Origin: Psammoneis japonica | Lineage: Eukaryota | Reading direction: 5' to 3' | NCBI GenBank assembly: GCA_008632985.1 | Contig: QPGO01000054.1 | Span: 281,050 to 345,049, forward strand | Length of the DNA: 64,000 nucleotides | In this document: piece after piece, positions 1 through 64,000 of the stretch | How positions within the stretch are numbered: the first letter of the stretch is position 1 | How the letters are laid out: every line of letters begins with the position of its first letter | Translations under genes and position numbers: made by a program | The notes under the pieces: model-generated | What the model was told of the DNA's origin: nothing | Database searches by the model: none | What the model saw: only the letters and a program-made list of their open reading frames with translations

Positions 1-248
1 GGCAGGGACCGAAGGAAGGGAAAGGACTGGGTACCACGCTTTTAATTTATAACATGGGAACCTCTTGGGAAGAGACGAACGCGACGCGACGTTCTTCTAA
101 CCGCATCTTGCAATGTTGGAAGCGCGGTTGTATCGCAACAGAAACGCATAATTAACAGCTTTTCATCTATAACTCTCCGTTCTAAAAGCATTAACCCTTC
201 GTTCCTGATAGCTGCTACTACTGTAGGAGCGTGATGATGCTCCACACT

Positions 249-1557
249 CTAGTCGGCCGTAAGACCGACGAGCTTTCTACTTACTCCCCACAATCGTTTT
301 GCGTCCTGCGAAAGAAAAGCAAGTATCAGGCAGAAACGTAAGTTCGATTCAGACATTAACAGATGCTCAGGACGTATACTGACGTCATGTACTTACAGCT
401 TGGTTTTCTGCAAAAGCGTTCGTCTCAGAGACCTGCGAATTTACCACATACGAACCAGACTTTGGCGGTGTTGAAGAAGCTGCACACCACACACTTGACC
501 GGGCACCTTGAGGAGGCGTCTTTTGCATAGTGGCAATAACCCATGCAAAAGCAATATTTGGGTAGCGCATGTACCACGGCATGTTCCGGACTACATCGGT
601 CCGCACGAGACCTGGATGAACAGCAAAAGCCTGAATTTGTGGGTATCTTCTTGCAAGTTCCTTGGTGAACAGAATATTTGCGAGCTTTGTTTGAGCGTAC
701 TGACCAAAGAGCGAGTACTCTCTAGTAGAATCGCAAAACATGTCATCAAAATCGAATCCATTTTTTGCAAGGGCAAATGTGCTGGAAGTTAAGTTCACCA
801 CGCGACCGCCGGCCTTTTTCTCAAGCAACTTGGGCAGAAGCAGCAGCGACAACAAAAAGTGGCCAAGATGATTTGCTGTCATGGTCAGCTCATACCCGTC
901 CTTGTTCAGCCTTTTCTCTCCCATCATTATTCCAGCATTATTTATCAACACATCAAGTGGTAATTTCAGGTCCGAAAAGCTCTTGACAGCCTGCTTCACG
1001 GAGGCAAAGTCAGACAGATCAAGAGGCACAAAGTGCATTCGGGACTTCACGTCCTCCCTAGACTTGTCGGATGGATATGACGACAGAATATCTTGCATAG
1101 CATCCTTTGCACGGCCCTCGCTTCTACATGCTAGTACAACTGTAGCACCTAGAGAAAGAAGTTGTCGCACAGTCTCCCTCCCAATACCTGCATTTCCTCC
1201 AGTCACAAGAACAACCTTGTTTGTCATGCAGTCTGCGCCAAGTTTAGGTGGCGGTCCACCTCCGACTTCATAAACCCGACTTTGATAAATCAGCCAAATA
1301 GATACCACCCAAAATACAATGCCAATATGCACCGTTCCTTTCCAAACTGATCCTTGCTCCATGTCACACATTGCAACGCTCGATGCCACCGCAACAGTCA
1401 ACACGGACAAACGTGCCGTAATTTGCTTCGTCATCGCGCTCCATTTGCACTCGTGAAAGAATGCATACATGCATAGAACTGAGACGCCATATAACGAAGC
1501 CAGCGCTGGTCCTGAAATCACTAAGACTAAGTACGACGGATCGCAAGAGAGGACCAT
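249..1557 (-). CDS. Short-chain dehydrogenase/reductase (retinol dehydrogenase 11-14-like) with N-terminal transmembrane segments; 2 exons (1557-397, 305-249)
   Basis: TGGNAGIG Rossmann motif, LINNAG, NHLGHF, YAQTK catalytic motif, VHPGLVRT. A GT..AG intron at 396-306 restores the typical C-terminus AENQA|DAKRLWGVSRKL*. Confidence 0.9.
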
Positions 1558-1883
1558 GGTGAAAACGAGAAAAAAGAAAAAAAAATGAGGCGCGATCGGC
1601 GATCGAGGACGACGTGGTGTTCGAGCTCTTTCTTTCCTCCCTGCACGAGCTCGAGATGGAAGATATTTTAACCATACCTAATGACTGTATAAAGTAAGCA
1701 TTGACATGGCAATATGATCCAAACGGCGTTCGTGAGATGTTAAGTATAGGGCAATATAATCGATGACACTCCAATACTGGGCTTAAGTGAGAATTATCAC
1801 TCGACGACGACAAACTCGCCGAGCGCGAAGAGCCGTTTTTTTCCCCAAACAGAAATTCCAACACAAATCCCAAAGAAACGACG

Positions 1884-2945
1884 ATGGTATCGAATTACGG
1901 CTTCCCGTTGATCATCTGCGCCTTGTGTTTGAGCTGCAACGCAAAGGATCATCTCCGTACTCGAGACGATGCTCCTGAGCAACACAGGGGACACGAATTT
2001 CTCGAATCAGCAACCGAAGTGATTGATGTTTACGGTGGATTGGAAGAAGATCATGATGGTCAGCTTCGTCTCCTAAACGCAGAAGGACACACTGTAGAGA
2101 GAAACGAGGAGGGAAGGAATCTCACGTCGAAGTCTACAAAGCTTGTTGTTGAGAATACGTGCAATGATATGGCTTTCGTATCGTTGAAATACACGTCCTT
2201 GTCTGGCCCACAGAATAAATATTTGTTCTTGCGGTCCCACCAACAGTTCGTTGAAGCTAATTTGGCCAATCCAGTCTTCACTTTGAGTGGAAACTGCAAC
2301 TCTTTCGCATGGAACCAACGAGTCAATGTGGGCTCGCTCGATCCCCCTCAGGTGAAACATGATTTGGTATGCGTCAACACACCGGCACCGACACCCAGAC
2401 CGACTCGTCGACCAACACCTGCTCCCACAAAGCCAAAGGAACAACAGTGGTTAGACGCTCACAATTCTAGGCGTCGGGAATTGTTTCGAAAGAGTGGGTT
2501 GTCAGCTGCAGATGTGAAGTGGAGCAAGAACATTGCTAGGAGTGCTGAAAACTACGCTCGACGACTCGTTGCCCTCGATGGTTGCAAGCTCAAGCATGGG
2601 GTAGGCGGTGACAGATATGGTGGCGAGAATTTAGCAATGCATTGGAGTAGAGCGGGAAAGGGCGCACCTCCAGACTTCATACTCAAGATGTGGTACGATC
2701 GTGAGAAAGACAACCCTTTCCTTGAAAAACTACATTACACGCAAGTTGGGTGGAGAAGCACGCGGTATGTCGGATGCGGAAAAGCGAGGAAACAGATTTG
2801 GGGTGGCTTTTGCGATATTCATGTGTGTCGATACATATCGAGAGGCAATTGTGCAATTTCAGAGAGCAATTGGAAGAGCAAAATGTTACAGGATCAGCAG
2901 TCATCAAAGTGTGGACCGCATTGTCCACCGGAAGGTTGCTTTTGA
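1884..2945 (+). CDS. Secreted CAP/SCP/PR-1 domain protein with a Pro/Thr-rich linker
   Basis: Signal peptide, PTPRPTRRPTPAPT linker, CAP motifs WLDAHN, YGGENLA, HYTQVGW, YVGCG, CRY..RGNC. Confidence 0.88.
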   Translation: MVSNYGFPLIICALCLSCNAKDHLRTRDDAPEQHRGHEFLESATEVIDVYGGLEEDHDGQLRLLNAEGHTVERNEEGRNLTSKSTKLVVENTCNDMAFVSLKYTSLSGPQNKYLFLRSHQQFVEANLANPVFTLSGNCNSFAWNQRVNVGSLDPPQVKHDLVCVNTPAPTPRPTRRPTPAPTKPKEQQWLDAHNSRRRELFRKSGLSAADVKWSKNIARSAENYARRLVALDGCKLKHGVGGDRYGGENLAMHWSRAGKGAPPDFILKMWYDREKDNPFLEKLHYTQVGWRSTRYVGCGKARKQIWGGFCDIHVCRYISRGNCAISESNWKSKMLQDQQSSKCGPHCPPEGCF

Positions 2946-2999
2946 GTTCACACGATACCAGAAAGACGGATAGAATATTGCTCCATCCTTCATCACGAT

Positions 3000-3367
3000 G
3001 GATTTTAACGTCTAAATTTACAACATCAGATTGCACGAGTAGCAAGGCTTTCGTATGTAGATCACATTGAATAGCTCTACAGTTCTGAGTTCTGAGGCGG
3101 AGCACAGGTGGAAGAGATGATTCATTCTGCATTACTATCTCCGTCTTCTATTTCCGCCGGCTCGTCTTCACCAGTCTCCAAGTCGCGTTCGTTGCAGATT
3201 TTTGTTCTTCCTTAGATGTAGCTTCGGATGCTTGACCATTGTCGATAACCCTTCTTTGAGACTTCGTGGACTTGTCCGAAGCATAGAATCGTTCAGACTC
3301 GAGCTTTCGGACGAAACTCTCTAGCTTCTCTGGGATCAGCCCCGTGGGCGTATGTTCGGAAGCAGCT
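3000..3367 (-). pseudogene. Orphan duplicate of the 3' end and 3' UTR of the TrmO gene (paralogous to 21154-21478)
   Basis: Direct nucleotide similarity with small indels; peptide HTPTGLIPEKLESF..KLESERFYA matches the C-terminus of the TrmO ORF. Confidence 0.85.
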
Positions 3368-3539
3368 GGCATAGCTAGTGGAACGGTACAATTACAATAA
3401 TGCAAATAAGTAAATGAGTGAGTGGCGTCCCTTTTGAAGGCAAGTACCATAACAAACATAAGAACTGACACATGTCAATGGTATTTACACAGCTTCTTGA
3501 GTCTTTCCAACTGCGTAGGTATAATCCCCTTAACCCGAC

Positions 3540-4090
3540 TTACATGCAACGCAACAAGGGTGTGTCTAGATTCAAAAGATTGCCAAGTTCCGATGGGATG
3601 AATCCAGAAAAGTCAATGGATGACAAGTTGAGAGTATACAACTTTGTCATGTTGCCCAGCTCCGTGGGAATCGTCCCTCGTACATTATTTACACCAGCAA
3701 ACGACAGCGCCAAATTGGTCGTTTTCAAACAAATACAAATTTCAGATGGAATCGTTGTAACCAAACCGTTCATGTTTTCGCCAGCGTCAAAACGTTCTCT
3801 GAGTGTGGTGTACCAAGTTCTAAGAAGTTAATATTTTGGACCTCTCCGCTGTTCCATGATAGGCTTCATCCCCCCGAGAGATCGGAATATGACGAACCTC
3901 GGTATGTAACGGGTTCTTCCGTATGCTATGCAAGTTTTGAACGTCCAAGAGTCTTTTCGTTCGCGCTCATGATCTTTCTGTCTCTCAGTTCTACGATATT
4001 TCATTCCTACGAACTACTGTATCATACGAAGAGCAACTTTACATCATTATAACAACCGCTTGGAGGGTACGGTACCTCTTCACTTGTGTC
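3540..4090. pseudogene. Broken plant-type LRR (receptor-like protein) gene fragments on both strands
   Basis: Minus strand GTIPTELGNMTKLYTLNLS..FSGFIPSELGNL (3540-3773). Plus strand GFIP.EIGNMTNL, a GT..AG intron, then YNNRLEGTVPLHLC (~3860-4090), with stops and frameshifts. Confidence 0.7.
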
Positions 4091-4379
4091 ACCACGTTTC
4101 AAGAGGGCACACCAGATTCTAACGTTGCATCCCTGTTTCTCAAATCTTTCAGCAGGACATTTCATTTATGCAGCACAACGACGTCATTGCAGGGCCACAG
4201 CAGGAGCTGGGGTGGGCCCTGGGAGCCAGAATCGGAGTCGTCGTAGGAGGTGAGGTCAGGCAGTTCGCGTCCTTGCAGAACACATCGGGTTGCCAGTCTG
4301 CTTCGCCATTCAGTGCAAGGTTCTTCTTCATTTCCCATGATTGAAGTGCTATAAGCACTCAGCAAGCGCCCTTTTGCTC

Positions 4380-5115
4380 ACTCGGAGAAAGGCGATTGCA
4401 GCAAATGTCGGGTTTTGCTTTCCCACCAAAGACTTCCCCGTCGTCGGACTAAACAACGTGACCAGCTGCGTCCGCATCAACAAGAACCTGCCCGCAGTCT
4501 CCATGATTTTCGGCTGCTTCCATCAAGTCTTCACCTGACTCTGTCGACTGTGCTTGCACATCGATGATGAAAACAATGAAACAAGAGACGACTCGCTCTG
4601 CACAAGGATGAGACGCATCTGAAATGAGGGAGCTCTTCTGCCCCACATCCCACAAATGTCCGGCGTGCGAGGAGTGGTGGTCCAAACGTTGTGCTTTCAA
4701 TTCTGGGAAAAGAGATGAGTTTTGGTTGTTGTTTGGTGGCATTTTGGATTTCATTTGGCAAAAGAAAACCTGTTGAATTGTGTGCTTTGTCCTTCTTTTC
4801 ATCTTGGCTGCAGGCAAAGCAACCTCCATCCATCAGGAGCACAGGCTCAAAGCCATTGATGGTCAAACACTCTGCTCTGCCCTCAACAAGCCATCTGGAA
4901 GGATGCCTTCAGAGACAAACCTGTTGCAAGAAGCAACAGATGACAAAGACTGGGTCTGTTGCATCTGAACTTTCTCCAAGATGAGTTGGCAATCCTTCTG
5001 CAGCTGTGGGAGGCAACGGAGGGCAGAGCATCAAGGACAATCCTTTGGCCCCACTTGGCACCTCACCACAGGCCATCAAGGAGGTGGAGGCAGGCTTGCC
5101 TTGGGTCAGAGCACT

Positions 5116-5146
<31 letters not shown>

Positions 5147-5147
5147 G
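4380..5147. repeat. Copy 1 of a ~750-bp direct repeat (copy 2 at ~6003-6758), ending in a (CT)n tract; TpA-depleted
   Basis: Aligns nearly base-for-base with 6003-6758, from actcggagaaaggcgattgc to gcacttgatttct. Many differences are CG/TG/CA/TA exchanges. Confidence 0.92.
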
Positions 5148-5499
5148 AACAACAAAATCGGCGCAGCCGATTTTCCGTCAAACATGACAAACAAAGAACA
5201 AGAGCAGCTGGGGCAGAGCCACCAGTTCGGATGTTTGTCCAACCATTTCGACAAATGGCAGGCACAACAACGTTGGCCAAAGTCAGGAGTGAGACTTTCA
5301 TGGTGGCTTCATCAGCGGCCAGCTGCTGTTGTTAACGTGGTTGAGGTTCTTGTTGCGTTAAAAAGATCCAAGTGGTGGAGGACAGGCGAGTGGATTCAAT
5401 GGACTGGATTTGAGTCATTCATCGTGCTGTCTCTCTCTCTCTCTCTCTCTCTCTCGTTGGCCTCCCTGTTTGCAACCCAGCAGGACGAAACTGGGGGGC

Positions 5500-6003
5500 C
5501 GGTGGAGGTGCAAAGGACACAGTGCCAAAGGAGGTTGCTGAGGTTGCACGACCGATTGCAACAAACGATCATGCACTCCAAGCCAATGCGTTGTCAATCG
5601 TGGTTTCGAGTGTTGGCAAGTGGTTGAGAGCAGGGTGGAGAGGCCATCGTTCCTTTCCAAATCTGTTGCAATTTGCTCAATGGTGGGTTGTTTGGATGAT
5701 GTGGGACGTGCAGGAAGATGGGGGATTGGTCTGGGGCGCTTCTGCTGTTGTCGCGTTGCCCCAAAGACGGTTGCGTGCCTTTTGAAAAACGGGTTGGAGC
5801 TTGCTGGGCTTGCAGCCTCAAGCAAGCAAGCAAGTGATGGTGAAAAAGTTTCATCTTCACTTTTGTGTCGGTTGGGTCTGAGCAAAGGTTCTTGAAGCGG
5901 AAGAGCATGCCCACAATTGGGCCGGTGAGCACTCCAGGTGGGTGAGCTGAGTGTGGTGGGACATGCAGATGTAAATTCATCTCTTTCTCACAGAGAGCGG
6001 TGA
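5500..6003 (-). mobile_element. Degenerate fragment of a Penelope-like retroelement (RT C-terminal/thumb and linker region)
   Basis: Translation LCEKEMNLHLHVPPHSAHPPGVLTGPIVGMLFRFKNLCSD...FLHVPHHPNNP...MIVCCNRSCNLSNLL resembles the PLE pattern LYEK..NLYLY.P..S.HP...R...CS...HLPYHP...Y.R..NL..LL, with Tyr replaced by Cys/His. Confidence 0.65.
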
Positions 6004-6758
6004 CTCGGAGAAAGGCGATTGCAGCAAATGTCGGGTTTTGCTTTCCCACCAAAGACTTCCCCATTGTCAGACCAAACAACGTGACCAGCTGCGTCCGCAT
6101 CAACAAGAATCTGCCCGCAGCATCCATGATTTTTGGCTGCTTCCATCAAGTCTTCACCTGACTCTGTCGACTGTGCTTGCACATTGATGATGAAAACAAC
6201 GAAACAAGAGACAACTCGCTCTGCACAAGGATGAGACGCATCTGAAATGAGGGGGCTCTTCTGCCCCACATCCCACAAATGTCCGGCATGGAAGGAGTGG
6301 TGGTCCAAACGTTGTGCTTTCAATTCTGGGAAAAGTGGTGAGTTTTGGTTGTTGTTTGGTGCATTTTGGATTTCATTTGGCAAAAGAAAACCTGTTGAAT
6401 TGTGTGCTTTGTCCTTCTTTTCATCTTGGCTGCAGGCAAAGCACCATCCATCAGGAGCACAGGCTCAAAGCCATTGATGGTCAAACACTCTGCTCTCTGC
6501 CCTCAACAAGCCATCTGGAAGGATGCCTTCAGAGACAAACCTGTTGCAAGAAGCAACAGACAACAAAGACTGGGTCTGTTGCATCTGAACTTTCTCCAAG
6601 ATGAGTTGGCAATCCTTCTGCAGCTGTGGGAGGCAGTGGAGGGCAGAGCATCAAGGACAATCCTTTGGCCCCACTTGGCACCTCACCACAGGCCATCAAG
6701 GAGGTGGAGGCAGGCTTGCCTTGGGTCAGAGCACTTGATTTCTTTCTCTCTCTCTCTC
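6003..6758. repeat. Copy 2 of the ~750-bp direct repeat
   Basis: See 4380-5147; also terminates in a (CT)n run. Confidence 0.92.
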
Positions 6759-6759
6759 T

Positions 6760-9700
6760 GGAGTTGTTGAAGTTCTTGTTCAAATGTCATGCAAGCCTGG
6801 TTCTGTTCACAACAAAATCATGAATTTCAATGACACCCATGACCCAAGCAAGGAGATCACATTGAGCAAGCTGTGAGGCCACTGGAGCAAAGTCATGGCA
6901 TCTCGCAGAGGGCTGACTTGTGCTCTTGCCAACATCATCAAAGCCAGCAGTCCAATGAGATAGAGGGAACTTCTTGTCATTTCTGCTTGCAATCTTGTCT
7001 CATGACAGCTGCTTCAATTGAGCTGCAAATTGGCTCAAGAAATTCTCAGCTTTCAGTCTCAGATGCCTGCTCCCAGCAGCAGAACAGAGAGCACTCACTC
7101 AAAAGCTTTTTAGATTGTCAACAATCAGCTGGGTGCAGACAAACAACAACTTTTCACCTGGGAAATGTGCCCAACCTTTGCAGCTTGTGGGGCAGCTTCA
7201 GCTGTTGGCAGCTGCCTCAATTTTGCCACACATTGGTGCCATTGGTGTCCAAGCCTGAAGATCATCACCTGCTGCTGGAGGCCCCTCTCTGTTCTAAAGT
7301 TGGCTGGTTTGTTGCAACTCTGACACAACAGGGTGACTCATGGTGCTGGTTGGGATGCTGTGGTCAACATGAACCAAACCACTTGGCTTGAAGCCCCTGA
7401 CCTCCTGAAAGTTGTCATGAATTTTCTCCTGGAGCCAAAATGAGGAACTGTGCTTAGATTGCCAATGCACTTGCAATGCTTTGCCCAAGTGAGATTGTGG
7501 GCTGGAGGAGTGAAGTGAAGTCATCCAGGACTTGTCAAGAATGGGCTTGGATGTCCGCTCCAAATGTGTGGCTTTTGGCAGCTCTGGGTGAATCAGAAAC
7601 TGTGTGCTTGAGCAAAAGCAGGTTTAGGCACAAGCATGCACAAAGATCCAGAAGAGTTTTTTGTGGACATTTTGAGCCAACAGGCAAACAAGTGGACCAC
7701 GCCATTTGTGCATCCAATGCTGCCCAAAGCACTGGCACCACACATGGCTGGCACCATGCTGCAGAGCACCAGCCATGCTGTGGTGGAAGTGGTTGGATTT
7801 GGACAAAAAGCAAGTGGCTCATCCACACACAATTTCTGAAGAGGAAACCAAAGATTCATCTCAAGCGCACCTCTGGTGTGGCAAATGCAGCACAACTCAG
7901 TGCCCTTTTGCTGGATCCTTGTTGTGTCAAAGTCCTGTTTGTGTTGTTCACTGTGCATGATGACTGCCATTCTTGCAGAGTCAATGCACAGAGAAGACTT
8001 GGCCAGCTTGGCTTGATTCTGATTTTTGACAACATTCATGCTCTGTTGCCTCTCATGGGAACACACGGCTGGGGAAACCTGTCAGGCAGCTGTGGAGCAG
8101 ATGCCAAGTGGCACCCATGGACCAGGTGTGCAGAGTGGTTGGGCTTTTAACCTTTGTTTCCTCCTTGCCATCATCCTTGCATGAGTGCAACCCTGAGAGT
8201 GCCCTCAGAGCTCAGCACTTGTTGAGGCTGGGCTGTTGCACAATTTTTGTGGTGGAAACTGCAGCAGCTGTTGTTGGAGACAGCTGCTCCCACCAAGTGC
8301 AGAGGCAAGCACAAATTTGTTTTGTCTGGCAGCTGGTGACAAAGTTTGGCTGAACAGACCACAGCTTCAGCCCACTTTGCTGGCTTCCACAGGCAAAACG
8401 AATGGCTCTTGCCTTGCAGACTGTGACTTGCAAGCTGTGCTGGGTTGTTTTTGAGTGGGTCCTCCCATGAAAACAAGTGTTTTTTTTGTCATTCAGACTT
8501 GCTGGGCTGTGTTCAAAAGAGGACATTGTCATTGACAAGCTGTGCTGTGGCCGCTGGCAGTCCCCAAACTGCATTTGGCCTCTGTTGGGGGAGCTTTGCA
8601 AAAGAAATCCAAAAATTTTTCATTTGCCTTTTGGGAAGTTCTGGGGAGACAGGCTGGCAAGGATCATGCATGCAAGGATCATGCAAGTGGCAGCCCCTCA
8701 AATTTTGTTGACTTCAAATGTTTCTCTGTGGCCCGTGACACTGAGCATTGAGAGTGAGCTGTTGAGGGTGACCAACTGATGAGTGGAACAAACAAAGGAG
8801 GTCATGTTGATCCACTGCAGCATCACCCATCCCTCACCTGTGGTGGGGCCTGACAGCTGATGAACTGTGCTGCCATGGTCACTGAGGTTCTTCTGATGGC
8901 ATTGTGCAGCCATTGTGCTCAAGCAGCGCTGGATGTGAGGACAATGATTTTGATTTGCTGTCAGCTCCACGTGCTCTCAAAAGATCTCTGTTGGTGCAGC
9001 AGCAATTTCTGGGAATGGCAAAAGCATTGACAGACAAGACCATTTTTGGACATCTCTGTTGGGCATTCCAAGTGATCTTTGAAATGCCTCACAGGCCACT
9101 TGGCAATTGCCGCAGCACCACTTGTGTGCCTCCTCATGGAACCCCAGGTGTTTGCAGCTGATGGAGCTCCTTGGGTGCTCGCTTGTCAGACATTTTTTTC
9201 TCAAAATCATCCAGCACGTGCTTTGCAAATTTGGAACTGTGAATTGCTGCATTGCACATCATGGACTCTTTGGTGCAGCTGGGCACCATCTTCGTCAGGT
9301 GCACATGGCAGCCCACCAGCCTGACCACACAGTCCTTTGCAGTGAACTCAGCATCATGCACATGTTGGGGTTGTCTTTTCCTTGCACAGCAAAAAATCAG
9401 CCTTTTTCTTTTTTCTGTCCTTTTGTTCCTCCTCTTGGATGGAGTTGATGTTGGACATGATGATGTCCATGTGCACCAGCCATTGCAAGAGGTTGCTGAG
9501 GGGCAAAGTGATGGATCAAGTCATTTTTGTCACAGCATCACATTGGTGCTTCACATGACATGCCACCAACTCCACCGTTGATGAGAAGCTGTGTGGAGAC
9601 CATGGCGCTGCTTGGAAATCTGTGGAGATTTGCTCCTCCTCACTTGTCCTCATGGCACAGATGTTGTCTTTTGCTCAAATTCTTGCCCCAGTTGAGACTC

Positions 9701-9970
9701 CAAGAGCCAACAGATGAACTTGATTTCCCTGCTTGGCACCGTCAATGATGGGCCGACCACCTTGCTTCTTGGCAGGTGGGCACAGCTTCCAAGAAGCCCT
9801 TGCAACATGCTGGTGCTGGAGACACCTCCTTTGCATGCTGCTTCTTCAAGCTGTCAAATGCAATGGACATGACTTGCACCAAATTTTGTTCTTCTCATCA
9901 ATTTTGCAAACTGAGCAATGTGTGTTTCCCGCCAGAGAAACTCGAAGACCTCTGCTTCTCTCATCAGCAC
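6760..9970. mobile_element. Heavily degenerate, unidentified repeat/TE-derived DNA depleted of both TpA and CpG; host of the copia insertion, continuing at 17089-~18050
   Basis: No credible ORF and extreme TA/CG scarcity. The copia TSD shows that 9970 and 17089 were contiguous. Family not recognisable. Confidence 0.45.
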
Positions 9971-10246
9971 TGACAGAAATTGAAGGCAAATGGCAAGAAC
10001 TCAAACAACAACTCCTTGCTGCTGTCTAAATGGCAGATGAGTCTCTGCTCAGAGACCGTCACAGGAGCCGAAAGACGTGTGAGTTGGTACAATCAGGCTG
10101 CTGTTGTCATTCTTGTGAGCCTTGTGGCTCGAAAGCAAACTACATCGCGCGCGAACGCGCAGAACTAAAGCACACAAAACTGTGCGCGGCAAACCAAACA
10201 GCGCGCGACATTTCGCGCACACCCAAATCCTGTTTAAATCCTGTCA
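9971..10246 (-). repeat. 3' LTR of the copia element
   Basis: TG...CA ends; preceded on the minus strand by a purine-rich tract (AAACTGGGGAG, 10247-10257); about 23 substitutions relative to the other LTR. Confidence 0.95.
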
Positions 10247-10259
10247 CTCCCCAGTTTGC

Positions 10260-13200
10260 TTGATGAGTCACAGAAACAGATTCGACTTCGGATGGAATGA
10301 AGTTCCAGAACATGAGGGGGCGGAGAAGGTCCCAGATTTGGGAGCAACCCCAATGCTTGCTGAGAATGTCAGCAGGGTTGCGGGAGCCTTCGATGAAGTG
10401 GAACTCAAGGCAACCAGAGGCAATTGCCTCACGCACACGGTGGAACGACAATGCGGTGTGTCGCTTGTGTAACTTGGAGTGCGGGATGGTGGCACTGTCT
10501 ACAACCGACTTGTTGTCACCGAACATGTAACTGACATTGTGGATCGGGATGCCAAGGTGGCGCAGGGTGATGCGCAGATCGACAATCTGCTCGACACAAG
10601 TCCTTGCGGCAACAAATTCAGACCCGCAGGTCACAGTCTCCACGGTGGCTTGCTTCTTAGAGAACCAATCAGCCGGGAATTTGTTGAGGAAGTGGAGCAT
10701 TGCCATGACAGAGCGTCCGGTGAGCATGCAATGGCACAAGTTTGCATCGACGTAGTGGGTGGCAGTGACGAACTTGCCAAGGGGCGGTGGAGCGTCCTTC
10801 GGGATCATCTCTTCTGCTTCGCCATGCATGGAATGCATCCATTCATGGGCCGGAGCAGGGAGATCCAAAGAGTCGGGCTCTTCAGCACGAACGCGGAGAG
10901 CGCCGTGTCGCATCTTGGAGAGGTAGCCACAGACGCATTTGGCACGGTCCAAGTGGCCTTGACGGGGCACAGCTCGGAAGCTGGAGAGTGACATGACAGC
11001 CGTGGTGATGTCAATTCGACCAAGGGACACTGCCCACTGGAGTGAACCAACAAGAGACTGGAACTTGTGAATGCCATCGGGCCCCAGCAGTTCGGAAGTG
11101 TCCAGTTCGGGGTGGTCACCCTTCTCCAGAGGTGACAGGGCATTGGTGGTGGGTTTCTCCCCAAACAGTCAGGCGCAGCTGTCAACCATGCGCTTGATGT
11201 GCTTGCGCAGAGACAGGTGCAAGGTTCCGTCGGGATCCCGGGAAAAGTCGCAACCCAGATGGAACTCAATGGGTCCCGCACCCTTGAGCTTGAACTTGCA
11301 CTTTTCCGTGAGAGCATCGACGAAGGATTGAGGGTCCTTCACAGCAATGGCGAGGTCGTCCACACAAACGGCAATGCATTCACAGTGGTCGCCGTTCCTG
11401 CGCATCCAAATGTTGGGTTCGGCGCGGCAGGGGAAGAATCCTTCAGCTCGCAGGCAGTCGGCGAAGCGCTCGTGCCAGCGAAGACCAGAGCTGCGCAGTC
11501 CACACAGGGCCTTGTGGATGACAAGGATGTGTCCCTCGAGTTTGCCAAATTCGGGTCCGGCTACAATGTAGAGCTTCTCCTTGGTGGTGGCTTCAAGGCA
11601 GGCATTGCCAATGTCGGTGGCCCATGTCTCTAACTCGTTGAGTTCGGCCAGGAAAATCATCAGCCGAAGGCCACGGAGGGAGACCACTCCAGAGCAGACA
11701 CTGTCGACAGGTGCGTCCGTGAGGTGCCCATCGGCTACGAGTCGTGCCTTGTGGCGACCGTCGTGTTTCACGTTTCACACTGGGTGCACTCGGATCTTCT
11801 TGTGTCCCGCAGGAGGAGTGGAAGACTCAAAGGGCCTGCAGTTGTGGAAGACTTGGCATTCCTCGAGTTGATCCATCTCGAGGTTAGTTGCGTCTCCCCA
11901 TTTGCGGTTGCCGTTGCGTTCGTCTAGTGACATGGCGTGTTTGCAGTTCCGGGGAACTTCGCATCCGTACTTGCAGCGAGGTGCAGTGCGGAAGGAGCGA
12001 AGCTTGGCTTGGTTGGCCATGCGAAATGGCTTCTTTTGGCGCCTCGCGATGGTGCAGAACCGCTTCCAGCCATCAGTGTCGAGAAGTCCATTCTCTCGTG
12101 CATAGATGGCGCAGGTGACGGGGTCGTCCTTGGCAATGATGGCAAGAGGCTCGGACGTGATCTCCCCACTTTCCCATTCAAGCATGATGTTGTAGCTTGA
12201 GCCTTTCCAGGTTGGGTCATGAGGCTTCAGAGGTCCTTCGTGTGACACGATGCGTCGAAATTTCCAAACAGCAGTGTCTTCGTCTTCTTGCTCAATGTGA
12301 TTCATGATGTCGTTGCAGGCAAGGACTTCCTCGCATTCGTCGTTGTTGACAGAGCAGACGAACTTAGTGAGCTCAGGATTGCCGTTCACTTTCCATTCGT
12401 GGTCTTCGACGGCCTTGACGATGCGAGCTCTGTGGCGTTGTCCGTCCTCTTGTGGCTGCATGAGGAAGGTGCGTCTGATGATGTCTTGCGGATCGAAAAC
12501 TGGCATCTTGGGTGTCCTGATCTCCCCATCAGGAGAGTCAACGGGGTTGTCGTCATGGCAAGATTTGATGATGGGTTCAGGTGGCTCCCCATCAGGAGGA
12601 TCAAGACGCAGGTTTCGAACGGCAGGATTGGTGGCAGCGGAGCATGCGTTGGACCGGCAGAGGATCTTCTGAGTCTCGTCAGAGAGAATCTTGAAGGTCA
12701 TCTGGTGGCCGACGTGCTCAGCAATGCCAACAAAGCGTCCACGCAACTCACGGGATTCGGACGGCCAATCGGAGTCATCGAGGTGGAAGCACACGGGTTC
12801 CCACCAGTGAAAGCGAAGCAATGGGCTGATGTCCGGGGTGGAGCCAGCAAGAGTCTCGAGGGGTGTGCGCCAGTGGAGACGTGGGGATGCTGCATGGTTG
12901 AGTGTGAAGCACACATGCATGAGCGCCAGCAGCCATGTGTGGGCGGGCGAACCAAAACGATCCATGACAGTGTTCACCATGCGCTTCACGGTCTGGTGTC
13001 GACGCTCGGCAAAGTTTTGGTGTTGCTGGTGAGGCTCACTTTGCCAGCTGGAGATGAAGAGGGCTCGTAGGATCCCGAGCACCTTGTTGCTGATCTCAAC
13101 TTGAGCACGGTCGCCAATGAGTTTGGATGGGGCACCACGCTCACGGATCTGATCCTCGAGTGTGTTGACAAACTCCTTGTCCGTCTTGGTGCCGCAGACG

Positions 13201-15863
13201 TCAGTGACGGTAGACTCGGTGCCAACAAACAGTTGGGTGCTGGTGCAGCCAGAGTCGACGGCCGGGGTGTCAGCACAAACTGTGTCAGTGGCGACAGGCT
13301 TGTTGCGGCGGTGCACATTAAGGGCGGGGTTGGGTGATTTGCAGGCCTTCCTAAGGTGTGCACCGGCGGGCATGCGGGCGTGCTGCGTGGTGCAGTCAAA
13401 AGCACGACGGACCGCATCGGCAGGCAGGAAGCCAAAGCAAGGCCGAAGAGACTCGAAGGGGGGGTCCTTGGGTTGCACAGTGCGCTCCGGGGGCAGGACG
13501 TCGTCGTCCTTGGGGTCAATCGCGTGTAGATGACACTCGTAGAACACGTCGTCGTTCGGAATGAGGTGATCATCAAGGGCTGACGCGTGATCGGCAGACA
13601 AGGAAGCGGACATGATGGTCTCGTTGACAACGACACGATGACGGCAGTTGCCGCATTCGTCAAATGGGTTGGCAGTGGGATCGTCCTGCAGGTCAGAGAT
13701 CGCGTCGCACCACTGGTCGTCGTCAGTGACAGAGTGATCGAGGACGGAAGGATCCCATGTGTCATCACCGGTGAGGATGACATGGGGCAGGGTGTCCCAT
13801 TCGGCGTCAGTGCAAGGTCGCATGGCAACATGAGGCAGGCCACCCTTGATGTCAATGGGGATGACACAGCCATCAGGGGTGGCAGTGCGTTGCAAGCCGT
13901 TGGGCACCTTGACAGAGTGATCGTTGACATCCTGTTTGTACCATTCGAGCTGGCCGCAGGAATGAATGGTCTTGCCCTTGCCCATGCATGCGTGCTGATG
14001 GAGGATGGCGATGACGGGACCACGCTGGGTCTCAATGACGGCACCAGCGGTGACAATGGGGATGTCCACCAATTGGTGGTCGTCAATGCCCTGAACGTCG
14101 ACTTGGCGAGAGGTGCGTGCAATGACGCGAACGTCGTCACCAGCAATGCCGCCGTTGGCCCCACGATCGACTAGAGCACCAGTGCGTGTGGAGCGATGAG
14201 CAGAGGCAGAGCAAATGACATTGTGGTCATTGACGCGGCGGCAAGTGCGGCCGTTGAGTTCCATGTCATCGGCAGGAGCTGGCGGAGTAGAGGGAGCGGC
14301 AGATGGCCCCGGTCGACTGGCATTGGGGGCTTGGTTAGGAGACAACAGACGTTGTAGATCACCGGGTGGCAGTGGCTTGCGCTTGGTGAGGTGCGCCAGG
14401 ATGGGATCATCCGGAGTGGCACCCACATTTGGAGCGGGGTCACCAGAGTCAGCAGGAGTCGTGTTGGACAAGTTGACATCACCGTCACTCCCAAGGCGTT
14501 GGTCGTGAAGGTTGGCCGTAACAGACTCATGGTGGTTGCTGGCTCGCGGGTTGCGGGGAGGCGGACGAGAATGCTCAAGGATGATCGCCTTGGAGAAATG
14601 GGGCAACGAATCCCAAATCCGCTGGTGGTCGGGAGGGAGACGTTTCCATTGGTCACTGGTGAGGCTGGGACCACGGGTGCAGGCAGCATTGGCCTGAAGG
14701 ACGTCAATGTCACTGTCAATGTCGCAGAACACATCGTCGGACGGTTCCTCGGAGCAGACGTCGTGTGCGTGTGTGGCACGTCGGGGAGCTCGAGGTGTCG
14801 TCTTGGGTTGAAACGCACTGTCGCATTGAGCCGCCACGGAGAGAAGCAGGCCACAGCATTGATCGCATGTGAGGCTCTTGCCACTCTGCGTGCGATGCTG
14901 ATCAGCTTGGTTCTTGACAGCACGAAGTTCCTCGACAGGGTGTGCGGCATTCTCGAGCATGACGCGCTTCTGTCCTTCAGAGAAGTGGTCACTGGCCGGG
15001 ATGAGTGCCTCGCACTTGCGCAACTGATCTTGCCAATGAAGGATGAACCCGTGGGTCGGACCTTTCCAAGTGCCATCACCAAGACGTGCGGTGGTGAGGT
15101 GCGTGAGCAAGGTGGAGGTCTCGACAGATGCGCGGGTGGAGGCGAGCGCACACTCAGACAAGGCGCGGCAGACGGTCTGAGTGTCAGAAGACCCCACATT
15201 TTCGCGAATGAGAGCCTTGCCCTTGTCGGTGAGAAGAATGCGTTCGAAGACGGCGAACATGCACTTTTGCTGTTCAGCAAAGAGCAGTTTGTCTTCGGGG
15301 CTGGTCAGTTTGTACGACGAGTCTAGAATGCACTCGACGTCTTGGGCACGGGCTTGTGCCACAAGTGAGGTGTGCCAAGTGTGCCACTGCTTGTCGGATT
15401 TGAGAGCCATGAAAGCGGTGGGGTCACGCTTGATGCCTCGCTTGAAGTCTCGCACCGGGTCGCGTGCCTTGGTCGGGTTGGTGACATGCGGAGGTGCGAG
15501 GGGTGAGCTGCCGATGGACACAGAAGACATGCAGTCGGGGCTGAGGCGGCAGGCAAGGAACTCGTCATGCGTGAACAATGAGGAGTCATTGGCAACGTCA
15601 AGACCTTCGTGTGCTTTGACAATGTGCAGACTGATTAGAGCTGCTAACACGTTCTTATAGCCGCGGGGCAAAGGGATCACATTAGCGCCGTTGTCGCACT
15701 CAAGCGAGTCGATTTGGGATGGTGTGAACGTGAACAGTTCTTGACACAAGTCCGTGCCGTCTTGGGTCAAAGCCAAACAAAGAGGGCTCCCAGCACCTTG
15801 GGCAAGCACGGTTCCAACAACGTGCTCGAAACCATCGGTTTGTTGCTGACGAGTGAGAACCAT
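10260..15863 (-). pseudogene. Copia gag-pol polyprotein in a single frame with two in-frame stops (11775-11777, 11169-11171) and mutated catalytic motifs
   Basis: Protease LVDRGANGG; integrase VATDTV, SEPHQQHQNFAERR; RT KHDGRHKARLVADG, DIGNACLEA, CVDDL; RNase H YVDANL, GSEFVAAR, FGDNKSV, NPADILSK. The three track ORFs (11775-15893, 11169-11771, 10140-11030) share one frame; the original stop position is uncertain. Confidence 0.93.
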
Positions 15864-16807
15864 GGCAGACAAAAGTGGTGTCAGGACAAGCAATTCTTGT
15901 TGGGAAGTGAAGGCAGTGAAGGCAGACTTGAAACTTGGGTGAGAACAGACTTGACTTGAAATGGACTTGACTTGAAATCTTGAACTGCCTTAAAATCAGA
16001 AGTCGCCGGGCTTTGCTGTCCCGTTCGTTGTCAAGTGCTAAACTTCCTATCCGGTCCGTAGAGTTGTGCCGGCACGTCCGCACCCGCAGCCAGTGGCGCT
16101 TTGGGTTGCTTACGAGTGGAGCAGCGGGTTGTAAACCCCTGCAGGCAAGCTGACTGGAGGTGGACAAGACCCCCGAACCGTTCTCATTTTACATCGGTTG
16201 GATTTCCCGATCAGGCTGGCCAGTTGACGCAGGCGTCAGGCGCTGTGGACGAACGAACAAACACGGGAAAACACCCTCGCCCCAACGTAGGCTGCAATCA
16301 CGGCTGCTTGCTCTCACAGTCATCCTCGTGGACCTGGCAGAACTGTGGAGCACCAGCAGTCTGGGGCAGATCAGGTGCAATGGACTCGGCGTGCTTGTAG
16401 AGTGGCAGCAAAGCCGCAGTCCAAAGAGTGGGTTCAAGTCCTTGGCCGTGAAGATGTGCACACACACATGTCTTCAGCGACGGAGATCCTTGAATGTGTG
16501 GGGTTCTTGACCGTTAACCGTTGAATGGGTGCATCAAGGGATGAGGATCAAGGGTGGACTTGGATGTGACCGTTGATGCATGTCTTCAGCGATCAAAGGC
16601 AGTGTGATCAATCCAGATGTCCAGCGGCAAGGAGACTTGACGGTGACGTTAACTTCCTGCCGATGCCTGGCATTGAATGCGCGTGGACTTGCCGATGCAT
16701 GTAGAACACACACGGAGGTCCACGCAGAGTTGAGGTGGCGTCGTCGGTAAATCAACGACGACGATGGCGGTTGCTCAATGGGTTGACAATGAGCAAGACT
16801 GTTGATC

Positions 16808-17083
16808 TGACAGAAATTGAAGGCAAATGGCAAGAATTCAAACAATGACTCCTTGCTGCTGTCTAAATGGCAGATGAGTCTCCGCTCAGAGACCGTCACA
16901 GGAGCTGAAAGACGTGCAAGTCGGTGTGATCGGGCCACTGTTGTTGTTCTTGTGAGCCTTGTGGCTCGAAAGCAAACTACATCGCGCGCGAACGCGCGGA
17001 ACCAAAGCACACAAAACTGTGCGCGGTAAACCAAACAGCGCGCGACATTTCGCGCGCACCTGAATCCTGTTCAAATCCTGTCA
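16808..17083 (-). repeat. 5' LTR of the copia element
   Basis: Colinear, indel-free match to 9971-10246; flanked by TSD AGCAC. Confidence 0.95.
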
Positions 17084-18031
17084 AGCACAGGACATGGCAC
17101 ACACAGCAAAACTGTCTTCCTTCCTTGTTGGAGCTTGCAAGACCAAATGACATTTTGTTCTTGCTGCAGGCAGCAGTTGTCAAGCGACTGCTGATCTTGC
17201 CATTGACGCGAGTGAACAAACGACAGCTCATGACGCCTGCATGCAGCCACCACCCATCTGCCCAGCACGGCCTTCACTTGGAGAAAGCAGCCAGCAGCCA
17301 GCAGAGAAAACTCTCTCTAGAGAGAGCAGAGGCCCCTCGAGTGGAGAAAACTCTCCAATGGAGCAGAGGCCCCTTTACATGCTCGAGCTGCAGTGCTCGC
17401 ACGCAGCAGGCAGCACTGCAGTGCTGCAGCAGTCGCACCTGTGACAGTGTCTGTCCATGACACGTTGGTTGTCTGGGCTGCTGCAGGCTGTAGATTTCGG
17501 ATTTCCAGATTTCGATCAACACTCTGGGGGAAGATGACTCCAGCCAGTTTCTGGCTGAAAAACGTCTGCTCGTCAGTGCGTTTGGGGGTTTTGCCAGTGC
17601 AATTTTTGTGTGCGCAAAAGACGTCGAGTCTGTCCAGCGCTCGCCAAAGCCCCCCAACGCACAGATTGACAGACTTTTTCAGTGCAAATTCTACACAAGA
17701 TTCTTCAGCCAGCAGCCACGAGACCCAGGCCTTGAGCAAATCCAAACTGGCGAGGCAGGCGCGCTCCGGATTAGCCCCACTCGGGCAAAAAATGGAGCCA
17801 CTCAGTGGCTCGCAACTTGCGCAGCGTAAAACTCGCAACTGACACAACAAAGCAGCACCCACACAGATGCAACCTTTTAACAGAGGCAAAAAGCCATTGT
17901 TGTCAATGCATTGTGTTGTCAGCCGCCACTCGTGTGTGGAGCTCGGTCGCCGTCAAATCACCGTCATGGTCGTTGGCGGTGATTTTCTCACCCCATGGAA
18001 ACAACCGCAGGGCAGTGCCAGAAAAAAATGT

Positions 18032-18433
18032 CGAACCATTGGGCAGTTCGCTGCGTAGACAAGTGCCGGGAGCCCCGTAGAATTGGTGAACCATGAGGTG
18101 GTTCGGGAGGACGAGCGTAGAAACATGCGTGGTAATTTGCACCAGAGGGTCGAATGCAAAATTGAACCAGAAAAATGAGGCTCACGATGAACAAGACGGC
18201 AGCAGTACGGAGAAGTTTAAGAACATAGTAAACCACTAAAATAAAGCATACTTATTGTCAAACAGACGTTGCTGTATCGACTGATGTAATGTTATTGTAG
18301 ATGTCTCATCATCTTTTACACTTTTACCCATCGTCTATCGGTTCGTTTTTGGCTTGCCGCGAACCACTTGATGGTTCGGGGCAGGAATCGCGCGCATTCG
18401 TGAGTTCGCGCGGCGAACCACTGCATGGTTCGC
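18032..18433. repeat. Four spaced palindromes GAACCA-N5-TGGTTC
   Basis: 18033-18049 (right arm CAGTTC), 18088-18104, 18361-18377 and 18415-18431, each with a 5-nt spacer. Confidence 0.75.
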
Positions 18434-19930
18434 GCTGGGAGTGGGGTTAGCGTACAGACCATCACCGCGGTGACAACACGGAGAATTTGTCAAAAACCCG
18501 CCGGAGCCGACGATGACATTGACGCGGTAGATAAGGTGTCTAAACATTCGTCGTTTTTTGGACCATTACAACAGAAGCTCTATTAGACCCTCATAGATAT
18601 ACGGTTGTAATCATCCATTCGGAGACGTCCATTTTGGTGAGAAATATTGAAACATACCGTTTCGCTTTGTTGTGACGCGATGACACGTGCCGATTCTTCA
18701 TACGCCCGCTACCAACCGGATTTCCAGCACCAGCTGTGTTGAACTCCGACTTTATAAAAAGGCAAGTAAATAAAAATCAAAATGGTGTTATCAATGTGTC
18801 CAAGGCTCACCAGTTGTTGTCTCACTCAACTCTCTTGCCTCCGCAGCCAATTCTTGTTGTCTTTCTAGAGCATGAGCACATCGACGAATCCAACATCGTC
18901 GTCACATCGTCAAACCCATTTGAGCAATGGTATTGACTAGACGAATATTTTTAAGACGTTGATAAAGCAACTGTAATGCATTCAGCCAAGTATTCTTAAA
19001 TGGGAGAGAGTCGGGCGGATGGGAGTTAAAATGCAGAATGAAGTTGGCGTGCGGTTCAAGAAAAAAGCATTCAAACAACGTTGACAATATTATTCTGATG
19101 CTGCTATTCTATAGAATGATAAATAGTAGTGAATAGAGCTCATCCCTGGCTCGCATCTGCTGTAGATTCATCGCAAAGTTGCAAATGTCAAATGTGAAAA
19201 CAGAAGTGTGTTGCTTGCACTGAGTTTTTATGGATTACTTGGCCTGTCTATAGCATGAAAGAGGTCAAATATAGTTGTCACGAGGCCAGCCATGGATTAG
19301 AGAATAGAATATAGCCATGAAATAGGTCTTGTGTTGATGTCATCATCTAATCTCGGTGTCGAGAAAGGGTCAATTTCCCTTCACGTACGGTGAGTCACGT
19401 GTCTTGAATCCCGTATGACCCACTCGACTCGAATTTTTTGGAAGAATTAGCTAGACTTTGACCCCCGCTAGAGCCACAAAATACACAAGATATGAGCATT
19501 ATCGGTCTCATACTCTTTAAACCGATGTCTTGCAAGAATGTAATAGGTATGTATTGTTCATGGTATCTGGCATTTCAAAATAGAACTAACTTTTCGTGGA
19601 GCACCTTTATTACACGGGAAAGTGCGAGAGTCAACATTCAGTGATTGGCAAGTAACTAACGTTCACCCCCATTCTAGGCCCCCAAAAGTGTCGTGAACTT
19701 CGTATCTGTATACTGTTAGTCGATCGAGGTGGGTATTTGGTTAAAAACGGGGGGTTAATTTTTACACGTGGCATCATGGAGCTGGGACGGAAAGCAGCTG
19801 GCTGGAGACTTCCCCCAACTCAACGCGAGCGAGGAGCGAGACACAATAATGATGAGCATAGCCGGTCGGAGATTGAGAAAATTGAGATAGCTGTGCGAAT
19901 CTTATCGCGTACACAACCTGATGATCCAGT

Positions 19931-21016
19931 ATGAACCAGTTTAGGACGATATCACTGTTTGCTCTTTTGTGTACAATGGTATTTTCAATTGCAAGAGCCT
20001 TTGTGTTTTGTGGGAATAATCGACAAGCTGTTCAGAATCAGCATCGTTGTTCAGCACGGCAGTCACTGCGATGGCACACCAACATAAGATCCACCCTGAC
20101 GACAAGAATCAGAAGTAAGCAAAGTATTGGGATACCCTAGGGTTTGAATATATCTGTCTGTCGCTCTAACATTTCGTTGCCTTCGCGGTTAAATCTTTGT
20201 GATACTTATTATTCAGCTGTGCGGTACCAAACTCCATACACAATCAACGATAGTATTTGTCCACCGACCGATCGAGATGTGCTTCGCAGTGTCGTTTCCA
20301 AACACGTTGAAACCTTGGATCGGTATACAAGTCAAAAGCCGATTGCGGCTCACACGATGGAATCGTTTCAAGCCGTCAAGGAATGGATGGAGCAATCTAC
20401 GGGTAAACTCGAGGGAATCATTATGGACAGTGGGTGTGGGACGGCAAAATCCACTCTAGTCTTGGGCAAGCGGTATCCGAACCATTTTGTGATTGGAATT
20501 GACAAGTCGCTTGCGAGGCTCAGTCGTAATGAGCATTTTGAAGCTGACGATACTACTACTACTCCAGCGGCGATACAACGTGTATCGGGTTCACCCAATG
20601 TTGTCTTGGTCCGGGCCGAGTTGTCTGACTTTTGGAGATGCTGTGTCAATCACCAATGGACCTTGGATAAGCATTATCTGTTGTATCCTAATCCTTATCC
20701 TAAAAAGGCTCGACTCAAGAGCCGTTGGTACGCGCATCCAGCCATGCCTCTGATTTTAAAACTCGGTGGCGATATTATCGTTCGATCCAATTGGGAAGGA
20801 TTTCTGCAAGAGTTTGCGCTGTCCATCCAATACGCAAGTGACACAATACAAGATGGTGATGAGAATTATGCACAACCGTATGTTCAATCCTTGCCAAGAG
20901 AGCCTGTTCCATTGTCCAAGAGCGATACAGCGAAAGTTCCGTGGACCAATTTTGAAAAGAAGTACATTGATTGCGGTGAACCAATCTACGAACTGCAAGT
21001 CCCTGTTGCTAGATAA
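19931..21016 (+). CDS. trmB: TrmB-like tRNA (guanine-N7)-methyltransferase, probably organelle-targeted; one intron (~20114-20216)
   Basis: Signal-peptide-like N-terminus ending ARAF; DSGCGT, IGIDKS, LYPNPYPKK..KSRW, VRSNW, TNFEKKY motifs. Confidence 0.8.
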
Positions 21017-21261
21017 AAAAGAAATACTTTGTATTGCCTGAACAGAGTTCACTCTAAACCAGGAAAGGCGAGTATGTAGAGGAAAGATGTGTTACTGATT
21101 CACTTCGCTCCAGGGCTGTACGTTTGAACCGACACGGTTGGACACATCTGCAAGGATTTCAACGTCTAACTTCACAATATCAGATTGCATGAGTAGCAAG
21201 GCTTTCGTAGAACACATTGAATAGCTATACAGTTCTGAGGCGGAGCACAGGTAGAAGAGAT

Positions 21262-23079
21262 TCATTCTGCATTATTTTCTCCGTCTTCTATTTCCGCCGG
21301 CTCGTCTTCACCAGTCGCGTTCGTTGCAGATTTTTGTTCTTCATTAGATGTAGCTTCGACAACCCTTCTTTGAGACTTCTTGGTCTTGTCCGCAGCATAG
21401 AATCGTTCAGACTCAAGCTTTCGGAAACTCTCTAGCTTCTCTGGGACCAGCCCCGTGGGTGTATGTTGGGAAGCAGCTTGCGACCAATATGACTTGAGCT
21501 TGCTGAATTCAGCATCACCAGGAGGCGGTAACACGGCAGGCTCCTCATCATCTGAAGGGCGCGTGACGACCGAGCCACGAAACTTCTTCGTCGTCGTTAA
21601 GGTAGGCGATGATTCCGGAGCTCCAGGCTCATTGTTTTTGTTTTCCTCATCAGTGGGGAGTGCATTTTTCAACAACGAAGGAACCTCAGTATCAACTGTT
21701 GTTTCCGATTCGTCTTTTGCTGTGGTTGAGATATCGGAAATATTGACTGCATCGTTAGCATCTGCTGACTCATTATGAATATCTGGTCGTCGACTATCTG
21801 CGACATCGTCAATGTGATTCGTGTCCTTTTTGTTTCCATCTCCTTCTTTGTTGTCGCGTTTCTCCGCTTCGTTCGCAGTCATAACTTCTCCTCGGTCGGC
21901 TTGAAGAATAGAAGAAGGAGTTGACCTCTCAGCTTGCATGTTTTCTTGCGCAGGCTCGACGTCACCGCCAGGACGTGAATCATCTAACAGATTGATCGCC
22001 TCAACAGTGACCACATCTTCTGCTCCACTACCGCGAGAGGCGCTTTTACTATTCTCGGGCTCCGTTACAGAGTAGTGGATGAGCAAACGGTCTAGTTGTT
22101 GGGTGCACAATGAGCCGTCCTCTCCTTTGGGACTTGATCCAGCAACGTCCTTTACTCTTGCAGCTCTCTCAGCTTGAAAGTTCCCCTTTCTCACCTTGCT
22201 TGTCTGAAAAGCGCTTCGTACATCAATAGCCAATACTTCTTCAATACAGAGCAGGACATTTTCTACAGTATCGTGAACAGATTCATCTCCTCTATGCGGC
22301 CCGTAAAATTCCAGACACCTGGGTTTCTCGTCCAAAATGTGTTCCAACTCCTCTTTGGCTTTTGATGTTACGACTACATGTCGACTGGTGGACAACCCAC
22401 TCTGAACCCATGGGGGGACTTTTGGCGGTGTGCCTTCAACCGAGTCATAATGTGGAACGTATGGCTTTATATCCAAAACTGGTGTTCCGTCTACCAGATC
22501 AAGACCCGAAACTTCGAGATACGTCTTTCTGCAATGCTTGGTGGGTTTCGTAACGGAGTTCAATTGGCAGAGTGTCATTCCAATAGGATTTGGGCGATGC
22601 GGTGATCGTGTGGTCAATACACCCACCTTTTCACCTCCCAAAGCGGGCGGCGCAATCTTGCTTAGCTTGTTCTTGGATACCGTGTTGAGATGAAAGCAAA
22701 ACACAACCCAAACATGAGAATATTCTTCCAAGCCCAATACGGAATCCGGTTCCACTGAAAGTTCGATCCGTCCTCGTGCGTGTGGTGCTAGCAATCCTTG
22801 CCGGGGTGTTCCTACACATAAGCGGTAAATTGAATGAACAACTCCAATGGGCTTTACCACGAGCCCGTCCTCAAACAAATCGAATTCCTCATCCAGTGTA
22901 ACTCGTCGTCTGAGCTTCTTGGCGGCTTCTTCGTTATCTGATTTATCTCCCGAATCCGCGGAAGTTGGCTGAAGCTTTGATGAAGCCAACTGGGCGGTTT
23001 TTGTCTTTACGAGGGAGCAAGCTGCAGCTGTTGCAGAAGCCAGCAAGGAAGCCGTATGAGGCATTGCTGACGATGACAT
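21262..23079 (-). CDS. TRMO: TsaA/TrmO tRNA m6t6A37 methyltransferase with a long acidic low-complexity tail
   Basis: PIGVVHS..GTPRQG, GLEEYSHVWVVFCFH, GVLTTRSPHRPNPIGMT, GLDLVDGTPVLDIKPY. Confidence 0.92.
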   Translation of the reverse strand: MSSSAMPHTASLLASATAAACSLVKTKTAQLASSKLQPTSADSGDKSDNEEAAKKLRRRVTLDEEFDLFEDGLVVKPIGVVHSIYRLCVGTPRQGLLAPHARGRIELSVEPDSVLGLEEYSHVWVVFCFHLNTVSKNKLSKIAPPALGGEKVGVLTTRSPHRPNPIGMTLCQLNSVTKPTKHCRKTYLEVSGLDLVDGTPVLDIKPYVPHYDSVEGTPPKVPPWVQSGLSTSRHVVVTSKAKEELEHILDEKPRCLEFYGPHRGDESVHDTVENVLLCIEEVLAIDVRSAFQTSKVRKGNFQAERAARVKDVAGSSPKGEDGSLCTQQLDRLLIHYSVTEPENSKSASRGSGAEDVVTVEAINLLDDSRPGGDVEPAQENMQAERSTPSSILQADRGEVMTANEAEKRDNKEGDGNKKDTNHIDDVADSRRPDIHNESADANDAVNISDISTTAKDESETTVDTEVPSLLKNALPTDEENKNNEPGAPESSPTLTTTKKFRGSVVTRPSDDEEPAVLPPPGDAEFSKLKSYWSQAASQHTPTGLVPEKLESFRKLESERFYAADKTKKSQRRVVEATSNEEQKSATNATGEDEPAEIEDGENNAE

Positions 23080-23638
23080 GATTTGAAAGTGCTCGTGGTG
23101 ATGCACCGGTGCGAATTTACTCAAGAGAAAGACACCGTTGGTGATTGCAAGGTGCATTACCGGTCACCAACCGCTGCTGTGGATTTGTGGATCTCGAAAC
23201 CCGCAGAGTTTTATCAGAGCCTTTCTTGTTTTGTTTTGATATATTTGATGACTTGATACCAATTGTTGACTCCTGAGACGAGCAAAGACAACAACACGAC
23301 ACAGCTACCGGGTGCTCTCCGTATGATAGGCAGGGAGGTGACTGCCGACTCCAGACTGTGAATAGTGGATACCGGCGCGGTAGATGGACACGACGAGACA
23401 TACATCAACATCACGATGCGATCGTCGCCAGTCACGTGCAGTCATCAAAGCTCGCGCGCACTTTCAGTCCCGCGAGAAATGTTGAATTTTCGAAAAAAAT
23501 AGCCGTGGCGACTGGCGACACGATCGCGAATCGCGGTTTGAGAGTTTCTCGCTCGTTCTTCGTTCTTGCAGCTTTTATTCCTCCCTCTTGTTGTTGGAAC
23601 AGAGTGATTATCACAATAACGACACGCGACAATCGAAA

Positions 23639-25770
23639 ATGCCCCCAAACAGCTCAAGCCCGAAGAACCTCTCGGATGAGGAACTCAGGAACCTCGATAA
23701 AACGCAGCCTGTTGTGATTGCTAACCCCAGCATTCTTTCTGAAAGAGTCTTAGGGAATCCCGTCCTTCATCGTGCCTGCAAAATCAAGGCCGGTTCAGAC
23801 GTGATTCAGTTCCTGGTGACACAGCATCCTGCAGGTCTAGAGCAACACAACTACGATGGGTACCTTCCGTTGCACTTGGCCTGTCACTGTCAAAGTTACT
23901 CCCTCAAGCCTTCTCGTGGAAGTCAACGAATGGAGCCTACTTTGTCAGTCGTGCAGCTAGTGGCGGAACGGTATCCACAAGCTCTTCGGGATGTGTTTTG
24001 CGGCGCAACTCCTCTTGCAATTGCTTGCATGTCTGACTGCTCTTTGTCTATCATCCAGTATTTGGTCCATCAGGATCCCTTCACTTTGAAAATCCCTGAT
24101 CAACACGGGCGTCTGCCATGGCATTTGTCATGCCAATTCACAAGTCGAGTAGAAGTTCTGGAGTTTATGTATACTGAACAATTCAAAAACAAAATGCTAC
24201 ACAAGCTCACGGGCACCTGGAAACACCATGCGCTGCACTGCGTCTGCAAGAATAGGACACGTTGTGCATCGATGCTGGTGCGCTGGACTGTATCTCACCT
24301 AGGAGTGAAGGGCCTACATATCATGAGTCGCGATAAACAGTTGCCGTTACATGAAGCATGCTGGAACACTTGTCTGGATTCCGCAACTGTCGATTATGTT
24401 GTAAACTCCTATCCTGAAGCCGCTACTATTCGAGGTTCTTGTGGTCGATTTCCATTGCATCTGGTATGCATGGCTCGTCCAAGCGAGAGAGAAAGCCTTT
24501 TCACGCTACTGTTGGCTTTATTTCCTGACGCGGCCAATATAGAGAGTGACTTGGGAGAGACGGCTTTGTACCTTGTGTGTCAACGCAGGGTAGTTTGTGC
24601 TGACGTTGTGAAAGTTTTACTTCGGCTTTCGCCGGAGGGCGCGTCTATTTCAATTCAAGGGATGTTGCCGATAGACTCGCACTGCAAGAATGGGAATCCG
24701 CTTTCAACGCAAGTGGTTCGTCTTTTAGCCAAGGCTAACCCTGATTGCGTCCGTGGGAGGCTCCGTCTAGCATGCAAGAATCCATCGGCACCAGTGGATG
24801 CAGTGAAATTTTTGGCAAACAAAGCCCGGAAGAGCTTCTGCGGAAGGACACAAGTTACCCTTACGGTACGCCGGTGCACTCTTTGCTCGTTGCAAAAAAC
24901 TTTGAAGCAGCGCTGGTCCTGTTACAGATGTGCCCAAGGGCTGCAACACAGATTGATTATCATGGGCAGCTTCCTCTTCACTATGCTTGCCGATATGATG
25001 CTCCACTTGACGTGATTCAGGCCTTGGTGAGAGCGTATCCAGCTGCTGTCGCGACTGCGGACAAAAGTCACGACGAATGGCTGCCTATTCACTATGCAGT
25101 GAAACACGGCATTAAAGCAGAGGCAGTGGGGTACTTATTGGATTGTCATCGCGAAAGCACTCGATGCAGTGGAAGGGACCGGAAAATACCGCTGCACATT
25201 GCATGCATGTATTGTGAGGACGTGAGTGTCCTCGACGCATGTTTAGAGCGAGACTTTGACAGCATCCGTGTCCAGGACAGCTTTCACAATTGTGCTCTTC
25301 ACTTGGCTTGTCAGAAAATGGACAAGTCAATAGACGTTGTCTCATTCCTCATCAAGAGTGATCCCGGGGTTTTATATATTACCAATGATTGCGGTGCGTT
25401 ACCCATACACATTGCGTGTGCGGGAAGCGGGATCAGTTTACCCTTGCTACGGATATTGGTCAAAGCCTCGCCCAGCAGTGTACGGCAAAAGGATTATGGA
25501 AAATGCAAGGATCTCCCTCTTCATATATTGTGCCGCAATAAGTGGGGACCCTTGGACGCTGTCGAATTCCTGGTTGAAAAGTATCCATATTCCGTTCTGG
25601 TCCGAAATAAAAGAGACGAAATGCCGCTTGATGTCGCAAAAAGCACTGGGAAAATAGCGCTCCTTGAAGAGGCGCAGAAGAGAGTGATCAACGACATCAA
25701 GAACATTTTTGTGTCGCTAGGATTGCCCGAGGACTGTTTTCAGTTGATCTGGCAATTTGCTATGAAGTAA
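23639..25770 (+). CDS. Ankyrin-repeat protein of the diatom-expanded LPLHxAC type; apparent 1-bp frameshift near 24822
   Basis: Repeated GxLPLHxAC...V..LV..YP.A units across ORFs 23588-25015 and 24745-25770. One extra A in the AAA run joins them (NKSPEELL). Confidence 0.82.
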
Positions 25771-26918
25771 GGCAGCCCGATAGCTCTAGTATTGTAGAGA
25801 GGGCCCCGTGACTGTGCGAGCTTCCACTTCCTCCCACTTCACCGTCGGCCTATTTCTTTCGAAAAAGAAAACCAACATTTTCCCAGTCTTTATGACGAGC
25901 ACTCTCCAGGGAGAACAATGAACGGCAAGAAACCACATACACGTTGCGCCGCTGCAAGACAATGCTGCGGTGTCGTGCACCAGAAGAGTAGTCGGCAAAA
26001 TAATACCACAAGTTTAGCTTTATTATTTCTGCATCTTGTTGAGCCTTCGTACGGTAGGGTATTAGTGCGGACGGCAGCAGCAATCGACACACGACGACAC
26101 TACAAGAGCGGACTCTCTTCATCGGGTGCGACTTCGGCTAAGCGGTGGACCCCTTCCTCGACATCCTGACGGCCTTCTTGAATACATAAAAATGCGAAAT
26201 ACGCAGCCGTAATGCTAGGAACGACAGCTACAATGCTCCACGCAACTGTCGCATTTGCGACCTCCCATGCTAACTCTCCGTACTTGACAACATAAGATAC
26301 CACCAAGGTCAGTCCGACCAACTTTGCCATAAGCACGCATCGCTCTCGGTAGCAGAATCGGAAGATGGCTGCAGATTTGCCTGCTGTGGTTGCCCTGTTG
26401 GCTCTGCCTCCTCAGCATCCCTGTCGCACAGACTCCATCCATTGTGTCGAGCAATGCGATAGGCAGCAATCATAGTTGTCGTATTGCCTAGGAGCGTAAG
26501 GGCACCTTGGGCGCTGACAAGAGACTCGAGTTCGACTTTGTTGTGTGTCAAGTGATGAGTCACAGCACATGTGGACGACGCGTGCATGGGAAGCGTGCCC
26601 CAAGTTAAGCCTCTCCAAGTAAGGTTGCCAATCGCCCCGCCGTATACCCAAACCAGCTTCATGGCCACCAAGCATTCAAAGACGGATAAGAAATGGATAA
26701 TCCAAGTCGGAATCGACAGAGCATTTTTGGGTTCTGGTCTTATGGCCCAGAAGAGCTTCTCGGGAGCCCAGCAGTTGCCAACCCCAAACAAAAATTGAGA
26801 ATGTACCTCAAAGTTCCGAAAAGTTCCAACAACCACAAAGATCACTAGGAACAACGTGGCTGCCCAAGCGGCAGGCTTCGCTTTGGGGTCAAAAAAGGTT
26901 TGACTGTATGGTCTCATG
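25114..26918. repeat. Copy 1 of a 1.8-kb segmental duplication (copy 2 at 28813-30641)
   Basis: High nucleotide identity covering the ankyrin 3' part, the intergenic region and the DUF2499 3' part. Confidence 0.95.
26100..26918 (-). pseudogene. 5'-truncated, frameshifted copy of the DUF2499 (Ycf49-like) membrane-protein gene
   Basis: NALSIPTWIIHFLSVFE.LVAM..W, WRGLTWG.LP; 1-bp deletion near 26336; similarity stops at 26918. Confidence 0.8.
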
Positions 26919-27695
26919 TTGTCAATGTTCCTGAGAGTAAGCAGGCAGCACAGTGGAAACCAATGAAAGATTTCCATCGCCATTGTATCTAGCAAAGCTT
27001 ATTGAGGCGTAATCTTGAATCCTTGGTGACGCGACGTGAGTGTTGTCTCCGAAGAGTTGGTCCGGTGTTTCCTTGCTTCGAATGAAATGACGCACCGGAT
27101 CCATCTTGACATTGGAGGTGATTTTTGACATTCGGTTGAATTGGTTGACAGTACATTATGACGTTGAGAACGGACTGCATGTATTGCATATTCCGTTGTT
27201 TGTCTGTTGCATACCCCGCAGTACAGCGTTGCGTCACAACCTCTCAATGCGACAGTGCTGCCGAAGCAACTTGCGCATGTTGAACATTTGTCGGCACAGC
27301 CCAGCTCACAACAGCTTTCAATTGAAACACATATCGCATTCTCACAACTTGCACACGTCTTCTCCGACGAATAAAGCGATCCGAGCTCACAATCAATAGT
27401 CACCCCGTTTGACCGAGACGAACCACCGTACACTCTCCGAGACCTTTTCTTCACCAACAGTGACCTCCTATGAAAAAATTGAAGATACAGTATCACTCGA
27501 GTGTAGAAGAATAAATTGTTCCTTTAGTATCACTGTGATACACCTTGTATTAATGGTGAAATAAACGTCCACAAGACGGCTCTCGTCATGGTGTGCGTTT
27601 TTTTGATGTTTTCCGCCGTGGCGATTTTTTTGCTAAATTTTTCTCCACTGACGTAAATCTCTACAAATTTTAGATAGAACTGACGTCAAGTTGAA

Positions 27696-27827
27696 GTCTT
27701 AAGTCCGTCTTAAGTCCGTCTTACGACCGTCTTACGACCGTCTTAAGCCAGCATTAAATTTTATCCAGATTTGTATATATTTCGGTCGTAAGACGGTCGT
27801 AAGACGGTCGTAAGACGGTCGTAAGAC
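27696..27827. repeat. Inverted arrays of an 11-bp unit (GTCTTACGACC/GTCTTAAGTCC x~5 facing GGTCGTAAGAC x4) around a ~36-bp AT-rich spacer
   Basis: Directly visible at 27696-27747 and 27784-27827. Confidence 0.9.
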
Positions 27828-28008
27828 GTTAAGGGTGGGAAATCCCTTGTGTTTTCGACATATTTGCAAATAGCATCAAAAATAACTAACGTTTTTTAAA
27901 ATCATTTATGACGCAATTATGGAAAAAATATACCGACGCGTTCTGCGCTCACCGTGCAAACAACACGACAATGGCCGATAAGCAGATTAGCTACATCCGT
28001 GGGCGCAT

Positions 28009-28776
28009 TTAGGGAAGAATGCCACCTGGAAGAATGGAGACACCCAAGAATTCATCAGTGACAAGACCCACAATGCCCATCATGGCTGCACGTCCATTGT
28101 TCAATTCAACTGCACGCTTCTTGAGCTTGGTGGCGTCATCAAACTTGTCCCATCCAAAGTCAAGGACGCCGTTGCGGTAATCACCAACGAACAACGAACT
28201 CCGCCTCATTATCCAACCAATCGGCGTCACGGTTAACAATTTCGGCAACAACAAAGAAGGCACCCATTTGAAGAAGTACATTAATGCCAGTCTCGGAGGT
28301 GAAAAGATATGGGAATGCTTTTAGACCCGCTGGGACGTCCTCGGCGCCAGGAAAGCGGACTCCATAGGCCGTGCACAAGTAGACAACAACTGCCAACATC
28401 GAGACACGTCCGTGCTTAATCTCAATCTCACGAAGAACGTCGAATTTTCTCTGGCTACCATCTTCAATAAGGTTGAGAGGATCCCACAAGCCAAGCTATC
28501 AACAATTGAGACATAAGCAGGAGAAGACGAGGTGAGAGCTTGACAACGTCAGACTGAAACATCGACATGCACTGCTGCAATCATATCGAGAGTGCCTATT
28601 CCTACAGGAGCTAATCATCAAATTCTGATCGACAGTAGGGACAAGTACTCACAGGAGCCTGAGCACCGAGAGCATCCGCAAACGGCAGCAAGTGCCGTAG
28701 AGCCACTACTCTGAGTTGCAGGAGCAAAGGCAGCGGCAGAACCGGCAAGAGCGAGAAGCGTGGCAGTGACCTTCAT
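28009..28776 (-). pseudogene. Fucoxanthin-chlorophyll a/c binding protein (Lhcf-like) pseudogene with one intron
   Basis: MKVTATLLALAGSAAAFAP presequence, GLWDPL, EIKHGRVSMLA, ELNNGRAAMMG. Frameshift in exon 1 (~28685), a 7-bp tandem duplication GTTCGTT (~28186-28199), and a duplication breakpoint ~36 bp upstream of the ATG. Confidence 0.88.
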
Positions 28777-28812
28777 CGTGAACTTGGTTTTTGACACAAA
28801 GGACTTGGAATC

Positions 28813-29466
28813 AAAGCGGAGGCGGTAGGGTACTTATTGGATTGTCATCACGAAAGCACTCGATGCAGTGGAAGGGACCGGAAAATACCGCTGCACATTG
28901 CATGCATGTATTGTGAGGACGTAAGTGTCCTCGACGCATGTTTAGAGCGAGACTTTGACAGCATCCGTGTCCAGGACAGCTTTCACAATTGTGCTCTTCA
29001 CTTGGCTTGTCAGAAAATGGACAAGTCAAAAGACGTTGTTTCATTCCTCATCAAGAGTGATCCCGGGGTTTTATATTACCAATGATTGCGGTGCGCTACC
29101 CATACACATTGCGTGTGCAGGAAGCGGGATCAGTTTACCCTTGCTACGGATATTGGTCAAAGCCTCGCCCAGCAGTGTACGGCAAAAGGATTATGGAAAA
29201 TGCAAGGATCTCCCTCTTCATATATTGTGCCGCAATAAGTGGGGACCCTTGGACGCTGTCGAATTCCTGGTTGAAAAGTATCCATATTCCGTACTGGTCC
29301 GAAATAAAAGAGACGAAATGCCGCTTGATGTCGCAAAAAGCACTGGGAAAATAGCGCTCCTTGAAGAGGCGCAGAAGAGAGGATCAACGACATCAAGAAC
29401 ATTTTTGTGTCGCTAGGATTGCCCGAGGACTGTTTTCAGTTGATCTGGCAATTTGCTATGAAGTAA
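28813..29466 (+). pseudogene. Partial duplicate of the ankyrin gene 3' end (no 5' part, two frameshifts)
   Basis: Matches 25114-25770; 2-bp deletion at ~29073 and 1-bp deletion at ~29381. Confidence 0.88.
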
Positions 29467-29822
29467 GGCAGCCCGATAGCTCCAGTATTGCAGAGAGGGC
29501 AGCGTGACTGTGCGAGTTTCCACTTCCACTTCACCGTCGGCCTGTTTCTTTCGAAAAAGAAAACCAATATTTTCTCAGTCTTTTTGACGAGCACTCTCCA
29601 GGGAGAAGAATACACGAGAAGAAACTGCATAACCCCCCGGTACACGTAGCGCCACTGCAAGACAGTGCTGCGGTGCACGGCACCAGAAGAGAAGTAGTCG
29701 GCAAAATCATAACACAAGTTTAGCTTTAGTTCTGCATCTTGTTGAGCCTTCGTACGGTAGGGTATTAGTGCATATCACATATTGAGTTAGCGGACGGCAG
29801 CAGCACACGACACACGACGACG

Positions 29823-30897
29823 CTACAAGAGCGGACTCTCTTCATCGGGTGCGACTTCGGCTAAGCGGTGGACCCCTTCCTCGGTATCTTGACGGCCTTC
29901 TTGGATACATAAAAATGCGAAATATGAAGCCGTAATGCTAGGAACGACAGCTACAATGCTCCACGCAACTGTCGCATTTGCGACCTCCCATGCTAACTCT
30001 CCATACTTGACAACATAAGATACCACCAAGGTCAGTCCGACCAACTTTGCCATAAGCACTGCATTGCTCTCGGTAGCAGAATCGGAAGATGGCTGCAGAT
30101 TTGCCTGCTGTGGTTGCCCTGTTGGCTCTGCCTCCTCAGCATCCCTGTCGCACAGACTCCATCCATTGTGTCGAGCAATGCGATAGGCAGCAATCATGGT
30201 TGTCGTATTGCCTAGGAGCGTGAGGGCACCTTGGGCGCTGACAAGAGACTCGAGTTCGACTTTGTTGTGTGTCAAGTGATGAGTCACAGCACATATGGAC
30301 GACGCGTGCATGGGAAGCATGCCCCAAGTTAAGCCTCTCCAAGTAAGGTTGCCAATCGCCCCGCCGTATACCCAAACCAGCTTCATGGCCACCAAGTATT
30401 CAAAGACGGATAAGAAATGGATAATCCAAGTTGGAATCGATAGAGCATTTTCGGGTTCTGGTCTTATGGCCCAAAGAGCTTCTCGGGAGCCCAGTAGTTT
30501 CCAACCCCAAACAAAAATTGAGAATGTACCTCAAAGTTCCGAAAAGTTCCAACAACCACAAAGATCACAAGGAACAACGTGGCTGCCCAAGCGGCAGGCT
30601 TCGCTTTGGGGTCAAAAAAGGTTTGACTGTATGGTCTCATGGCATCTTTGAAACCAACGACAATCAGAATGTTGGCTATGGTGAGGAGAGACTCCGCTGA
30701 CCCATGCAACCAATCGCAATTTGCGAGTGAGGAGTGAAAGAGATTCTGCGCCAGAACACCAGCAAGTATCGTTCCAAACACAAAGACAAGCACAAACTGG
30801 AAACCAAAGTTTGCAATATTCGGAGTACGGGTTTGGGGCCTGGATAGAAAATATAGAAAAAGTAGGTACGGCACCAAACTCGCCTGAAAGAACATTC
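29823..30897 (-). CDS. DUF3593 + DUF2499 (Ycf49-like) membrane protein; frameshift near 30472, 5' exon not identified (may be a pseudogene)
   Basis: FFQASLVPYLLFLYFL, FGFQFVLVFVFGTI, LANCDWLHGSAESLLT, then NALSIPTWIIH and WRGLTWGMLP; pyrimidine-rich splice acceptor at ~30898. Confidence 0.7.
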
Positions 30898-31711
30898 TGA
30901 ACGAAACGAAAAGAACGAAAAAGGGGCAATGCAAATGGAAAGGTTGAGCGAGTCTTGTTTGTGACGGATGCCTATGGATCAGAGCCTTGCAGAAGGCTTT
31001 CCAAGATGCAGCTGCAGAACAAGGGCTACTCACGGGGGGAGCATGATTGATCCTTGGATTATTTGTCGAAAGTTACCGACCCGAGAGCAGTCGCCCTCGC
31101 CATACCAGTAAATGTAATGGAGAGAGAATAACAAGATCACTCTACCATCGATAGATCATTGTCGTTGCGCGTTGAAACATGCTTTCAGGCTTCAGACTTC
31201 GGGTTCGGACGACACCACTCTATCCCCAGCGTTCTAAGAGTGATGTCACGTAACATTTATAACGTATATGTATGTATATGAACGATGAGGATACTTCGTC
31301 CGTCTTCTGTCCGGAGGCGCTGTGGTGCAATCATTGGGCCTCTTCTGCCACTCCTACCTAGACTGGTGGATCATAGGGCTACTACTACTCTAGAGGCCAC
31401 TCTCTGCCAATCTGTGGATACTCTCTATTCATTTTCAGTAGGGCCCTATCTAGACTATGCACTGTACCCAGTAGCTGGAAATGATAGACTTAGGTGTCAG
31501 AGAGCGTGAATCTTTTTGTTGACGATGCCTAACGTACCCTCTCTACTCTAGGATACGGTAAACGCGACAAACAGAACTACGTGAAGTAGCATTGTAAAAC
31601 GACAAAGCCCCAATGTCAGCCCCAACATCATATCGTCTTCGAAACACCACAGTGCGATCGGGATTGGTCCTCCGACCGAACACGTCTTCAATACCCCCAG
31701 TGGAGTGCACG

Positions 31712-33065
31712 TCATGATCGCGTCGCATTGGGATTCAACCCTACATATGGGACGGCGAGTAAATCGTCTTCTGCAAAAGATCCCCCACAGCTCATCAAGG
31801 GTGCCAAGCCTGCAGCAGGGGAAAAGTCAGGCTCGCTGAAATACTGCATCAGCCGCTTTTTGATGCCAGAAACGTGGGCTGCACCAACAATTGTCACCAA
31901 TCGCAAAGGGCGCTCTTGCCTGATGTTATCGTCGTCTCCTTCCGCCAAATCATGGCAAACTTGCAAGGCTTTTGTGGCCATCCATTTATCGCGTTCATCA
32001 ATAATAATCTCGTATAGCTGCGGGCACTCTTGGCGAAAGGACTGCATAATGTTAGCAATCGCATCGCGGCTCAACGGATCATCATCATCGACGTCTGTCG
32101 TTGTCGAAAAGTCGATATCAAATATCCAAACTACAAGGAAGGCCAAAACTCCTTCCGCCAGACCTGCCACGAATCCGAATACTAGTCCAGCCACAATCCC
32201 GTACAATCTGGTTTTTGACACCCCCAAGAACATTAGTAGAAGTTTTCCCTTAGTCCGCCGTGTCATTGATTTTATTGATTTCCAAGCTCGTAAGGCTGTA
32301 ATTTGAAAGGGACGATCGCCCAGTATCAGGTTAGGATATTGGATCTGACTAGTCCGTTCTTTCTGCCTCAATATGGCGTCCTTCCAGTACTTGCATGCCA
32401 TTCTGGCCTCTCCTCCCACTTCAACGCCCATAGCTTCGGCAAGCTCCTCCACATCCGCAGCCATGTGGTTCACAACCAAAGCTAACGGAAACGGAATTGA
32501 GGAATTCCTGGACTGTCTAATTGTTTCCAAAACACTGGGACGATTGCGGGTTTCCTTACTTGTATCATCATCCTTATCCTTCTTCTTGCTTTCCATCGAA
32601 GTAGCAATCCTCAACATGCGAGGGAAACAGAGCTCAACCATAATGGCTTCCGGTCGAACATGATTCAGCAAAGCTTGCACGTCATTGACAGATTCCTTTG
32701 AAACGTGGCAGGTTCCCAGAATGTAGATTTCCACGTCATTGTACCATACCAATTTGACCAGATTCTTTGACTCAACGTGGCGTTCTAGACGGGAAGGAAA
32801 TATTTGCCACTCGTTTTTCGTTTTGTACATGGCTTCATCGGATGCCACTCAGAGCTCGCATCGACCAGAGCATCAATCGTCGATGCTCCATGTCAGAGAA
32901 AAAGGAAGAATGTAGATTCGGTGGAGACACGTCGCCACGAACGAACTTCTTTGGCGCTTTCAAGAAGGATGGAGCTCGCTGGTTGTTTGCCGACGGAAGC
33001 ATAGTGAACCCATGGCTCGCAGTCGTCTGGATCGCAAGAACTATCAAAAAGATAATAATCATCAT
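31712..33065 (-). CDS. TraB/PrgY-family (TRABD-like) protein; a signal-peptide-like 5' segment lies in another frame
   Basis: IYILGTCHVSKES, PEAIMVELC..R, LGDRP, IIDERDKWMA, IVGAAHVSGI. The join to upstream MMIIIFLIVLAIQTTASHGF is uncertain. Confidence 0.8.
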
Positions 33066-33735
33066 CTGAAACGAGGGCAACCACAGCGTTGTCGATGTAA
33101 TGTCGTTGTGTCAACTGCTTTCGAATGCACAAACTCGATGGAAGAATCGCCTCAACAGCTCAATATGACCACAATGTCCAAGCGCTTAGTTATGTTGCTC
33201 AAAAACCTGGAACCAGGATCATCTCGCTGTCGTTTGCTTTCGTTGTTTGTTCGTCGTGTGAGATCGGAGGGAGGTTTTGATCGCGCGCACACGCGCAAAC
33301 TTCAACTTCAATTTTCGAGCTCTGTCTTTTTTAACCACCTGTCAAAGCTCGCGACCTTTTTGAGATTTTACAAAAAATCAAAATCGCATGGGGCCCTAGG
33401 TAACAACACGTCTCACCATGGCAATCGAAGTGTGTAGTGTGTTGCCAAACTGCCGACGGAAACAGCGGCTGGTGTTCCATAGACTTGTCTCAAGATGAGA
33501 GGGAGAAAGAGCGAGGAACTCGACGTTCGTGGTGCGTTGGCATGAGAGAATTTTTGTCGCGACTGCAACCATTCGCAAACGTCGTTGTAACATGATGCGA
33601 GGCAACGCACACACATGGGAATGATTCTCTCCATTTTGCACTGCATCGCCATTTTACAATCGACGTTGCACGATAGTAACAAAGACAACAAGAATTAGAA
33701 GAGATTAGAAAAGGACCCTGGCGTAACTGAGCAAA

Positions 33736-34302
33736 ATGGCAAAGATCCACGGTACGTCGGCAACAGGAGGAAAGGTATGCGATTGTGCGATTCAGCTGCG
33801 CCCACTGACCTTGTATCGCTTATTTTATTCATATTCAGAAAACCCAGAAACCATTGAGGAGCTGAAGGAATCTGTAAGTTGGTTGCTTTCTCTTCCCGTT
33901 GTTACCCTCTGCTTTACAATTCACGTTTTTGTTTGTGTATGCATACAGAAACCAAAGTTCATATTGGATACGTTCAAGCCAAGAAAGTCCCGTCGATACA
34001 AAAAGGGGATTGTTGGTGATGATGATGTTTGGGTCGAACGCATTTGTACGATGAAAAGTGGCAAGCAGTGGCATTACTTTCGTTCCGTCAAGACGGATGT
34101 TTGCTATTGGAACGAACCGCCGTCGGGTGCCAGCCACGTTGTCCTTCTCTCTGAAGTAGAACAGCATCCGTCCTTGGAGGAGTTTGCCACCGAGCATATT
34201 GATACCATGTTGTGTGAAGTCAAGAGGCATAGACTAAGCAAAGAGGAAAAGAAGATGGCTCATAAGGCAAAGAAGGAAGCACGGAGGAATCAGAGCTCAT
34301 GA
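33736..34302 (+). CDS. Small hypothetical protein, probably 3 exons, with a WW-like motif
   Basis: GT..AG introns at ~33774-33838 and ~33873-33948; WVER..KSGK..YFRSVKT...WNEPPSGA. Confidence 0.55.
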   Translation: MAKIHGTSATGGKVCDCAIQLRPLTLYRLFYSYSENPETIEELKESVSWLLSLPVVTLCFTIHVFVCVCIQKPKFILDTFKPRKSRRYKKGIVGDDDVWVERICTMKSGKQWHYFRSVKTDVCYWNEPPSGASHVVLLSEVEQHPSLEEFATEHIDTMLCEVKRHRLSKEEKKMAHKAKKEARRNQSS

Positions 34303-34876
34303 TCCACGTCTCTTGTTAGTGTTAGCTAGTAGATGCACTGCTATAGATGAATAGCTACGGTTTCATCATCTCTTGAGCGCCTACGTTACATTGGACGAAT
34401 TGGCTAGACGAGTTAGTGTTGCGACTTGTCATTTCTTAACGTTAGAAATCTACCGCAGGGTTGAGCTGCTGCCTATCGGAACGAATAGTCAACATGTTGG
34501 CTGTAGTCTTCCTTTTGTGATCCACCATTCCAAGCTCTTGCTCTCTCCTAGACTAATGGCACCGCACGGTACGCTTGACGGATGCTTCAACAGCTTCTCT
34601 CTACTCTCGCTCTTGTACTCTACTCTTGCGAGTGTGGAGTAGAGGTCCGTCCTCTAGTTTTTCTCAGTTCGAGTTCACTGTATCTATCCTTAGAGGTCCA
34701 GCGATGGACAGACGGACGATCTTTTTCTACTGAAAAAGTATACCACTCTGATACATACGTGATTGTCGTACTGAAACACCGTAGCTTTCCCGCCACGAGT
34801 TTTCACTCATCACACACATCAGACATCTGCCATCAGCAACAACATACCGCAACAGCATAGGCATATCCCGTCGACC

Positions 34877-37800
34877 ATGATGGTGTTAAGGCTACACCGA
34901 TACCAGATTTTACTATGTTTAGGGCTTCTGATTCCCTGTAGCGTTGGATTTGTGTGTGTCCCTTCGTTTCGTGTCCGCAACAGACCGGCATCACAGCAAC
35001 TCTTTACATCTCTCACAGTTCCACCTCCCGATGCGCATATTCGAGACGACAACGACGACGACCCTGACAAGAATGTTTCACTGAAAGTTCCTAGAAGAAG
35101 AAGAAGAAGACATAAGAAAAGCGTTCCAGTCAGTCATCAATTCCGAAATCACTTGGCGCGCATATCAAAGTCTCTTGGGGGTACTCGCGAATGCGCGGAC
35201 GTTATGTATGATGAGTTGGAAAAGATGGAGGTGCGATGGTATGGAGGAGAAATGAGTGAACATCCCCGCTGCGTTTATGAATCGTTCCGTCCTTACAATG
35301 GACCATCAATTCAACCAGATGCTTGGTGTTATGCCATGGTTGCAAATGCCTATGTAAAGTCGGGACGAGGGGTTGAGGTGGCAGAACTTGCGGAAGATGT
35401 CTTGAGACGATGCGAATCACATCAAACCCATGACAAGTACGCAGAGAAACCCAATACTGTTCTTCGTACTGCCGTTATGAATGCCTGGGCCAGAGCGGAT
35501 CGGTGGGATCAAGCTGATGAATATTTGAGACAAATGGAAGACACATATGATGTTAGCCGCGAAGACGATGACGCACCCGACACAATCACTTACACAGTTT
35601 ATCTTGAAGCTCTATCTGCATCCAAGTCTCAGAAAAGTAAAGTTATTGCTAAGAAAGCAATTGAAATGTTGGAGCGCATGGATAAAATGGCTGACACGGG
35701 CGAAAATGAATTTGCTGCTCCCAACGCGTACACTTACACGGCCGTCATGAAGTGCCAAAAAAACACCGTAGAAGGTGCTCAAGTGGCGGAAGATCTACTG
35801 CGTAGACTGAGAGATCTTTATAATGAGTCGGGTGACCCCTCATACAAGCCATCTGCGCATACCTACATGCCAGCAATGATTGCATGGGCTAGAAGCGGAG
35901 GTGGGATCGAGGCGGCGAACCGGGCGGACGCGCTCAAGGAGGAGCTCCGGGAAATGTATAAAGAAACCGGAGACAGGGACTTTCTTCCTTTGGAAAGTCA
36001 CTACACTGCCGTCATGTCGGCGTATTCTCGAGTCAAAGTACCAGAAAGAAGCGAAGCGGCAAAGAAGGTTGGCGAGATCCTAAAGCAAATTGAAGCCGAT
36101 CCCGACGTCAAGCCGACAAATTTTTGCTACTCGACTGGTGAGTTCATTGTACTATTATACGCTCCTTTGCTAAAATCGCAGATACTTTGGAAATTCACAC
36201 ATTGCTTTCGACATGAAAATAAAAGCTATGAAGGTCATTGCGCAAGGCGGAGATATTTCAGACGTAATTGATTCTGAAGAAATCATGCGACGGATTCAAA
36301 ATCCTGATACTGCCCATTCCTGTAAGACAAGATTCTGTGACGCCCCAAGTGGAAATACGTATAGTTTGGTTCTTGCTGTTAACGCTTGTCTCGCTGTCTT
36401 TGTTTGCTCCATTGCAGTGATAAAGGCCTACGCAACAGCGGGAAACGCCGAAGGGGCCGAGAAGGTGATCAATGAAATGGAGAAAACCGGAATTGATGGC
36501 AGGATTGAACGTCGTGCAGATATGGTGATGTATGCGGCATGTATCCATGCGTGGGTCAAGTCGTTCAGAAACACAAAGGATCCTGAGGCAGTGGAGAGAG
36601 CCGATGCGTTGCTTCGTAGAATCGTAAGCTTGCACCGTGATGACTTGGTGCGCGAGCAGGAAGAAAGAGTAGATGCGACTGTATTTTCTCGAGTCATACA
36701 GTTATGGGCAGAAAGTCATCACCCTGAAGCAGGCGAAAGAGCCGAGCAGATTCTTTCCCTGATTGAGGAAATGCGAGACATGACTGCCGATGGTGAGGCA
36801 ACGTACGGGATTTCCAATTACGCTTACACATATGTGCTAGATGCATGGGCTGCAAGCAAGCACAAAGATGCTGCAAATCGTGCTTTGGACATTCTAAAAA
36901 GAATGGATCAAGACGATACGGTTGAAACGGATTGTCGTGCGATTTCTGCGGCATTGTCTGCGCTATTGAAGGCGAAAATTCCGAACCGTGCAGAAATTTT
37001 GGAAGGACTGTTGCTAAGGATGCTCACACTGTACTCTGACGGAGACCGAAGCTCTTTACCGAATGCTCGATTCTACACCAGTGTTCTTAGAGCGATTGTT
37101 CAGGACGACTCGCCGGACTCTGATTTACAAGCGCTGGGGCTATTTCGACGCATTCGAGACATGTATGACGGTAGTCAAGAGGAAGACCTGGCACCAAACG
37201 ACATTTCATACGGATGTGTGTTGAACGGGTTGGCCAAGAAAGGAAGAGTTGATGAGACCGAGAAGCTTTTCTCAGAAATGAAACGGCGTTACGCGGACGG
37301 ACACGAGATGGAACGACCGAACCTTGTCACATATTCCACCGTCGTAGAAGCATACAGAAACAACGCGCGCGGCGATTCCCCACTTCGCACTGCAGCTCTT
37401 CTCGAAGAGGTCGAAGAAGGCTATAGGTCGGGTGATGCTGGGCTAAAGCCAGACACTCAGTTCTTCAATTCTGTCATACGGGCACTCGCAAGCGGGGCTT
37501 TTAAGGACCCAAGAGTTGTTGTGAAGGCCGAGAATGTACTGAAGAGAATGGAGATGTCAGAAACCGGTGACCTCGTCGTTAAGCCAGATATCATATCTTA
37601 CTCGAGTGTCTGTTTGGCATACGCCAATGGCAATACCACTGATGCAGCCGACAAAGCAGCAGAGATTCTCGCAAAGGTTGAGTCGCTCTCTCAACGTGGC
37701 GACTTGAACCGCCCTGACATGCGTTTCTACGCAACTGTAATTCTTGCGTATTCAAAAGACAGGAAAGTACAATCCCAAATCAAGGCAGAAGCATTGTTTA

Positions 37801-38465
37801 ACAGTACCGAGAGTCTTTACAAGTCAGGAAGATCTGACCTGAAACCAAATAGTCGCATCATGAACACTATGATTGCTGGCTGGGCAAAATGCAACTCGAA
37901 ACAAAAAGTCCGGAAAGCTCAAGCCGTTCTAGATCGAATGACGTCCCTCTATGAATCTGGCAATACTGATGCCCAACCGAACACCGATTCTTATAACTGG
38001 GTGAGTTTACATGGTTTCTTGCCATGCCGACCGCAGCACATTCATTATCGCTAACGTGCTCTTTGAGCTGCTTCTCGTAAAATCCTATAGGTGATTCAAG
38101 CAGCTGCTCAATCGAAAGGGAATCAAGATCTCGACAGGCTGCAATATTTTCAGATTGCAGTGAACAATTTTAAGATTGTGCACAGCAATGAGAACGATTT
38201 ACAGCCGAGTGCGACCACGTACATTTATTTTCTCAAAGCATGCAGATCTCTCCTTCGAAAAGGCGAGATAAGTGACAAGCTTCTGCAGAATCTCTTTTCT
38301 CTTGCTACCCAGAACGGTCTCGTCTCTGACTCCCTCTTTAAACAAATGAAAAGGGTCAATCCATCAATCATCGAAACGGCCCTAAAGGCTGAAGGCCTTG
38401 AGTTTGACAGACGCTTGACGCCTGCAGAGCTTCCCAAGAGCTGGAGACGGAAGCTTCATCGATAA
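34877..38465 (+). CDS. Pentatricopeptide-repeat (PPR-like) protein with an N-terminal signal/plastid-targeting sequence; ~4 exons
   Basis: Repeated P(D/N)..(T/S)Y..V..AWA.S...A..A..LL..M units; introns near 36138, 36321 and 38001. Confidence 0.88.
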
Positions 38466-38552
38466 ATCTGGCATCTTTCGCTCTATGGATTGCAACCCGT
38501 AGAATACACGAGAGAGGGGAACTGTAAAACAATTATGATTACTCATCGTTGT

Positions 38553-39761
38553 CTATAGATTACTCTTTTGCAATGGAGGTGGGTGCCGTTTAATGATTTC
38601 TTCGGCCATTTGGACAATTGTTGGGAGCAACGAAGCTACGCGATTGGCCGACGCGCTGCTCGCGACTCCATCCTTTGCTCTTTGTGCAACACCCTGAACA
38701 ATCACAGCATTCTTGAAAAATAAAAAGGCCAAGTAGAAGCCACTCCAATCGATTGCTACCTCCTTTGGTATTCCAGCATTATATTCACAATACATTTTCA
38801 TCAGCTCTTGGCGGGTTGGGATTCCGGTCCCTCTCAAATCCATACCGCCAATACCTGCAACACCCACGCCCTTCTCCGATCCGGGCATGTAGTACATCAT
38901 TTGGAGGTTGGCAACATCGCAAAGAGGATCTCCGATTGTACTTAATTCCCAATCGAGGACGGCAATGACCTTTGGCTCGGTTGGGTGAAAGACTAGGTTG
39001 TCCACTTTGAAGTCCCCGTGAAGAAGTGTGCTTTGATTTGGACAGTACGAGGCAGCATGCTGGAGAGTATGAGCAATGTCCTCGAGTTCCGGAAAGGGTG
39101 TACCCGACAGCTGTGATTGTTTCTTGCTGACCGTCATGAGACGATTTATTTGGCGCTCCACATAACGTCCTCGCCTACCATAGTTTTCCAGGCCCACCTC
39201 GTTTGGTTTTACAGCATGCAGATTTGCAAGAGTCGTCAAGACATTCCGATACGCCTCGCTTCGTTCAGAAGACGACATTCCTGGCAGTGACGGGTCTGTA
39301 AAGATTCGGCCTTGCACGTATTGCATGAGGTAAAACTCAGACCCCAGTACTTCTTTTTCGCGACAGTACGCGATGGGAGTAGGAACAGGCACACGTTTGT
39401 CATGGTGAAGCTGATTGTGCCGATCAAGCGATTGCAACACTCGAAACTCCCGATGCAAGGCATGAGCTGATGCGTGGGCCACTTTTTGCGGCTTTTTCCT
39501 CAGCACCATGCGCAAGGGTTGAGAGTCTGTTGATTGTGCACAATCGATAATTACGAGATACGTCGGGTTTGATTGACCAAACCCAAACTGGCGAACTAGA
39601 ATGTGTTCCTCAGTCAACTTCCCGACACTACCGTCAGTCAAGGAATAATTAGAAAGAAGAGATTGTACGTTGGGCTGCGATCTCATCCATTCTGCTAAGC
39701 TAGCCACGTTCAGGGACTGACGAACAACAGTCGTAGCCTGGCCATTGTCTCCCCCCTCCAT
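38553..39761 (-). CDS. APH/phosphotransferase-like protein (ACAD10/11 N-terminal kinase-like domain), possible PTS1-like SNL end
   Basis: QFGFGQSNPTY, LRKKP..AHALHREFRV, LLHGDFKVDNL, VLDWELSTIGDPLCD. Confidence 0.9.
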   Translation of the reverse strand: MEGGDNGQATTVVRQSLNVASLAEWMRSQPNVQSLLSNYSLTDGSVGKLTEEHILVRQFGFGQSNPTYLVIIDCAQSTDSQPLRMVLRKKPQKVAHASAHALHREFRVLQSLDRHNQLHHDKRVPVPTPIAYCREKEVLGSEFYLMQYVQGRIFTDPSLPGMSSSERSEAYRNVLTTLANLHAVKPNEVGLENYGRRGRYVERQINRLMTVSKKQSQLSGTPFPELEDIAHTLQHAASYCPNQSTLLHGDFKVDNLVFHPTEPKVIAVLDWELSTIGDPLCDVANLQMMYYMPGSEKGVGVAGIGGMDLRGTGIPTRQELMKMYCEYNAGIPKEVAIDWSGFYLAFLFFKNAVIVQGVAQRAKDGVASSASANRVASLLPTIVQMAEEIIKRHPPPLQKSNL

Positions 39762-40191
39762 TCTGCCGGCAGCGCTATTACCCTCCCTGAAACAGTCGGT
39801 AGTCACGTGAGGAGTAAAATGAGGACACGGAGAAACGTGGAACAGGGCAACTGACGTCTCTCACGCCATTGTGGCCATTGTCTTCAACCTTCAAATTGCA
39901 CAGAGCACAGACGATAAGGATGATGCTTCCGCCCGCGCCGCCCGGGTTAAATCTCGCACAGCGCACGGACGAGTCCACGATTCAAACGCGAACAACTCCT
40001 AAAGGAACAAAGACCACGATTCAAACGCGAACAACTCGTACTAAGAAGTAAGATTCAGCAAGATTCGATGTTCCGCTCGAAAGCGTTGCGTGGGTTGTCA
40101 ACAACCAGAGGTCAACAATGCCCTGAGACGAGAGAGAATAAAGAGAAGATCGTACCATCTAGTAGAGACTACTACATCGGTTATTTGCTGA

Positions 40192-40841
40192 ATGGTACGC
40201 AGAAGAATTGTTTCTGCCCCTCTCATGAACAGAACGTGCAAAGTAGTGGCATCAAACAATGAGAATGCCAGCGGCACTGAGAAAGGGGCACTTTGCTTTC
40301 CCAAAGTAGGGAACAAAACAAACAAGATATCTGCTGCAAGAAAAGCCTCTAGTGACATGCCCGAACGGGACTCTTTAGCCAACACAAGGTCAAATGACGC
40401 CTCGATGGGTGACGAGGAAGAATGGTTCGAAATGTCAGACAACAGCTCCTCTGGATCCTCAAGACGAGTCAAATTTGACAGCGTAACAATACGGGAATTC
40501 CCACACGTTCTTGGGGATAATCCGTCTTGCCTTGGACCCCCGCTTGCAATGTCTCGCACCTGTATCTCGTGCGAAGAACGAAACATTGACGAGTACGAAT
40601 CTAGTCGTCGTGGACGCCGACGGCCGAGTAAAGATCTAACAGCCTTACGTACATGCAGAGGTGGGATCTGTTTGAAAAGGTGTATGGATACAGTTCCAAA
40701 GCAATATCCAATGCCGAGGATGAAGCCAGCAAGGTTCAGAAGCAGCGGGAATCAACCAAGAAATGGCTTTTCCTGGCGAAAGTAGAGGAAGCGTCCGAAT
40801 CTCTTGTCCGCAAGTTCAAACGGCGATTTAGGCGGAGGTAG
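40192..40841 (+). CDS. Diatom-type hypothetical protein; apparent frameshift near 40655
   Basis: RRVKFDSVTIREFPHVLGDNPSC.GPPL motif, IDEYE..R, continued in another frame as RWDLFEKVYGYS. Confidence 0.6.
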
Positions 40842-41326
40842 TTGGATTGTGTTGCTCTGCACAACTTATGGCAGAGTCATGTATGAATACAAGCTACCTG
40901 GCAGGTGAATGTTGAACGCCAACCTACCTACAATGCCGGGAGGTGAATACACGAGAGAATGACAAATGCATCCAGCTGCTCGCATTTACGCAAGCTTCCT
41001 CGACTCTTTTTGCTCAACCGCCTTAAATGAGATTGACATTAGAAACGAACCTTCAGAAAATCTGGTAGTAGATATTGCAGGTCATGCAGGGCACTCAGAA
41101 AGATTTTAGGCAACATTGGCACCATGCACGCCGCAACAAATACAAAACTCGCTGCTAGCCTCCCACATACCCATGAAGAGAAACAAACGGAAGGCCCTGA
41201 TTGGCAGGTGGCACTTCGCACCACGGTAGACAGAGCTGCATCTCTTGTACATACAGTACGTACTTCGTTCGCCTTCGTGTCGCCATCTTCTTTCCCTTTC
41301 TCGTCTTCGCACACTTAGACAAGGGC

Positions 41327-41909
41327 CTATACATAGTATTTCGTAGCAATCTTGGTTATGACTGCCTTCTCTAGGGAGGACATTTCAATTTCTTCCTTTG
41401 TAAGCTTGTACCATTTGATGAAAAGCAGTGTTTGCTCCTCGGTTGCCTTCAATGGAAAGCACGTGAGAGGCTCAGGGCCTTCTAAATTTAGCTTTGCTGC
41501 TGAGAAAGGAATTCTTCCTTTGTGCAATCCAACCCCACCGCTAGAATCCTGGCATCTTGCTGATTTCCAGGCTCGTGTACATCTCCGTCTTTTGTTTCCC
41601 CGAAAGCATAATCTCGCATCACATGACCTGCGTGAGTGCTACCTGAAGACCCAAGCACGACATCCCATGCACTCGCTTGTGTTTGCCGTTCCTTTCGTTT
41701 CAGCAGAGCCATGTTGGCGGCGGCAGCAAGCTGATCAAGAGAAACGATGCGTCGTGCGTCAACAAAAGCAAAAGTAGAATTGTCGTCTTGGCTTCGGACC
41801 TTGCGTGCCACCTCATATGGATCAGATGCCTTGTACAGGGCGACCCATAAGCGGGTATTCGGATGCAAGGCCAAATGCAAGCAACGGCATGTTCATGATT
41901 GTCGTTCAT
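41327..41909 (-). CDS. CGI121: CGI-121/TPRKB subunit of KEOPS (t6A synthesis); apparent 1-bp frameshifts near 41500 and 41880
   Basis: AFVDARRIVSLDQLAAAANMA, ILAVGL, C-terminal IKWYKLTKEEIEMSSLEKAVITKIATK. Confidence 0.7.
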
Positions 41910-42059
41910 TTTCGGTAAGCAGTTTGGCTTTTGAGTTGCGGTTGTTTTTTGGTTTGGTTTGGTTTGGTTTGGAGCGAGAGGCGGCGGCTGCGTGAGCTGT
42001 GAGAGCTGTGTCGTGTGGGGGTGAGCCACACCGGTAGGACTACACGCAGTCGCAAAAAA

Positions 42060-43050
42060 TGGGGCGACGAGGAGTTGGGACTGTGCGAAGCAAGCGCATG
42101 TGGAGAGGTGATTGGGGGCGGGCAGATGAGTGGCAGGAAGAGCAAAATCGCCTTGCCAAGCTGCGCTTCCAGCAGGGGTGACGTTGTTGGCTTGGGCAGG
42201 AAGGTCAGAGGGTGGTGTTTGGCAGACCGCAAAAGAAGAGGAGGAGGAGAGCTGGAGAAATCAGATGAGTCAATCTGGGGAAGCTCGGGAGGGGGCAGGA
42301 TGGAGGAGGACGAGACTTGAGAGCTTCTGAAGAAGAAGATGTGAAAGTGGAGCACCTGACACCACTGCCCAAAGTGGCCAGGCCAGTGGCCAAAGGAAGG
42401 AGGAGAAAGAGCCCAGTTTGGCCAGAGGTGCAGCAACAATGGAGGAGCCATTTGCGAAGGGTGTGTTGCAGCCAAGGAGCTTGTCCTGAGCACTGCTGAG
42501 GTGAGCTTCAGCAAGGAGGTTGCCAGGGGCAGGCAAGCCAGATGCATGGATGAGCTGCCACACACCAACATTGGTGGGACATTTTGAGGGGCAGCCAAGG
42601 AGGACAAGGTGCCCACCAGCTCAAGTGGAGTGTGACATTGGGAGTTGCCAAGGCCAGCAAGAGGACCAAGGGCAGCGACAATGTGGTGCAGACAGTGCTT
42701 GAAATGTAACTTGACAGGGGGGGGGGGGGGGGGCTTGAGCACTTTTCAAGACAAGAAGGCCTGACCCCAAAAGAAGGGTCAAGGGTGTGGTGGCCACATG
42801 GCAAGGCAGCGCATTGGAAATCCAGAGGGAAAACTGTCAGGCAAGGCTTGCAGAAGAAGAGGAGGGCAAGCCAGGAGGAGGACAGGTGGTTGGACACTGG
42901 CAGGCTTGGGAGAGGGAATGAAGACAGAAGCTGGTGAACAGGGAGAGCAAGGAGGGGGGGGGGGGGGGCTTGTTGAAGGTTGCAGTGGCAGAGAAAGAAA
43001 GGGGCAGGGTGTCTTGTTTGTGTGGTGGTGACAGAGGCATCTGCTGCACA
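42060..43050 (-). mobile_element. 3' part (zinc knuckle and restriction-like endonuclease) of a degenerate CRE/R2-type non-LTR retrotransposon
   Basis: QC..PCGHHTLDPSFG; PSKCPTNVGV at ~42560-42590 reverts to KRPADV by three CpG transitions; same strand and composition as the RT part at 48.7-50.5 kb. Confidence 0.55.
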
Positions 43051-44699
43051 TCTCTGTTCTTCTTTGCAAGAAGATCAATCATCAAGAAACAAATGTTTTG
43101 CACCTGTGAAGATTGTTGTGCACTTCACAAAAAAAGCAGCACTCTTCACAAAAGTTGCTTTTTTTCAAAAATCAGCCCAGGTGCTGTTTGCTCTAATTGT
43201 GATTCTGAACAATGTTTTGACACACTGGTTTGTTTTCGCCACCACAAGTGTGGCATTGCCAAAGTCATCATCAATGTTGATGATTGATTTTCCAACAGCC
43301 ACAGACTTGCAATGTTTTGTTTGTGGCAGCATCTTGCTCAGATTCTTGTGTTTTTTGGAGAGCTTTGGCTCAGAGTTGCCCATTGCATTTTTTTCGGTGT
43401 TTCTGCTGCACTTGTCTTTTTGTTGCATCAGGCAGCACCACACAACTCAGCTGCTGGTTTGCTGGTGTTTTTGCATGACAAAGGTGCACCCCTGTCACAA
43501 TCCACTGAAAAAACTCTCCTTTCAAAACAAACTTCTCATTGGACCACACCCTTTTGTGACAGACAATGCAGCCACAACAAGCTTGATTTTTTTCCTTCCA
43601 CCCAATGTGTCAGTTTGCACTTGAGAGCCCAATTCACAACATCAAGCAGTCCTTGCAACAGCCACAATTCACACCTTCTGTTGCTGTGAATGCATGTCAA
43701 CTGTCAACTGATTTGACCTTGTCATCATCACATGAAAATTCAAATCAAGTAGGTACAGCATGAGTCAATCTGTGCTTCATGCTCAACACCACTTTGAAGC
43801 CATCAATTGACAACAAATGCACCACAAACACTTTTGGGTCATCATGGACACATGCTGTATTTTTTTTTTTTTGACACCTCTTGTGCACTGTGCTCTGTTT
43901 TAGCTGTGGCAGTGGATTTCTGCCAGTGAACACCAAATTGCATCTCCACTGTGGCATCTGCACAGCAGCTGTTCCTTGCCGCTCTGTGAACACACCAGTT
44001 TTGTCTCTTGCAGAAGACTGCAAAGGGTCATTGGGATGCCATGCTTGCTGAAGTGCCAGTGCCAATTTGCTTGTCAGAGAGAAGGGGAGCATTCTCTGTG
44101 CACCTGACTGCAGGACCTGAAGTGCATGACTGGCAGGTGCAACAACCATGGCTTTGGCAACAGAAAACTTGTTTGACACTGAGACTTTGTGAAAAGGTCA
44201 GCACGGGCAATTGACGCCACATTGCAACAACTGTGTCATTGATCATGAGATCAGCCACGAAATTCACTCAACCATTTGTGACAGAAAAGCTTGACAAAGC
44301 TGCAAGCCTTTAAAAATTGTGTGATGTGTGCAGTCAACAAAGCTCAACCTCACATTTCTGACTTTGTGTCCCAGCCAATCTTCCCATGTTACCTTGTCCA
44401 CAACAGTGGCAGACTTGAACTTTCAAAATCCAGAGTGCCTCATTCAAAGGTTTGTTGCTGATTGCTGAATGGTGGTGGGTGAGTGAAACTTCAAAAAGAA
44501 ATGCACTGGGAATGCCAGAGACATGTGGAGTTGTTGTTTTGCAGTGTGGCAAAATGGAGTGAGGAGGACAGAGAAATTTGTCAGGGCATTCTTGAAACAA
44601 GTTTCTCTTTCTTGAAAGGAGCAAAGAATGGCAACGAATGGGCAAGCCATCTTCCATTTTATCCTGACATCAAGTTCAAGCAAGAGTGGGTCTCATGGG

Positions 44700-47030
44700 G
44701 TGACAAGTGTTGCCTGGCATCCACCAAACATCACCAGTGTCCTCAGCTTGCTGTTGTCAGGTTGGCTGGTGCTGTCATGGGGTCCTTTCACTCTAGAGTT
44801 TGGAAACTCAAGTCTGATCTGTTGGGGACAACAAGACAACATGGGGCCACAACATGACAAGATGATCAACTTTGCAGTGCCCAACCCCGCAGCTCTCATG
44901 AAGTCTTGTCTGGGGTCCACCAGACATCCCCAACAATGCCCCCTCAGCTTGCTTTTGTCAAGTTGGTCAGTGCTCTCATGGGGTTCTTGCACTGCTGAAT
45001 TTGGAAACTCATGTCTGCTGCTGTTGGAGGAGAAGGTGACATGGGGCCACAACCCCACAAGGCCAACCTTGCAGTGCTCAACCACAGTTCTCAAAGTCCC
45101 ACCTGGGACTCACCAGACACTGCCAATCCCTTGGCTTGCTGTTGTCAGGTTGGTTGGCACCACCATGAGGTCCTTTCACTCCAGAGATTGGAGACACACA
45201 AGTGTGCCACCTGCTGTTGTTGGAGACAGCATGACATGGGGCCACAGCACCACAAGATCAACCTTGCAATGCTCAGCCACAGTTCTTGAAGTCTCGCCTG
45301 GTGGGGTGCACCAGATGCCACCAATGCCCTCAGGAGCTTGCTGTTGTCAGGTTCATCATTGGTGCTGTCATGGGGTCCTTTTGCTCTGGGTGGAGTTTGG
45401 AGACTCAAACCTGCTGCTGTTGTCAGGTTGGTTGGTGCTGTTGTGGGGTTCTTCCACTCTTTGCTTTGAGTTTGCAAACTCAAGTCTGCTGCTGTTGGGG
45501 ACAATGTGACATGGGGCCACAATGCCCCCACAAGATCAACCTTGCAACAATCAATCACAGCTTTTAAAGTCTCACTTGGGGTGCACCAGACACCACCAGT
45601 GCCCTGAGCCTCAGCTTGCTGTTTGGTTCCATTGGTGCTTTGTGAGGCTCTTTCACTCTGTGGTTTCGAAACTCAAGTCTGCTGCTGTTGGGAAAAGGTG
45701 AAATGGGGCCACAATGTGCCACCAGATTAGAGCCTTGCAATGCTCAGCCATGATTGTTAAAGTCTCACTGGGGCCCACCAGGCACACTGCCAATGCCCTC
45801 ACCTCTTGCTGCTGTCTCAGGTTGGATGGCACTGCAATGGGGTTCTTGCACTCTGGAGTTTGGAGACTCAAGTGTGCTGCTGTTTGGGACAATGTGACAT
45901 GGAGCCACAGTGTCATGAGATCAACCCTTGCAATGCTCAACCACAGTTCTCAAAGTCTCACCTGGAGTGCACCAGATGCCACCAGCCCAGCATCCTCAGC
46001 TTGCTGTTGCCAGGTTTGTTGATGCCATCATTTGGTCCTTTGACTCTGGAGTTTGGAAGTTCAAGAAGTCTGCTTCTGTTGGGGACAAGGTGACATGGGC
46101 CACAACACAACCACAAGATCAACCTTGGTGCAATGCTCAGCCACAGTTCCCTCAGCTTGCTGTGTCAGGTTTGTTGGTGCCATTGTGGGGTCCTTTCACT
46201 CTGGAGTTTGAGTTTGGAAACTCCAAAAGTTTGCTGCTGTTTTGGGGACAAGGTGACATGGTGCCACAACACCACAAAATCAACAATCAACCTTGCAATG
46301 CTCAACCACAGTTCTTGAAGTCTCACCTGGGTGCACCAGACACCTCCAGTGACCTCAGCTTGCTGTTGTCAGGTTCATCAGTGCCATTGTGGGGTCCTTT
46401 CACTCTGGAGTTTGGAAGTTCAAGTCCATTGCCATTGGAGACAAGGTGACACATGGGGCCACAACACCACAAGATCAACCTTGCAATGCCCAGCTGCAGG
46501 TCTCAAGTGTTGCCTGGGGTCCACCAGATGCAGCCAGCTGCATCCTCAGATTGCAGCTGTTGGGTTGGTTGGCACCACACCAAGTGGTCCTCTGGCTGTG
46601 AAGTTGGAAAGTTCAAGTCTGCTCCCACAGCAGGGGTCACAACAGAGTGATGTGGAGCCACAAAAACATGAGACAGGCCATGCACTGCCAAACTGTGGTT
46701 GTTGCAGCATCGCCTGGGGTCCACCAGAGACTGCCAGTGCCCTCAGCTTGCTGTTGTCACCAGGTTGGTTGGCACCTTCCACCATGGGTTCCTTTCACTC
46801 AGGATTTGGGAGTTTGAAGTTGAGCGTGTGCTTTGCTCAACACTCAACCACAGTTCTCAAAGTGTTGCCTGGGGTCCACCAGAGACCACCAGCACCCTCA
46901 GCCTGTTGTTGTTTGTTGGGTCAGTTGGGGCAACCATGGGGCCACTTCACCATGCAGCTGCAGGAAGCTCAAGATTTCAGCACCAACCTGCTGGGGACAA
47001 GGTGACATGGGGCCACAACAGCACATGACT
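44700..47030. repeat. Degenerate tandem array of ~12 units, mostly ~190-200 bp
   Basis: Anchor cctcagcttgctgttgtcagg or variants recurs at ~44741, 44942, 45130, 45335, 45609, 45800, 45994, 46150, 46353, 46544, 46741, 46896, with recurring ggggtcctttcactctggagtttgg and gtgacatggggccacaac. Confidence 0.9.
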
Positions 47031-48699
47031 GCACTGGCATGGACAATCACTTGTTGGGAAAGAGGAACGCTGGCAGGAGGTGCTGCAGCTGCAGTGCCCC
47101 CATGTTTCTGGGGGCTGCTGCTCTGGCTCTTTGTAGGCACATGTCCAGTGCCATGGCTGTGCTGTGCCGATCAACCTTTTGCTTGACTGGCTCCCTGTCT
47201 GCAACCAGCACCTGCATGTCCCCTCAACTCCATGACCTCTTCTGACCTCCTGCCTGCAAGTTTCGGTTGTGGCAAGAGTGCAACAACAACAAAGGGTTTT
47301 TTTGTGCACATGCAGATTGGTTGCAAGCAAAGATCAGCTGCATGCAACAGCAGCCCTGGCACAGACATAAACAAAAAACCAAGCTGTGTGGGCCAGCACA
47401 AACGCAACAATTTCATTCTCAACAAGAACTGACTGAGATCATAAAAACTGAGACATCAATCTTCTTTGAAAACAGATGCACAGCATCTGATTGAAACAAT
47501 GTCAAACATCAAGCCACCACAAAAATGAGAGCTCACACACAAAATGCATCAGCAGCAATGAAGACCAACAAAAAAATTGGTTCAAGTTGATTCAAAATGA
47601 TTTGAAACTTTGAAAATGGGTGTGCAATGAAAGGCCTTCTTTTTTTTGAAAAAAGACCACTTGCAAATCACACAGGCAAAGATCACCAGGCTGCTGACTG
47701 GCTTGGCTGCAGGACAAAAAGGCACATTGCTGCCACACAAAACAACACAGAAACACAGAATGATGCATCCAAGCAGCACACAAAGGTTGATGACATCACA
47801 GGAAGGCACCAACAAAACCCAGGACTCAGCACACCACACCAACACAATGAAAAGCCATTGGAAAGGTGAAAGCTCAGAAGTGGCAGACAGCTTCTTGCAG
47901 CAATCAAAACAAACTGACATTTGACAAAAACAGCCAAGGCTGAGAAACAAAGTGCTGCAACATTGCACACATGACAGAAGAGCAGAAACAGCAGCACTGC
48001 ATGATGCTTGCCAAAGAAACATGCCACACTGACAACTTCTCTGCTGTCCATTTCCAGGGATTGCTGTTGTGTCTGACAATGAAAAGCTGTCACAAAAACT
48101 GACTCTCTTTGAAACATGAAAGATGAGAGCATGGTTTGAGGGCAGCACAGCCAAAAGAACATCGCCAAGATGCACGACAGACTGCATGGAACAATTGGAC
48201 AGACAATGGGGTGGTTGCTTGAAGAACAGAGGGAGCAAAGGCAGCAAAATTGCAGTGTGGAATGAGAGCACCACACATCAACCAGGGCAGAAAGCAAACA
48301 TCATTGGAAACCAAGGCAACAAAATGGAAGCCAGTTGACAAATGAACAGCTCAAATTGTTGGCACACTCCAGCCAGCAAACAACAGCAACTGATTAAACA
48401 TGCTTGGGTGTGTGTGCACAGATGTGAACCATGTTTCATTCATTTTGGTTTCCCACTTCACCAACCCAGCCAACAACCAACACTCTGACATTTGCAGTTG
48501 CAGCACACTGTGGTTGCTTGAGTTCAAAATGAATCTTGTCAAGAGCAGCCCATGTGCTGTGAAACCAAATTTCCTCAAGTCTGGTTTCCTGCTTCACTGA
48601 CTCAGTTGATCATCAAAGTCAATTTGCTCACAATGATGAAGGAGCCCTTGACAAGAACACAGGCTTCTCATTGAGCAAATGTCAATCCTGAAGAAGAGC

Positions 48700-50480
48700 A
48701 GTTGTGTTTTCCAGATGGCCAGGCATGCCAGGCAAGACAATGGAGTTGAGATTGTGATCTGCTGCAGTGGAAGAGAGGGAGTCAAAGGTGGAGAAAGATG
48801 GCACAAAGGCAGAAAGAGAAGCAAGTGCATTTGACCAAGAGGAAAGGGAGGAGTGGAGCAGCTGGGTGAAAAAAGGGGAGTCACTGGTCAAGGATGCACC
48901 ATGTTTTGATGACATGGGTGGAAAGAACAGATGAGGAGGGAGAGATGAGGAGGAAGGGGTGGAGGTGGTGAAGATGTTGTGGCAGTCCCAACGCTGCCCA
49001 GGGAGGCTGGGAAGTGAGTGACAAGCTGGGCAGTGATTGGGGGGGAAGAGACGCAGCAGCAGCAAGGCAAGAAAGGAAGCAGAGGAGGGAGTGACCTGTG
49101 ATGGCATCAGAGAAAGGCAAAGCACAATGGAAGAAGTTGAGCAGGTCTCAGAGGGATGGGAAGTTGTGGCAGACATTGGCAGAGAGGAGGTGAGCAATGG
49201 AGGGGATGGAGCATCTGCAGAAAAGTGTGCTCTGGGTTTGCTTGTCAGCGAGGGGAGCAGCAAAGTGGAAGAGGTCCTCTTGAGCAAAGGAGCAGTTGGC
49301 TTTGTTGGAAAGAAAATTGGAGGCAAGCTCAGAGAATCCAATGGGTTGGCCAAGGAAGCAAAGACCAGCAGTGACCTCAGGGTTGATGGCAGCATCAGCA
49401 GTTGGGTTGACAAAGGAGAGGGCATCAGGAAAGAGGAAAGGTGGCAGCATTGCCAGGAGCAAGAGAGAGAGAGAGAGAGAGAGAGAGGGCAAGGAGCCAG
49501 AGATTGATGTGAGAATTTTGGTCTTGGAATGGCCAAGGACAGTGCACTGAAGGGAGGGTCCTGGGTGGGCAATCAATGAAAAAACCAAGGGACAATGGAG
49601 TGAGCAAGAAAAGCATGGGTGTCATCAAGGTGGGAAGAGGCACAGCATGTTTTGAGTGAGCTTGAAGGTGAAGGTGCACAGCTCTTGGTTGAGAGGTGCA
49701 AGGACCCGGGCCAGGACAAAGCCAGAAAAAGCAGGGCCAAGTGAGCAGCCTTGGACAAAGCCATCTGGCTGAACGGAGGAGGGCCGCTGATGATGGTGGT
49801 CATGGTGCCAGCAGAGATGTTGGGCTCTCACTGGTGCAAAAGATCAAAGAGGGGGGAAAGAGAGGCAACATTTGGGGGGAGTTGGAAAGCATGTGGAGGC
49901 AGGGGATGTGAGAGGGTTTGTTGAAAAGTTGGTGAGACCCAAGAGAACCGCAGCCTTCTTCACAGCAGGGGTTGCACCCAGGGAGAGGCAGCATTCCATG
50001 TTGGCACAAATGGCATGAATTGGAGAATCTGTGCTGCCACAGATGCTAACACCAAGCTGACCAGAGGGAAAACAGTCAGTGGCAAAGGTGGCAGCAAAGA
50101 GATGTGTGGCAATGGTGCACCAGCAATGTGGTGGAGGGCAGCATTGGGTGGGTCCTTGTGAAGGGGGGCACAAGGAAGCAGTTTGTGGCAAGGAAAGGTT
50201 GGATCAAGGGAGGAAGGTTGGAAGAAAAGAAAGGTCCAGGAGGCATTTGAAGAGAAGGAGGCAGGGCTTGGATGTCACAGCATGAGCAGAGCGTCAGTGG
50301 AGGGCAAAAGATCTGAAAAGACAGAGTCAGCAAAGGGGCCAGCAGCAGTGCCAGGATGGCACTTCAAAAGGGCTTTTTCAATGTCCACAGGAGAGCTGGA
50401 TGGGGTGTGTGTGTCATGGGCAGAAGAGAGGGGAGGATGCTGGTCGGGAGGGTACGGGTGTAACTTTGAACATCTTGCAT
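48700..50480 (-). mobile_element. RT region of a degenerate, 5'-truncated CRE-like non-LTR retrotransposon
   Basis: Ordered motifs across frameshifts: GTAAGPFADS, PSGQLGVSICGS.D..IH, DGFVQGCSLGP (~49733-49765), HLDD (49621-49632, for YLDD), GLCFLGQPIG, LADKQTQSTLFCRCSIPSIAHLL. Confidence 0.72.
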
Positions 50481-50834
50481 GCGCTGCTTTCGGCGAGCGG
50501 CGATGACACAGTGGCGGCGATGACGGCGACACATCGCACTCAACAGACTGACGAATGGATGGAACATCTCTACAGTAGCTTACGCTTGAGTCAGTCTTCT
50601 CCCGCGGGCACCGCCGCATATGACGCCACAGGACCAGAGAGCGGCTGTCCGAGTGCCTCACGACCTGGTGCAGGTAGTTTATTGGCAGGTTTCGAGGCAA
50701 GTGGAGTAGAGCTATCTGAAATGGGCTGAGTTCGAGGTTCTTTGATAATTTCCGTTCGGTGTGCTCAGGAACCTAAAACTGCAAAAGTCGACATGTGCTA
50801 GGTTGATCGATCTCGTAGCAGATTCTAGTGGCTA

Positions 50835-51632
50835 TTACCTTTCTTCATCTATTCCGAGTGCTTTACTGGTTAGCTCTCGCAGGGATTCTCTTACTTCGTC
50901 TCGTCTTGTTTTGGCAAGTGCGTGTGCCTTTTCTAGTTCTGCCGCCGCCTCATGATTCAACTCTAGTAGCTCGCTGATTCGCTCCATTTGTTGCGTTTTG
51001 GTTCTATTCATTCCAGGCAAAGCAGCTACACGCTCATCAATGTCGGCACTCTTTTGCAATACTGTACTGGCTAGACGAGAAACCAGCTCACGATCTTTTT
51101 CCATTTTGATCTTGGCGTGAAGCCGAATCGCATCTTCACGCTTTTGAGGTGCAACACCACCACTCGCCTTTTCAACCAGAGCCACAATTTCTTCGTCACC
51201 GTTTCGATAGGAATGCCAAAATTCGTCAAAGTCGTCTTGCCCATCCGAGGTCCCTCCGATGTTTCCAGATTCAGGCGCCACGGCATCACGCAATCCGCGA
51301 AGAGCCTCAAACATGGCTAAAGACAAGCTTTTCACACATCATAGTGATAATAAGGCTGTGTAAAGAATACAAAATTGTTCATCAATCGTGATTTTAAACG
51401 AAAGACTTACCCATCTGTTGCGTATAAAACGATGTAAGAAGAATCTGTAAGCTTTCAAGCACATGCAACACGCAATTGCATCCATCAATGCTCTTTCTCA
51501 CTTCTCACCTATGCTATCTTGAACTGCTGTTATTTCGTCTATTCTTAATACCTCAATGCTTTCCTCTTTGTTTGAAGCTTCTGATGAAGCGACAGCGGGA
51601 GGCGACGCAGGATCATTCTCCGCCGTCGACAT
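50835..51632 (-). CDS. MED21: Mediator subunit MED21-like; exons 51632-51509, 51414-51411, 51327-50835
   Basis: DEITAVQDSIDGLSLAMF...LASTVLQKSADIDERVAALPG...QMERISEL; canonical GT..AG junctions give a continuous frame. Confidence 0.75.
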
Positions 51633-51849
51633 CGTCAAAAATGTGGTTGTGGGTTGTGGGTTGTGGGTTGTGGCCTTTGGTGTTTGGCTTGAGATGTGAG
51701 ATCGCGTTAGTCGAAGGATTCGAACGCAGAACCTCGGGGATTATGCTCGTTGAGCGAAAAACAAAAAACAGTCACGAGCAACAGCATCGCAGCATAAGAG
51801 CAGGGTGGCCACCACTGAACCTTCTATCAACTATTGGAGGGAATAGAAC

Positions 51850-52761
51850 ATGTCTTCTGAAGCTTATGACGACCTTGAGAGGGTGAGTGGTTGAGCATTT
51901 GATGGAAATCGGGCGCTTTTTGAGAACGCAACGTGTTGTTTTTTCTAACAGACGTTTCGCTGCGGTATTTTCAGGAGTACAACGCCCACGTGTCGCGAAT
52001 TCGGAGCTTTCTGGCAGCGACAAGGTCTCAGTCGACTCTAAAGGAATGTCAGCGACTCTTACAGGATGCAGAAGTGTGTGCAAAGTCCCTTCAGGACTTG
52101 GCTTCGCCTGATAACCCCATGCAAGTACGAGCTTCTCAGGATCGATTCGAGAAAGAGCTGCCACCTCTGAGACAGGAGGTTTCCCGAGCGCTTGGAAGGA
52201 CAGGCGGTGATGTCGAGATGATGGGTGATCAGGGCTATCAAGCTCCGGATCCTTATTTTGGGGTGTCCTCTGACACGGAGATGCTCATTCAGAATTCGGA
52301 AGACTTGTTGCGCGAATCGCAAGCGTGAGTCGTTCGTACTTTTTCTCGTGGCGTTTTTCTTGTTCATTACATTATGTTTCTGACCTTGTCGTGCCACTTC
52401 AACTACCGTATACATATCTTAGTCTTTGTGCTGATTCCGAGAGAGTTGGGAATAGCACCTTGGAGCAGATGGGTATGCAGCGTGAGCAACTCCAACGTGC
52501 TTCGTCCCATGCGGAGCAGGCGAGACACATTACAATGCAAGCGAGAAGAGTGTTGAGACAAATGTAAGTGTCCTTATTCCAATCTTGCACAAAAGCTTGA
52601 CTTATTTAAAATGCACTCTCATGTGGTTGCCGTTTCACGTTCATAGGGGTAATCGAGCTTTGCAGAGTAAACTGTTTCTCTACGCCGTAATTGTATTTCT
52701 CGTTGTCGCAAACATTTTCGCCTTTATTCACTTGGTGAAGAAGAACAAGAAGAAATTGTAA
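51850..52761 (+). CDS. VTI1: Vti1-like Qb-SNARE, 4 exons
   Basis: N-terminal helical bundle, SNARE motif SERVGNSTLEQMGMQREQL...ARRVLRQM, C-terminal TM LFLYAVIVFLVVANIFAFI. Confidence 0.82.
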
Positions 52762-53429
52762 TTCTCACACACGTTCCGGTTTGGAAAGAGTCCTATAACA
52801 GACTGAAAACTCTGTTTTGCTGCGGTCTGTGCTCAGCTTCAGCAATTTGTAACTACTAAGGCACGTTTTGCATGTTACAGCAACTACACCGCGAAAGTAG
52901 TCTCCCGCGATGCCCCTTTTCTTCTTTTCGGACTCCTGCGGCTTCCATATCATACCGTAATTGCTGCTGTGTCAAAATATGATGTGCGGGATCAATAGTG
53001 CTGCCTTATCGATACGACATCTGCCAATGCTTGGCGAGATAATAACAGTGAACAAACTAGTACCTCTTGTTCCCCTTTTGCACACGATACGGTGTACGGT
53101 ACAGTAGAACTTGCATGCAGCAAATAAACAAACACTTCCACATTAAAAAGAAAAAACAGATGCTTTTGCAATACAAGACTACCAAGTACGGTCTTCTAGA
53201 GGTACCAGTAACGAGGCAGCATTCGTCTTCAAGAAGTACCATACAATCAGGAAATAGATAATTCAGAAAGCAACAGCTAACTGTTACACGAGACTAAGAT
53301 TTACATAGCAGCAACCGCCGCATCGACACTCCGCATCCAAGCACCTACACAGCTTTTCTCAACAGCGATGCGCTCGAAATCCCTTCATAACACAGCTAAA
53401 AAATGACTCAACACGCCAACTCCATTTGT

Positions 53430-55184
53430 TTAGAAGCACTTGCGGTGCACAATCGAAGGACCGGACTCATCATATTCCTCCTTGCTAATCCACATACTCT
53501 GGAAGGTGGAGAGCGACGCCAGAATGGAACCTCCAATCCACACAGAGTACTTACGCTCCGGAGGAGCAACAATCTTGACCTTGATGGAGGCCGGGGCAAG
53601 GGCAGTGATCTCCTTGGACATACGCTCACTGATTCCGGGGAACATGGTAGTACCACCCGAAAGGACGATGTTCGCGTACAAATCCTTACGGATATCGACA
53701 TCACACTTCATAATGGTCTGGAAAGTAGAGTCGGCAATGCCGTCCAATTCAAGACCAGTGAGGTTAGGCTGGAACAAAACCTCTGGGCATCGGAAGCGCT
53801 CGTTTCCAATGACAATGATGTTTCCGTCGGGAAGCTCGAACGACTTCTCGAGAGCAGAACTCTCGGCGGCCTTCTTCATCTCCTCCTCGAAATCGACAGC
53901 GACAAAGCACAGACTCTCCTTGATATCACGGACGATTTCGCGCTCGGCGGTGGTGGTGAGAGAGTAACCACGCTCGGTGAGGATCTTCATAAGGTAGTCA
54001 GTAAGATCACGTCCCGCAAGATCAAGACGGACAACGGCATGGGGAAGCGCGTAACCCTCGTAAATGGGCACGGTGTGGGTAACACCGTCTCCAGAATCAA
54101 GAACGCAACCAGTGGTACGACCAGATGCATACAAAGAAAGAACGGCCTGGATGTTGACGTACATGGCAGGGACATTGAAAGTCTCAAACATGATCTGGGT
54201 CATACGTTCACGGTTAGCCTTAGGGTTCTGAGGGGCCTCGGTAAGGAGGACAGGGTGGGCCTCAGGGGCAACACGGAGCTCATTGTAAAAAGTATGGTGC
54301 CAAATCTTCTCCATATCATCCCAATTCGTAACAATACCGTGCTCGATGGGGTACTTCAAAGTCAAGACACCACGCTTCGCCTGCGCTTCGTCACCAACGT
54401 AGGCATCGCGTTGTTCCATACCGACCTACACATACAGAAGGAACAACATTTGATTAGACAACACGAATACTGAGAAGGAGGTAAGGCTACGTATCGGGGA
54501 CAATCATCGGCAAGTACGACTGGGCCTAAATGCCGCGAAGTCGTTCGGCCTTCATCTGCCTGCAACTCTCGTTTCTCTGGGTAATCTATCCCAAGTGGAC
54601 GTACCATGATACCAGGCTGGCGAGCCCGACCAATCAGAGAGGGGAACACGGAGCGAGGAGCATCATCTCCAGCAAATCCGGCTGAAAAGAAAAAAGAAAC
54701 AGGATTCAAAAGTGATTGAGAAAGCACGCGAAGAGAAATGCTCATTACAACATATGAAGATATATATACGCCACGGTCAAAAAATTTAGCCTACTTTGTG
54801 GCGAACAAAAGGAGACATGCACAAAAAGATCCGACAGTCGCATGCCGACAATGAGATAGGCCCTACGTCGCCACAGCCAAACAAAGGTTGCTATCCATGA
54901 CGAGAATAAATCGGTTGCATCCATAGTCGCCGTTTGTCTTCGACCGCCAATCGTTATGCGGTCATCCGCGGGTATCAAACTTCATTCCCAGTATACAGCG
55001 CCGTAGAAACCAACGTAAATTAAATACGAACGTGTCGCCGCGCATTGTCGACCTTGCAATGAAGTAGAACGATTAACCGATCGTCGCAATCGCCCAACAA
55101 CTGATGCCGTATCCGATACATACCTTTGCACATTCCGGAGCCGTTGTCAATGACAAGGGCGGCAATATCTTCTTCGTCAGCCAT
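53430..55184 (-). CDS. ACT: Actin, 3 exons
   Basis: [20 protein letters not shown] | [15 protein letters not shown] | [15 protein letters not shown]...[10 protein letters not shown]. Confidence 0.99.
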
Positions 55185-56220
55185 GGTTGTTGCTTGTGCG
55201 GTCGTGATCGAGAGGTTGTGTGCGAGCCGACTGGAAGTGTGCGTGTTGCAACGGGAATTGAGTAAATTTGAAAGTTGTACCAACAACCACGTGGGACCTA
55301 CGTATACGGAATTGTGAACGTGGATCGTGGTATGAATGACCGAGGAGAGATTGCCAACGGTCAATTGAGCGTGCGCGGACAATTCTACGTCATTCTCAGT
55401 ATGAAAATTACGTAGGAAAATAGAACGGAAAATTCTGGCCGGGCGTTCTGCGATACCGAACCATTTGAAAAAACTAGAGAGAGAGCAACACACTCGTTGA
55501 TTTTGGTTTAGACTCTCCCTTTGAGAGAAGGACGATATGGTATGTGAAACAGAACTAGTAATGCCATAGTTACAGTAGTGCGCTTCAGCTGATCGAGATT
55601 GTTCCATTGTATAGTCAAGGAATTTTGAATCTCTCTCTGTAGAGAGCCAGTGGAGAGAGACCAGAATCTCTCTGCATTTTAACAACCCTCAAGTAGTCAT
55701 CACATATTAGTACTGGCACCAGTGGCATCAAAGGAATAAGAGATGACTCTCCTGAATCGCTCGCTCCCCTCCAACGCGTGCTCTAGCTGGCATGCACACA
55801 AACTCGTCATGGGCCCGGTTGGTCTGCTTGCATCAGTGGCACTACTTGGCACACGTATCTGGAGAGAAGATCTAGGACAGCGATGCTGGATTGTTGACAA
55901 CACGTTGAAAGTAGACTTTCTACTCTCCACCCCTCAGATCTAAGCTGTTCGTGAGATGAGACCATTGTCCTGATACTCGCTCGTTTTTGTGAGGAGTGTT
56001 CCCTGCTGGCCTGTTGAAGATCCAGATCTTCGATCCAAAAAGTATGAAAAACCTTCACGAATGAATAGAAGTTTACAAAGAGACTCCCTCCGACCCGCAT
56101 CAACGACATTCTAGCTGCATGTTGAGAGTTGAGAGGTCCATGGTCCATCTATAATCAGTCCATCATCTCATTCCAACATCTCTTTCCTCTCTAGCCAGAC
56201 TTAATAATTCATTCAAAGAT

Positions 56221-58047
56221 ATGACTTCCATAAGGGTATTGGAATACGAGAGCGATGACGCGGTCTCGTCGGATCGTCACAACAAAGTACTTCCGTTGAA
56301 GGAGTATCTTATTTCGTCCGATGAAGCGAAATCCGTGGCTGCAGCGGCAACATCTCCGCGTCGACAGGGCGGTTTCTTAACTATGAGGGAGACGATGATT
56401 CACTATTTGGTAATAAAGCCAAGACGAGTTCTTAGCGATTTGTTTCTTCCAATTGGGTGAGTTATTGCGCCGAGTCGGAAGCGAAATTTCTGCTGCTGGA
56501 TGAAAATGATTTGATCGTAGACAATTGTTTCTTAAATCCTTGGTACTTCAGGTATCCACACTCGGTACGAGAGGAATACATGGGATATCAGATATGCGAC
56601 TCGCTTCAAGGATTATGTTCCTATCTTCGAGGAGTTGTAGCGACCAGCGCTGTGCTCACCGCCGCTGGAGTAGGTGACGCGGAAGCGTCTGCAATGAGCG
56701 CTGCCATGGTAAGTTTGCGCGGCGCTCTGTTCATCTCTTCATAAAGAGCACAACGTGATTCTTAAACAGATTTTTAATCTTTCTCCGATAATAGACCTGG
56801 GCGATGCGAGACGGCTCAGGCATGGTTGGCGGCCTTTTGTTTTCGTACTGTGCTTCTTCCATGTTTGATTCCCATGTCAAGGAATTTCGGCTTTTTGCCG
56901 ACATTATGAATGATGTGGGCCTGACAATCGATATGCTTGCACCCTATGCGGGCTCTGAAAACATTCTCTATGTGACCAGCATAGCAACAGTGTGTAAAGT
57001 CATGTGTGGGATCAGTGCTGGCTCGACAAAGGGATCCATTACACATCACTTTGCTTTGCGAGGTAACATGGCCGATGTAAATGCCAAAGAGTCAACTCAA
57101 GAAACTCTCATGTCGTTGGTGGGGATGCTGTTGGGTGTTGCTTTAGCGCGTTATTTGCACCGTTTAGAGCAACAACAGCTGGGAGAAACAAATGATGGCG
57201 CTCAGTCCACCAATGCCGCAACTGTTTCGTGGACGATATTCCTTGTGCTTACACTGTTGCATGTCTATGCAAATTACATTGGAGTAAAGCTTTTACACCT
57301 GAGGACATTGAATCGCCAACGAGCAACTGAAGCACTCCAAGAGGTGATTGACGATGTGGCGTCTAAATACACCAGCGAGGGCTCGGCTGACACCAATCAA
57401 GCAAACGGTGCGTTTGCTAGTGGCTTACGTTCTTCGATAAAGGCACCACAAGATGTATCCGAATCCCTATTGGAATCTTTTTACCGCTTGATCTTCCCTG
57501 GTGATGTGCGATTAGGGGTTTGTTTGCAAGAAGCCTTCCACGGTCTCTCATCGACAGTCATGGCGTATGCCTTGGAGAAGGAGTTTCGCGACGAGCTCTA
57601 TGTGCTTACTTTAACGGGCAATGCTACAAAGGTGTCAGTGATGTTACAGGTCGGCGCTTCTGACGCGGACGAGCTAAAAGCCTTTATTCACGCCATGATA
57701 CTTCGTGAATGTATTCATCGAGGAGCATTCAACGACAAGTCAATACAGGAGAAGGATTGCAAGCGCTTGATATCCCTGTGAGTCAAAATCTGCGGCTGAC
57801 TTTCTGACAGTTGAAAATCAACCATCTCCTATTCTGCTCACACTTTTCTTTCCGTGTTTGGCGGTTATCTTTGCGTAGCACTCATCAAGACGTAAACGCT
57901 CTATTCGTCGACGCAACGAGCAACGGACATAAAGAAGCGGCCTCCGTTCTTAACGTTTTACGCGAGAAAGGCTGGGATGTCGACAACCGATTATATCTTG
58001 GATTCGACAAATGGAGAATTTCTTGGAGTTCAACAAAGACGGAGTAG
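56221..58047 (+). CDS. RUS1/DUF647 (root UVB sensitive) family protein, 4 exons
   Basis: FLPIG|YPHSV..EY..YQ..DSLQGLCSYLRG, RDGSGMVG, FRLFADIMNDVG, HFALRGNMADVNAKESTQET, LRTLNRQR. Confidence 0.92.
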
Positions 58048-58088
58048 TTCTGATGAATCTCACAGTGTAATGTCCAGAGTGTGACAGA

Positions 58089-59147
58089 CTACTTTGGCGG
58101 CTCGGGTTCGCCATTTTCAATAGAGGCGGCAGTGGGTGTCTCGGGTATCTCTTCTCCTCGAGATCGCAGAGCATGAAACTTGGCCTCAGCTTCCTTTGCT
58201 CGTTTGAGCTCTTTTACATCAGTCGCAATGTGTTTCTCGCCTCTCTGTTCGGCAAGTCTCATTTGTTTCTGCCTATCTCTGAAACGACGTTCTTGTGCCT
58301 CCGAGATTTCTCCGTAACAGTGACGACAAGATACACCCTCCTGATAGGTTGGAAGTTGCTTATCCTCTTGACTAATGGGATGGCGACACGCATGGCACTT
58401 TTCGTATTCCCCGGGGACAAGTCCATGCCCTACAGAAACGCGATGATCAAAGACATAACACTGACCGTGCCACAGACTATCGTCTTGCTCGACTTCTTCT
58501 AGGTACTTGAGAATACCGCCACGTAAATGATAGACCTCGTCCACCCCTCGCGATTTTAACAAGGCTGTAGACTTCTCGCATCGAATACCTCCAGTACAAA
58601 ACATGGCGACTTTCTTCTGCTGCTTGGGATCGACCTCTTTGTCGACCCAATCCACCAATTCCCTGAAACTCTTTGTTTTTGGATTCACCGCACCGTCAAA
58701 GCTCCCAATGGCCACCTCGTAATCATTTCGTGTATCCACCACAAGAACTTCGGGATCTGAAATGAGAGCGTTCCAGTCTTTTGGGTCAACATGTGTTCCT
58801 GCATTCTCCGCAGGATTCAACTCCCCTGCTCCCAACGTGACAATCTCCTTTTTCAGTCGCACCTTTAGTCTGTGAAAGGGCGATTCGTTCGAACCAGACT
58901 CCTTGTGATCTAAATCGGCTAAACACGGATCTGATTTTAAATAAGTAAGAACGTTCTTTATCCCCGATGGAGGCCCAGCAATTGTTCCGTTGATGCCCTC
59001 GCGAGCCAAAAGGAGCGTTCCCATCACTCCGTTCTCTGCGCATACCGATCTTATCGGAGCCTGCATTTCTTCATAATCATCCAGCTGCACAAACTTATAG
59101 AGTGCAGCAATCCGAAAGGGATACTCCTCGAGATCGGGGGTTGTCAT
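58089..59147 (-). CDS. trhO: TrhO/YceA-type rhodanese-domain tRNA U34 hydroxylase, intronless
   Basis: [78 protein letters not shown]. Confidence 0.92.
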
Positions 59148-59441
59148 GGAGCAGTCTTTACGATCTCTTTCAACCAAACAGCGGCGGCGCTTTATCTCCT
59201 TGATCTGCCGTCTCCCGTCTCATGGTTTGGTCGTCACGAACACCAGAAACCAAAAAACCCGGAGATAGAGTGCGCTGTTATGGCGATTTGAGTCACGAGT
59301 CGTCACACACCGAATCCCGAATTCAGAATCACGAATCATCACAGCCAGACACGGCGCACTTACTGTATGGTACTGTGGAGTCATGACGATGAGATAACGC
59401 TATCAATGTGCTGGGACTACTTGCTATAAATTATTATCAAC

Positions 59442-60908
59442 ATGATGGATGTCCTCAGTAAAGTCTCGTTGGTTCTCCTGGCGTTATCTTCGATTTTGGT
59501 GGACGCTTCGTTGCTTTCTGAGCGCTACAAAGATCGACTCAATTTCCAGATTCTTTTGTGGGTTGCAGCGTCTCTGCAGCGGGCGACGTTTGGAGGAGAG
59601 GAAGGATCAATGATCAATTTTGTATTTTTCTGTTCTACAATAAGTGCAGCTTATAGTGCGTGGAGAGTGAGGTCTTTGAAAAGTTGGAATCATCGTGCTG
59701 ACTACTCAAGATTTCTTGCACCGTCTTGCGTAATTCCTCTTTTCTACTCGTTGTTTTCCGGCTTGGAATCGAACGGAGAAAGTGAGTCGTTTGTAACATA
59801 TGCTACGCTCTTTGGAATATCGTTCGGGGTTCTTTGCTCCTGGCAGTGCTATACTTTGCGGAGAACTCGTGCCGCCCAAGACCTGATCGGCATTCCCATT
59901 GTTCATGCTACCGGTACCCAGTATTCTCCACCTGTGGACGAGAGCAATTGGCATCAGTGGACACCGTCGCAGGTACTGCAATGGATTTCGTCATTGGATG
60001 ACAGACTCGAAGAAGACTGGATCGCTATCTGCGGTATGCTTGCTCCTGAAAGGATTCCGGGGTCAGTCATGGAATCGATATCGAGAGACGACCTTCGAAG
60101 CATGGGCGTTCCTTTCGGAACTGCATGCACATTGCAGGAACACATTTTCAAGTTAACGTCACGTTATCCTAATCGGCAAAGCTACGACCGCTACGCTAGG
60201 ATGTCATATTATCGGGATAACGAAGACGTGTCTGCGACTGACAAATGGTTTCATGATGACACTGAAAACCGATACGCTGATCATGAATTGCTGAGATCGC
60301 AGCCTCCACAGTCGTTCATGGTCGAAACAAGCGATGTTGAGGAGGGGATGGCTAGAAAAGCCCAAGGTCTAATGAGAGAACGATTCGGTCTGGAACTTCC
60401 AGCTTTAAGGACTAGCAGAGATGAGTCCCTCGACACCAAAGAGAATTCCGACACAAACTCAACTCGACGCGAGAGGCCTCAGCACGGACGCGGGATCGGC
60501 GCAGTCACTACTTGTGACCCTTCATCAAACGCAACTTCCCCATCTACTCTTCCGGATAGCACAAACGAAATCCCGCCAGCGGTACTGGATGCCATGCCGC
60601 CGAATATACGTGAAATTGCTTCCAGAAAGCCCCACCTTGTTCGTCAGCTGCTCGAGTCCCAAAGATCCAACCAACCAGCAAGCCAGAGTGGAGCCGGTGG
60701 AGTTCCAAGCTTGTCGAGGGCTCAACAGATTCGAATGCAGGCGGATCCTGACCATGCGAGTCGATTTGTGGGAGCTCAAGCGGCGGCGGAACTGGCCGGG
60801 ATTGAATTGAAAACCATCAATCAAGACCTTGCTGCGGAGGAGGACGCAAGCGTAGACTCCCAAGACGGAGAGCATACGGTACTGTTAAGAAGACGAAACG
60901 CTCGCTAG
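59442..60908 (+). CDS. Hypothetical membrane protein with a SAM-like domain
   Basis: 488-aa ORF; several N-terminal TM segments; WHQWTPSQVLQWI...IPGSVM..IS.DDLRSMGVPFG. Confidence 0.65.
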   Translation: MMDVLSKVSLVLLALSSILVDASLLSERYKDRLNFQILLWVAASLQRATFGGEEGSMINFVFFCSTISAAYSAWRVRSLKSWNHRADYSRFLAPSCVIPLFYSLFSGLESNGESESFVTYATLFGISFGVLCSWQCYTLRRTRAAQDLIGIPIVHATGTQYSPPVDESNWHQWTPSQVLQWISSLDDRLEEDWIAICGMLAPERIPGSVMESISRDDLRSMGVPFGTACTLQEHIFKLTSRYPNRQSYDRYARMSYYRDNEDVSATDKWFHDDTENRYADHELLRSQPPQSFMVETSDVEEGMARKAQGLMRERFGLELPALRTSRDESLDTKENSDTNSTRRERPQHGRGIGAVTTCDPSSNATSPSTLPDSTNEIPPAVLDAMPPNIREIASRKPHLVRQLLESQRSNQPASQSGAGGVPSLSRAQQIRMQADPDHASRFVGAQAAAELAGIELKTINQDLAAEEDASVDSQDGEHTVLLRRRNAR

Positions 60909-60909
60909 C

Positions 60910-63900
60910 TTAGTCCGTATTGGCACACATAGGAAGGAGGAAACAGCAGTTCTTCAAGCCCCCCTTTGTCTGTTCGTCTCGAGCTTTCGCAGAGGCGAGA
61001 ACCTGCAGTGCCTCTGTGACACACGGATGAATTGTTTCTTTCTTTTTCGAATCGACTATTTGTTTCGCGATAGCCTGAACACCGCTGTCGTCCCGACCTA
61101 GATAAACGATTGCTATACAGCCGACTATCAAGCCATGGACGGCTGGGAAGATTCTGTTGGACCGCGTGATTTCGTGAACAATGCCGCCTTCGCTGGACCG
61201 TTCCTGAATTATTGTAAGAATGTTCAAACACTTTGACAGCACCAGATTCAGAGGTGTAATATCACAGCGAACAGACTGTTCTGTCTCTTGAACCATGGTC
61301 CAAGCGGCGAGTTGACTACCGAGGAGCCGTTCTTCAACAGGATTCGGTTTTTCATCTTCGAAAATCTTGCGGGTTGTGTTCACATTCAACAGAGCAGGGG
61401 AAGTCGACATCGAAACACCTTCACTGTGGACAATCTCAGCGAGAAACAATTCCGTGTCATTCTCCAGATCGCGTGTGCAGTCTAGGATGAAATCGAACAA
61501 TCTCGTTGTCAAGTCCGATCCGGAAAAGCGATTCGCCGCTCTGTAGCACATCTTTTCCATTGTCAATAGAGGCACCGAAGTAAGATTTTGGAATGTATTA
61601 GGAGATTCAGCTTCTGCCTCAGATGCGTGCGTTATTGCTCTTTCAGCGACTGCTCGAACATCAGAATCGCTGTCCTGCAGAAGCTTCAGCATTGTCACGA
61701 AGAGATCAAGTTTTGCAGGCTGGAGAATTTTTTCTCTATCTTCTGTTTCCGGTCCTGGCTTCCAGAGTAGCAGCTGGCTAGTCTCGATTGATAGCGCGAC
61801 AGAATGGCGAGTACGCCAGGAAGCGAGAGGTTTGTTCAATCGGGAGATGGCCTTCATAAACACGCCCAAGTGTTCGTAACGTTTCTGATCATTTTTAGTC
61901 TCCCCCTTGCTGTTCAGAGACGTGCATATGGTAAATGCGAGTAATTCTAATGCCGCGCCACTGCATGCAGATGCCTCTGTATGGTCGGTAGATTTTTCAT
62001 TGTCGCCAAATTCAGCCTCCAAAATCTTGAAGCATACATCGGAAAGCTGTGCCATGTCTAGAATGTCATTGAAAACACATCGTTCGTCCCCAAGGAACAA
62101 CGACCTATACGCGTACAAGCATTCAAGCAAACAGCGTGAAAGACGACGCATGGTAGGTGGGTGAGCCATATTTGAAGCGTTTCCAATAGTTTTGTCTGAA
62201 CCTTGACTCCGAAACACTTCAACCGATAAGGCACTGAAGAGTGTGCGACTGATCTGAACTAATGCTTCGACCTTGTCTTGCCTCTCCATGTTGTCTGCAG
62301 AGACAAGGTTGTCGATTGCTGAATATATCTGTTTTTTGAAAGTCTTGACAGCCTCCAGTCTTATATCGATTACGTCACTCTGAATAAGCAACGTAAGCTT
62401 CGCGAGGTTCAGACGCTGCAATTCGCTAGCTACGCCTGGTTTCCAAATATCACGAAAAGCCAGACTACATGCGATCCGAGCAGCCACGGCACCCAGTCGT
62501 GCCATGCCTATAATGCCGCCTTGTAAGTGCACCTTCGAGATATTCTCGATTCTTTGGAGCACCATGTCGGTGGATCCTGCGAGCTTCCCTGAAAAACTGC
62601 TTGTATCTAGAGAATCAAATAGCAGTTCCAGAGCGACTGCTGCACACGACGGCGGGCACTCACAACTTCCGTGCCACCATGATGCATACCGTAGCAGACA
62701 CGAAGACATGTTTACTTTGCGCAAGAGCCACATCGGGTTGGCTGAGAATTCGAGAATGGACTGTACTCCAAGCAAAGCACCATGTTTGGCATTCCAGGTG
62801 ATGGAGTTAGTTCCCCCCTCCTCTACGTCTTCCAAGATTTCTCGGCAACGCACGAGCAATTTCAAACGCGAGGAGGGAACATCACCGCCATTTCCTGAAG
62901 ACACATTTGCTAACGCCTTCGCTGCTACGATCCGGATCTTATGATGCTTGTGAGCAAGGCTTTGCACAATTAGCGGAATGTAAGGTTCAGTCAAACTCGT
63001 GGCGTCGTTTCCCGAGAATTCAACAGGTTGCAATCGAGAAAGCAGCAGGAGTACAGGATAAAGAGGTGGATGGATCTGTCGGGAAGCTTCCGAGGATAAA
63101 AGCGATGATTCTGTTTGCATTGGGTCCAAGAGCATGTCACATACGCCCTCTTTCATCACCGAACAGAGAAACGGCGATAGGGAAGGATAACTACGAAAGA
63201 GCTCTGTCACGGTAGTGACATTACCGCTCATCAAGTCCTTCCGTGTGGCATTCTTATCCGCGTCCACAACCCTCAACATCGCAGCCACGAAGACCATTGT
63301 TGAAGAATTGCGCACCGCCCACGAAGAGTCGTTGTATCCAAGAATTGCTGTCATTATGGCGTCGCCAATGAACTCCGAAACATCCGATGCCAAAGGAGCG
63401 TCAAGAATAGCAAGACGTAAAATGTTGAGCGCGTGAACTCGACATCTCCACTTTCGTTCCAGAGCAAGAACAGGAAAGCAATGGTAAGCGAACACAGAAG
63501 TTCTAATATGTAAAAAGGGTTCCAAAAACCAGCACAACAAATCTTACCTCGTAGATTGCATCCGAAATGTATGGTGTATCCGTGATCCTGTTCAAACGTG
63601 AAGGAAATGAAAATGGCATTACATCCTCTGTGTTTTCATTGAACCCGAATCGTATCATAAATGTCGCCATCGCACTTTCTGATGGAAGTGAGAGGCGCAA
63701 TATGCTCGCGAGAATATAAGGAGTCAGAGTTCTTGGCGCCACGCGTGATGGTGGCTCGGATCGCATTATGGACAAAAAACCTAGAGCAAAGCCTGTGCTC
63801 CTACGTAGAGTGGAATCGCGAACTTTCTCTGCCGTTGAAATCTCGCGCAGCAGACGATTCGCCCACTCCGATGGCAAAGAAGCTAACTCCTCTTGACTAA

Positions 63901-64000
63901 GAGACGGGCTGCTACAATATTCAGCAATATCCTGTAAGACTCTGTGCGCAGCAAAGGCAGCTCCTTGGTGTTTCAGAGTTGTCAGCGTGCTGATGAGAAG
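60910..64000 (-). CDS. THADA: THADA/Trm732 (DUF2428) HEAT-repeat protein, 3' part; gene runs off the window; intron at ~63460-63548
   Basis: LKHQGAAFAA, LRRSTGF, RVHALNILR, WAVRNSSTMVF, LYPVLLLLSRL. Confidence 0.88.

What the first reader, a model, noticed from the sequence alone, without database searches (positions are those of the whole stretch)
8150..10026. About 1.9 kb without a single TA; nested ages suggest TpA loss outpaces CpG loss
SEEN: no TA dinucleotide between 8150 and 10026 in DNA that is about half A+T, and CG is rare too. The younger copia inserted into this DNA has lost most TA but is still CG-rich. INFERENCE: the TpA process approaches saturation sooner than 5mC deamination, so it is probably a separate, faster mechanism rather than a by-product. 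The end state is TG/CA-rich DNA whose origin is unrecognisable.
Basis: partly seen in the sequence, partly recalled or inferred. Interest (0 to 1): 0.75.

Follow-up and report, generated by a model that had tools for sequence, protein, structure and literature searches.

The report
TpA-erasing hypermutation of diatom transposons
In this diatom-like genome, transposon DNA (but not the neighbouring genes) has had nearly every TA dinucleotide turned into TG or CA by a process that acts after insertion and runs much faster than ordinary CpG decay, the same odd mutational signature reported in 2026 for an unrelated alga.

Summary
Window 8150-10026 has 0 TA where composition predicts 120, and it is the longest of many TA-free gaps. 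These lie in two sharply bounded repeat islands, about 4.4-18.05 kb and 42.04-50.45 kb. There TpA o/e is 0.03-0.16, against 0.61 in genes.

The direction of change can be read. The Ty1/copia at 9971-17083 keeps Tyr at only 5 of 38 conserved Tyr positions. The rest are 22 Cys (TAY>TGY), 7 His (TAY>CAY) and 4 Phe. 119 homologues keep 3824 of 4138.

The change happened after insertion. The element has an intact 5-bp target duplication, and its two LTRs differ at 23 sites, all transitions, 22 of them at TA/CG<->TG/CA. Six sites read CA in one LTR and TG in the other.

Per site, TpA loss is about 0.76 and CpG loss about 0.15. An equal-rate model is rejected (P 1.3e-6). The matched codon test gives Tyr-TA 29 lost of 34 and Arg-CG 2 lost of 54.

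The signature matches a 2026 preprint on Bigelowiella natans. I found no diatom report. The enzyme, possibly a DNA adenine deaminase, is inferred only.

The parts
8149..10027 (.). Longest TA-free run (1879-bp gap between the TA at 8148 and the TA at 10027). Its last 57 bp lie in the copia 5' LTR.
   Evidence: gap list, dinucleotide counts; 120 TA expected, 2000 shuffles never below 93.
6760..9970 (.). Old, unidentifiable, single-copy DNA at the mutational end state: TA o/e 0.03, CG o/e 0.10, TG/CA o/e 1.83. The copia inserted into it.
   Evidence: counts. (no Pfam hit in any ORF of this stretch). (ORF 7458-8147: 0 hits). (no similarity to the copia family). (depth about 63-69, like the genic flanks).
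9971..17083 (-). Dead Ty1/copia LTR retrotransposon. LTRs 9971-10246 and 16808-17083 (TG..CA ends, 91.7 % identical). Target-site duplication AGCAC at 9966-9970 and 17084-17088. Polyprotein frame 15989-10140 with 2 internal stops. TA o/e 0.165, CG o/e 0.86, GC 56 %.
   Evidence: LTRs, TSD. (RVT_2 PF07727, E 2.6e-24, in 11169-11774). (790 homologues, best 60 % identity). (Tyr>Cys/His; Arg CGN kept).
17089..18050 (.). Right flank of the copia insertion site: TA-poor (7 TA, o/e 0.14) but still CG-rich (o/e 0.64). TA density returns to the genic level from about 18056.
   Evidence: No Pfam hit in its 8 ORFs.
4380..6759 (.). Repeat unit with 760-bp direct-repeat arms (4380-5139 and 6003-6759, 96.2 % identical), with no TG..CA ends, ending in (CT)n. 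TA o/e 0.03, CG o/e 0.45. It forms the left edge of island 1 (last dense TA at 4352).
   Evidence: In the run it is repeated about 5-18x single-copy depth.
42042..50452 (.). Second island at the end state: 18 TA (o/e 0.035), 43 CG (o/e 0.083), TG/CA o/e 1.79. It contains a decayed ~193-bp tandem array (about 44.7-47.0 kb). The right edge is sharp for both TA and CG (50445-50453). On the left, TA stops at 42041 and CG at 42311.
   Evidence: No Pfam hit in its 44 ORFs.
18051..41916 (.). Genic control block between the islands: TA o/e 0.61, CG o/e 0.97.
   Evidence: Gene content.

Best explanation
The repeat DNA of this genome undergoes a context-specific transition hypermutation that turns TpA into TpG or CpA (A:T>G:C at TpA). 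By its genes, the host is a diatom, closest to raphid pennates.

The process acts on chromosomal DNA after insertion. It is confined to transposon or heterochromatin-like domains, with edges sharp to within about 100-400 bp. It is highly specific for TpA and is about ten times more complete where the TA is flanked by A on the 5' side or T on the 3' side (ATA/TAT).

It runs roughly 9-50 times faster per site than the CpG>TpG/CpA decay in the same element, and perhaps two to three orders of magnitude faster than background substitution. That last figure is rough, because it rests on a single background substitution in the LTR pair.

CpG decay, attributed to 5mC deamination because diatom LTR elements are CpG-methylated, follows more slowly and unevenly. 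Together the two processes drive repeats to TG/CA-rich DNA that has no TA, almost no CG and only TGA stops, and whose origin cannot be recognised.

Shown here: the signature, its direction, its post-insertion timing, its confinement to repeats, its rate relative to CpG, and its absence from relatives elsewhere.

Inferred only: that the agent is a targeted enzyme, most plausibly a DNA adenine deaminase of the tRNA-A34 (ADAT2/TadA) kind, whose natural substrate is also preceded by U. It would be directed to silenced or foreign DNA as a genome defence.
For: Direction. At 38 alignment columns where Tyr is at least 80 % conserved in 45 full-length homologues, the window copia has Y 5, C 22, H 7 and F 4. 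It keeps 632 of 706 other conserved residues, and the homologues keep 24-37 of 35-38 Tyr. Pooled over 119 homologues: 3824 Y, 8 C and 47 H of 4138 (Fisher P 2e-31). Of 107 changed conserved positions, 66 are explained by a single transition: 41 TA>TG/CA, 20 CG>TG/CA and 5 other. The remaining 41 are not single transitions.

Post-insertion timing. There are 23 LTR-LTR substitutions, all transitions, and 22 fall in the TA/CG<->TG/CA class. Six sites are CA in one LTR and TG in the other, where only 0.23 such sites are expected from CpG. The intact TSD AGCAC argues against a recombinant element.

Consistency. LTR-based TpA loss (0.76) equals the interior Tyr-codon loss (29/38 = 0.76), so essentially all the loss can be post-insertion.

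Composition against relatives. TA is 6.5 per kb in the coding region, against a mean of 48.9 (minimum 30.3) in 61 relatives. GC is 0.569 against a maximum of 0.534.

Confinement. The per-kb profile and the TA/CG position lists show genes at TA o/e 0.6 right up to the island edges.

Flank preference. Relative to 45 relatives, survival of TA is 2.7 % with one A(-1) or T(+1) flank, 0 % with both and 23.5 % with neither. Among all 84 island survivors, A at -1 is 6 % (genic 30 %) and T at +1 is 5 % (genic 28 %).

Precedent. In Bigelowiella natans mutation-accumulation lines, 230 of 231 substitutions in two integrated viral regions were A>G or T>C. The A>G/T>C changes all fell on TpA, at about 6e-7 per site per generation, and TpA-depleted coding sequences were enriched for RT and DDE domains (bioRxiv 10.64898/2026.01.13.699255; abstract, Results and Discussion read).
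Against: The rate comparison rests on one element and 12 informative TA sites in a 277-bp LTR, so the confidence interval is wide (2.6-36).

The Tyr/Arg and LTR estimates of CpG loss differ (3.7 % against 14.6 %).

The methylation state of the copia is unknown, so slow CpG decay could reflect weak methylation and not a slow process.

TpA is self-complementary, so the mutated base (A or T) cannot be assigned. No deaminase or other candidate gene could be sought, because no whole genome is held.

The TAT/ATA preference does not match what I recall of ADAR (3' G) or TadA (UACG) preferences.

The 760-bp repeat arms (4380-5139 and 6003-6759) differ mostly at CpG (9 sites) and hardly at TA (2 sites). 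This fits only if they were already TA-poor when duplicated, which is an added assumption.

A 1.8-kb host-gene duplication also shows many TA<->TG/CA differences (16 of 78 TA sites). Targeting may therefore be less strictly transposon-specific than the islands suggest, or duplicated DNA as such may be a target.

The Cys:His asymmetry (22:7) is unexplained.
Confidence: 0.85

Rival explanations
1. RNA-level editing before integration. The retrotransposon's RNA is A-to-I edited at UA (ADAR- or ADAT-like), and the changes are fixed by reverse transcription.
For: RNA editors of metazoans prefer a 5' U (stated in the Discussion of the preprint). Tyr>Cys (A>G on the sense strand) outnumbers Tyr>His 22 to 7 (binomial P 0.008).
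Against: Sister LTRs, copied from one template, differ at 10 TA-derived dinucleotide sites, 6 of them with both products. Both TG and CA products occur. The effect also covers DNA with no sign of being a retroelement, namely a tandem array and old single-copy DNA. The Cys and His sites are not clustered (runs test P 0.92).
Confidence: 0.04
2. By-product of cytosine methylation and CpG decay, or of general GC-biased repair or gene conversion in silenced chromatin. No separate TpA process would then exist.
For: TA-depleted and CG-depleted domains coincide at the right edge of island 2, within 10 bp. Both processes end in TG/CA.
Against: TpA loss is near complete where CpG o/e is still 0.86 (copia), 0.64 (right flank) and 0.45 (4380-6759). 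The equal-rate model is rejected. In 80 relatives from other hosts CpG o/e goes down to 0.03 with TpA o/e at or above 0.47 and no Tyr>Cys/His signature. Only 1 of the 23 LTR substitutions lies outside the TA/CG contexts, so there is no general AT>GC drift.
Confidence: 0.05
3. Native composition or selection. These repeat families are intrinsically TA-poor, for example by adaptation of active elements, and were not mutated in place.
For: The 760-bp repeat arms seem to have been TA-poor already when duplicated. The copia family is very abundant in the run (13299 contig pieces laid; summed depth 65,000-135,000 against about 60), so some TA-poor copies may have been copied further.
Against: 29 of 38 conserved Tyr positions are replaced by Cys or His, and there are 2 in-frame stops. 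This marks a dead copy and not an adapted one. The LTR differences show loss in place. Relatives have 30-78 TA per kb against 6.5 here.
Confidence: 0.03
4. Sequencing or assembly artefact, with systematic miscalling of a modified base at TpA in heavily modified repeat DNA.
For: Base modifications can bias long-read base calling (general knowledge, not tested here). The sequencing technology behind the window is unknown.
Against: A 2551-nt contig of a public run, at single-copy k-mer depth 63, reproduces 6714-9264 with 9 differences, and none of the 8 of them listed in the table creates a TA. Products are split between TG and CA at homologous LTR sites. The surviving TA sites follow a flank rule. 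The run is probably from the same sample, so this support is not fully independent.
Confidence: 0.02

Closest known systems
TpA hypermutation of integrated viral DNA in Bigelowiella natans (Mettrop et al., bioRxiv 10.64898/2026.01.13.699255; abstract, Results and Discussion read)
   Same: Same signature: almost exclusively A>G/T>C at TpA, giving TpG/CpA. It is confined to foreign or selfish DNA. TpA-depleted, CpA+TpG-enriched clusters occur, and RT and DDE domains are enriched among TpA-depleted coding sequences. The rate is orders of magnitude above background.
   Different: The host here is a diatom (stramenopile), not a chlorarachniophyte (rhizarian). The targets seen are an LTR retrotransposon, a tandem array and unidentifiable repeats, not giant-virus or virophage inserts. 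The process has run to saturation here (TpA o/e 0.03, kilobases with no TA), whereas the B. natans viral region is at Rho 0.45. This window also shows the relation to CpG decay and an ATA/TAT flank preference. CpG is absent from the preprint's main text (term search), and the sections I read give no flank preference. De novo events were observed there and only inferred here.
Repeat-induced point mutation (RIP) of fungi
   Same: A DNA-level, post-insertion, dinucleotide-specific transition hypermutation that destroys repeats and changes their base composition.
   Different: The chemistry and direction are opposite. RIP is C>T, mainly at CpA, and so creates TpA and AT-rich DNA (as described in the preprint's Discussion, and in RIP papers seen only in search listings). 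Here TpA is destroyed and GC rises (0.57 against at most 0.53 in relatives). Dependence on duplication and on a sexual cycle was not testable.
CpG decay by 5-methylcytosine deamination in methylated transposons
   Same: It also operates in these islands (CG o/e 0.08-0.10 in old parts; 6 CG<->TG/CA differences between the LTRs) and ends in TG/CA. LTR retrotransposons are CpG-methylated in the diatom Phaeodactylum (PMC2806351, passages read).
   Different: It cannot remove TpA. Here it is 9-50 times slower per site and uneven between segments. In relatives elsewhere it occurs without TpA loss.
Deaminase editing of retroelements in animals (APOBEC on cDNA, ADAR on dsRNA)
   Same: Nucleic-acid deamination that riddles selfish elements with transitions. 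ADARs favour a 5' U (preprint Discussion).
   Different: Those act before or during integration, are strand-specific and are often clustered. Here the changes arise after integration, on both strands, unclustered, and in non-retroelement DNA too.

Membership tests
TpA>TpG/CpA hypermutation of foreign DNA (B. natans type) | Substitutions almost exclusively A:T>G:C transitions falling on TpA | tested here: met
   LTR pair: 23 of 23 substitutions are transitions, and 16 of them lie at the 10 TA-derived dinucleotide sites. At conserved Tyr positions, 29 of 38 are now Cys or His. Polarised single transitions at conserved residues: 41 TA-type, 20 CG-type, 5 other.
TpA>TpG/CpA hypermutation of foreign DNA (B. 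natans type) | TpA depletion coupled to CpA+TpG enrichment in clustered windows | tested here: met
   Two islands of about 13.7 and 8.4 kb with TA o/e 0.03-0.16 and TG/CA o/e 1.45-1.83, against 0.61 and 1.12-1.17 in genes.
TpA>TpG/CpA hypermutation of foreign DNA (B. natans type) | Restricted to foreign or selfish DNA, with host genes spared | tested here: met
   The island edges coincide with repeat ends (4352/4380; about 18050; 42041; 50453), and the adjacent genes are at the normal TA level. Caveat: a host-gene duplication shows raised, unpolarised TA-site divergence.
TpA>TpG/CpA hypermutation of foreign DNA (B. natans type) | Observed de novo, at about 1e-7 to 1e-6 per site per generation, in some lines only | not testable with these tools
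   Only contigs of one sample were available. There are no time series or mutation-accumulation lines.
TpA>TpG/CpA hypermutation of foreign DNA (B. natans type) | Same effector enzyme (unknown; an ADAT2-like candidate is proposed in the preprint) | not testable with these tools
   No whole genome is held for the window. None of the 21 large ORFs scanned in the window has a deaminase domain.
Fungal RIP | C>T at CpA, giving TpA enrichment and AT-rich repeats | tested here: not met
   TpA is erased, not enriched. GC of the copia is 0.57, above all 61 relatives (maximum 0.534).
5mC-driven CpG decay | CG>TG/CA as the cause of the TG/CA excess | tested here: inconclusive
   It is present (CG o/e 0.08-0.10 in old DNA; 6 LTR differences) but cannot account for the TA loss, which precedes it in the intermediate segments: the copia, 4380-6759, 17089-18050 and 42042-42311 (position lists). 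Methylation itself was not measurable.
Ty1/copia LTR retrotransposon (for 9971-17083) | Paired LTRs with TG..CA ends, a 5-bp target duplication, and an RVT_2-type RT downstream of the integrase region | tested here: met
   LTRs 276 bp long, TGACAG...CTGTCA, 91.7 % identical. TSD AGCAC. PF07727 E 2.6e-24. 790 homologues, and those listed carry PF07727 with one exception. Pfam rve was not detected at E 1e-4 in the 1404-aa ORF.

The most novel reading that the evidence does not exclude
Some diatoms possess a dedicated, chromatin- or RNA-guided DNA editing defence, a kind of reverse RIP. It deaminates adenine at TpA, best at TAT, in silenced transposons, viruses and perhaps any duplicated DNA. It works independently of cytosine methylation. 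It is shared, by descent or by transfer, with the chlorarachniophyte Bigelowiella. Because only some hosts of this copia family show the signature, the enzyme could be found by comparing genomes with and without it.
Probability: 0.35. Interest if true: 0.85.

Novelty: new member of a known kind. Interest (0 to 1): 0.72.

Why it matters
A programmed A:T>G:C mutator aimed at selfish DNA would be a new class of eukaryotic genome defence beside RIP, cytosine methylation and APOBEC/ADAR editing. So far it rests on a single 2026 preprint in one alga.

Finding the same signature, run to completion, in a diatom has four consequences.

- It places the process in a second, ecologically dominant lineage.
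- It shows its long-term end state: unrecognisable DNA that is TG/CA-rich, has no TA, and has almost only TGA stops.
- It gives internal clocks (LTR pairs, and Tyr against Arg codons) that separate the process from CpG decay.
- It offers a presence/absence contrast among related hosts that could identify the enzyme. A natural double-strand-context DNA adenine editor would also interest people who build base editors.

There are practical consequences too. Such DNA yields long spurious ORFs on both strands. It escapes homology-based repeat annotation. It makes LTR-divergence dating badly wrong if TA sites are not masked.

Tried and rejected
- Whole-genome analysis: no genome is held for this window.
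- Identity of the old DNA: 0 of 83 ORFs of at least 90 aa from the old island parts hit Pfam at E 0.01. tblastn with 120 copia homologues gave 124 matches, all inside the copia. The longest old ORF (7458-8147) had 0 hits in 1.84 billion proteins. Self-BLAST found no similarity between island 1 and island 2.
- Protein Atlas on the TrhO-like gene gave only bacterial clusters and was of no use for taxonomy.
- Sequencing runs: no RNA holder is listed, so nothing can be said on expression. Only contigs, not reads, could be laid. Table 3 showed 40 of 550 differing places, chosen by support. The window-against-other-copies spectrum by context is therefore biased, and I did not use it for rates.
- Polarising the host-gene duplication: the TA<->TG/CA differences are symmetric between the copies (6 against 9), so no direction could be assigned.
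- Strand-coordinated clustering of Cys/His sites: none.
- Whole-element TG against CA excess as a test of strand bias: increments of about +9.5 and +8.6 per kb over the mean of relatives. This is too noisy to interpret, because the relatives differ in CpG decay.
- Earlier findings of this scan: nothing relevant.
- Literature: six searches looked for TpA or TA-dinucleotide hypermutation of repeats, diatoms included. A seventh covered Phaeodactylum copia elements. Term look-ups were made in two diatom TE papers. Only the B. natans preprint turned up. Its supplementary tables were not read.
Full report
**Observation**

The window has 1840 TA dinucleotides (o/e 0.45), spread very unevenly. The longest gap runs from the TA at 8148 to the TA at 10027, 1879 bp. 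At the genic TA frequency of the window (4.16 %) the probability is 10^-34.6.

The per-kb profile and the position lists show that this run is part of two islands, about 4380-18050 and 42042-50452. The genic blocks around them have TA o/e 0.60-0.62 and CG o/e 0.97-1.04. TA density changes over 100-400 bp at the edges. The last dense TA on the left is at 4352, where a repeat starts at 4380. Normal density resumes at 18056, stops at 42041 and resumes at 50453.

**What the pieces are**

Self-BLAST and alignment define a Ty1/copia element at 9971-17083.
- It has 276-bp LTRs (TGACAG...CTGTCA, 91.7 % identical).
- It has a perfect 5-bp target-site duplication, AGCAC, on both sides.
- Its polyprotein frame on the minus strand (15989-10140) has two internal stops.
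- Pfam RVT_2 hits at E 2.6e-24, and it has 790 database homologues of up to 60 % identity.

| Segment | TA o/e | CG o/e |
|---|---|---|
| Copia (9971-17083) | 0.165 | 0.86 |
| Left host DNA (6760-9970) | 0.03 | 0.10 |
| Right flank of the same site (17089-18050) | 0.14 | 0.64 |
| Repeat with 760-bp arms (4380-6759) | 0.03 | 0.45 |
| Island 2 (42042-50452) | 0.035 | 0.083 |

No segment of this window is CG-poor yet TA-normal.

The old parts are unidentifiable.
- 0 of 83 ORFs hit Pfam.
- tblastn with the copia family gave no hit outside the element.
- The longest old ORF had 0 hits among 1.84 billion proteins.

Host genes put the organism among diatoms. They include a fucoxanthin/chlorophyll-binding-type gene, plastid DUF2499/DUF3593 genes, PPR proteins and actin. 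The best named hits of an APH-family protein are Nitzschia, Cylindrotheca, Pseudo-nitzschia and Fistulifera at 51-56 % identity. The best hit of all, 65 %, is unnamed. Five exact protein look-ups found nothing.

**Direction of the change**

Tyr is encoded only by TAY, so conserved tyrosines are a natural polarity test. I aligned the copia polyprotein with 45 full-length homologues.
- At the 38 columns where Tyr is at least 80 % conserved, the window copy has Tyr 5, Cys 22 (TGY), His 7 (CAY) and Phe 4.
- It keeps 632 of 706 other conserved residues (0.895), which is within the homologues' range of 0.88-0.98.
- The 45 homologues keep 24-37 of 35-38 tyrosines.
- Pooled over 119 homologues, 3824 of 4138 are Tyr, 8 Cys and 47 His.
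- Only one public protein, P0193, shows a partial version (6 Cys, 5 His).
- None of the 80 metagenomic DNA relatives shows it.

Of the 107 changed conserved positions, 66 are explained by a single transition: 41 of TA>TG/CA type, 20 of CG>TG/CA type and 5 other. The remaining 41 are not single transitions.

Against 61 relatives the coding region has 6.5 TA per kb, where they have a mean of 48.9 and a minimum of 30.3. Its GC is 0.569, above their maximum of 0.534. The change is therefore TA>TG and TA>CA, that is A:T>G:C.

**Timing**

The two LTRs of one element are identical at integration (established retrotransposon biology). The matching target duplication argues against a recombinant between two elements.
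- The LTRs differ by 23 substitutions, all transitions, and 22 are in the TA/CG<->TG/CA class.
- Six sites read CA in one LTR and TG in the other. Four more keep TA in one LTR. Two TA are intact in both.
- For CG, 16 are intact in both and 6 are changed in one.
- CpG decay at the observed rate would give only 0.23 CA/TG double sites.
- Assigning the doubles to TA is better by 11.7 log-likelihood units.

The process therefore acts on integrated DNA. The LTR-based loss of 0.76 (0.57-0.89) equals the interior Tyr-codon loss (29/38), so pre-insertion editing need not be invoked. The Cys and His sites are not clustered.

**Rate relative to CpG**

- From the LTR pair, per-copy CpG loss is 0.146 (0.06-0.28). 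The rate ratio is about 9 (2.6-36), and a common rate is rejected (LRT 23.4, P 1.3e-6).
- From matched codon positions, Tyr-TA is 29 lost and 5 kept, and Arg-CGN is 2 lost and 52 kept (Fisher P 7e-16). This gives a rate ratio of about 50.
- Only one of the 23 LTR substitutions lies outside these contexts. This suggests a TpA rate two to three orders of magnitude above background, but the figure rests on a single event.
- In the 80 relatives from other hosts, CpG o/e ranges from 0.03 to 1.19 while TpA o/e stays at 0.47-0.99. L080, for example, has TA o/e 0.67 and CG o/e 0.03. CpG decay therefore does not entail TpA loss.

Three caveats apply: only one element is informative, methylation was not measured, and the two CpG estimates disagree.

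**Flank preference and asymmetry**

Among the 84 TAs surviving in the islands, A at -1 is 6 % (genic 30 %) and T at +1 is 5 % (genic 28 %). Relative to 45 little-mutated relatives, survival in the copia is 23.5 % for TA with neither flank, 2.7 % with one and 0 % with both. The best target is therefore ATA/TAT.

Cys outnumbers His 22 to 7 (P 0.008). A 3'-pyrimidine preference or a strand bias could each explain this, and I could not separate them.

**Independent check of the sequence**

Contigs of a public run, probably of the source sample, cover 6714-9264 at single-copy depth (63) with 9 differences. None of the 8 of these listed in the table creates a TA.

The copia family is very abundant there. 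13299 pieces were laid, with summed depth of 65,000-135,000 against about 60. Of 534 differing places, 446 are transitions. No RNA run was listed, so nothing can be said about expression.

**Comparison with what is known**

One paper in the searchable library describes this signature: Mettrop et al. 2026 (bioRxiv 10.64898/2026.01.13.699255; abstract, Results and Discussion read).
- In Bigelowiella natans mutation-accumulation lines, 230 of 231 substitutions in an integrated giant-virus region and a virophage region were A>G or T>C.
- The A>G/T>C changes all fell on TpA, at about 6e-7 per site per generation.
- TpA-depleted coding sequences were enriched for RT and DDE domains.
- The authors propose an ADAT2-like DNA adenine deaminase.
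- A term search of the main text found neither 'diatom' nor 'CpG'.

Six searches on TpA or TA-dinucleotide hypermutation of repeats, diatoms included, and a seventh on Phaeodactylum copia elements, found no report of this in diatoms or elsewhere. Term look-ups in two diatom transposon papers found none either. One of those papers states that Phaeodactylum LTR elements are CpG-methylated.

Fungal RIP is the nearest established system in logic. It is opposite in chemistry, since it makes TpA and AT-rich DNA. That defining feature is not met here.

**Mechanism**

Shown:
- a TpA-specific A:T>G:C transition process;
- acting on integrated DNA of repeats;
- with sharp domain edges and an ATA/TAT preference;
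- much faster than CpG decay;
- absent from relatives of the same element family in most other hosts.

Inferred: the agent is an enzyme directed to silenced or foreign chromatin, most plausibly an adenine deaminase acting on DNA.
- The tRNA-A34 deaminases that the preprint names as candidates act on an A preceded by the invariant U33. That point is my recollection of tRNA biology.
- TpA is its own complement, so a thymine-side mechanism cannot be excluded.
- No genome was available in which to look for the gene.

**Verdict**

The finding is a new member of a kind described only months ago. It lies in a different major lineage, has run to saturation, and carries internal clocks that separate it from CpG decay.

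Noticed in passing
25108-26918 and 28807-30641: A 1.8-kb duplication of host genes (ankyrin-repeat gene plus a DUF2499 plastid-type gene), 94 % identical. The second ankyrin copy is split into 96- and 156-aa ORFs. Of 60 substitutions, 29 are in the TA/CG<->TG/CA class: 16 of 78 TA sites and 12 of 99 CG sites differ. The differences are symmetric between the copies, so no direction could be assigned. This may be low-level action of the TpA process on duplicated host DNA.
   Followed up: partly
4380-5139 and 6003-6759: 760-bp direct-repeat arms (96.2 % identical) around an 863-bp middle, with no TG..CA ends, ending in a (CT)n tract. Their differences are mostly at CpG (9 sites) and hardly at TA (2 sites), and only one TA is left. 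The unit was therefore already TA-poor when it was copied, which means TA-erased DNA can still be duplicated.
   Followed up: partly
P0193 (public protein): The only one of 120 copia homologues with a partial Tyr>Cys/His signature (6 Cys and 5 His at 38 conserved Tyr positions). It is a lead to a second host with the same process. Its DNA could not be fetched.
   Followed up: partly
6760-9970, 42042-50452: TA-erased DNA has almost only TGA stops (165 TGA against 11 TAA+TAG over both strands in 6760-9970; 400 against 25 in island 2). Long open frames therefore appear on both strands (for example 230, 296 and 297 aa) and could be miscalled as genes.
   Followed up: yes
44700-47030: A decayed tandem array with a period of about 193 bp (copies about 70 % identical) inside island 2, also TA-free.
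   Followed up: partly
42001-43000 and 49001-50000: Strongly purine-rich plus strand (GC skew 0.38-0.43, AT skew 0.30) at both ends of island 2. Unexplained.
   Followed up: no
3000-3370 and 21154-21481: A dispersed repeat about 370 bp long (83 % identical) in otherwise genic DNA, with normal TA content (12 shared TA).
   Followed up: no
20141-21016, 21262-23163, 58089-59219, 60910-63543: Four genes with tRNA-modification domains lie in one 64-kb window: Methyltransf_4, TrmO_N, a TrhO-like UPF0176/rhodanese gene, and Trm732/THADA. This is probably coincidence.
   Followed up: no
9971-17083 in run X1: The copia family is extremely abundant in the public run: 13299 contig pieces at 90 % identity or more, with summed depth about 1000-2000 times the single-copy depth. 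One contig joins 10208 to 17050, which could be a solo LTR or a collapsed LTR in the contig assembly.
   Followed up: partly

Follow-up and report, generated by a model that had tools for sequence, protein, structure and literature searches.

Why should one retrotransposon in a diatom genome be almost free of the dinucleotide TA, and why should its protein carry cysteine or histidine where related proteins carry tyrosine? The question arises from a single element in the window, which is the whole stretch of 64,000 nucleotides that was analysed. Its parts are as follows.

9971-17083, minus strand: Ty1/copia-type LTR retrotransposon, recognised from its LTRs, target-site duplication (TSD), RVT_2 domain and full-length homologues
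9966-9970: left TSD copy AGCAC, the same five bases as at 17084-17088
17084-17088: right TSD copy AGCAC, matching the left copy at 9966-9970
9971-10246, minus strand: 3' LTR in element orientation, with TG...CA ends, a direct repeat of 16808-17083
16808-17083, minus strand: 5' LTR in element orientation, a direct repeat of 9971-10246
10143-15893, minus strand: gag-pol, a single frame of 1917 codons by translation, with two in-frame TGA
11169-11771, minus strand: RVT_2 reverse-transcriptase domain with CVDD replacing YVDD (Pfam PF07727, E 3.7e-24)

The element shows all the marks of the Ty1/copia type, namely LTRs with TG...CA ends, a 5-bp TSD, an RVT_2 domain and full-length polyprotein homology. 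Its gag-pol is 55-65% identical to full-length homologues of 1850-1930 aa, one of which (P0121) matches 15863-10284 of the window by tblastn. No Pfam family for integrase or protease was found in the 1372-aa open reading frame (ORF), so the domain order is read only from collinearity with the homologues. An earlier, sequence-only reading had described the element as structurally intact with one reading frame. The single frame, the perfect TSD and the indel-free LTRs are all there (AGCAC on both sides; no gap columns over 276 aligned columns), but the frame is broken by TGA stops at 11775-11777 and 11169-11171. Other frames also hold long ORFs. A long ORF is no proof of integrity, since a process that turns TA into TG or CA deletes TAA and TAG and cannot make a new stop. 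The element is best explained as a dead Ty1/copia retrotransposon nested in an older transposon-like island.

The element holds 56 TA in 7113 nt, an observed/expected ratio (O/E) of 0.165, compared with 0.61 in the window outside the depleted islands. TG (O/E 1.36) and CA (1.54) are in excess, AA is not depleted (1.09), and CG stands at 0.862, with 0.995 outside the islands. The GC content is 0.563, against 0.48-0.49 in the flanks. The 1372-aa ORF contains 7 tyrosines, 48 cysteines and 61 histidines. Over the whole 1917-codon frame, the shares are 0.57% Tyr, 3.55% Cys and 4.74% His; the means of the 120 homologues listed are 3.86% (SD 0.30, minimum 2.86), 0.92% and 3.56%. The sequence-only reading was thus right that the element is nearly stripped of TA and that its ORF has about 7 Tyr, with Cys and His in excess.

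The change runs from TA to TG or CA. Nine altered motifs had been put forward as evidence of this direction, and each of them was found: CVDD (codon TGT at 11364-11366), DIGNAC, CSGVV, KALCGL, TCGSEF, LRHLG, ERRHQ, KHWGC and VHPV (changed codon CCA). At each changed motif site, a consensus built from 40 homologues shows Tyr, or Leu in the case of VHPV. At 42 columns, 80% or more of these homologues carry Tyr, and here the window has Tyr at 7, Cys at 24, His at 7 and Phe at 4. Conserved tyrosine was therefore lost at 35 of 42 columns, compared with changes at 80 of 753 other conserved columns (673 kept).

Single changes were polarised by codon wherever 70% or more of the homologues share the residue. 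This gave 43 A>G changes, of which 38 lie 3' of T, and 12 T>C changes, of which 10 lie 5' of A. The AT>GC change is restricted to TpA, which is the context of 48 of the 55 changes. Eight relatives subjected to the same analysis had between 2 and 9 TpA-type changes apiece, which were not restricted to any context. The argument from the motif tyrosines is borne out by these counts, by the 42-column test and by contigs of the same family described below.

The neighbouring bases also appear to matter. Measured against a baseline of 27 relatives, which are only 45-65% identical and lower in GC, TA survival (observed/expected) is 1/83 for ATAN, 2/99 for NTAT, 21/84 for CTAN and 10/46 for NTAG. The His:Cys outcomes at tyrosine codons are 9:11 after a purine and 2:19 after a pyrimidine (Fisher p 0.015; small counts). 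Both sets of counts suggest that the base 3' of the mutated A is preferably T, then C or A about equally, then G.

The two LTRs show when the changes arose. Of 276 aligned columns, 253 are identical and 23 are transitions, with no transversions and no gaps. Pyrimidine-purine (YR) steps hold 22 of the 23 differences; six steps read CA in one copy and TG in the other, three CA and TA, and one TA and TG, while CG is kept in both at 16 steps. Because an estimated 16% or so of CpG copies in the LTRs are mutated, the six CA/TG pairs are not derived from CpG. The LTRs differ at these steps inside a perfect TSD, so the mutations arose in situ, after integration. Both DNA strands were affected, since both products are found: TpA became TpG by A>G in 38 cases and CpA by T>C in 10, and the six CA/TG pairs show the two side by side. 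The proposal that the process acted on both strands of integrated, double-stranded DNA is upheld by this result.

The depletion extends beyond the element. Two TA-depleted islands were found, at about 4450-18050 and at 42042-50452, together with repeats inside and outside them.

4450-9970: older island, left part; 10 TA, O/E 0.029; CG O/E 0.241
17084-18050: older island, right remainder; 7 TA, O/E 0.137; CG O/E 0.631
42042-50452: second island; 18 TA, O/E 0.035; CG O/E 0.083; TG and CA O/E 1.67 and 1.91
4380-5139, partner 6003-6759, plus strand: old direct repeat, from purine/pyrimidine-coded self-BLAST and pair alignment
25101-26923, partner 28800-30646, plus strand: host-gene segmental duplicate with ankyrin and DUF2499 genes (Pfam; self-BLAST), used as a control

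The islands are sharply bounded, with edges resolved to about 200 nt. In 1-kb windows, the 41 island values of TA O/E are at most 0.28 and the 79 background values at least 0.37, so that the two distributions are disjoint. TA density is normal again from about 18100, and the depletion is limited to the islands, the rest of the 64-kb window being normal. A transposon origin of the older islands is assumed. No curated Pfam match to a transposon protein was found in 24 ORFs of the older islands, and there was no Pfam match in 9 ORFs of 4450-9970 or in 13 ORFs of 42042-50452. A degenerate tandem array lies at about 44705-47031 within the second island.

The older island parts are also poor in CpG, with CG O/E down to 0.08 in the oldest island. 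In the polarised set, 16 of 17 G>A changes lie 3' of C and all 8 C>T changes lie 5' of G, so that 24 of 25 GC>AT changes are in CpG context. From these counts, the change of CpG to TpG or CpA is probably a second, separate process on the same islands, and is read as ordinary 5-methylcytosine (5mC) decay. The sequence-only reading had not set it apart from the TpA process. Since TA is gone where CpG still has an O/E of 0.86, TpA loss is faster than CpG decay and distinct from it. As a cause of the whole shift, 5mC decay was rejected, because it explains the CpG part and not the TA loss. The earlier statement that C>T processes cannot remove TA is sound: fungal RIP acts on C in CpA, and 5mC decay on C in CpG.

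Several explanations compete with hypermutation of integrated DNA. The least credible is that modified transposon bases were miscalled in the assembly, or that TA avoidance with CVDD is native to the family. A point for an artefact is that no sequencing platform is on record for the assembly or the runs. Read-derived contigs (four runs of one sample, possibly the assembly's own source, so not an independent check) at a k-mer depth of about 60 nonetheless repeat the TA-free island; one of 2551 nt and depth 63, covering 6714-9264, differs at 9 bases, none restoring TA. Where this copy reads TG or CA, contigs of the family hold TA; at the CVDD codon, a T at 11365 makes the triplet TAT, for Tyr, in 80% of the depth (23784.5/29829.3). 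Likewise, among the 21 differences listed for the element (of all contig differences from the window, 40 of 512 are listed), 8, at 7 sites, set TG or CA in the window against TA in the family. TA is normal in all 79 related loci (O/E 0.33-1.15, median 0.72), and so is Tyr in all 120 homologues listed (at least 2.86%). A point against the hypermutation reading itself is that even a partial signature appears, weakly, in only 1 of the 79 environmental relatives (L065), in a search of which one of the two patterns needed an intact Tyr. The much heavier loss of conserved tyrosines than of other conserved residues also counts against artefact and native composition. Very improbable, too, is ADAR-like A-to-I hyperediting of the element transcript before reverse transcription, passed on to new copies. 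In its favour are the excess of sense-strand A>G over T>C at TpA (38 vs 10) and the preference of ADARs for U 5' of the edited A (bioRxiv 10.64898/2026.01.13.699255, Discussion). However, LTRs are identical at integration, yet these two, still flanked by an intact TSD, have diverged at TA-derived sites, and the sense strand carries 10 T>C changes at TpA; on these two grounds ADAR-type editing was rejected as the identity of the process. The excess of Cys over His vanishes (9:11) where the 3' neighbour is favourable on either strand alike, and the older non-coding islands are stripped too. ADARs favour G as the 3' neighbour, which is the least favoured base here, and they are known as metazoan enzymes. 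A trigger by homology or duplication, in which being repeated is itself what exposes DNA to mutation, as in fungal RIP but with reversed chemistry, is improbable. The element family is indeed highly repeated (summed contig depth 59,000-195,000 per bin, which is not a copy number, against about 60 in the single-copy flanks), and the islands hold repeats. The host-gene duplicate, however, with 1.86 kb at 96.2% identity and copies 3.7 kb apart, was spared. Its copies have 62 TA steps in common, beside 45 transitions and 23 transversions, and a normal local TA O/E of 0.48-0.74. The process is thus independent of simple duplication, which does not set it off by itself. The older island is TA-free yet single-copy now (depth about 60; its copy number when mutated may differ), and the target in Bigelowiella natans is described as single-copy (bioRxiv 10.64898/2026.01.13.699255). 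The label "repeat-targeted", given to the process from the sequence alone, is not borne out.

Two further rivals concern the chemistry. If a TET/JBP-type dioxygenase oxidised thymine at TpA in silenced DNA, the resulting 5-hydroxymethyl- or 5-formyluracil would give T>C by mispairing with G, as 5-formyluracil is known to do. This chemistry is unlikely, although the strongest of the rivals. A T>C change at TpA is an A>G change on the opposite strand, so the sequence data fit equally well, and in dinoflagellates 5-hydroxymethyluracil (5hmU) replaces T preferentially in TA and TC, mostly in repeats (PMC11572971). Against it, there is no TpC-linked T>C here, since all but 2 of the 12 polarised T>C changes fall at TpA, and the literature consulted held no report of 5hmU in diatoms. 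The window ORFs scanned gave no match to TET/JBP domains, a result with little bearing on the genome beyond the window, and none to deaminase domains; the claim that the window holds no candidate enzyme agrees with this. More unlikely still is a passive by-product of heterochromatin, left for example by an error-prone polymerase, or by a thymine glycosylase that is drawn to methylated DNA and biases the repair of G:T mispairs towards G:C. For CTAG depletion in E. coli, one proposed cause is biased very-short-patch repair. The same islands lose CpG, as expected of methylated DNA, and methylation in diatoms is reported as mainly CpG and directed at transposable elements (PMC5124317). A by-product fits poorly with the near-absolute dinucleotide specificity, or with TA loss that is complete while CpG persists. 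In the LTRs (2 x 276 bases), at least 10 TA-derived differences face 1 non-YR difference. For this single element and its pair of LTRs, that ratio implies mutation at far more than the background rate. The B. natans process, active in only 11 of 15 lines, looks regulated (bioRxiv 10.64898/2026.01.13.699255). An error-prone polymerase is further opposed by the abundance of AA, which, as already argued from the sequence alone, speaks against a plain polymerase-eta WA signature.

The preferred reading, with a probability of about 0.8, is DNA-level hypermutation of TpA to TpG or CpA in an integrated diatom copia element, near saturation and of the kind described in B. natans. In this model, the copia element inserted into an older transposon-like island. 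Hypermutation after integration would then have turned TpA into TpG or CpA on both strands, within sharply bounded islands where the DNA is mobile or silenced. The chemistry may be conversion of adenine to inosine at 5'-T-A-3', with a TadA/ADAT2-like deaminase as the enzyme, a tentative proposal put at somewhat below an even chance. The enzyme would be guided to silenced foreign DNA through the state of its chromatin or through small RNAs, and not by sequence homology. Since conserved Tyr residues turn into Cys or His, the element would be irreversibly inactivated; a role in genome defence, as proposed from the sequence alone, is possible. It is possible, though doubtful, that a dedicated and regulated DNA editor of TadA/ADAT2 ancestry, reading 5'-T-A-(T>C,A>G)-3', is common to stramenopiles and rhizarians and old within SAR.

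The claim of a new kind of system does not stand, because the same TpA-only signature is already reported in B. natans. There, mutation-accumulation lines show TpA-only hypermutation of integrated viral DNA, with a rate of about 6e-7 per site per generation, and an ADAT2-like protein has been put forward as the candidate enzyme (bioRxiv 10.64898/2026.01.13.699255). Reverse-transcriptase and DDE domains are over-represented among the TpA-poor coding sequences of that species (Mettrop et al., bioRxiv 10.64898/2026.01.13.699255). In both cases AT>GC change occurs almost only at TpA, with TpG and CpA products on both strands, is limited to integrated foreign DNA, the remaining genome of B. natans and the remaining 64-kb window here being normal, and leaves a footprint of TpA depletion and CpA/TpG enrichment. 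The hosts differ, being a diatom (Stramenopila) here, an assignment supported by homology, and a chlorarachniophyte (Rhizaria) there, as do the targets, an LTR retrotransposon and transposon-like islands as against giant-virus and virophage insertions. TA O/E is 0.03-0.17 here, near saturation, compared with 0.45 in the B. natans region of NCLDV origin. Coupled CpG decay is found here and has no mention in the preprint's main text, and a flanking-base preference is visible here. The de novo rate was measured for B. natans, whereas here the process is known from its sequence footprint alone. The TpA hypermutation at this locus is real, appears to be new for diatoms, and is of a kind known only from this one 2026 preprint; literature searches found no diatom report, so that, as the sequence-only reading had supposed, it appears to be undescribed in this group.

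Other systems share single features with it. Fungal RIP also makes irreversible, dinucleotide-specific transitions in mobile DNA, on both strands and with sharp bounds, and inactivates coding capacity. It changes C to T mainly at CpA, raising TpA and AT, whereas here A/T changes to G/C at TpA and GC rises (0.56 vs 0.48). RIP makes stop codons, which the TpA process cannot, and is triggered by duplication, which left the 1.86-kb duplicate unaffected. Identity with RIP was rejected, since TpA is removed and not created, GC>AT change lies at CpG, and the duplicate keeps its common TA. Decay of 5mC resembles part of the pattern, as it turns CpG into TpG or CpA in the same islands, but it cannot remove TpA. 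APOBEC3 (C>U in cDNA) and ADAR (A>I in dsRNA) likewise cripple retroelements by context-specific editing. Their substrates are replication intermediates, so that the changes they make are strand-specific and the same in both LTRs, whereas the changes here are post-integration, on both strands, and independent in the two LTRs. In dinoflagellates, another SAR lineage, 5hmU is made by TET/JBP homologues that silence transposable elements; it is likewise aimed at such elements and prefers TA (and TC). It is described there as an epigenetic mark, with no mutational footprint reported in that source, while here only the footprint is seen (PMC11572971).

TpA-only hypermutation has so far been described for two viral insertions in one chlorarachniophyte (bioRxiv 10.64898/2026.01.13.699255). 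If the preferred reading is true, the process would occur widely in SAR instead of being peculiar to a single species, and transposons would be targeted, not viruses alone. It would also shape diatom genome composition, producing TA-free, GC-enriched islands whose long spurious ORFs can mislead gene callers. Dating by LTR divergence would be misled as well, with 22 of the 23 LTR differences here due to hypermutation and not to clock-like decay. A dedicated editor, if it exists, would be a GC-enriching mirror of fungal RIP that works without stop codons and faster than 5mC decay. Transformable model species exist among diatoms, and the enzyme could be sought by knock-out in them if they show the signature. 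A natural DNA adenine editor with TA context would be of interest to the base-editing field.

The old direct repeat at 4380-5139 and 6003-6759 adds one observation on timing. Its copies are 97.1% identical and both TA-free, with no TA/TA steps and only 1 CA/TG step, so the TA loss is older than the duplication. TA-free sequence is thus also heritable, and part of the copia element's internal depletion could predate its insertion. A dedicated editor may even drive transposon families towards TA avoidance, as this TA-free duplicated repeat hints.

The depletion of TA in the Ty1/copia-type element is the result of TpA-specific transitions that act on duplex DNA after integration. The element is composed of the following features.

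9971-17083, minus strand: LTR retrotransposon, defined by paired LTRs and a target-site duplication (TSD)
9971-10246 and 16808-17083, minus strand: LTRs, TG start and CA end, aligned over 276 columns with 0 gaps
Both sides of the LTR pair: perfect 5-bp TSD, AGCAC, seen as identical flanking bases
15893 to 10143, minus strand: single frame of 1917 codons with two internal TGA codons (11775-11777 and 11169-11171)
11169-11771, minus strand: RVT_2 domain (Pfam E 3.7e-24)

The perfect TSD and indel-free LTRs described from the sequence alone are thus both present. The single reading frame is also there, but it is not intact, being interrupted by the two in-frame TGA codons. Its length is no proof of integrity, because a change from TA to TG or CA destroys TAA and TAG and makes no stop from a sense codon; ORFs of 300-390 residues therefore open in other frames as well. 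Hundreds of full-length polyproteins from marine and other metagenomes (about 1850-1930 aa, 55-65% identity) are collinear with the frame. Pfam finds no domain in the element apart from RVT_2, and neither blastn nor tblastn finds further copies of the family inside the window.

The element has 56 TA steps in 7113 nt, an observed/expected ratio (O/E) of 0.165; the ratios for CG, TG and CA are 0.862, 1.36 and 1.54. Near-TA-free sequence forms two islands, at about 4450 to 18050 and at 42042-50452, with edges sharp to about 200 nt. In 1-kb windows, TA O/E is at most 0.28 in all 41 island windows and at least 0.37 in all 79 background windows; the rest of the window, outside the islands, has O/E of 0.61 for TA and 0.995 for CG. 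Within the 64-kb window, the process is confined to these islands of mobile or TE-like DNA. The part at 4450-9970 has O/E of 0.029 for TA and 0.241 for CG, and the second island has 0.035 for TA, 0.083 for CG and 1.67/1.91 for TG/CA. The element is a young insertion within an older island that has lost CpG too. Since TA is gone while CpG in the young element still stands at 0.86, two processes are involved, and the TpA process is faster than CpG decay.

None of 24 ORFs from the older islands has a curated Pfam match, and one has a sub-threshold match to IspD. The second island, free of TA and CpG, contains a degenerate tandem array (44705-47031) with TRF periods of 75 and 193, and longer periods are seen by BLAST in purine/pyrimidine code.

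The direction of change can be read from the encoded protein. The 1372-aa ORF contains 7 Tyr, so that the element is, as first described, nearly free of both TA and Tyr. Over the whole frame, Tyr makes up 0.57%, Cys 3.55% and His 4.74% of residues; the means of the 120 homologues listed are 3.86% (SD 0.30), 0.92% and 3.56%. Tyr content is normal in all 120. Together with the 79 related environmental loci, whose TA O/E ranges from 0.33 to 1.15 (median 0.72), this contradicts a natively TA-poor composition.

The frame was aligned with 40 of the 120 listed homologues, picked by rank and near-full length (41 sequences in all). The nine motif changes proposed in the sequence-only reading all lie where it had placed them, and the consensus of the 40 homologues has Tyr at these sites (Leu for VHPV). 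Tyr occurs in at least 80% of the homologues at 42 columns; there the window has Tyr 7 times, Cys 24, His 7 and Phe 4. The remaining conserved columns are kept in 673 of 753 cases. Codon changes were polarised at columns where 70% or more of the homologues agree, with a single step inferred from the window codon.

Codon-polarised changes in the element frame (type: number, context)
A>G: 43, of which 38 with T before
T>C: 12, of which 10 with A after
G>A: 17, of which 16 with C before
C>T: 8, of which 8 with G after
Transversions: 33, likely family divergence
Multi-step changes: 37, and ambiguous changes: 7, neither assigned to one step

Thus 48 of 55 AT>GC changes fall at TpA, and 24 of 25 GC>AT changes at CpG. 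Eight relatives put through the identical script show 2-9 TpA-type changes apiece without the context restriction, so that the proposed TpA context of the A to G changes holds for the window copy.

Evidence that the family itself is not TA-poor is provided by contigs derived from the reads of one sequencing run (X1). At position 11365, T accounts for 23784.5 of 29829.3 summed depth, and therefore most family copies have TAT (YVDD) where the window copy has TGT; CVDD is not native to the family. Among 40 of the 512 difference rows, 21 lie in the element: 8 (7 sites) have TG/CA in the window and TA in the family, 2 (1 site) have CA against TG, 5 have TG/CA against CG, and 6 are other. A second step from CA/TG to CG, suggested by 399 CG where 241 are expected from relatives, was rejected, because CG is the majority in the family contigs where the window has CA/TG and because only 2 polarised A>G changes come after C.

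In this run the family is highly abundant and varied: 13,563 contigs fall on window positions 9808-17067. Their summed depth of about 59,000-195,000, compared with about 60 in the single-copy flanks, is not a copy number. The unmutated state makes up 22% to 96% of depth, depending on the TA site.

Two LTRs of one insertion start out identical. The LTRs of the element now differ at 23 positions, all of them transitions, with 0 transversions and 0 indels, and 22 of the 23 lie at pyrimidine-purine steps. The paired states are CA/TG 6, CA/TA 3, TA/TG 1 and TA/TA 2, and for steps linked to CpG, CA/CG 3, CG/TG 3 and CG/CG 16. CpG is intact in both LTRs at 16 steps and has mutated in one or the other at 6; on these counts, CpG decay is estimated to yield only about 0.3 CA/TG pairs. 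Six are seen; these pairs must therefore go back to TA steps that changed separately in each LTR, to CA in one and to TG in the other. The intact TSD speaks against a chimeric origin from two elements. Because the differences arose in situ, RNA editing and reverse-transcriptase error are excluded as the main source. Action on integrated double-stranded DNA, as originally proposed, is supported both by this divergence after insertion and by the presence of TG as well as CA products.

An error of assembly or base calling was considered and rejected. A read contig of 2551 nt (k-mer depth 63) spans 6714-9264 with 9 differences, 0 of them restoring TA, and so reproduces the TA-free state; its reads come from one sample, possibly the assembly's own source. 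The four sequencing runs belong to that one sample and one study, and their library type is not on record.

Two duplications in the window bear on the trigger. They were found by self-BLAST in purine/pyrimidine code, which is blind to transitions.

25101-26923 and 28800-30646: host-gene duplicate, 1.86 kb (ankyrin, DUF2499)
4380-5139 and 6003-6759: old direct repeat, 97.1% identical

The host-gene copies are 96.2% identical, with 23 transversions, 62 TA steps common to both and normal TA O/E. Duplication alone is therefore no trigger. The sequence-only interpretation is partly supported overall, and its targeting to repeats and its role in genome defence remain putative. Transitions between these copies lie at pyrimidine-purine steps in 34 of 45 cases, including 15 of TA versus CA/TG, unpolarised. 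In the old repeat both copies are TA-free and differ at just one CA/TG step, so that TA had been lost before the duplication took place. The alternatives are the copying of an already mutated element and the evolution of TA avoidance in a family.

Among the 79 environmental loci, L065 alone is TA-poor, and only partly so (a metagenome contig of 2561 nt, O/E 0.33). It has Cys or His at 8 of 22 conserved Tyr and retains 91% of other conserved residues. Its AT>GC codon changes, 9 of TpA type and 6 other, form a weak spectrum, and it is not counted as a second case; it may show an incomplete form of this process in a different population. L073, L003, L011, L017, L007 and L022, among other loci, have CpG O/E of 0.10-0.24 yet TA O/E of 0.49-0.64, near or somewhat under the median of the 79. 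CpG decay without strong TA loss occurs in other hosts.

Conserved Tyr became Cys (A>G in the sense strand) and His (T>C) in a ratio of 24 to 7, which could suggest an intrinsic strand bias. This was dropped in favour of an effect of the 3' neighbour, given the split by preceding base: His:Cys is 9:11 when a purine precedes the Tyr codon, giving the opposite-strand A a 3' pyrimidine, and 2:19 when a pyrimidine does (Fisher p 0.015). Surviving over expected TA is 1/83 for ATAN, 2/99 for NTAT, 21/84 for CTAN and 10/46 for NTAG, these being small counts against a distant baseline taken from tetranucleotide frequencies in 27 full-length relatives. Conserved Tyr codons still kept are mainly CTAC or GTAC, so C-TA is truly resistant rather than newly made. 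Tentatively, these contexts suggest that the process treats both strands alike and that its preference for the base on the 3' side of the mutated A runs T, then C about equal to A, then G.

A precedent for the process is found in Bigelowiella natans. According to the available part of a preprint (bioRxiv 10.64898/2026.01.13.699255), 231 of 302 nuclear point mutations in 15 mutation-accumulation lines were located in two regions of integrated viral DNA; of these 231, 230 were A>G or T>C, every one of them at TpA. The rate was about 6e-7 per site per generation, about 1000-fold over background, with hypermutation in just 11 of the 15 lines. The long-term footprint there consists of clusters poor in TpA and rich in CpA and TpG, reverse-transcriptase and DDE domains are enriched in TpA-poor CDS, and the authors put forward an ADAT2-like protein as the candidate enzyme. 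The main text of the preprint uses none of the words diatom, CpG, context or trinucleotide. In the accessible full-text literature, including work on Phaeodactylum histones, the Cyclotella methylome and diatom retrotransposons (2009), no report of a TpA signature in diatoms was found. The diatom hypermutation is thus real and, as supposed, without a description found in diatoms, but it is not a categorically new system: it belongs to a kind first described in 2026, from B. natans.

To our knowledge, every natural substrate of the TadA/ADAT2 family is an A after U33 of a tRNA. On that basis, and because the same enzyme class is named in the part of the preprint available (bioRxiv 10.64898/2026.01.13.699255), the leading reading, with a probability of roughly 0.4-0.45, is that silenced chromatin would recruit an enzyme of the TadA/ADAT2 type, and that this enzyme would deaminate adenine at 5'-T-A. 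Oxidation of thymine at TpA is an unlikely alternative that has a parallel in dinoflagellates, where, as far as the accessible text goes, 5hmU takes the place of T with a preference for TA and TC, is located mainly in repeats and silences TEs (PNAS 2024, PMC11572971). A passive repair bias in heterochromatin is slightly less probable still.

In line with the first reading, the window ORFs scanned contain 0 deaminase or TET/JBP domains. Three genes are of RNA-modification type.

21262-23157, minus strand: TrmO N-terminal domain
60910-63354, minus strand: Trm732-like
20141-21013, plus strand: Methyltransf_4

None of the three is a deaminase or dioxygenase, and they have no visible link to hypermutation. 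The tRNA-modification genes of the window (TrmO, Trm732-like, TrhO-like) are ordinary housekeeping genes. Other eukaryotic genes include actin and light-harvesting (Chloroa_b-bind) genes and more, with long, mostly unbroken ORFs. The named relatives of the RUS/DUF647 gene (56804-57781) are all diatoms: Odontella aurita (56%), Fragilaria crotonensis (51%), Mediolabrus, Conticribra and Amphora. By this homology the organism is a diatom rather than Bigelowiella, without a close relative among the names in the database. The TrhO-like gene has a different set of relatives and does not help to place the host.

58089-59147, minus strand: TrhO-like (UPF0176/rhodanese) gene, best database matches bacterial

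It is 64% identical to Pseudomonadota proteins, with diatoms absent among the 120 matches listed, and may have reached the diatom genome from bacteria.

Follow-up and report, generated by a model that had tools for sequence, protein, structure and literature searches.

The window, that is, the whole 64-kb stretch of DNA analysed here, carries a Ty1/Copia-type LTR retrotransposon on the minus strand of a diatom-like nuclear genome. Direct LTRs, TG...CA ends, a 5-bp duplication and a reverse transcriptase of the RVT_2 type place the element in this group. The state of the element family was taken as the majority letter of contigs from one sample containing the stretch (run X1), which may be the source of the assembly itself. 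The following parts were recognized:

9966..9970, target-site duplication AGCAC, left copy, read from the sequence; the same 5 bases stand beyond the other LTR
9971..10246, minus strand, LTR, 3' in element orientation, 276 nt, TG...CA termini
10247..10257, minus strand, purine-rich tract (minus strand ...AAACTGGGGAG) abutting the 3' LTR, polypurine-tract-like by sequence reading only
10140..15989, minus strand, polyprotein frame of 1950 codons with 2 internal TGA stops; 28/32 conserved Tyr lost
11169..11171, minus strand, in-frame TGA from a CpG transition; the run X1 family-majority letter at 11171 is G (+ strand), i.e. CGA, with a share of 0.94
11169..11774, minus strand, Copia-type reverse transcriptase, Pfam RVT_2, E=3.7e-24, profile positions 30-228 of 244
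11775..11777, minus strand, in-frame TGA, internal stop of the polyprotein
16808..17083, minus strand, LTR, 5' in element orientation, 276 nt
17084..17088, target-site duplication AGCAC, right copy, read from the sequence

Homologs of the polyprotein were numerous, with 686 proteins at E<=0.001. The best 120 of the 686 were mostly ~1850-1900 aa long and at most 61% identical, and RVT_2 was the sole precomputed Pfam family among them; homologs of the element carry PF07727. About 1400 aa lie upstream of the reverse transcriptase, where neither the element nor two of its homologs had a Pfam integrase or gag match at E<=1. At the TGA of 11169-11171, 36 of 70 homologs have Arg. According to the available parts of their description, the diatom Ty1/Copia elements of the CoDi groups share RVT_2, short TG...CA LTRs, a 5-bp duplication and a polyprotein of ~1900 aa with the element (PMC2806351), while its best homolog, among the best 120 of 686, is 61% identical. 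Self-BLAST of the 64-kb window revealed no further copy of LTR or element, and tblastn with five homologs against the window gave no match outside the element. The two LTRs are regarded as a true pair from one insertion because they have TG...CA termini, AGCAC is found on both outer sides of the pair and the window contains no other copy. Among the host genes, a kinase-like gene (38553-39860) had all its organism-named matches in raphid pennate diatoms, namely Nitzschia, Cylindrotheca, Pseudo-nitzschia and Fragilariopsis, at 52-61% identity where the full name was given, and an unnamed best match at 69% identity. The diatom-like assignment is based on this one gene; a protein atlas pointed to a eukaryote with a plant-like family. 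Long exons and PPR genes were also present in the window.

Differences between the two LTRs

The LTRs at 9971-10246 and 16808-17083 were aligned by MAFFT and the differences were classed by a script. The alignment had 276 columns and 0 gaps, and 23 sites differed, with 23 transitions and 0 transversions for this one LTR pair within the 64-kb window. YR dinucleotides cover 144 of the 276 LTR positions and hold 22 of the 23 differences (binomial P=7e-6; Fisher P=4e-6). A preliminary description of the locus had obtained the same picture by manual alignment: its 23 differences, all transitions and 22 of them in YR dinucleotides, were reproduced exactly, its classes (4 TA, 6 CG, 6 doubles, 1 other; no indels) are identical to the computed ones, and the pairwise alignment which it had proposed as a check is gap-free and confirms the manual count. 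Four differences were TA versus CA/TG (columns 119, 196, 220 and 265), six were CG versus TG/CA (columns 76, 99, 115, 125, 191 and 249), six were double sites with CA in one LTR and TG in the other (12 nt; columns 39-40, 110-111, 120-121, 129-130, 138-139 and 254-255), and the single remaining difference was another C/T at column 30. The 72 YR sites of the alignment were composed of CA/CA (19), TG/TG (19), CG/CG (16) and TA/TA (2), together with the changed sites CG versus CA/TG (6), TA versus CA/TG (4) and CA/TG (6). Three other repeat pairs in the window had transition to transversion ratios of 19:3, 39:21 and 10:10, pooled 68:34, and 23 transitions among 23 differences deviate from this pooled ratio with P=9e-5 (Fisher P=4e-4).

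The double sites were compared with models of site loss. Homogeneous CG decay, fitted to the 16 kept and 6 single sites, predicts 0.28 doubles versus the 6 observed (Poisson P=5e-7). For TA, a homogeneous model based on the 2 kept and 4 single sites arrives at p=0.5, and its ~1 double is too few. A TA loss of p=0.86 per LTR, acting on ~16-22 ancestral TA, as is normal among 72 YR sites, is predicted to yield 4-5 singles and 6 doubles, with ~0.4 TA/TA kept; this fit needs site heterogeneity or a saturation level borrowed from the coding region. The observed 6 doubles, 4 singles and 2 TA/TA are close to that prediction. The six doubles are therefore best read as mostly ancestral TA, probably resolved on opposite strands in the two LTRs, since CG decay predicts 0.28 and near-saturated TA loss ~6. 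Columns with both states also occur in a tandem array at 44796-46407: of the 22 all-YR columns of its 7 units, 9 have CA in some units and TG in others. TA survives in two units of one such mixed column, and a single CG survives in each of two mixed columns. The origin suggested earlier for the CA-versus-TG sites, ancestral TA or CG resolved on opposite strands, agrees with these data, as both origins were seen in the coding region and in the tandem array.

The LTRs diverge by 23/276 (8.3%) overall versus 1/132 (0.76%) at non-YR sites. The earlier claim that the divergence is driven by a mutator and inflates LTR dating is supported by these values for this one LTR pair. An inflation of LTR dating by about tenfold is supported (eleven-fold by the figures, with a wide error since there is one non-YR difference). 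The youth of the element rests on the same single non-YR difference. The loss per LTR was ~0.5-0.86 at TA sites versus 1/132 differences at non-YR sites. Derived states were present in both LTRs and on both strands, therefore the changes arose in integrated DNA and not in RNA or cDNA.

Direction of change in the polyprotein and the element family

Conserved protein columns were used as outgroup, because the LTR differences alone cannot polarise the ancestral state. The polyprotein, with X at the stops, was aligned to 70 homologs of at least 1700 aa, the first of this length among the best 120 of 686, and 614 columns conserved at 85% or more in the 70 homologs were tested. The element matched 542 of these columns and differed in 72. 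The differing columns comprised 32 single-step TA>TG/CA changes, 16 single-step CG>TG/CA changes, 1 other transition, 11 single-step transversions and 12 multi-step changes. Of the TA steps, 19 were Tyr>Cys and 6 Tyr>His, 5 fell on the junction of two codons, and Val>Ala and an ambiguous Ile>Met occurred once each. A TpA context was found for 32 of 33 single-step A>G or T>C changes, the exception being Ile>Thr at codon 702, and a CpG context for 16 of 16 single-step C>T or G>A changes. Neither His>Tyr nor Gln>stop occurred in the 614 conserved columns; reverse changes were absent, as were C>T and G>A in any context other than CpG. The preliminary description had both palindromic YR dinucleotides draining into TG/CA. 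With 32 TA>TG/CA and 16 CG>TG/CA steps and 0 reverse ones, the polyprotein outgroup supports these two drains as the direction of change, that of TA being far stronger.

Only 4 of 32 conserved Tyr were kept and 28 were lost, a test that counts all change since the homolog consensus, before and after insertion alike. His (21/21), Gln (18/18) and Asn (18/18) were fully kept, and Trp was kept at 21 of 22 positions, its one loss being Trp>Phe, which is not a transition. The other conserved residues were kept at 74-100% (Thr 23/31), Cys at 2/3. The same test, applied to the 70 homologs one by one as a control, gave a mean loss of 1.8 of ~32 Tyr, with a maximum of 12. In this control the homolog P0071 had a partial signal of the same kind. 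The polyprotein has a Tyr content of 0.56% versus a homolog mean of 3.85%, and a Cys content of 3.54% versus 0.89%; Tyr-poor homologs were not found among the best 120 of 686 (minimum 2.86% Tyr). At Tyr codons, where both changes are equally visible, sense-strand A>G exceeded T>C by 19 versus 6 (P=0.015). For all TA sites the numbers were 25 versus 7, a count that includes detection biases. This strand bias fits a lesion of the non-template strand, or an additional RNA-level editing before integration. The 56 TA sites still present had no clear protective context motif.

The element family is clearly highly repeated. Run X1 contained 14,122 contigs on the element at a likeness of at least 80%, and the summed word depth, which is not a copy number, was ~46,000-245,000 on the element versus 54-69 on the flanks. 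Run X1 contigs differed from this copy by 486 transitions and 66 transversions. Family letters were taken from the 40 best-supported of 557 variable places, 39 of the 40 being inside the element. At 12 of the 40 sites the family has CG and this copy TG/CA, at 6 the family has TA and this copy TG/CA; further classes were CA/TG doubles (4), other transitions (4), transversions (3) and sites with a minority alternative only (6). In the LTRs, the family letter G at 10095 indicates that CG became CA in the 3' LTR (9971-10246), and the family letter C at 16906 that CG became TG in the 5' LTR (16808-17083). Family codons were Tyr at 11201, 11365 and 10826 and Val at 12646, all equal to the homolog consensus. 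Since family copies of run X1 still have TA at 11201, 11365, 12646 and 10826 and CG at the 12 sites, TA and CG were lost in this copy or its sub-lineage only. Codon 1591, which is Cys in 69 of 70 homologs, is TGC in the family and CAC here, therefore a two-step change from TG to CA also occurs. At codons 1715 and 1722, where the outgroup has Tyr, family copies have TA, TG or CA. No run X1 contig had the window's letter at 10886, 11218, 11219, 12646 and 14596, and thus none independently supports the private changes at these five sites, but contigs drop rare variants. A depth of 53-72, equal to about one genome copy, remained in run X1 for the letter of the window at 10451, 10540 and 11209.

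The changes are restricted to transposon and junk blocks

Observed to expected ratios (O/E) of dinucleotides were profiled in 500-nt windows across the stretch. Over the whole element TA O/E was 0.16 and CG O/E 0.86. The depleted regions are:

9971-17083, minus strand, the element: TA O/E 0.1-0.36, CG 0.65-1.0, CA+TG 1.4-1.6
4250..9970, older block, the insertion target of the element: TA O/E 0.0-0.1, CG 0.8 falling to 0.0-0.2, CA+TG 1.4-1.9
17089..18000, right flank: TA O/E 0.14-0.16, CG 0.5-0.8, CA+TG 1.4-1.7, normal composition from ~18000
42000..50400, second depleted block: TA O/E 0.0-0.1, CG 0.0-0.13, CA+TG 1.6-2.0
44796-46407, ~195-nt tandem array inside the second depleted block

TA was lost first and CG later. 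None of the 77 old-block open reading frames of at least 90 aa matched Pfam. A repeat pair in the depleted block next to the element (4380-5139 and 6003-6759) had no TA left and differed mainly at CG sites, with 19 transitions to 3 transversions. Host genes and host duplications were spared. The 12 host open reading frames with Pfam families had a Tyr content of 1.4-5.1%, a TA O/E of 0.43-0.68 and a CG O/E of 0.89-1.09. A tandem duplication of 1.8 kb in a host ankyrin gene kept 62 TA/TA and 87 CG/CG sites and presented 39 transitions and 21 transversions, and a dispersed repeat of 371 nt had 10 transitions and 10 transversions. Since the host duplications keep their TA sites and have ordinary spectra, the mutation is not triggered by duplication itself. 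The triplets TAA and TAG were found at 2.3 and 2.9 per kb in the element versus ~9 each in host DNA, and G+C was raised along with the removal of TA (0.563 vs 0.476). That the frame is nearly open does not speak for a young element, because TpA mutation removes TAA and TAG and makes no stops.

A probable TpA hypermutation process, its relatives and its significance

Hypermutation at TpA has been reported from the chlorarachniophyte Bigelowiella natans (B. natans). In mutation-accumulation lines 231 of 302 nuclear mutations were located in two integrated viral regions; 230 of the 231 mutations in these silent inserts were A>G or T>C, all on TpA, at a rate of ~6e-7 versus 3.5e-10 elsewhere, ~1000x, seen in 11 of 15 lines (10.64898/2026.01.13.699255). 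In its available parts the same report describes a low-TpA coding set (mean TpA 0.0018) enriched in reverse-transcriptase and DDE domains, proposes an ADAT2-like adenine deaminase for B. natans and mentions the preference of ADAR for U before the edited A; CpG, LTR and Copia are absent from its main text as available (10.64898/2026.01.13.699255). As far as the report extends, A>G and T>C are confined to TpA in B. natans and give TpG or CpA, and likewise 32 of 33 such changes in the element; the process is confined to silent foreign DNA and spares host genes, as here transposon and depleted blocks stand against host open reading frames; and its long-term mark is, as here, a loss of TpA with a gain of CpA and TpG (10.64898/2026.01.13.699255). 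The TpA frequency is 0.0018 in the low-TpA coding set of B. natans and 0.0019-0.0024 in the old blocks here. There are differences too: the host here is diatom-like, a stramenopile, whereas B. natans is a chlorarachniophyte, and the target here is a high-copy LTR retrotransposon with near-saturated loss, whereas in B. natans giant-virus or virophage inserts are struck. CpG decay accompanies the TpA loss here, in contrast to the reported B. natans spectrum, which is almost purely AT>GC (10.64898/2026.01.13.699255), and the match is to this extent incomplete. Changes of G:C>A:T made up 6 of the 23 LTR differences and 16 conserved codons and are reflected in the old-block CG O/E of 0.0-0.2; none lay outside CpG.

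The data establish the context, the direction and the post-insertion timing of the changes, as well as their restriction to transposon or junk blocks and the order in which TA and CG are lost. They are probably the result of a region-targeted hypermutation of TpA to TpG or CpA after integration, together with CpG decay, on a Copia retrotransposon, a process of the kind known from B. natans. The Copia element would have inserted into an already degraded block, and its integrated DNA would then have been struck by a region-targeted mutation process. This process would convert TpA to TpG or CpA, by A:T>G:C at either strand of the palindrome, to near saturation, and CpG would change to TpG or CpA more slowly. 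All 23 LTR differences could be attributed to these two drains, the six CA/TG doubles being ancestral TpA presumably resolved on opposite strands by the two LTRs. The TpA drain and the TpA-only hypermutation of B. natans may be processes of one kind, in which case adenine would be deaminated to inosine and read as G. The CpG drain may represent the deamination of 5-methylcytosine in CG-methylated transposon DNA, and CpG deamination is usual where transposons are methylated. Decay of methylated CpG yields the same CG>TG/CA change as observed here at 12 sites polarised by the family majority, at 16 conserved codons and in one of the stops; it accounts for 6 of the 23 LTR differences, but not for the TA sites or the doubles. 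Methylation as cause of the CpG part is supported by a model diatom, since the loss of DNMT5a depleted DNA methylation and released young transposons, according to the available parts of that study (PMC9998398).

Other explanations differ in the enzyme, in the lesion or in the time of the change. It is unlikely that one chromatin-targeted deaminase system acts on both palindromes, on A in TpA and on C in CpG. TA and CG depletion share blocks and borders, and ADAT2-type enzymes are said to edit A and C in DNA (10.64898/2026.01.13.699255), but the rates are unequal (element TA O/E 0.16 vs CG 0.86), the B. natans lines as reported had 230 of 231 mutations at TpA and no CpG signal (10.64898/2026.01.13.699255), and CG methylation of diatom transposons, as far as described, suffices for the CG part (PMC9998398). 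The lesion may instead lie on the T of TpA, e.g., a base of the hydroxymethyl- or formyl-uracil type that mispairs with G and leads to T>C. In the TpA palindrome A>G and opposite-strand T>C are indistinguishable by sequence, and some protists carry modified T preferentially at TpA. No evidence of such a base was found for the lineage, however, and the preponderance of A>G on the sense strand, with 19 Tyr>Cys vs 6 Tyr>His (P=0.015), is compatible with either lesion. A thymine lesion has a small probability. The changes are all transitions, at palindromic sites and confined to repeats, and the window's letter is absent from run X1 contigs at the five sites listed above, as would be expected if modified bases had been miscalled in repeats and left unpolished in a high-copy family. 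Such a sequencing or assembly artefact is nevertheless very improbable: run X1 contigs at a depth of ~60 reproduce single-copy parts of the depleted blocks, 9608-9942 (1/335 differences) and 17084-17323 (1/240), the depth for the window's letter is 53-72 at 10451, 10540 and 11209, the LTRs differ by zero indels, the depletion is graded by age from the element to the old blocks, and the signature was reported to arise de novo in Illumina-sequenced lines of another alga (10.64898/2026.01.13.699255).

Editing of the element's RNA or cDNA before integration and fungal repeat-induced mutation (RIP) resemble the observed changes in part. The marks of APOBEC3 and ADAR are, as here, of the deaminase type, context-dependent and transition-only on retroelements. 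These enzymes act on one strand of RNA or cDNA before integration, whereas the changes described here affect an integrated copy, in its two LTRs and on its two strands. Sense A>G is favoured in the element (25 vs 7 at TA sites, 19 vs 6 at Tyr codons), and an ADAR- or APOBEC-like activity may have contributed some of the internal changes. Although a single template gives rise to the two LTRs, each LTR has derived states, and these are found on both strands; the doubles require opposite-strand hits in two LTRs, and flanking blocks that are not transposon-like are equally depleted. Pre-integration editing is highly improbable as an explanation, and as the sole cause it is ruled out by the LTR data. 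RIP and the process here are both transition-only and context-specific, ruin mobile DNA and leave skewed dinucleotides in sharp-edged blocks. RIP proceeds by C>T (CpA>TpA in Neurospora). It makes AT-rich DNA and stops, whereas A:T>G:C at TpA removes TAA and TAG here; it is triggered by duplication, whereas the 1.8-kb host duplication and the 371-nt repeat were spared. In formal terms each of the 23 LTR differences could be a C:G>T:A change, with TA as product of CpA>TpA and the doubles derived from CpG, as a RIP-like or methylation-only deamination of C would require. The direction is opposite, though, with 0 His>Tyr, 0 Gln>stop and 0 C>T outside CpG, conserved His (21/21) and Gln (18/18) were kept versus Tyr (4/32), and TA is depleted rather than enriched. 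CG decay predicts 0.28 doubles versus 6, and host duplications are unaffected. This reading, to which we assign a negligible probability, is refuted by the outgroup direction and the doubles model.

TpA-specific A:T>G:C hypermutation of foreign DNA has been described once so far in the literature searched, in 2026 and for a chlorarachniophyte. The literature search revealed no report of TpA hypermutation in diatoms, and the available parts of the diatom Copia and methylation papers do not describe it (PMC2806351, PMC9998398). New here are the host lineage, the target class and the added CpG component. A rough extrapolation, assuming that B. natans rates apply in another organism, suggests ~1e5-1e6 generations for a TA loss of 86%; it uses 6.85e-7 per A/T site per generation and a TpA share of 3.3% of dinucleotides, both from the available parts of the B. 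natans report (10.64898/2026.01.13.699255).

That an abundant LTR retrotransposon of a diatom-like genome bears this signature suggests that the process is widespread among major marine algae and that it works as a transposon defence, beyond viral inserts. Open reading frames in TpA-mutated elements are uninformative on activity, and protein-domain searches fail on mutated copies. The targets can be mapped by scanning dinucleotides for low TA together with high CA+TG. Handles on the mechanism come from the surplus of A>G on the sense strand and from the loss of TA before CG. It is conceivable, though on present evidence doubtful, that an ancient defence by chromatin-guided DNA editing is common to diatoms and chlorarachniophytes. 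It would remove TpA from silenced mobile DNA, with adenine deamination as the probable route, and might also drive the CpG loss. If so, transposons would be disabled within perhaps 1e5-1e6 generations by scrambled Tyr, Ile, Val and Thr codons and by the loss of regulatory TA motifs, without stops. LTR clocks would then be unusable in the SAR supergroup, and TA-free, CG-free and CA/TG-rich blocks would form a fossil record of this defence across it.

Depleted blocks

TA and CG are depleted in two blocks outside the Copia-type element. The more distant of the two was free of Pfam matches and contains a tandem array:

42000-50400, depleted block of 8.4 kb, TA and CG nearly absent
44796-46407, degenerate tandem array, units of ~195 nt, 65-82% alike

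Within this block the O/E of TA and CG was 0.0-0.13, while that of CA+TG reached 2.0, and the borders were sharp, to ~500 nt. The units of the array were split between CA and TG at many columns. The block resembles a final stage of the process acting on the element, the proposed hypermutation of TpA to TpG/CpA together with CpG decay.

The older, TA-free block that received the element (~4250-9970) contains a direct repeat pair:

4380-5139 and 6003-6759, direct repeat pair, 760 nt, 96% identical

The copies differed by 19 transitions versus 3 transversions, and a (CT)n run terminates both. They may be the LTRs of an older element, or a tandem duplication of one. In the same old depleted block, position 9712 is an A (CAG) in the window versus a G (CGG) in a single-copy contig of sequencing run X1; this CpG-type difference is either polymorphic or arose recently.

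An ankyrin-repeat duplication as control

A tandem duplication served as control inside the window. Self-BLAST of the window also revealed a palindrome situated between both duplicates:

25108-26918 and 28807-30641, ankyrin-repeat gene region duplicated in tandem, copies 94% identical
27706-27828, imperfect palindrome, 123 nt, arm identity 78%

The mutation spectrum of the ankyrin duplicates was ordinary and their TA content normal.

The polyprotein and its homologues

RVT_2 was the only Pfam match of the large Copia-like family, unmutated members included; integrase, protease and gag had no Pfam match in the polyprotein (10140-15989) or in the homologous polyproteins P0001 and P0008. The N-terminal 1300 aa of the family are effectively without annotation. 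Inside the element, the GC skew on the plus strand was strongly positive at 12001-16000 (0.16-0.19), which may be connected with the sense-strand A>G excess observed at conserved tyrosine codons (19 Tyr>Cys versus 6 Tyr>His). In P0071, a homologous Copia polyprotein from another data set, conserved tyrosines were lost at 12 of 33 positions, five to histidine and five to cysteine. Judged from the protein sequence, these losses may be a less advanced form of the same TpA signature, in a different organism.
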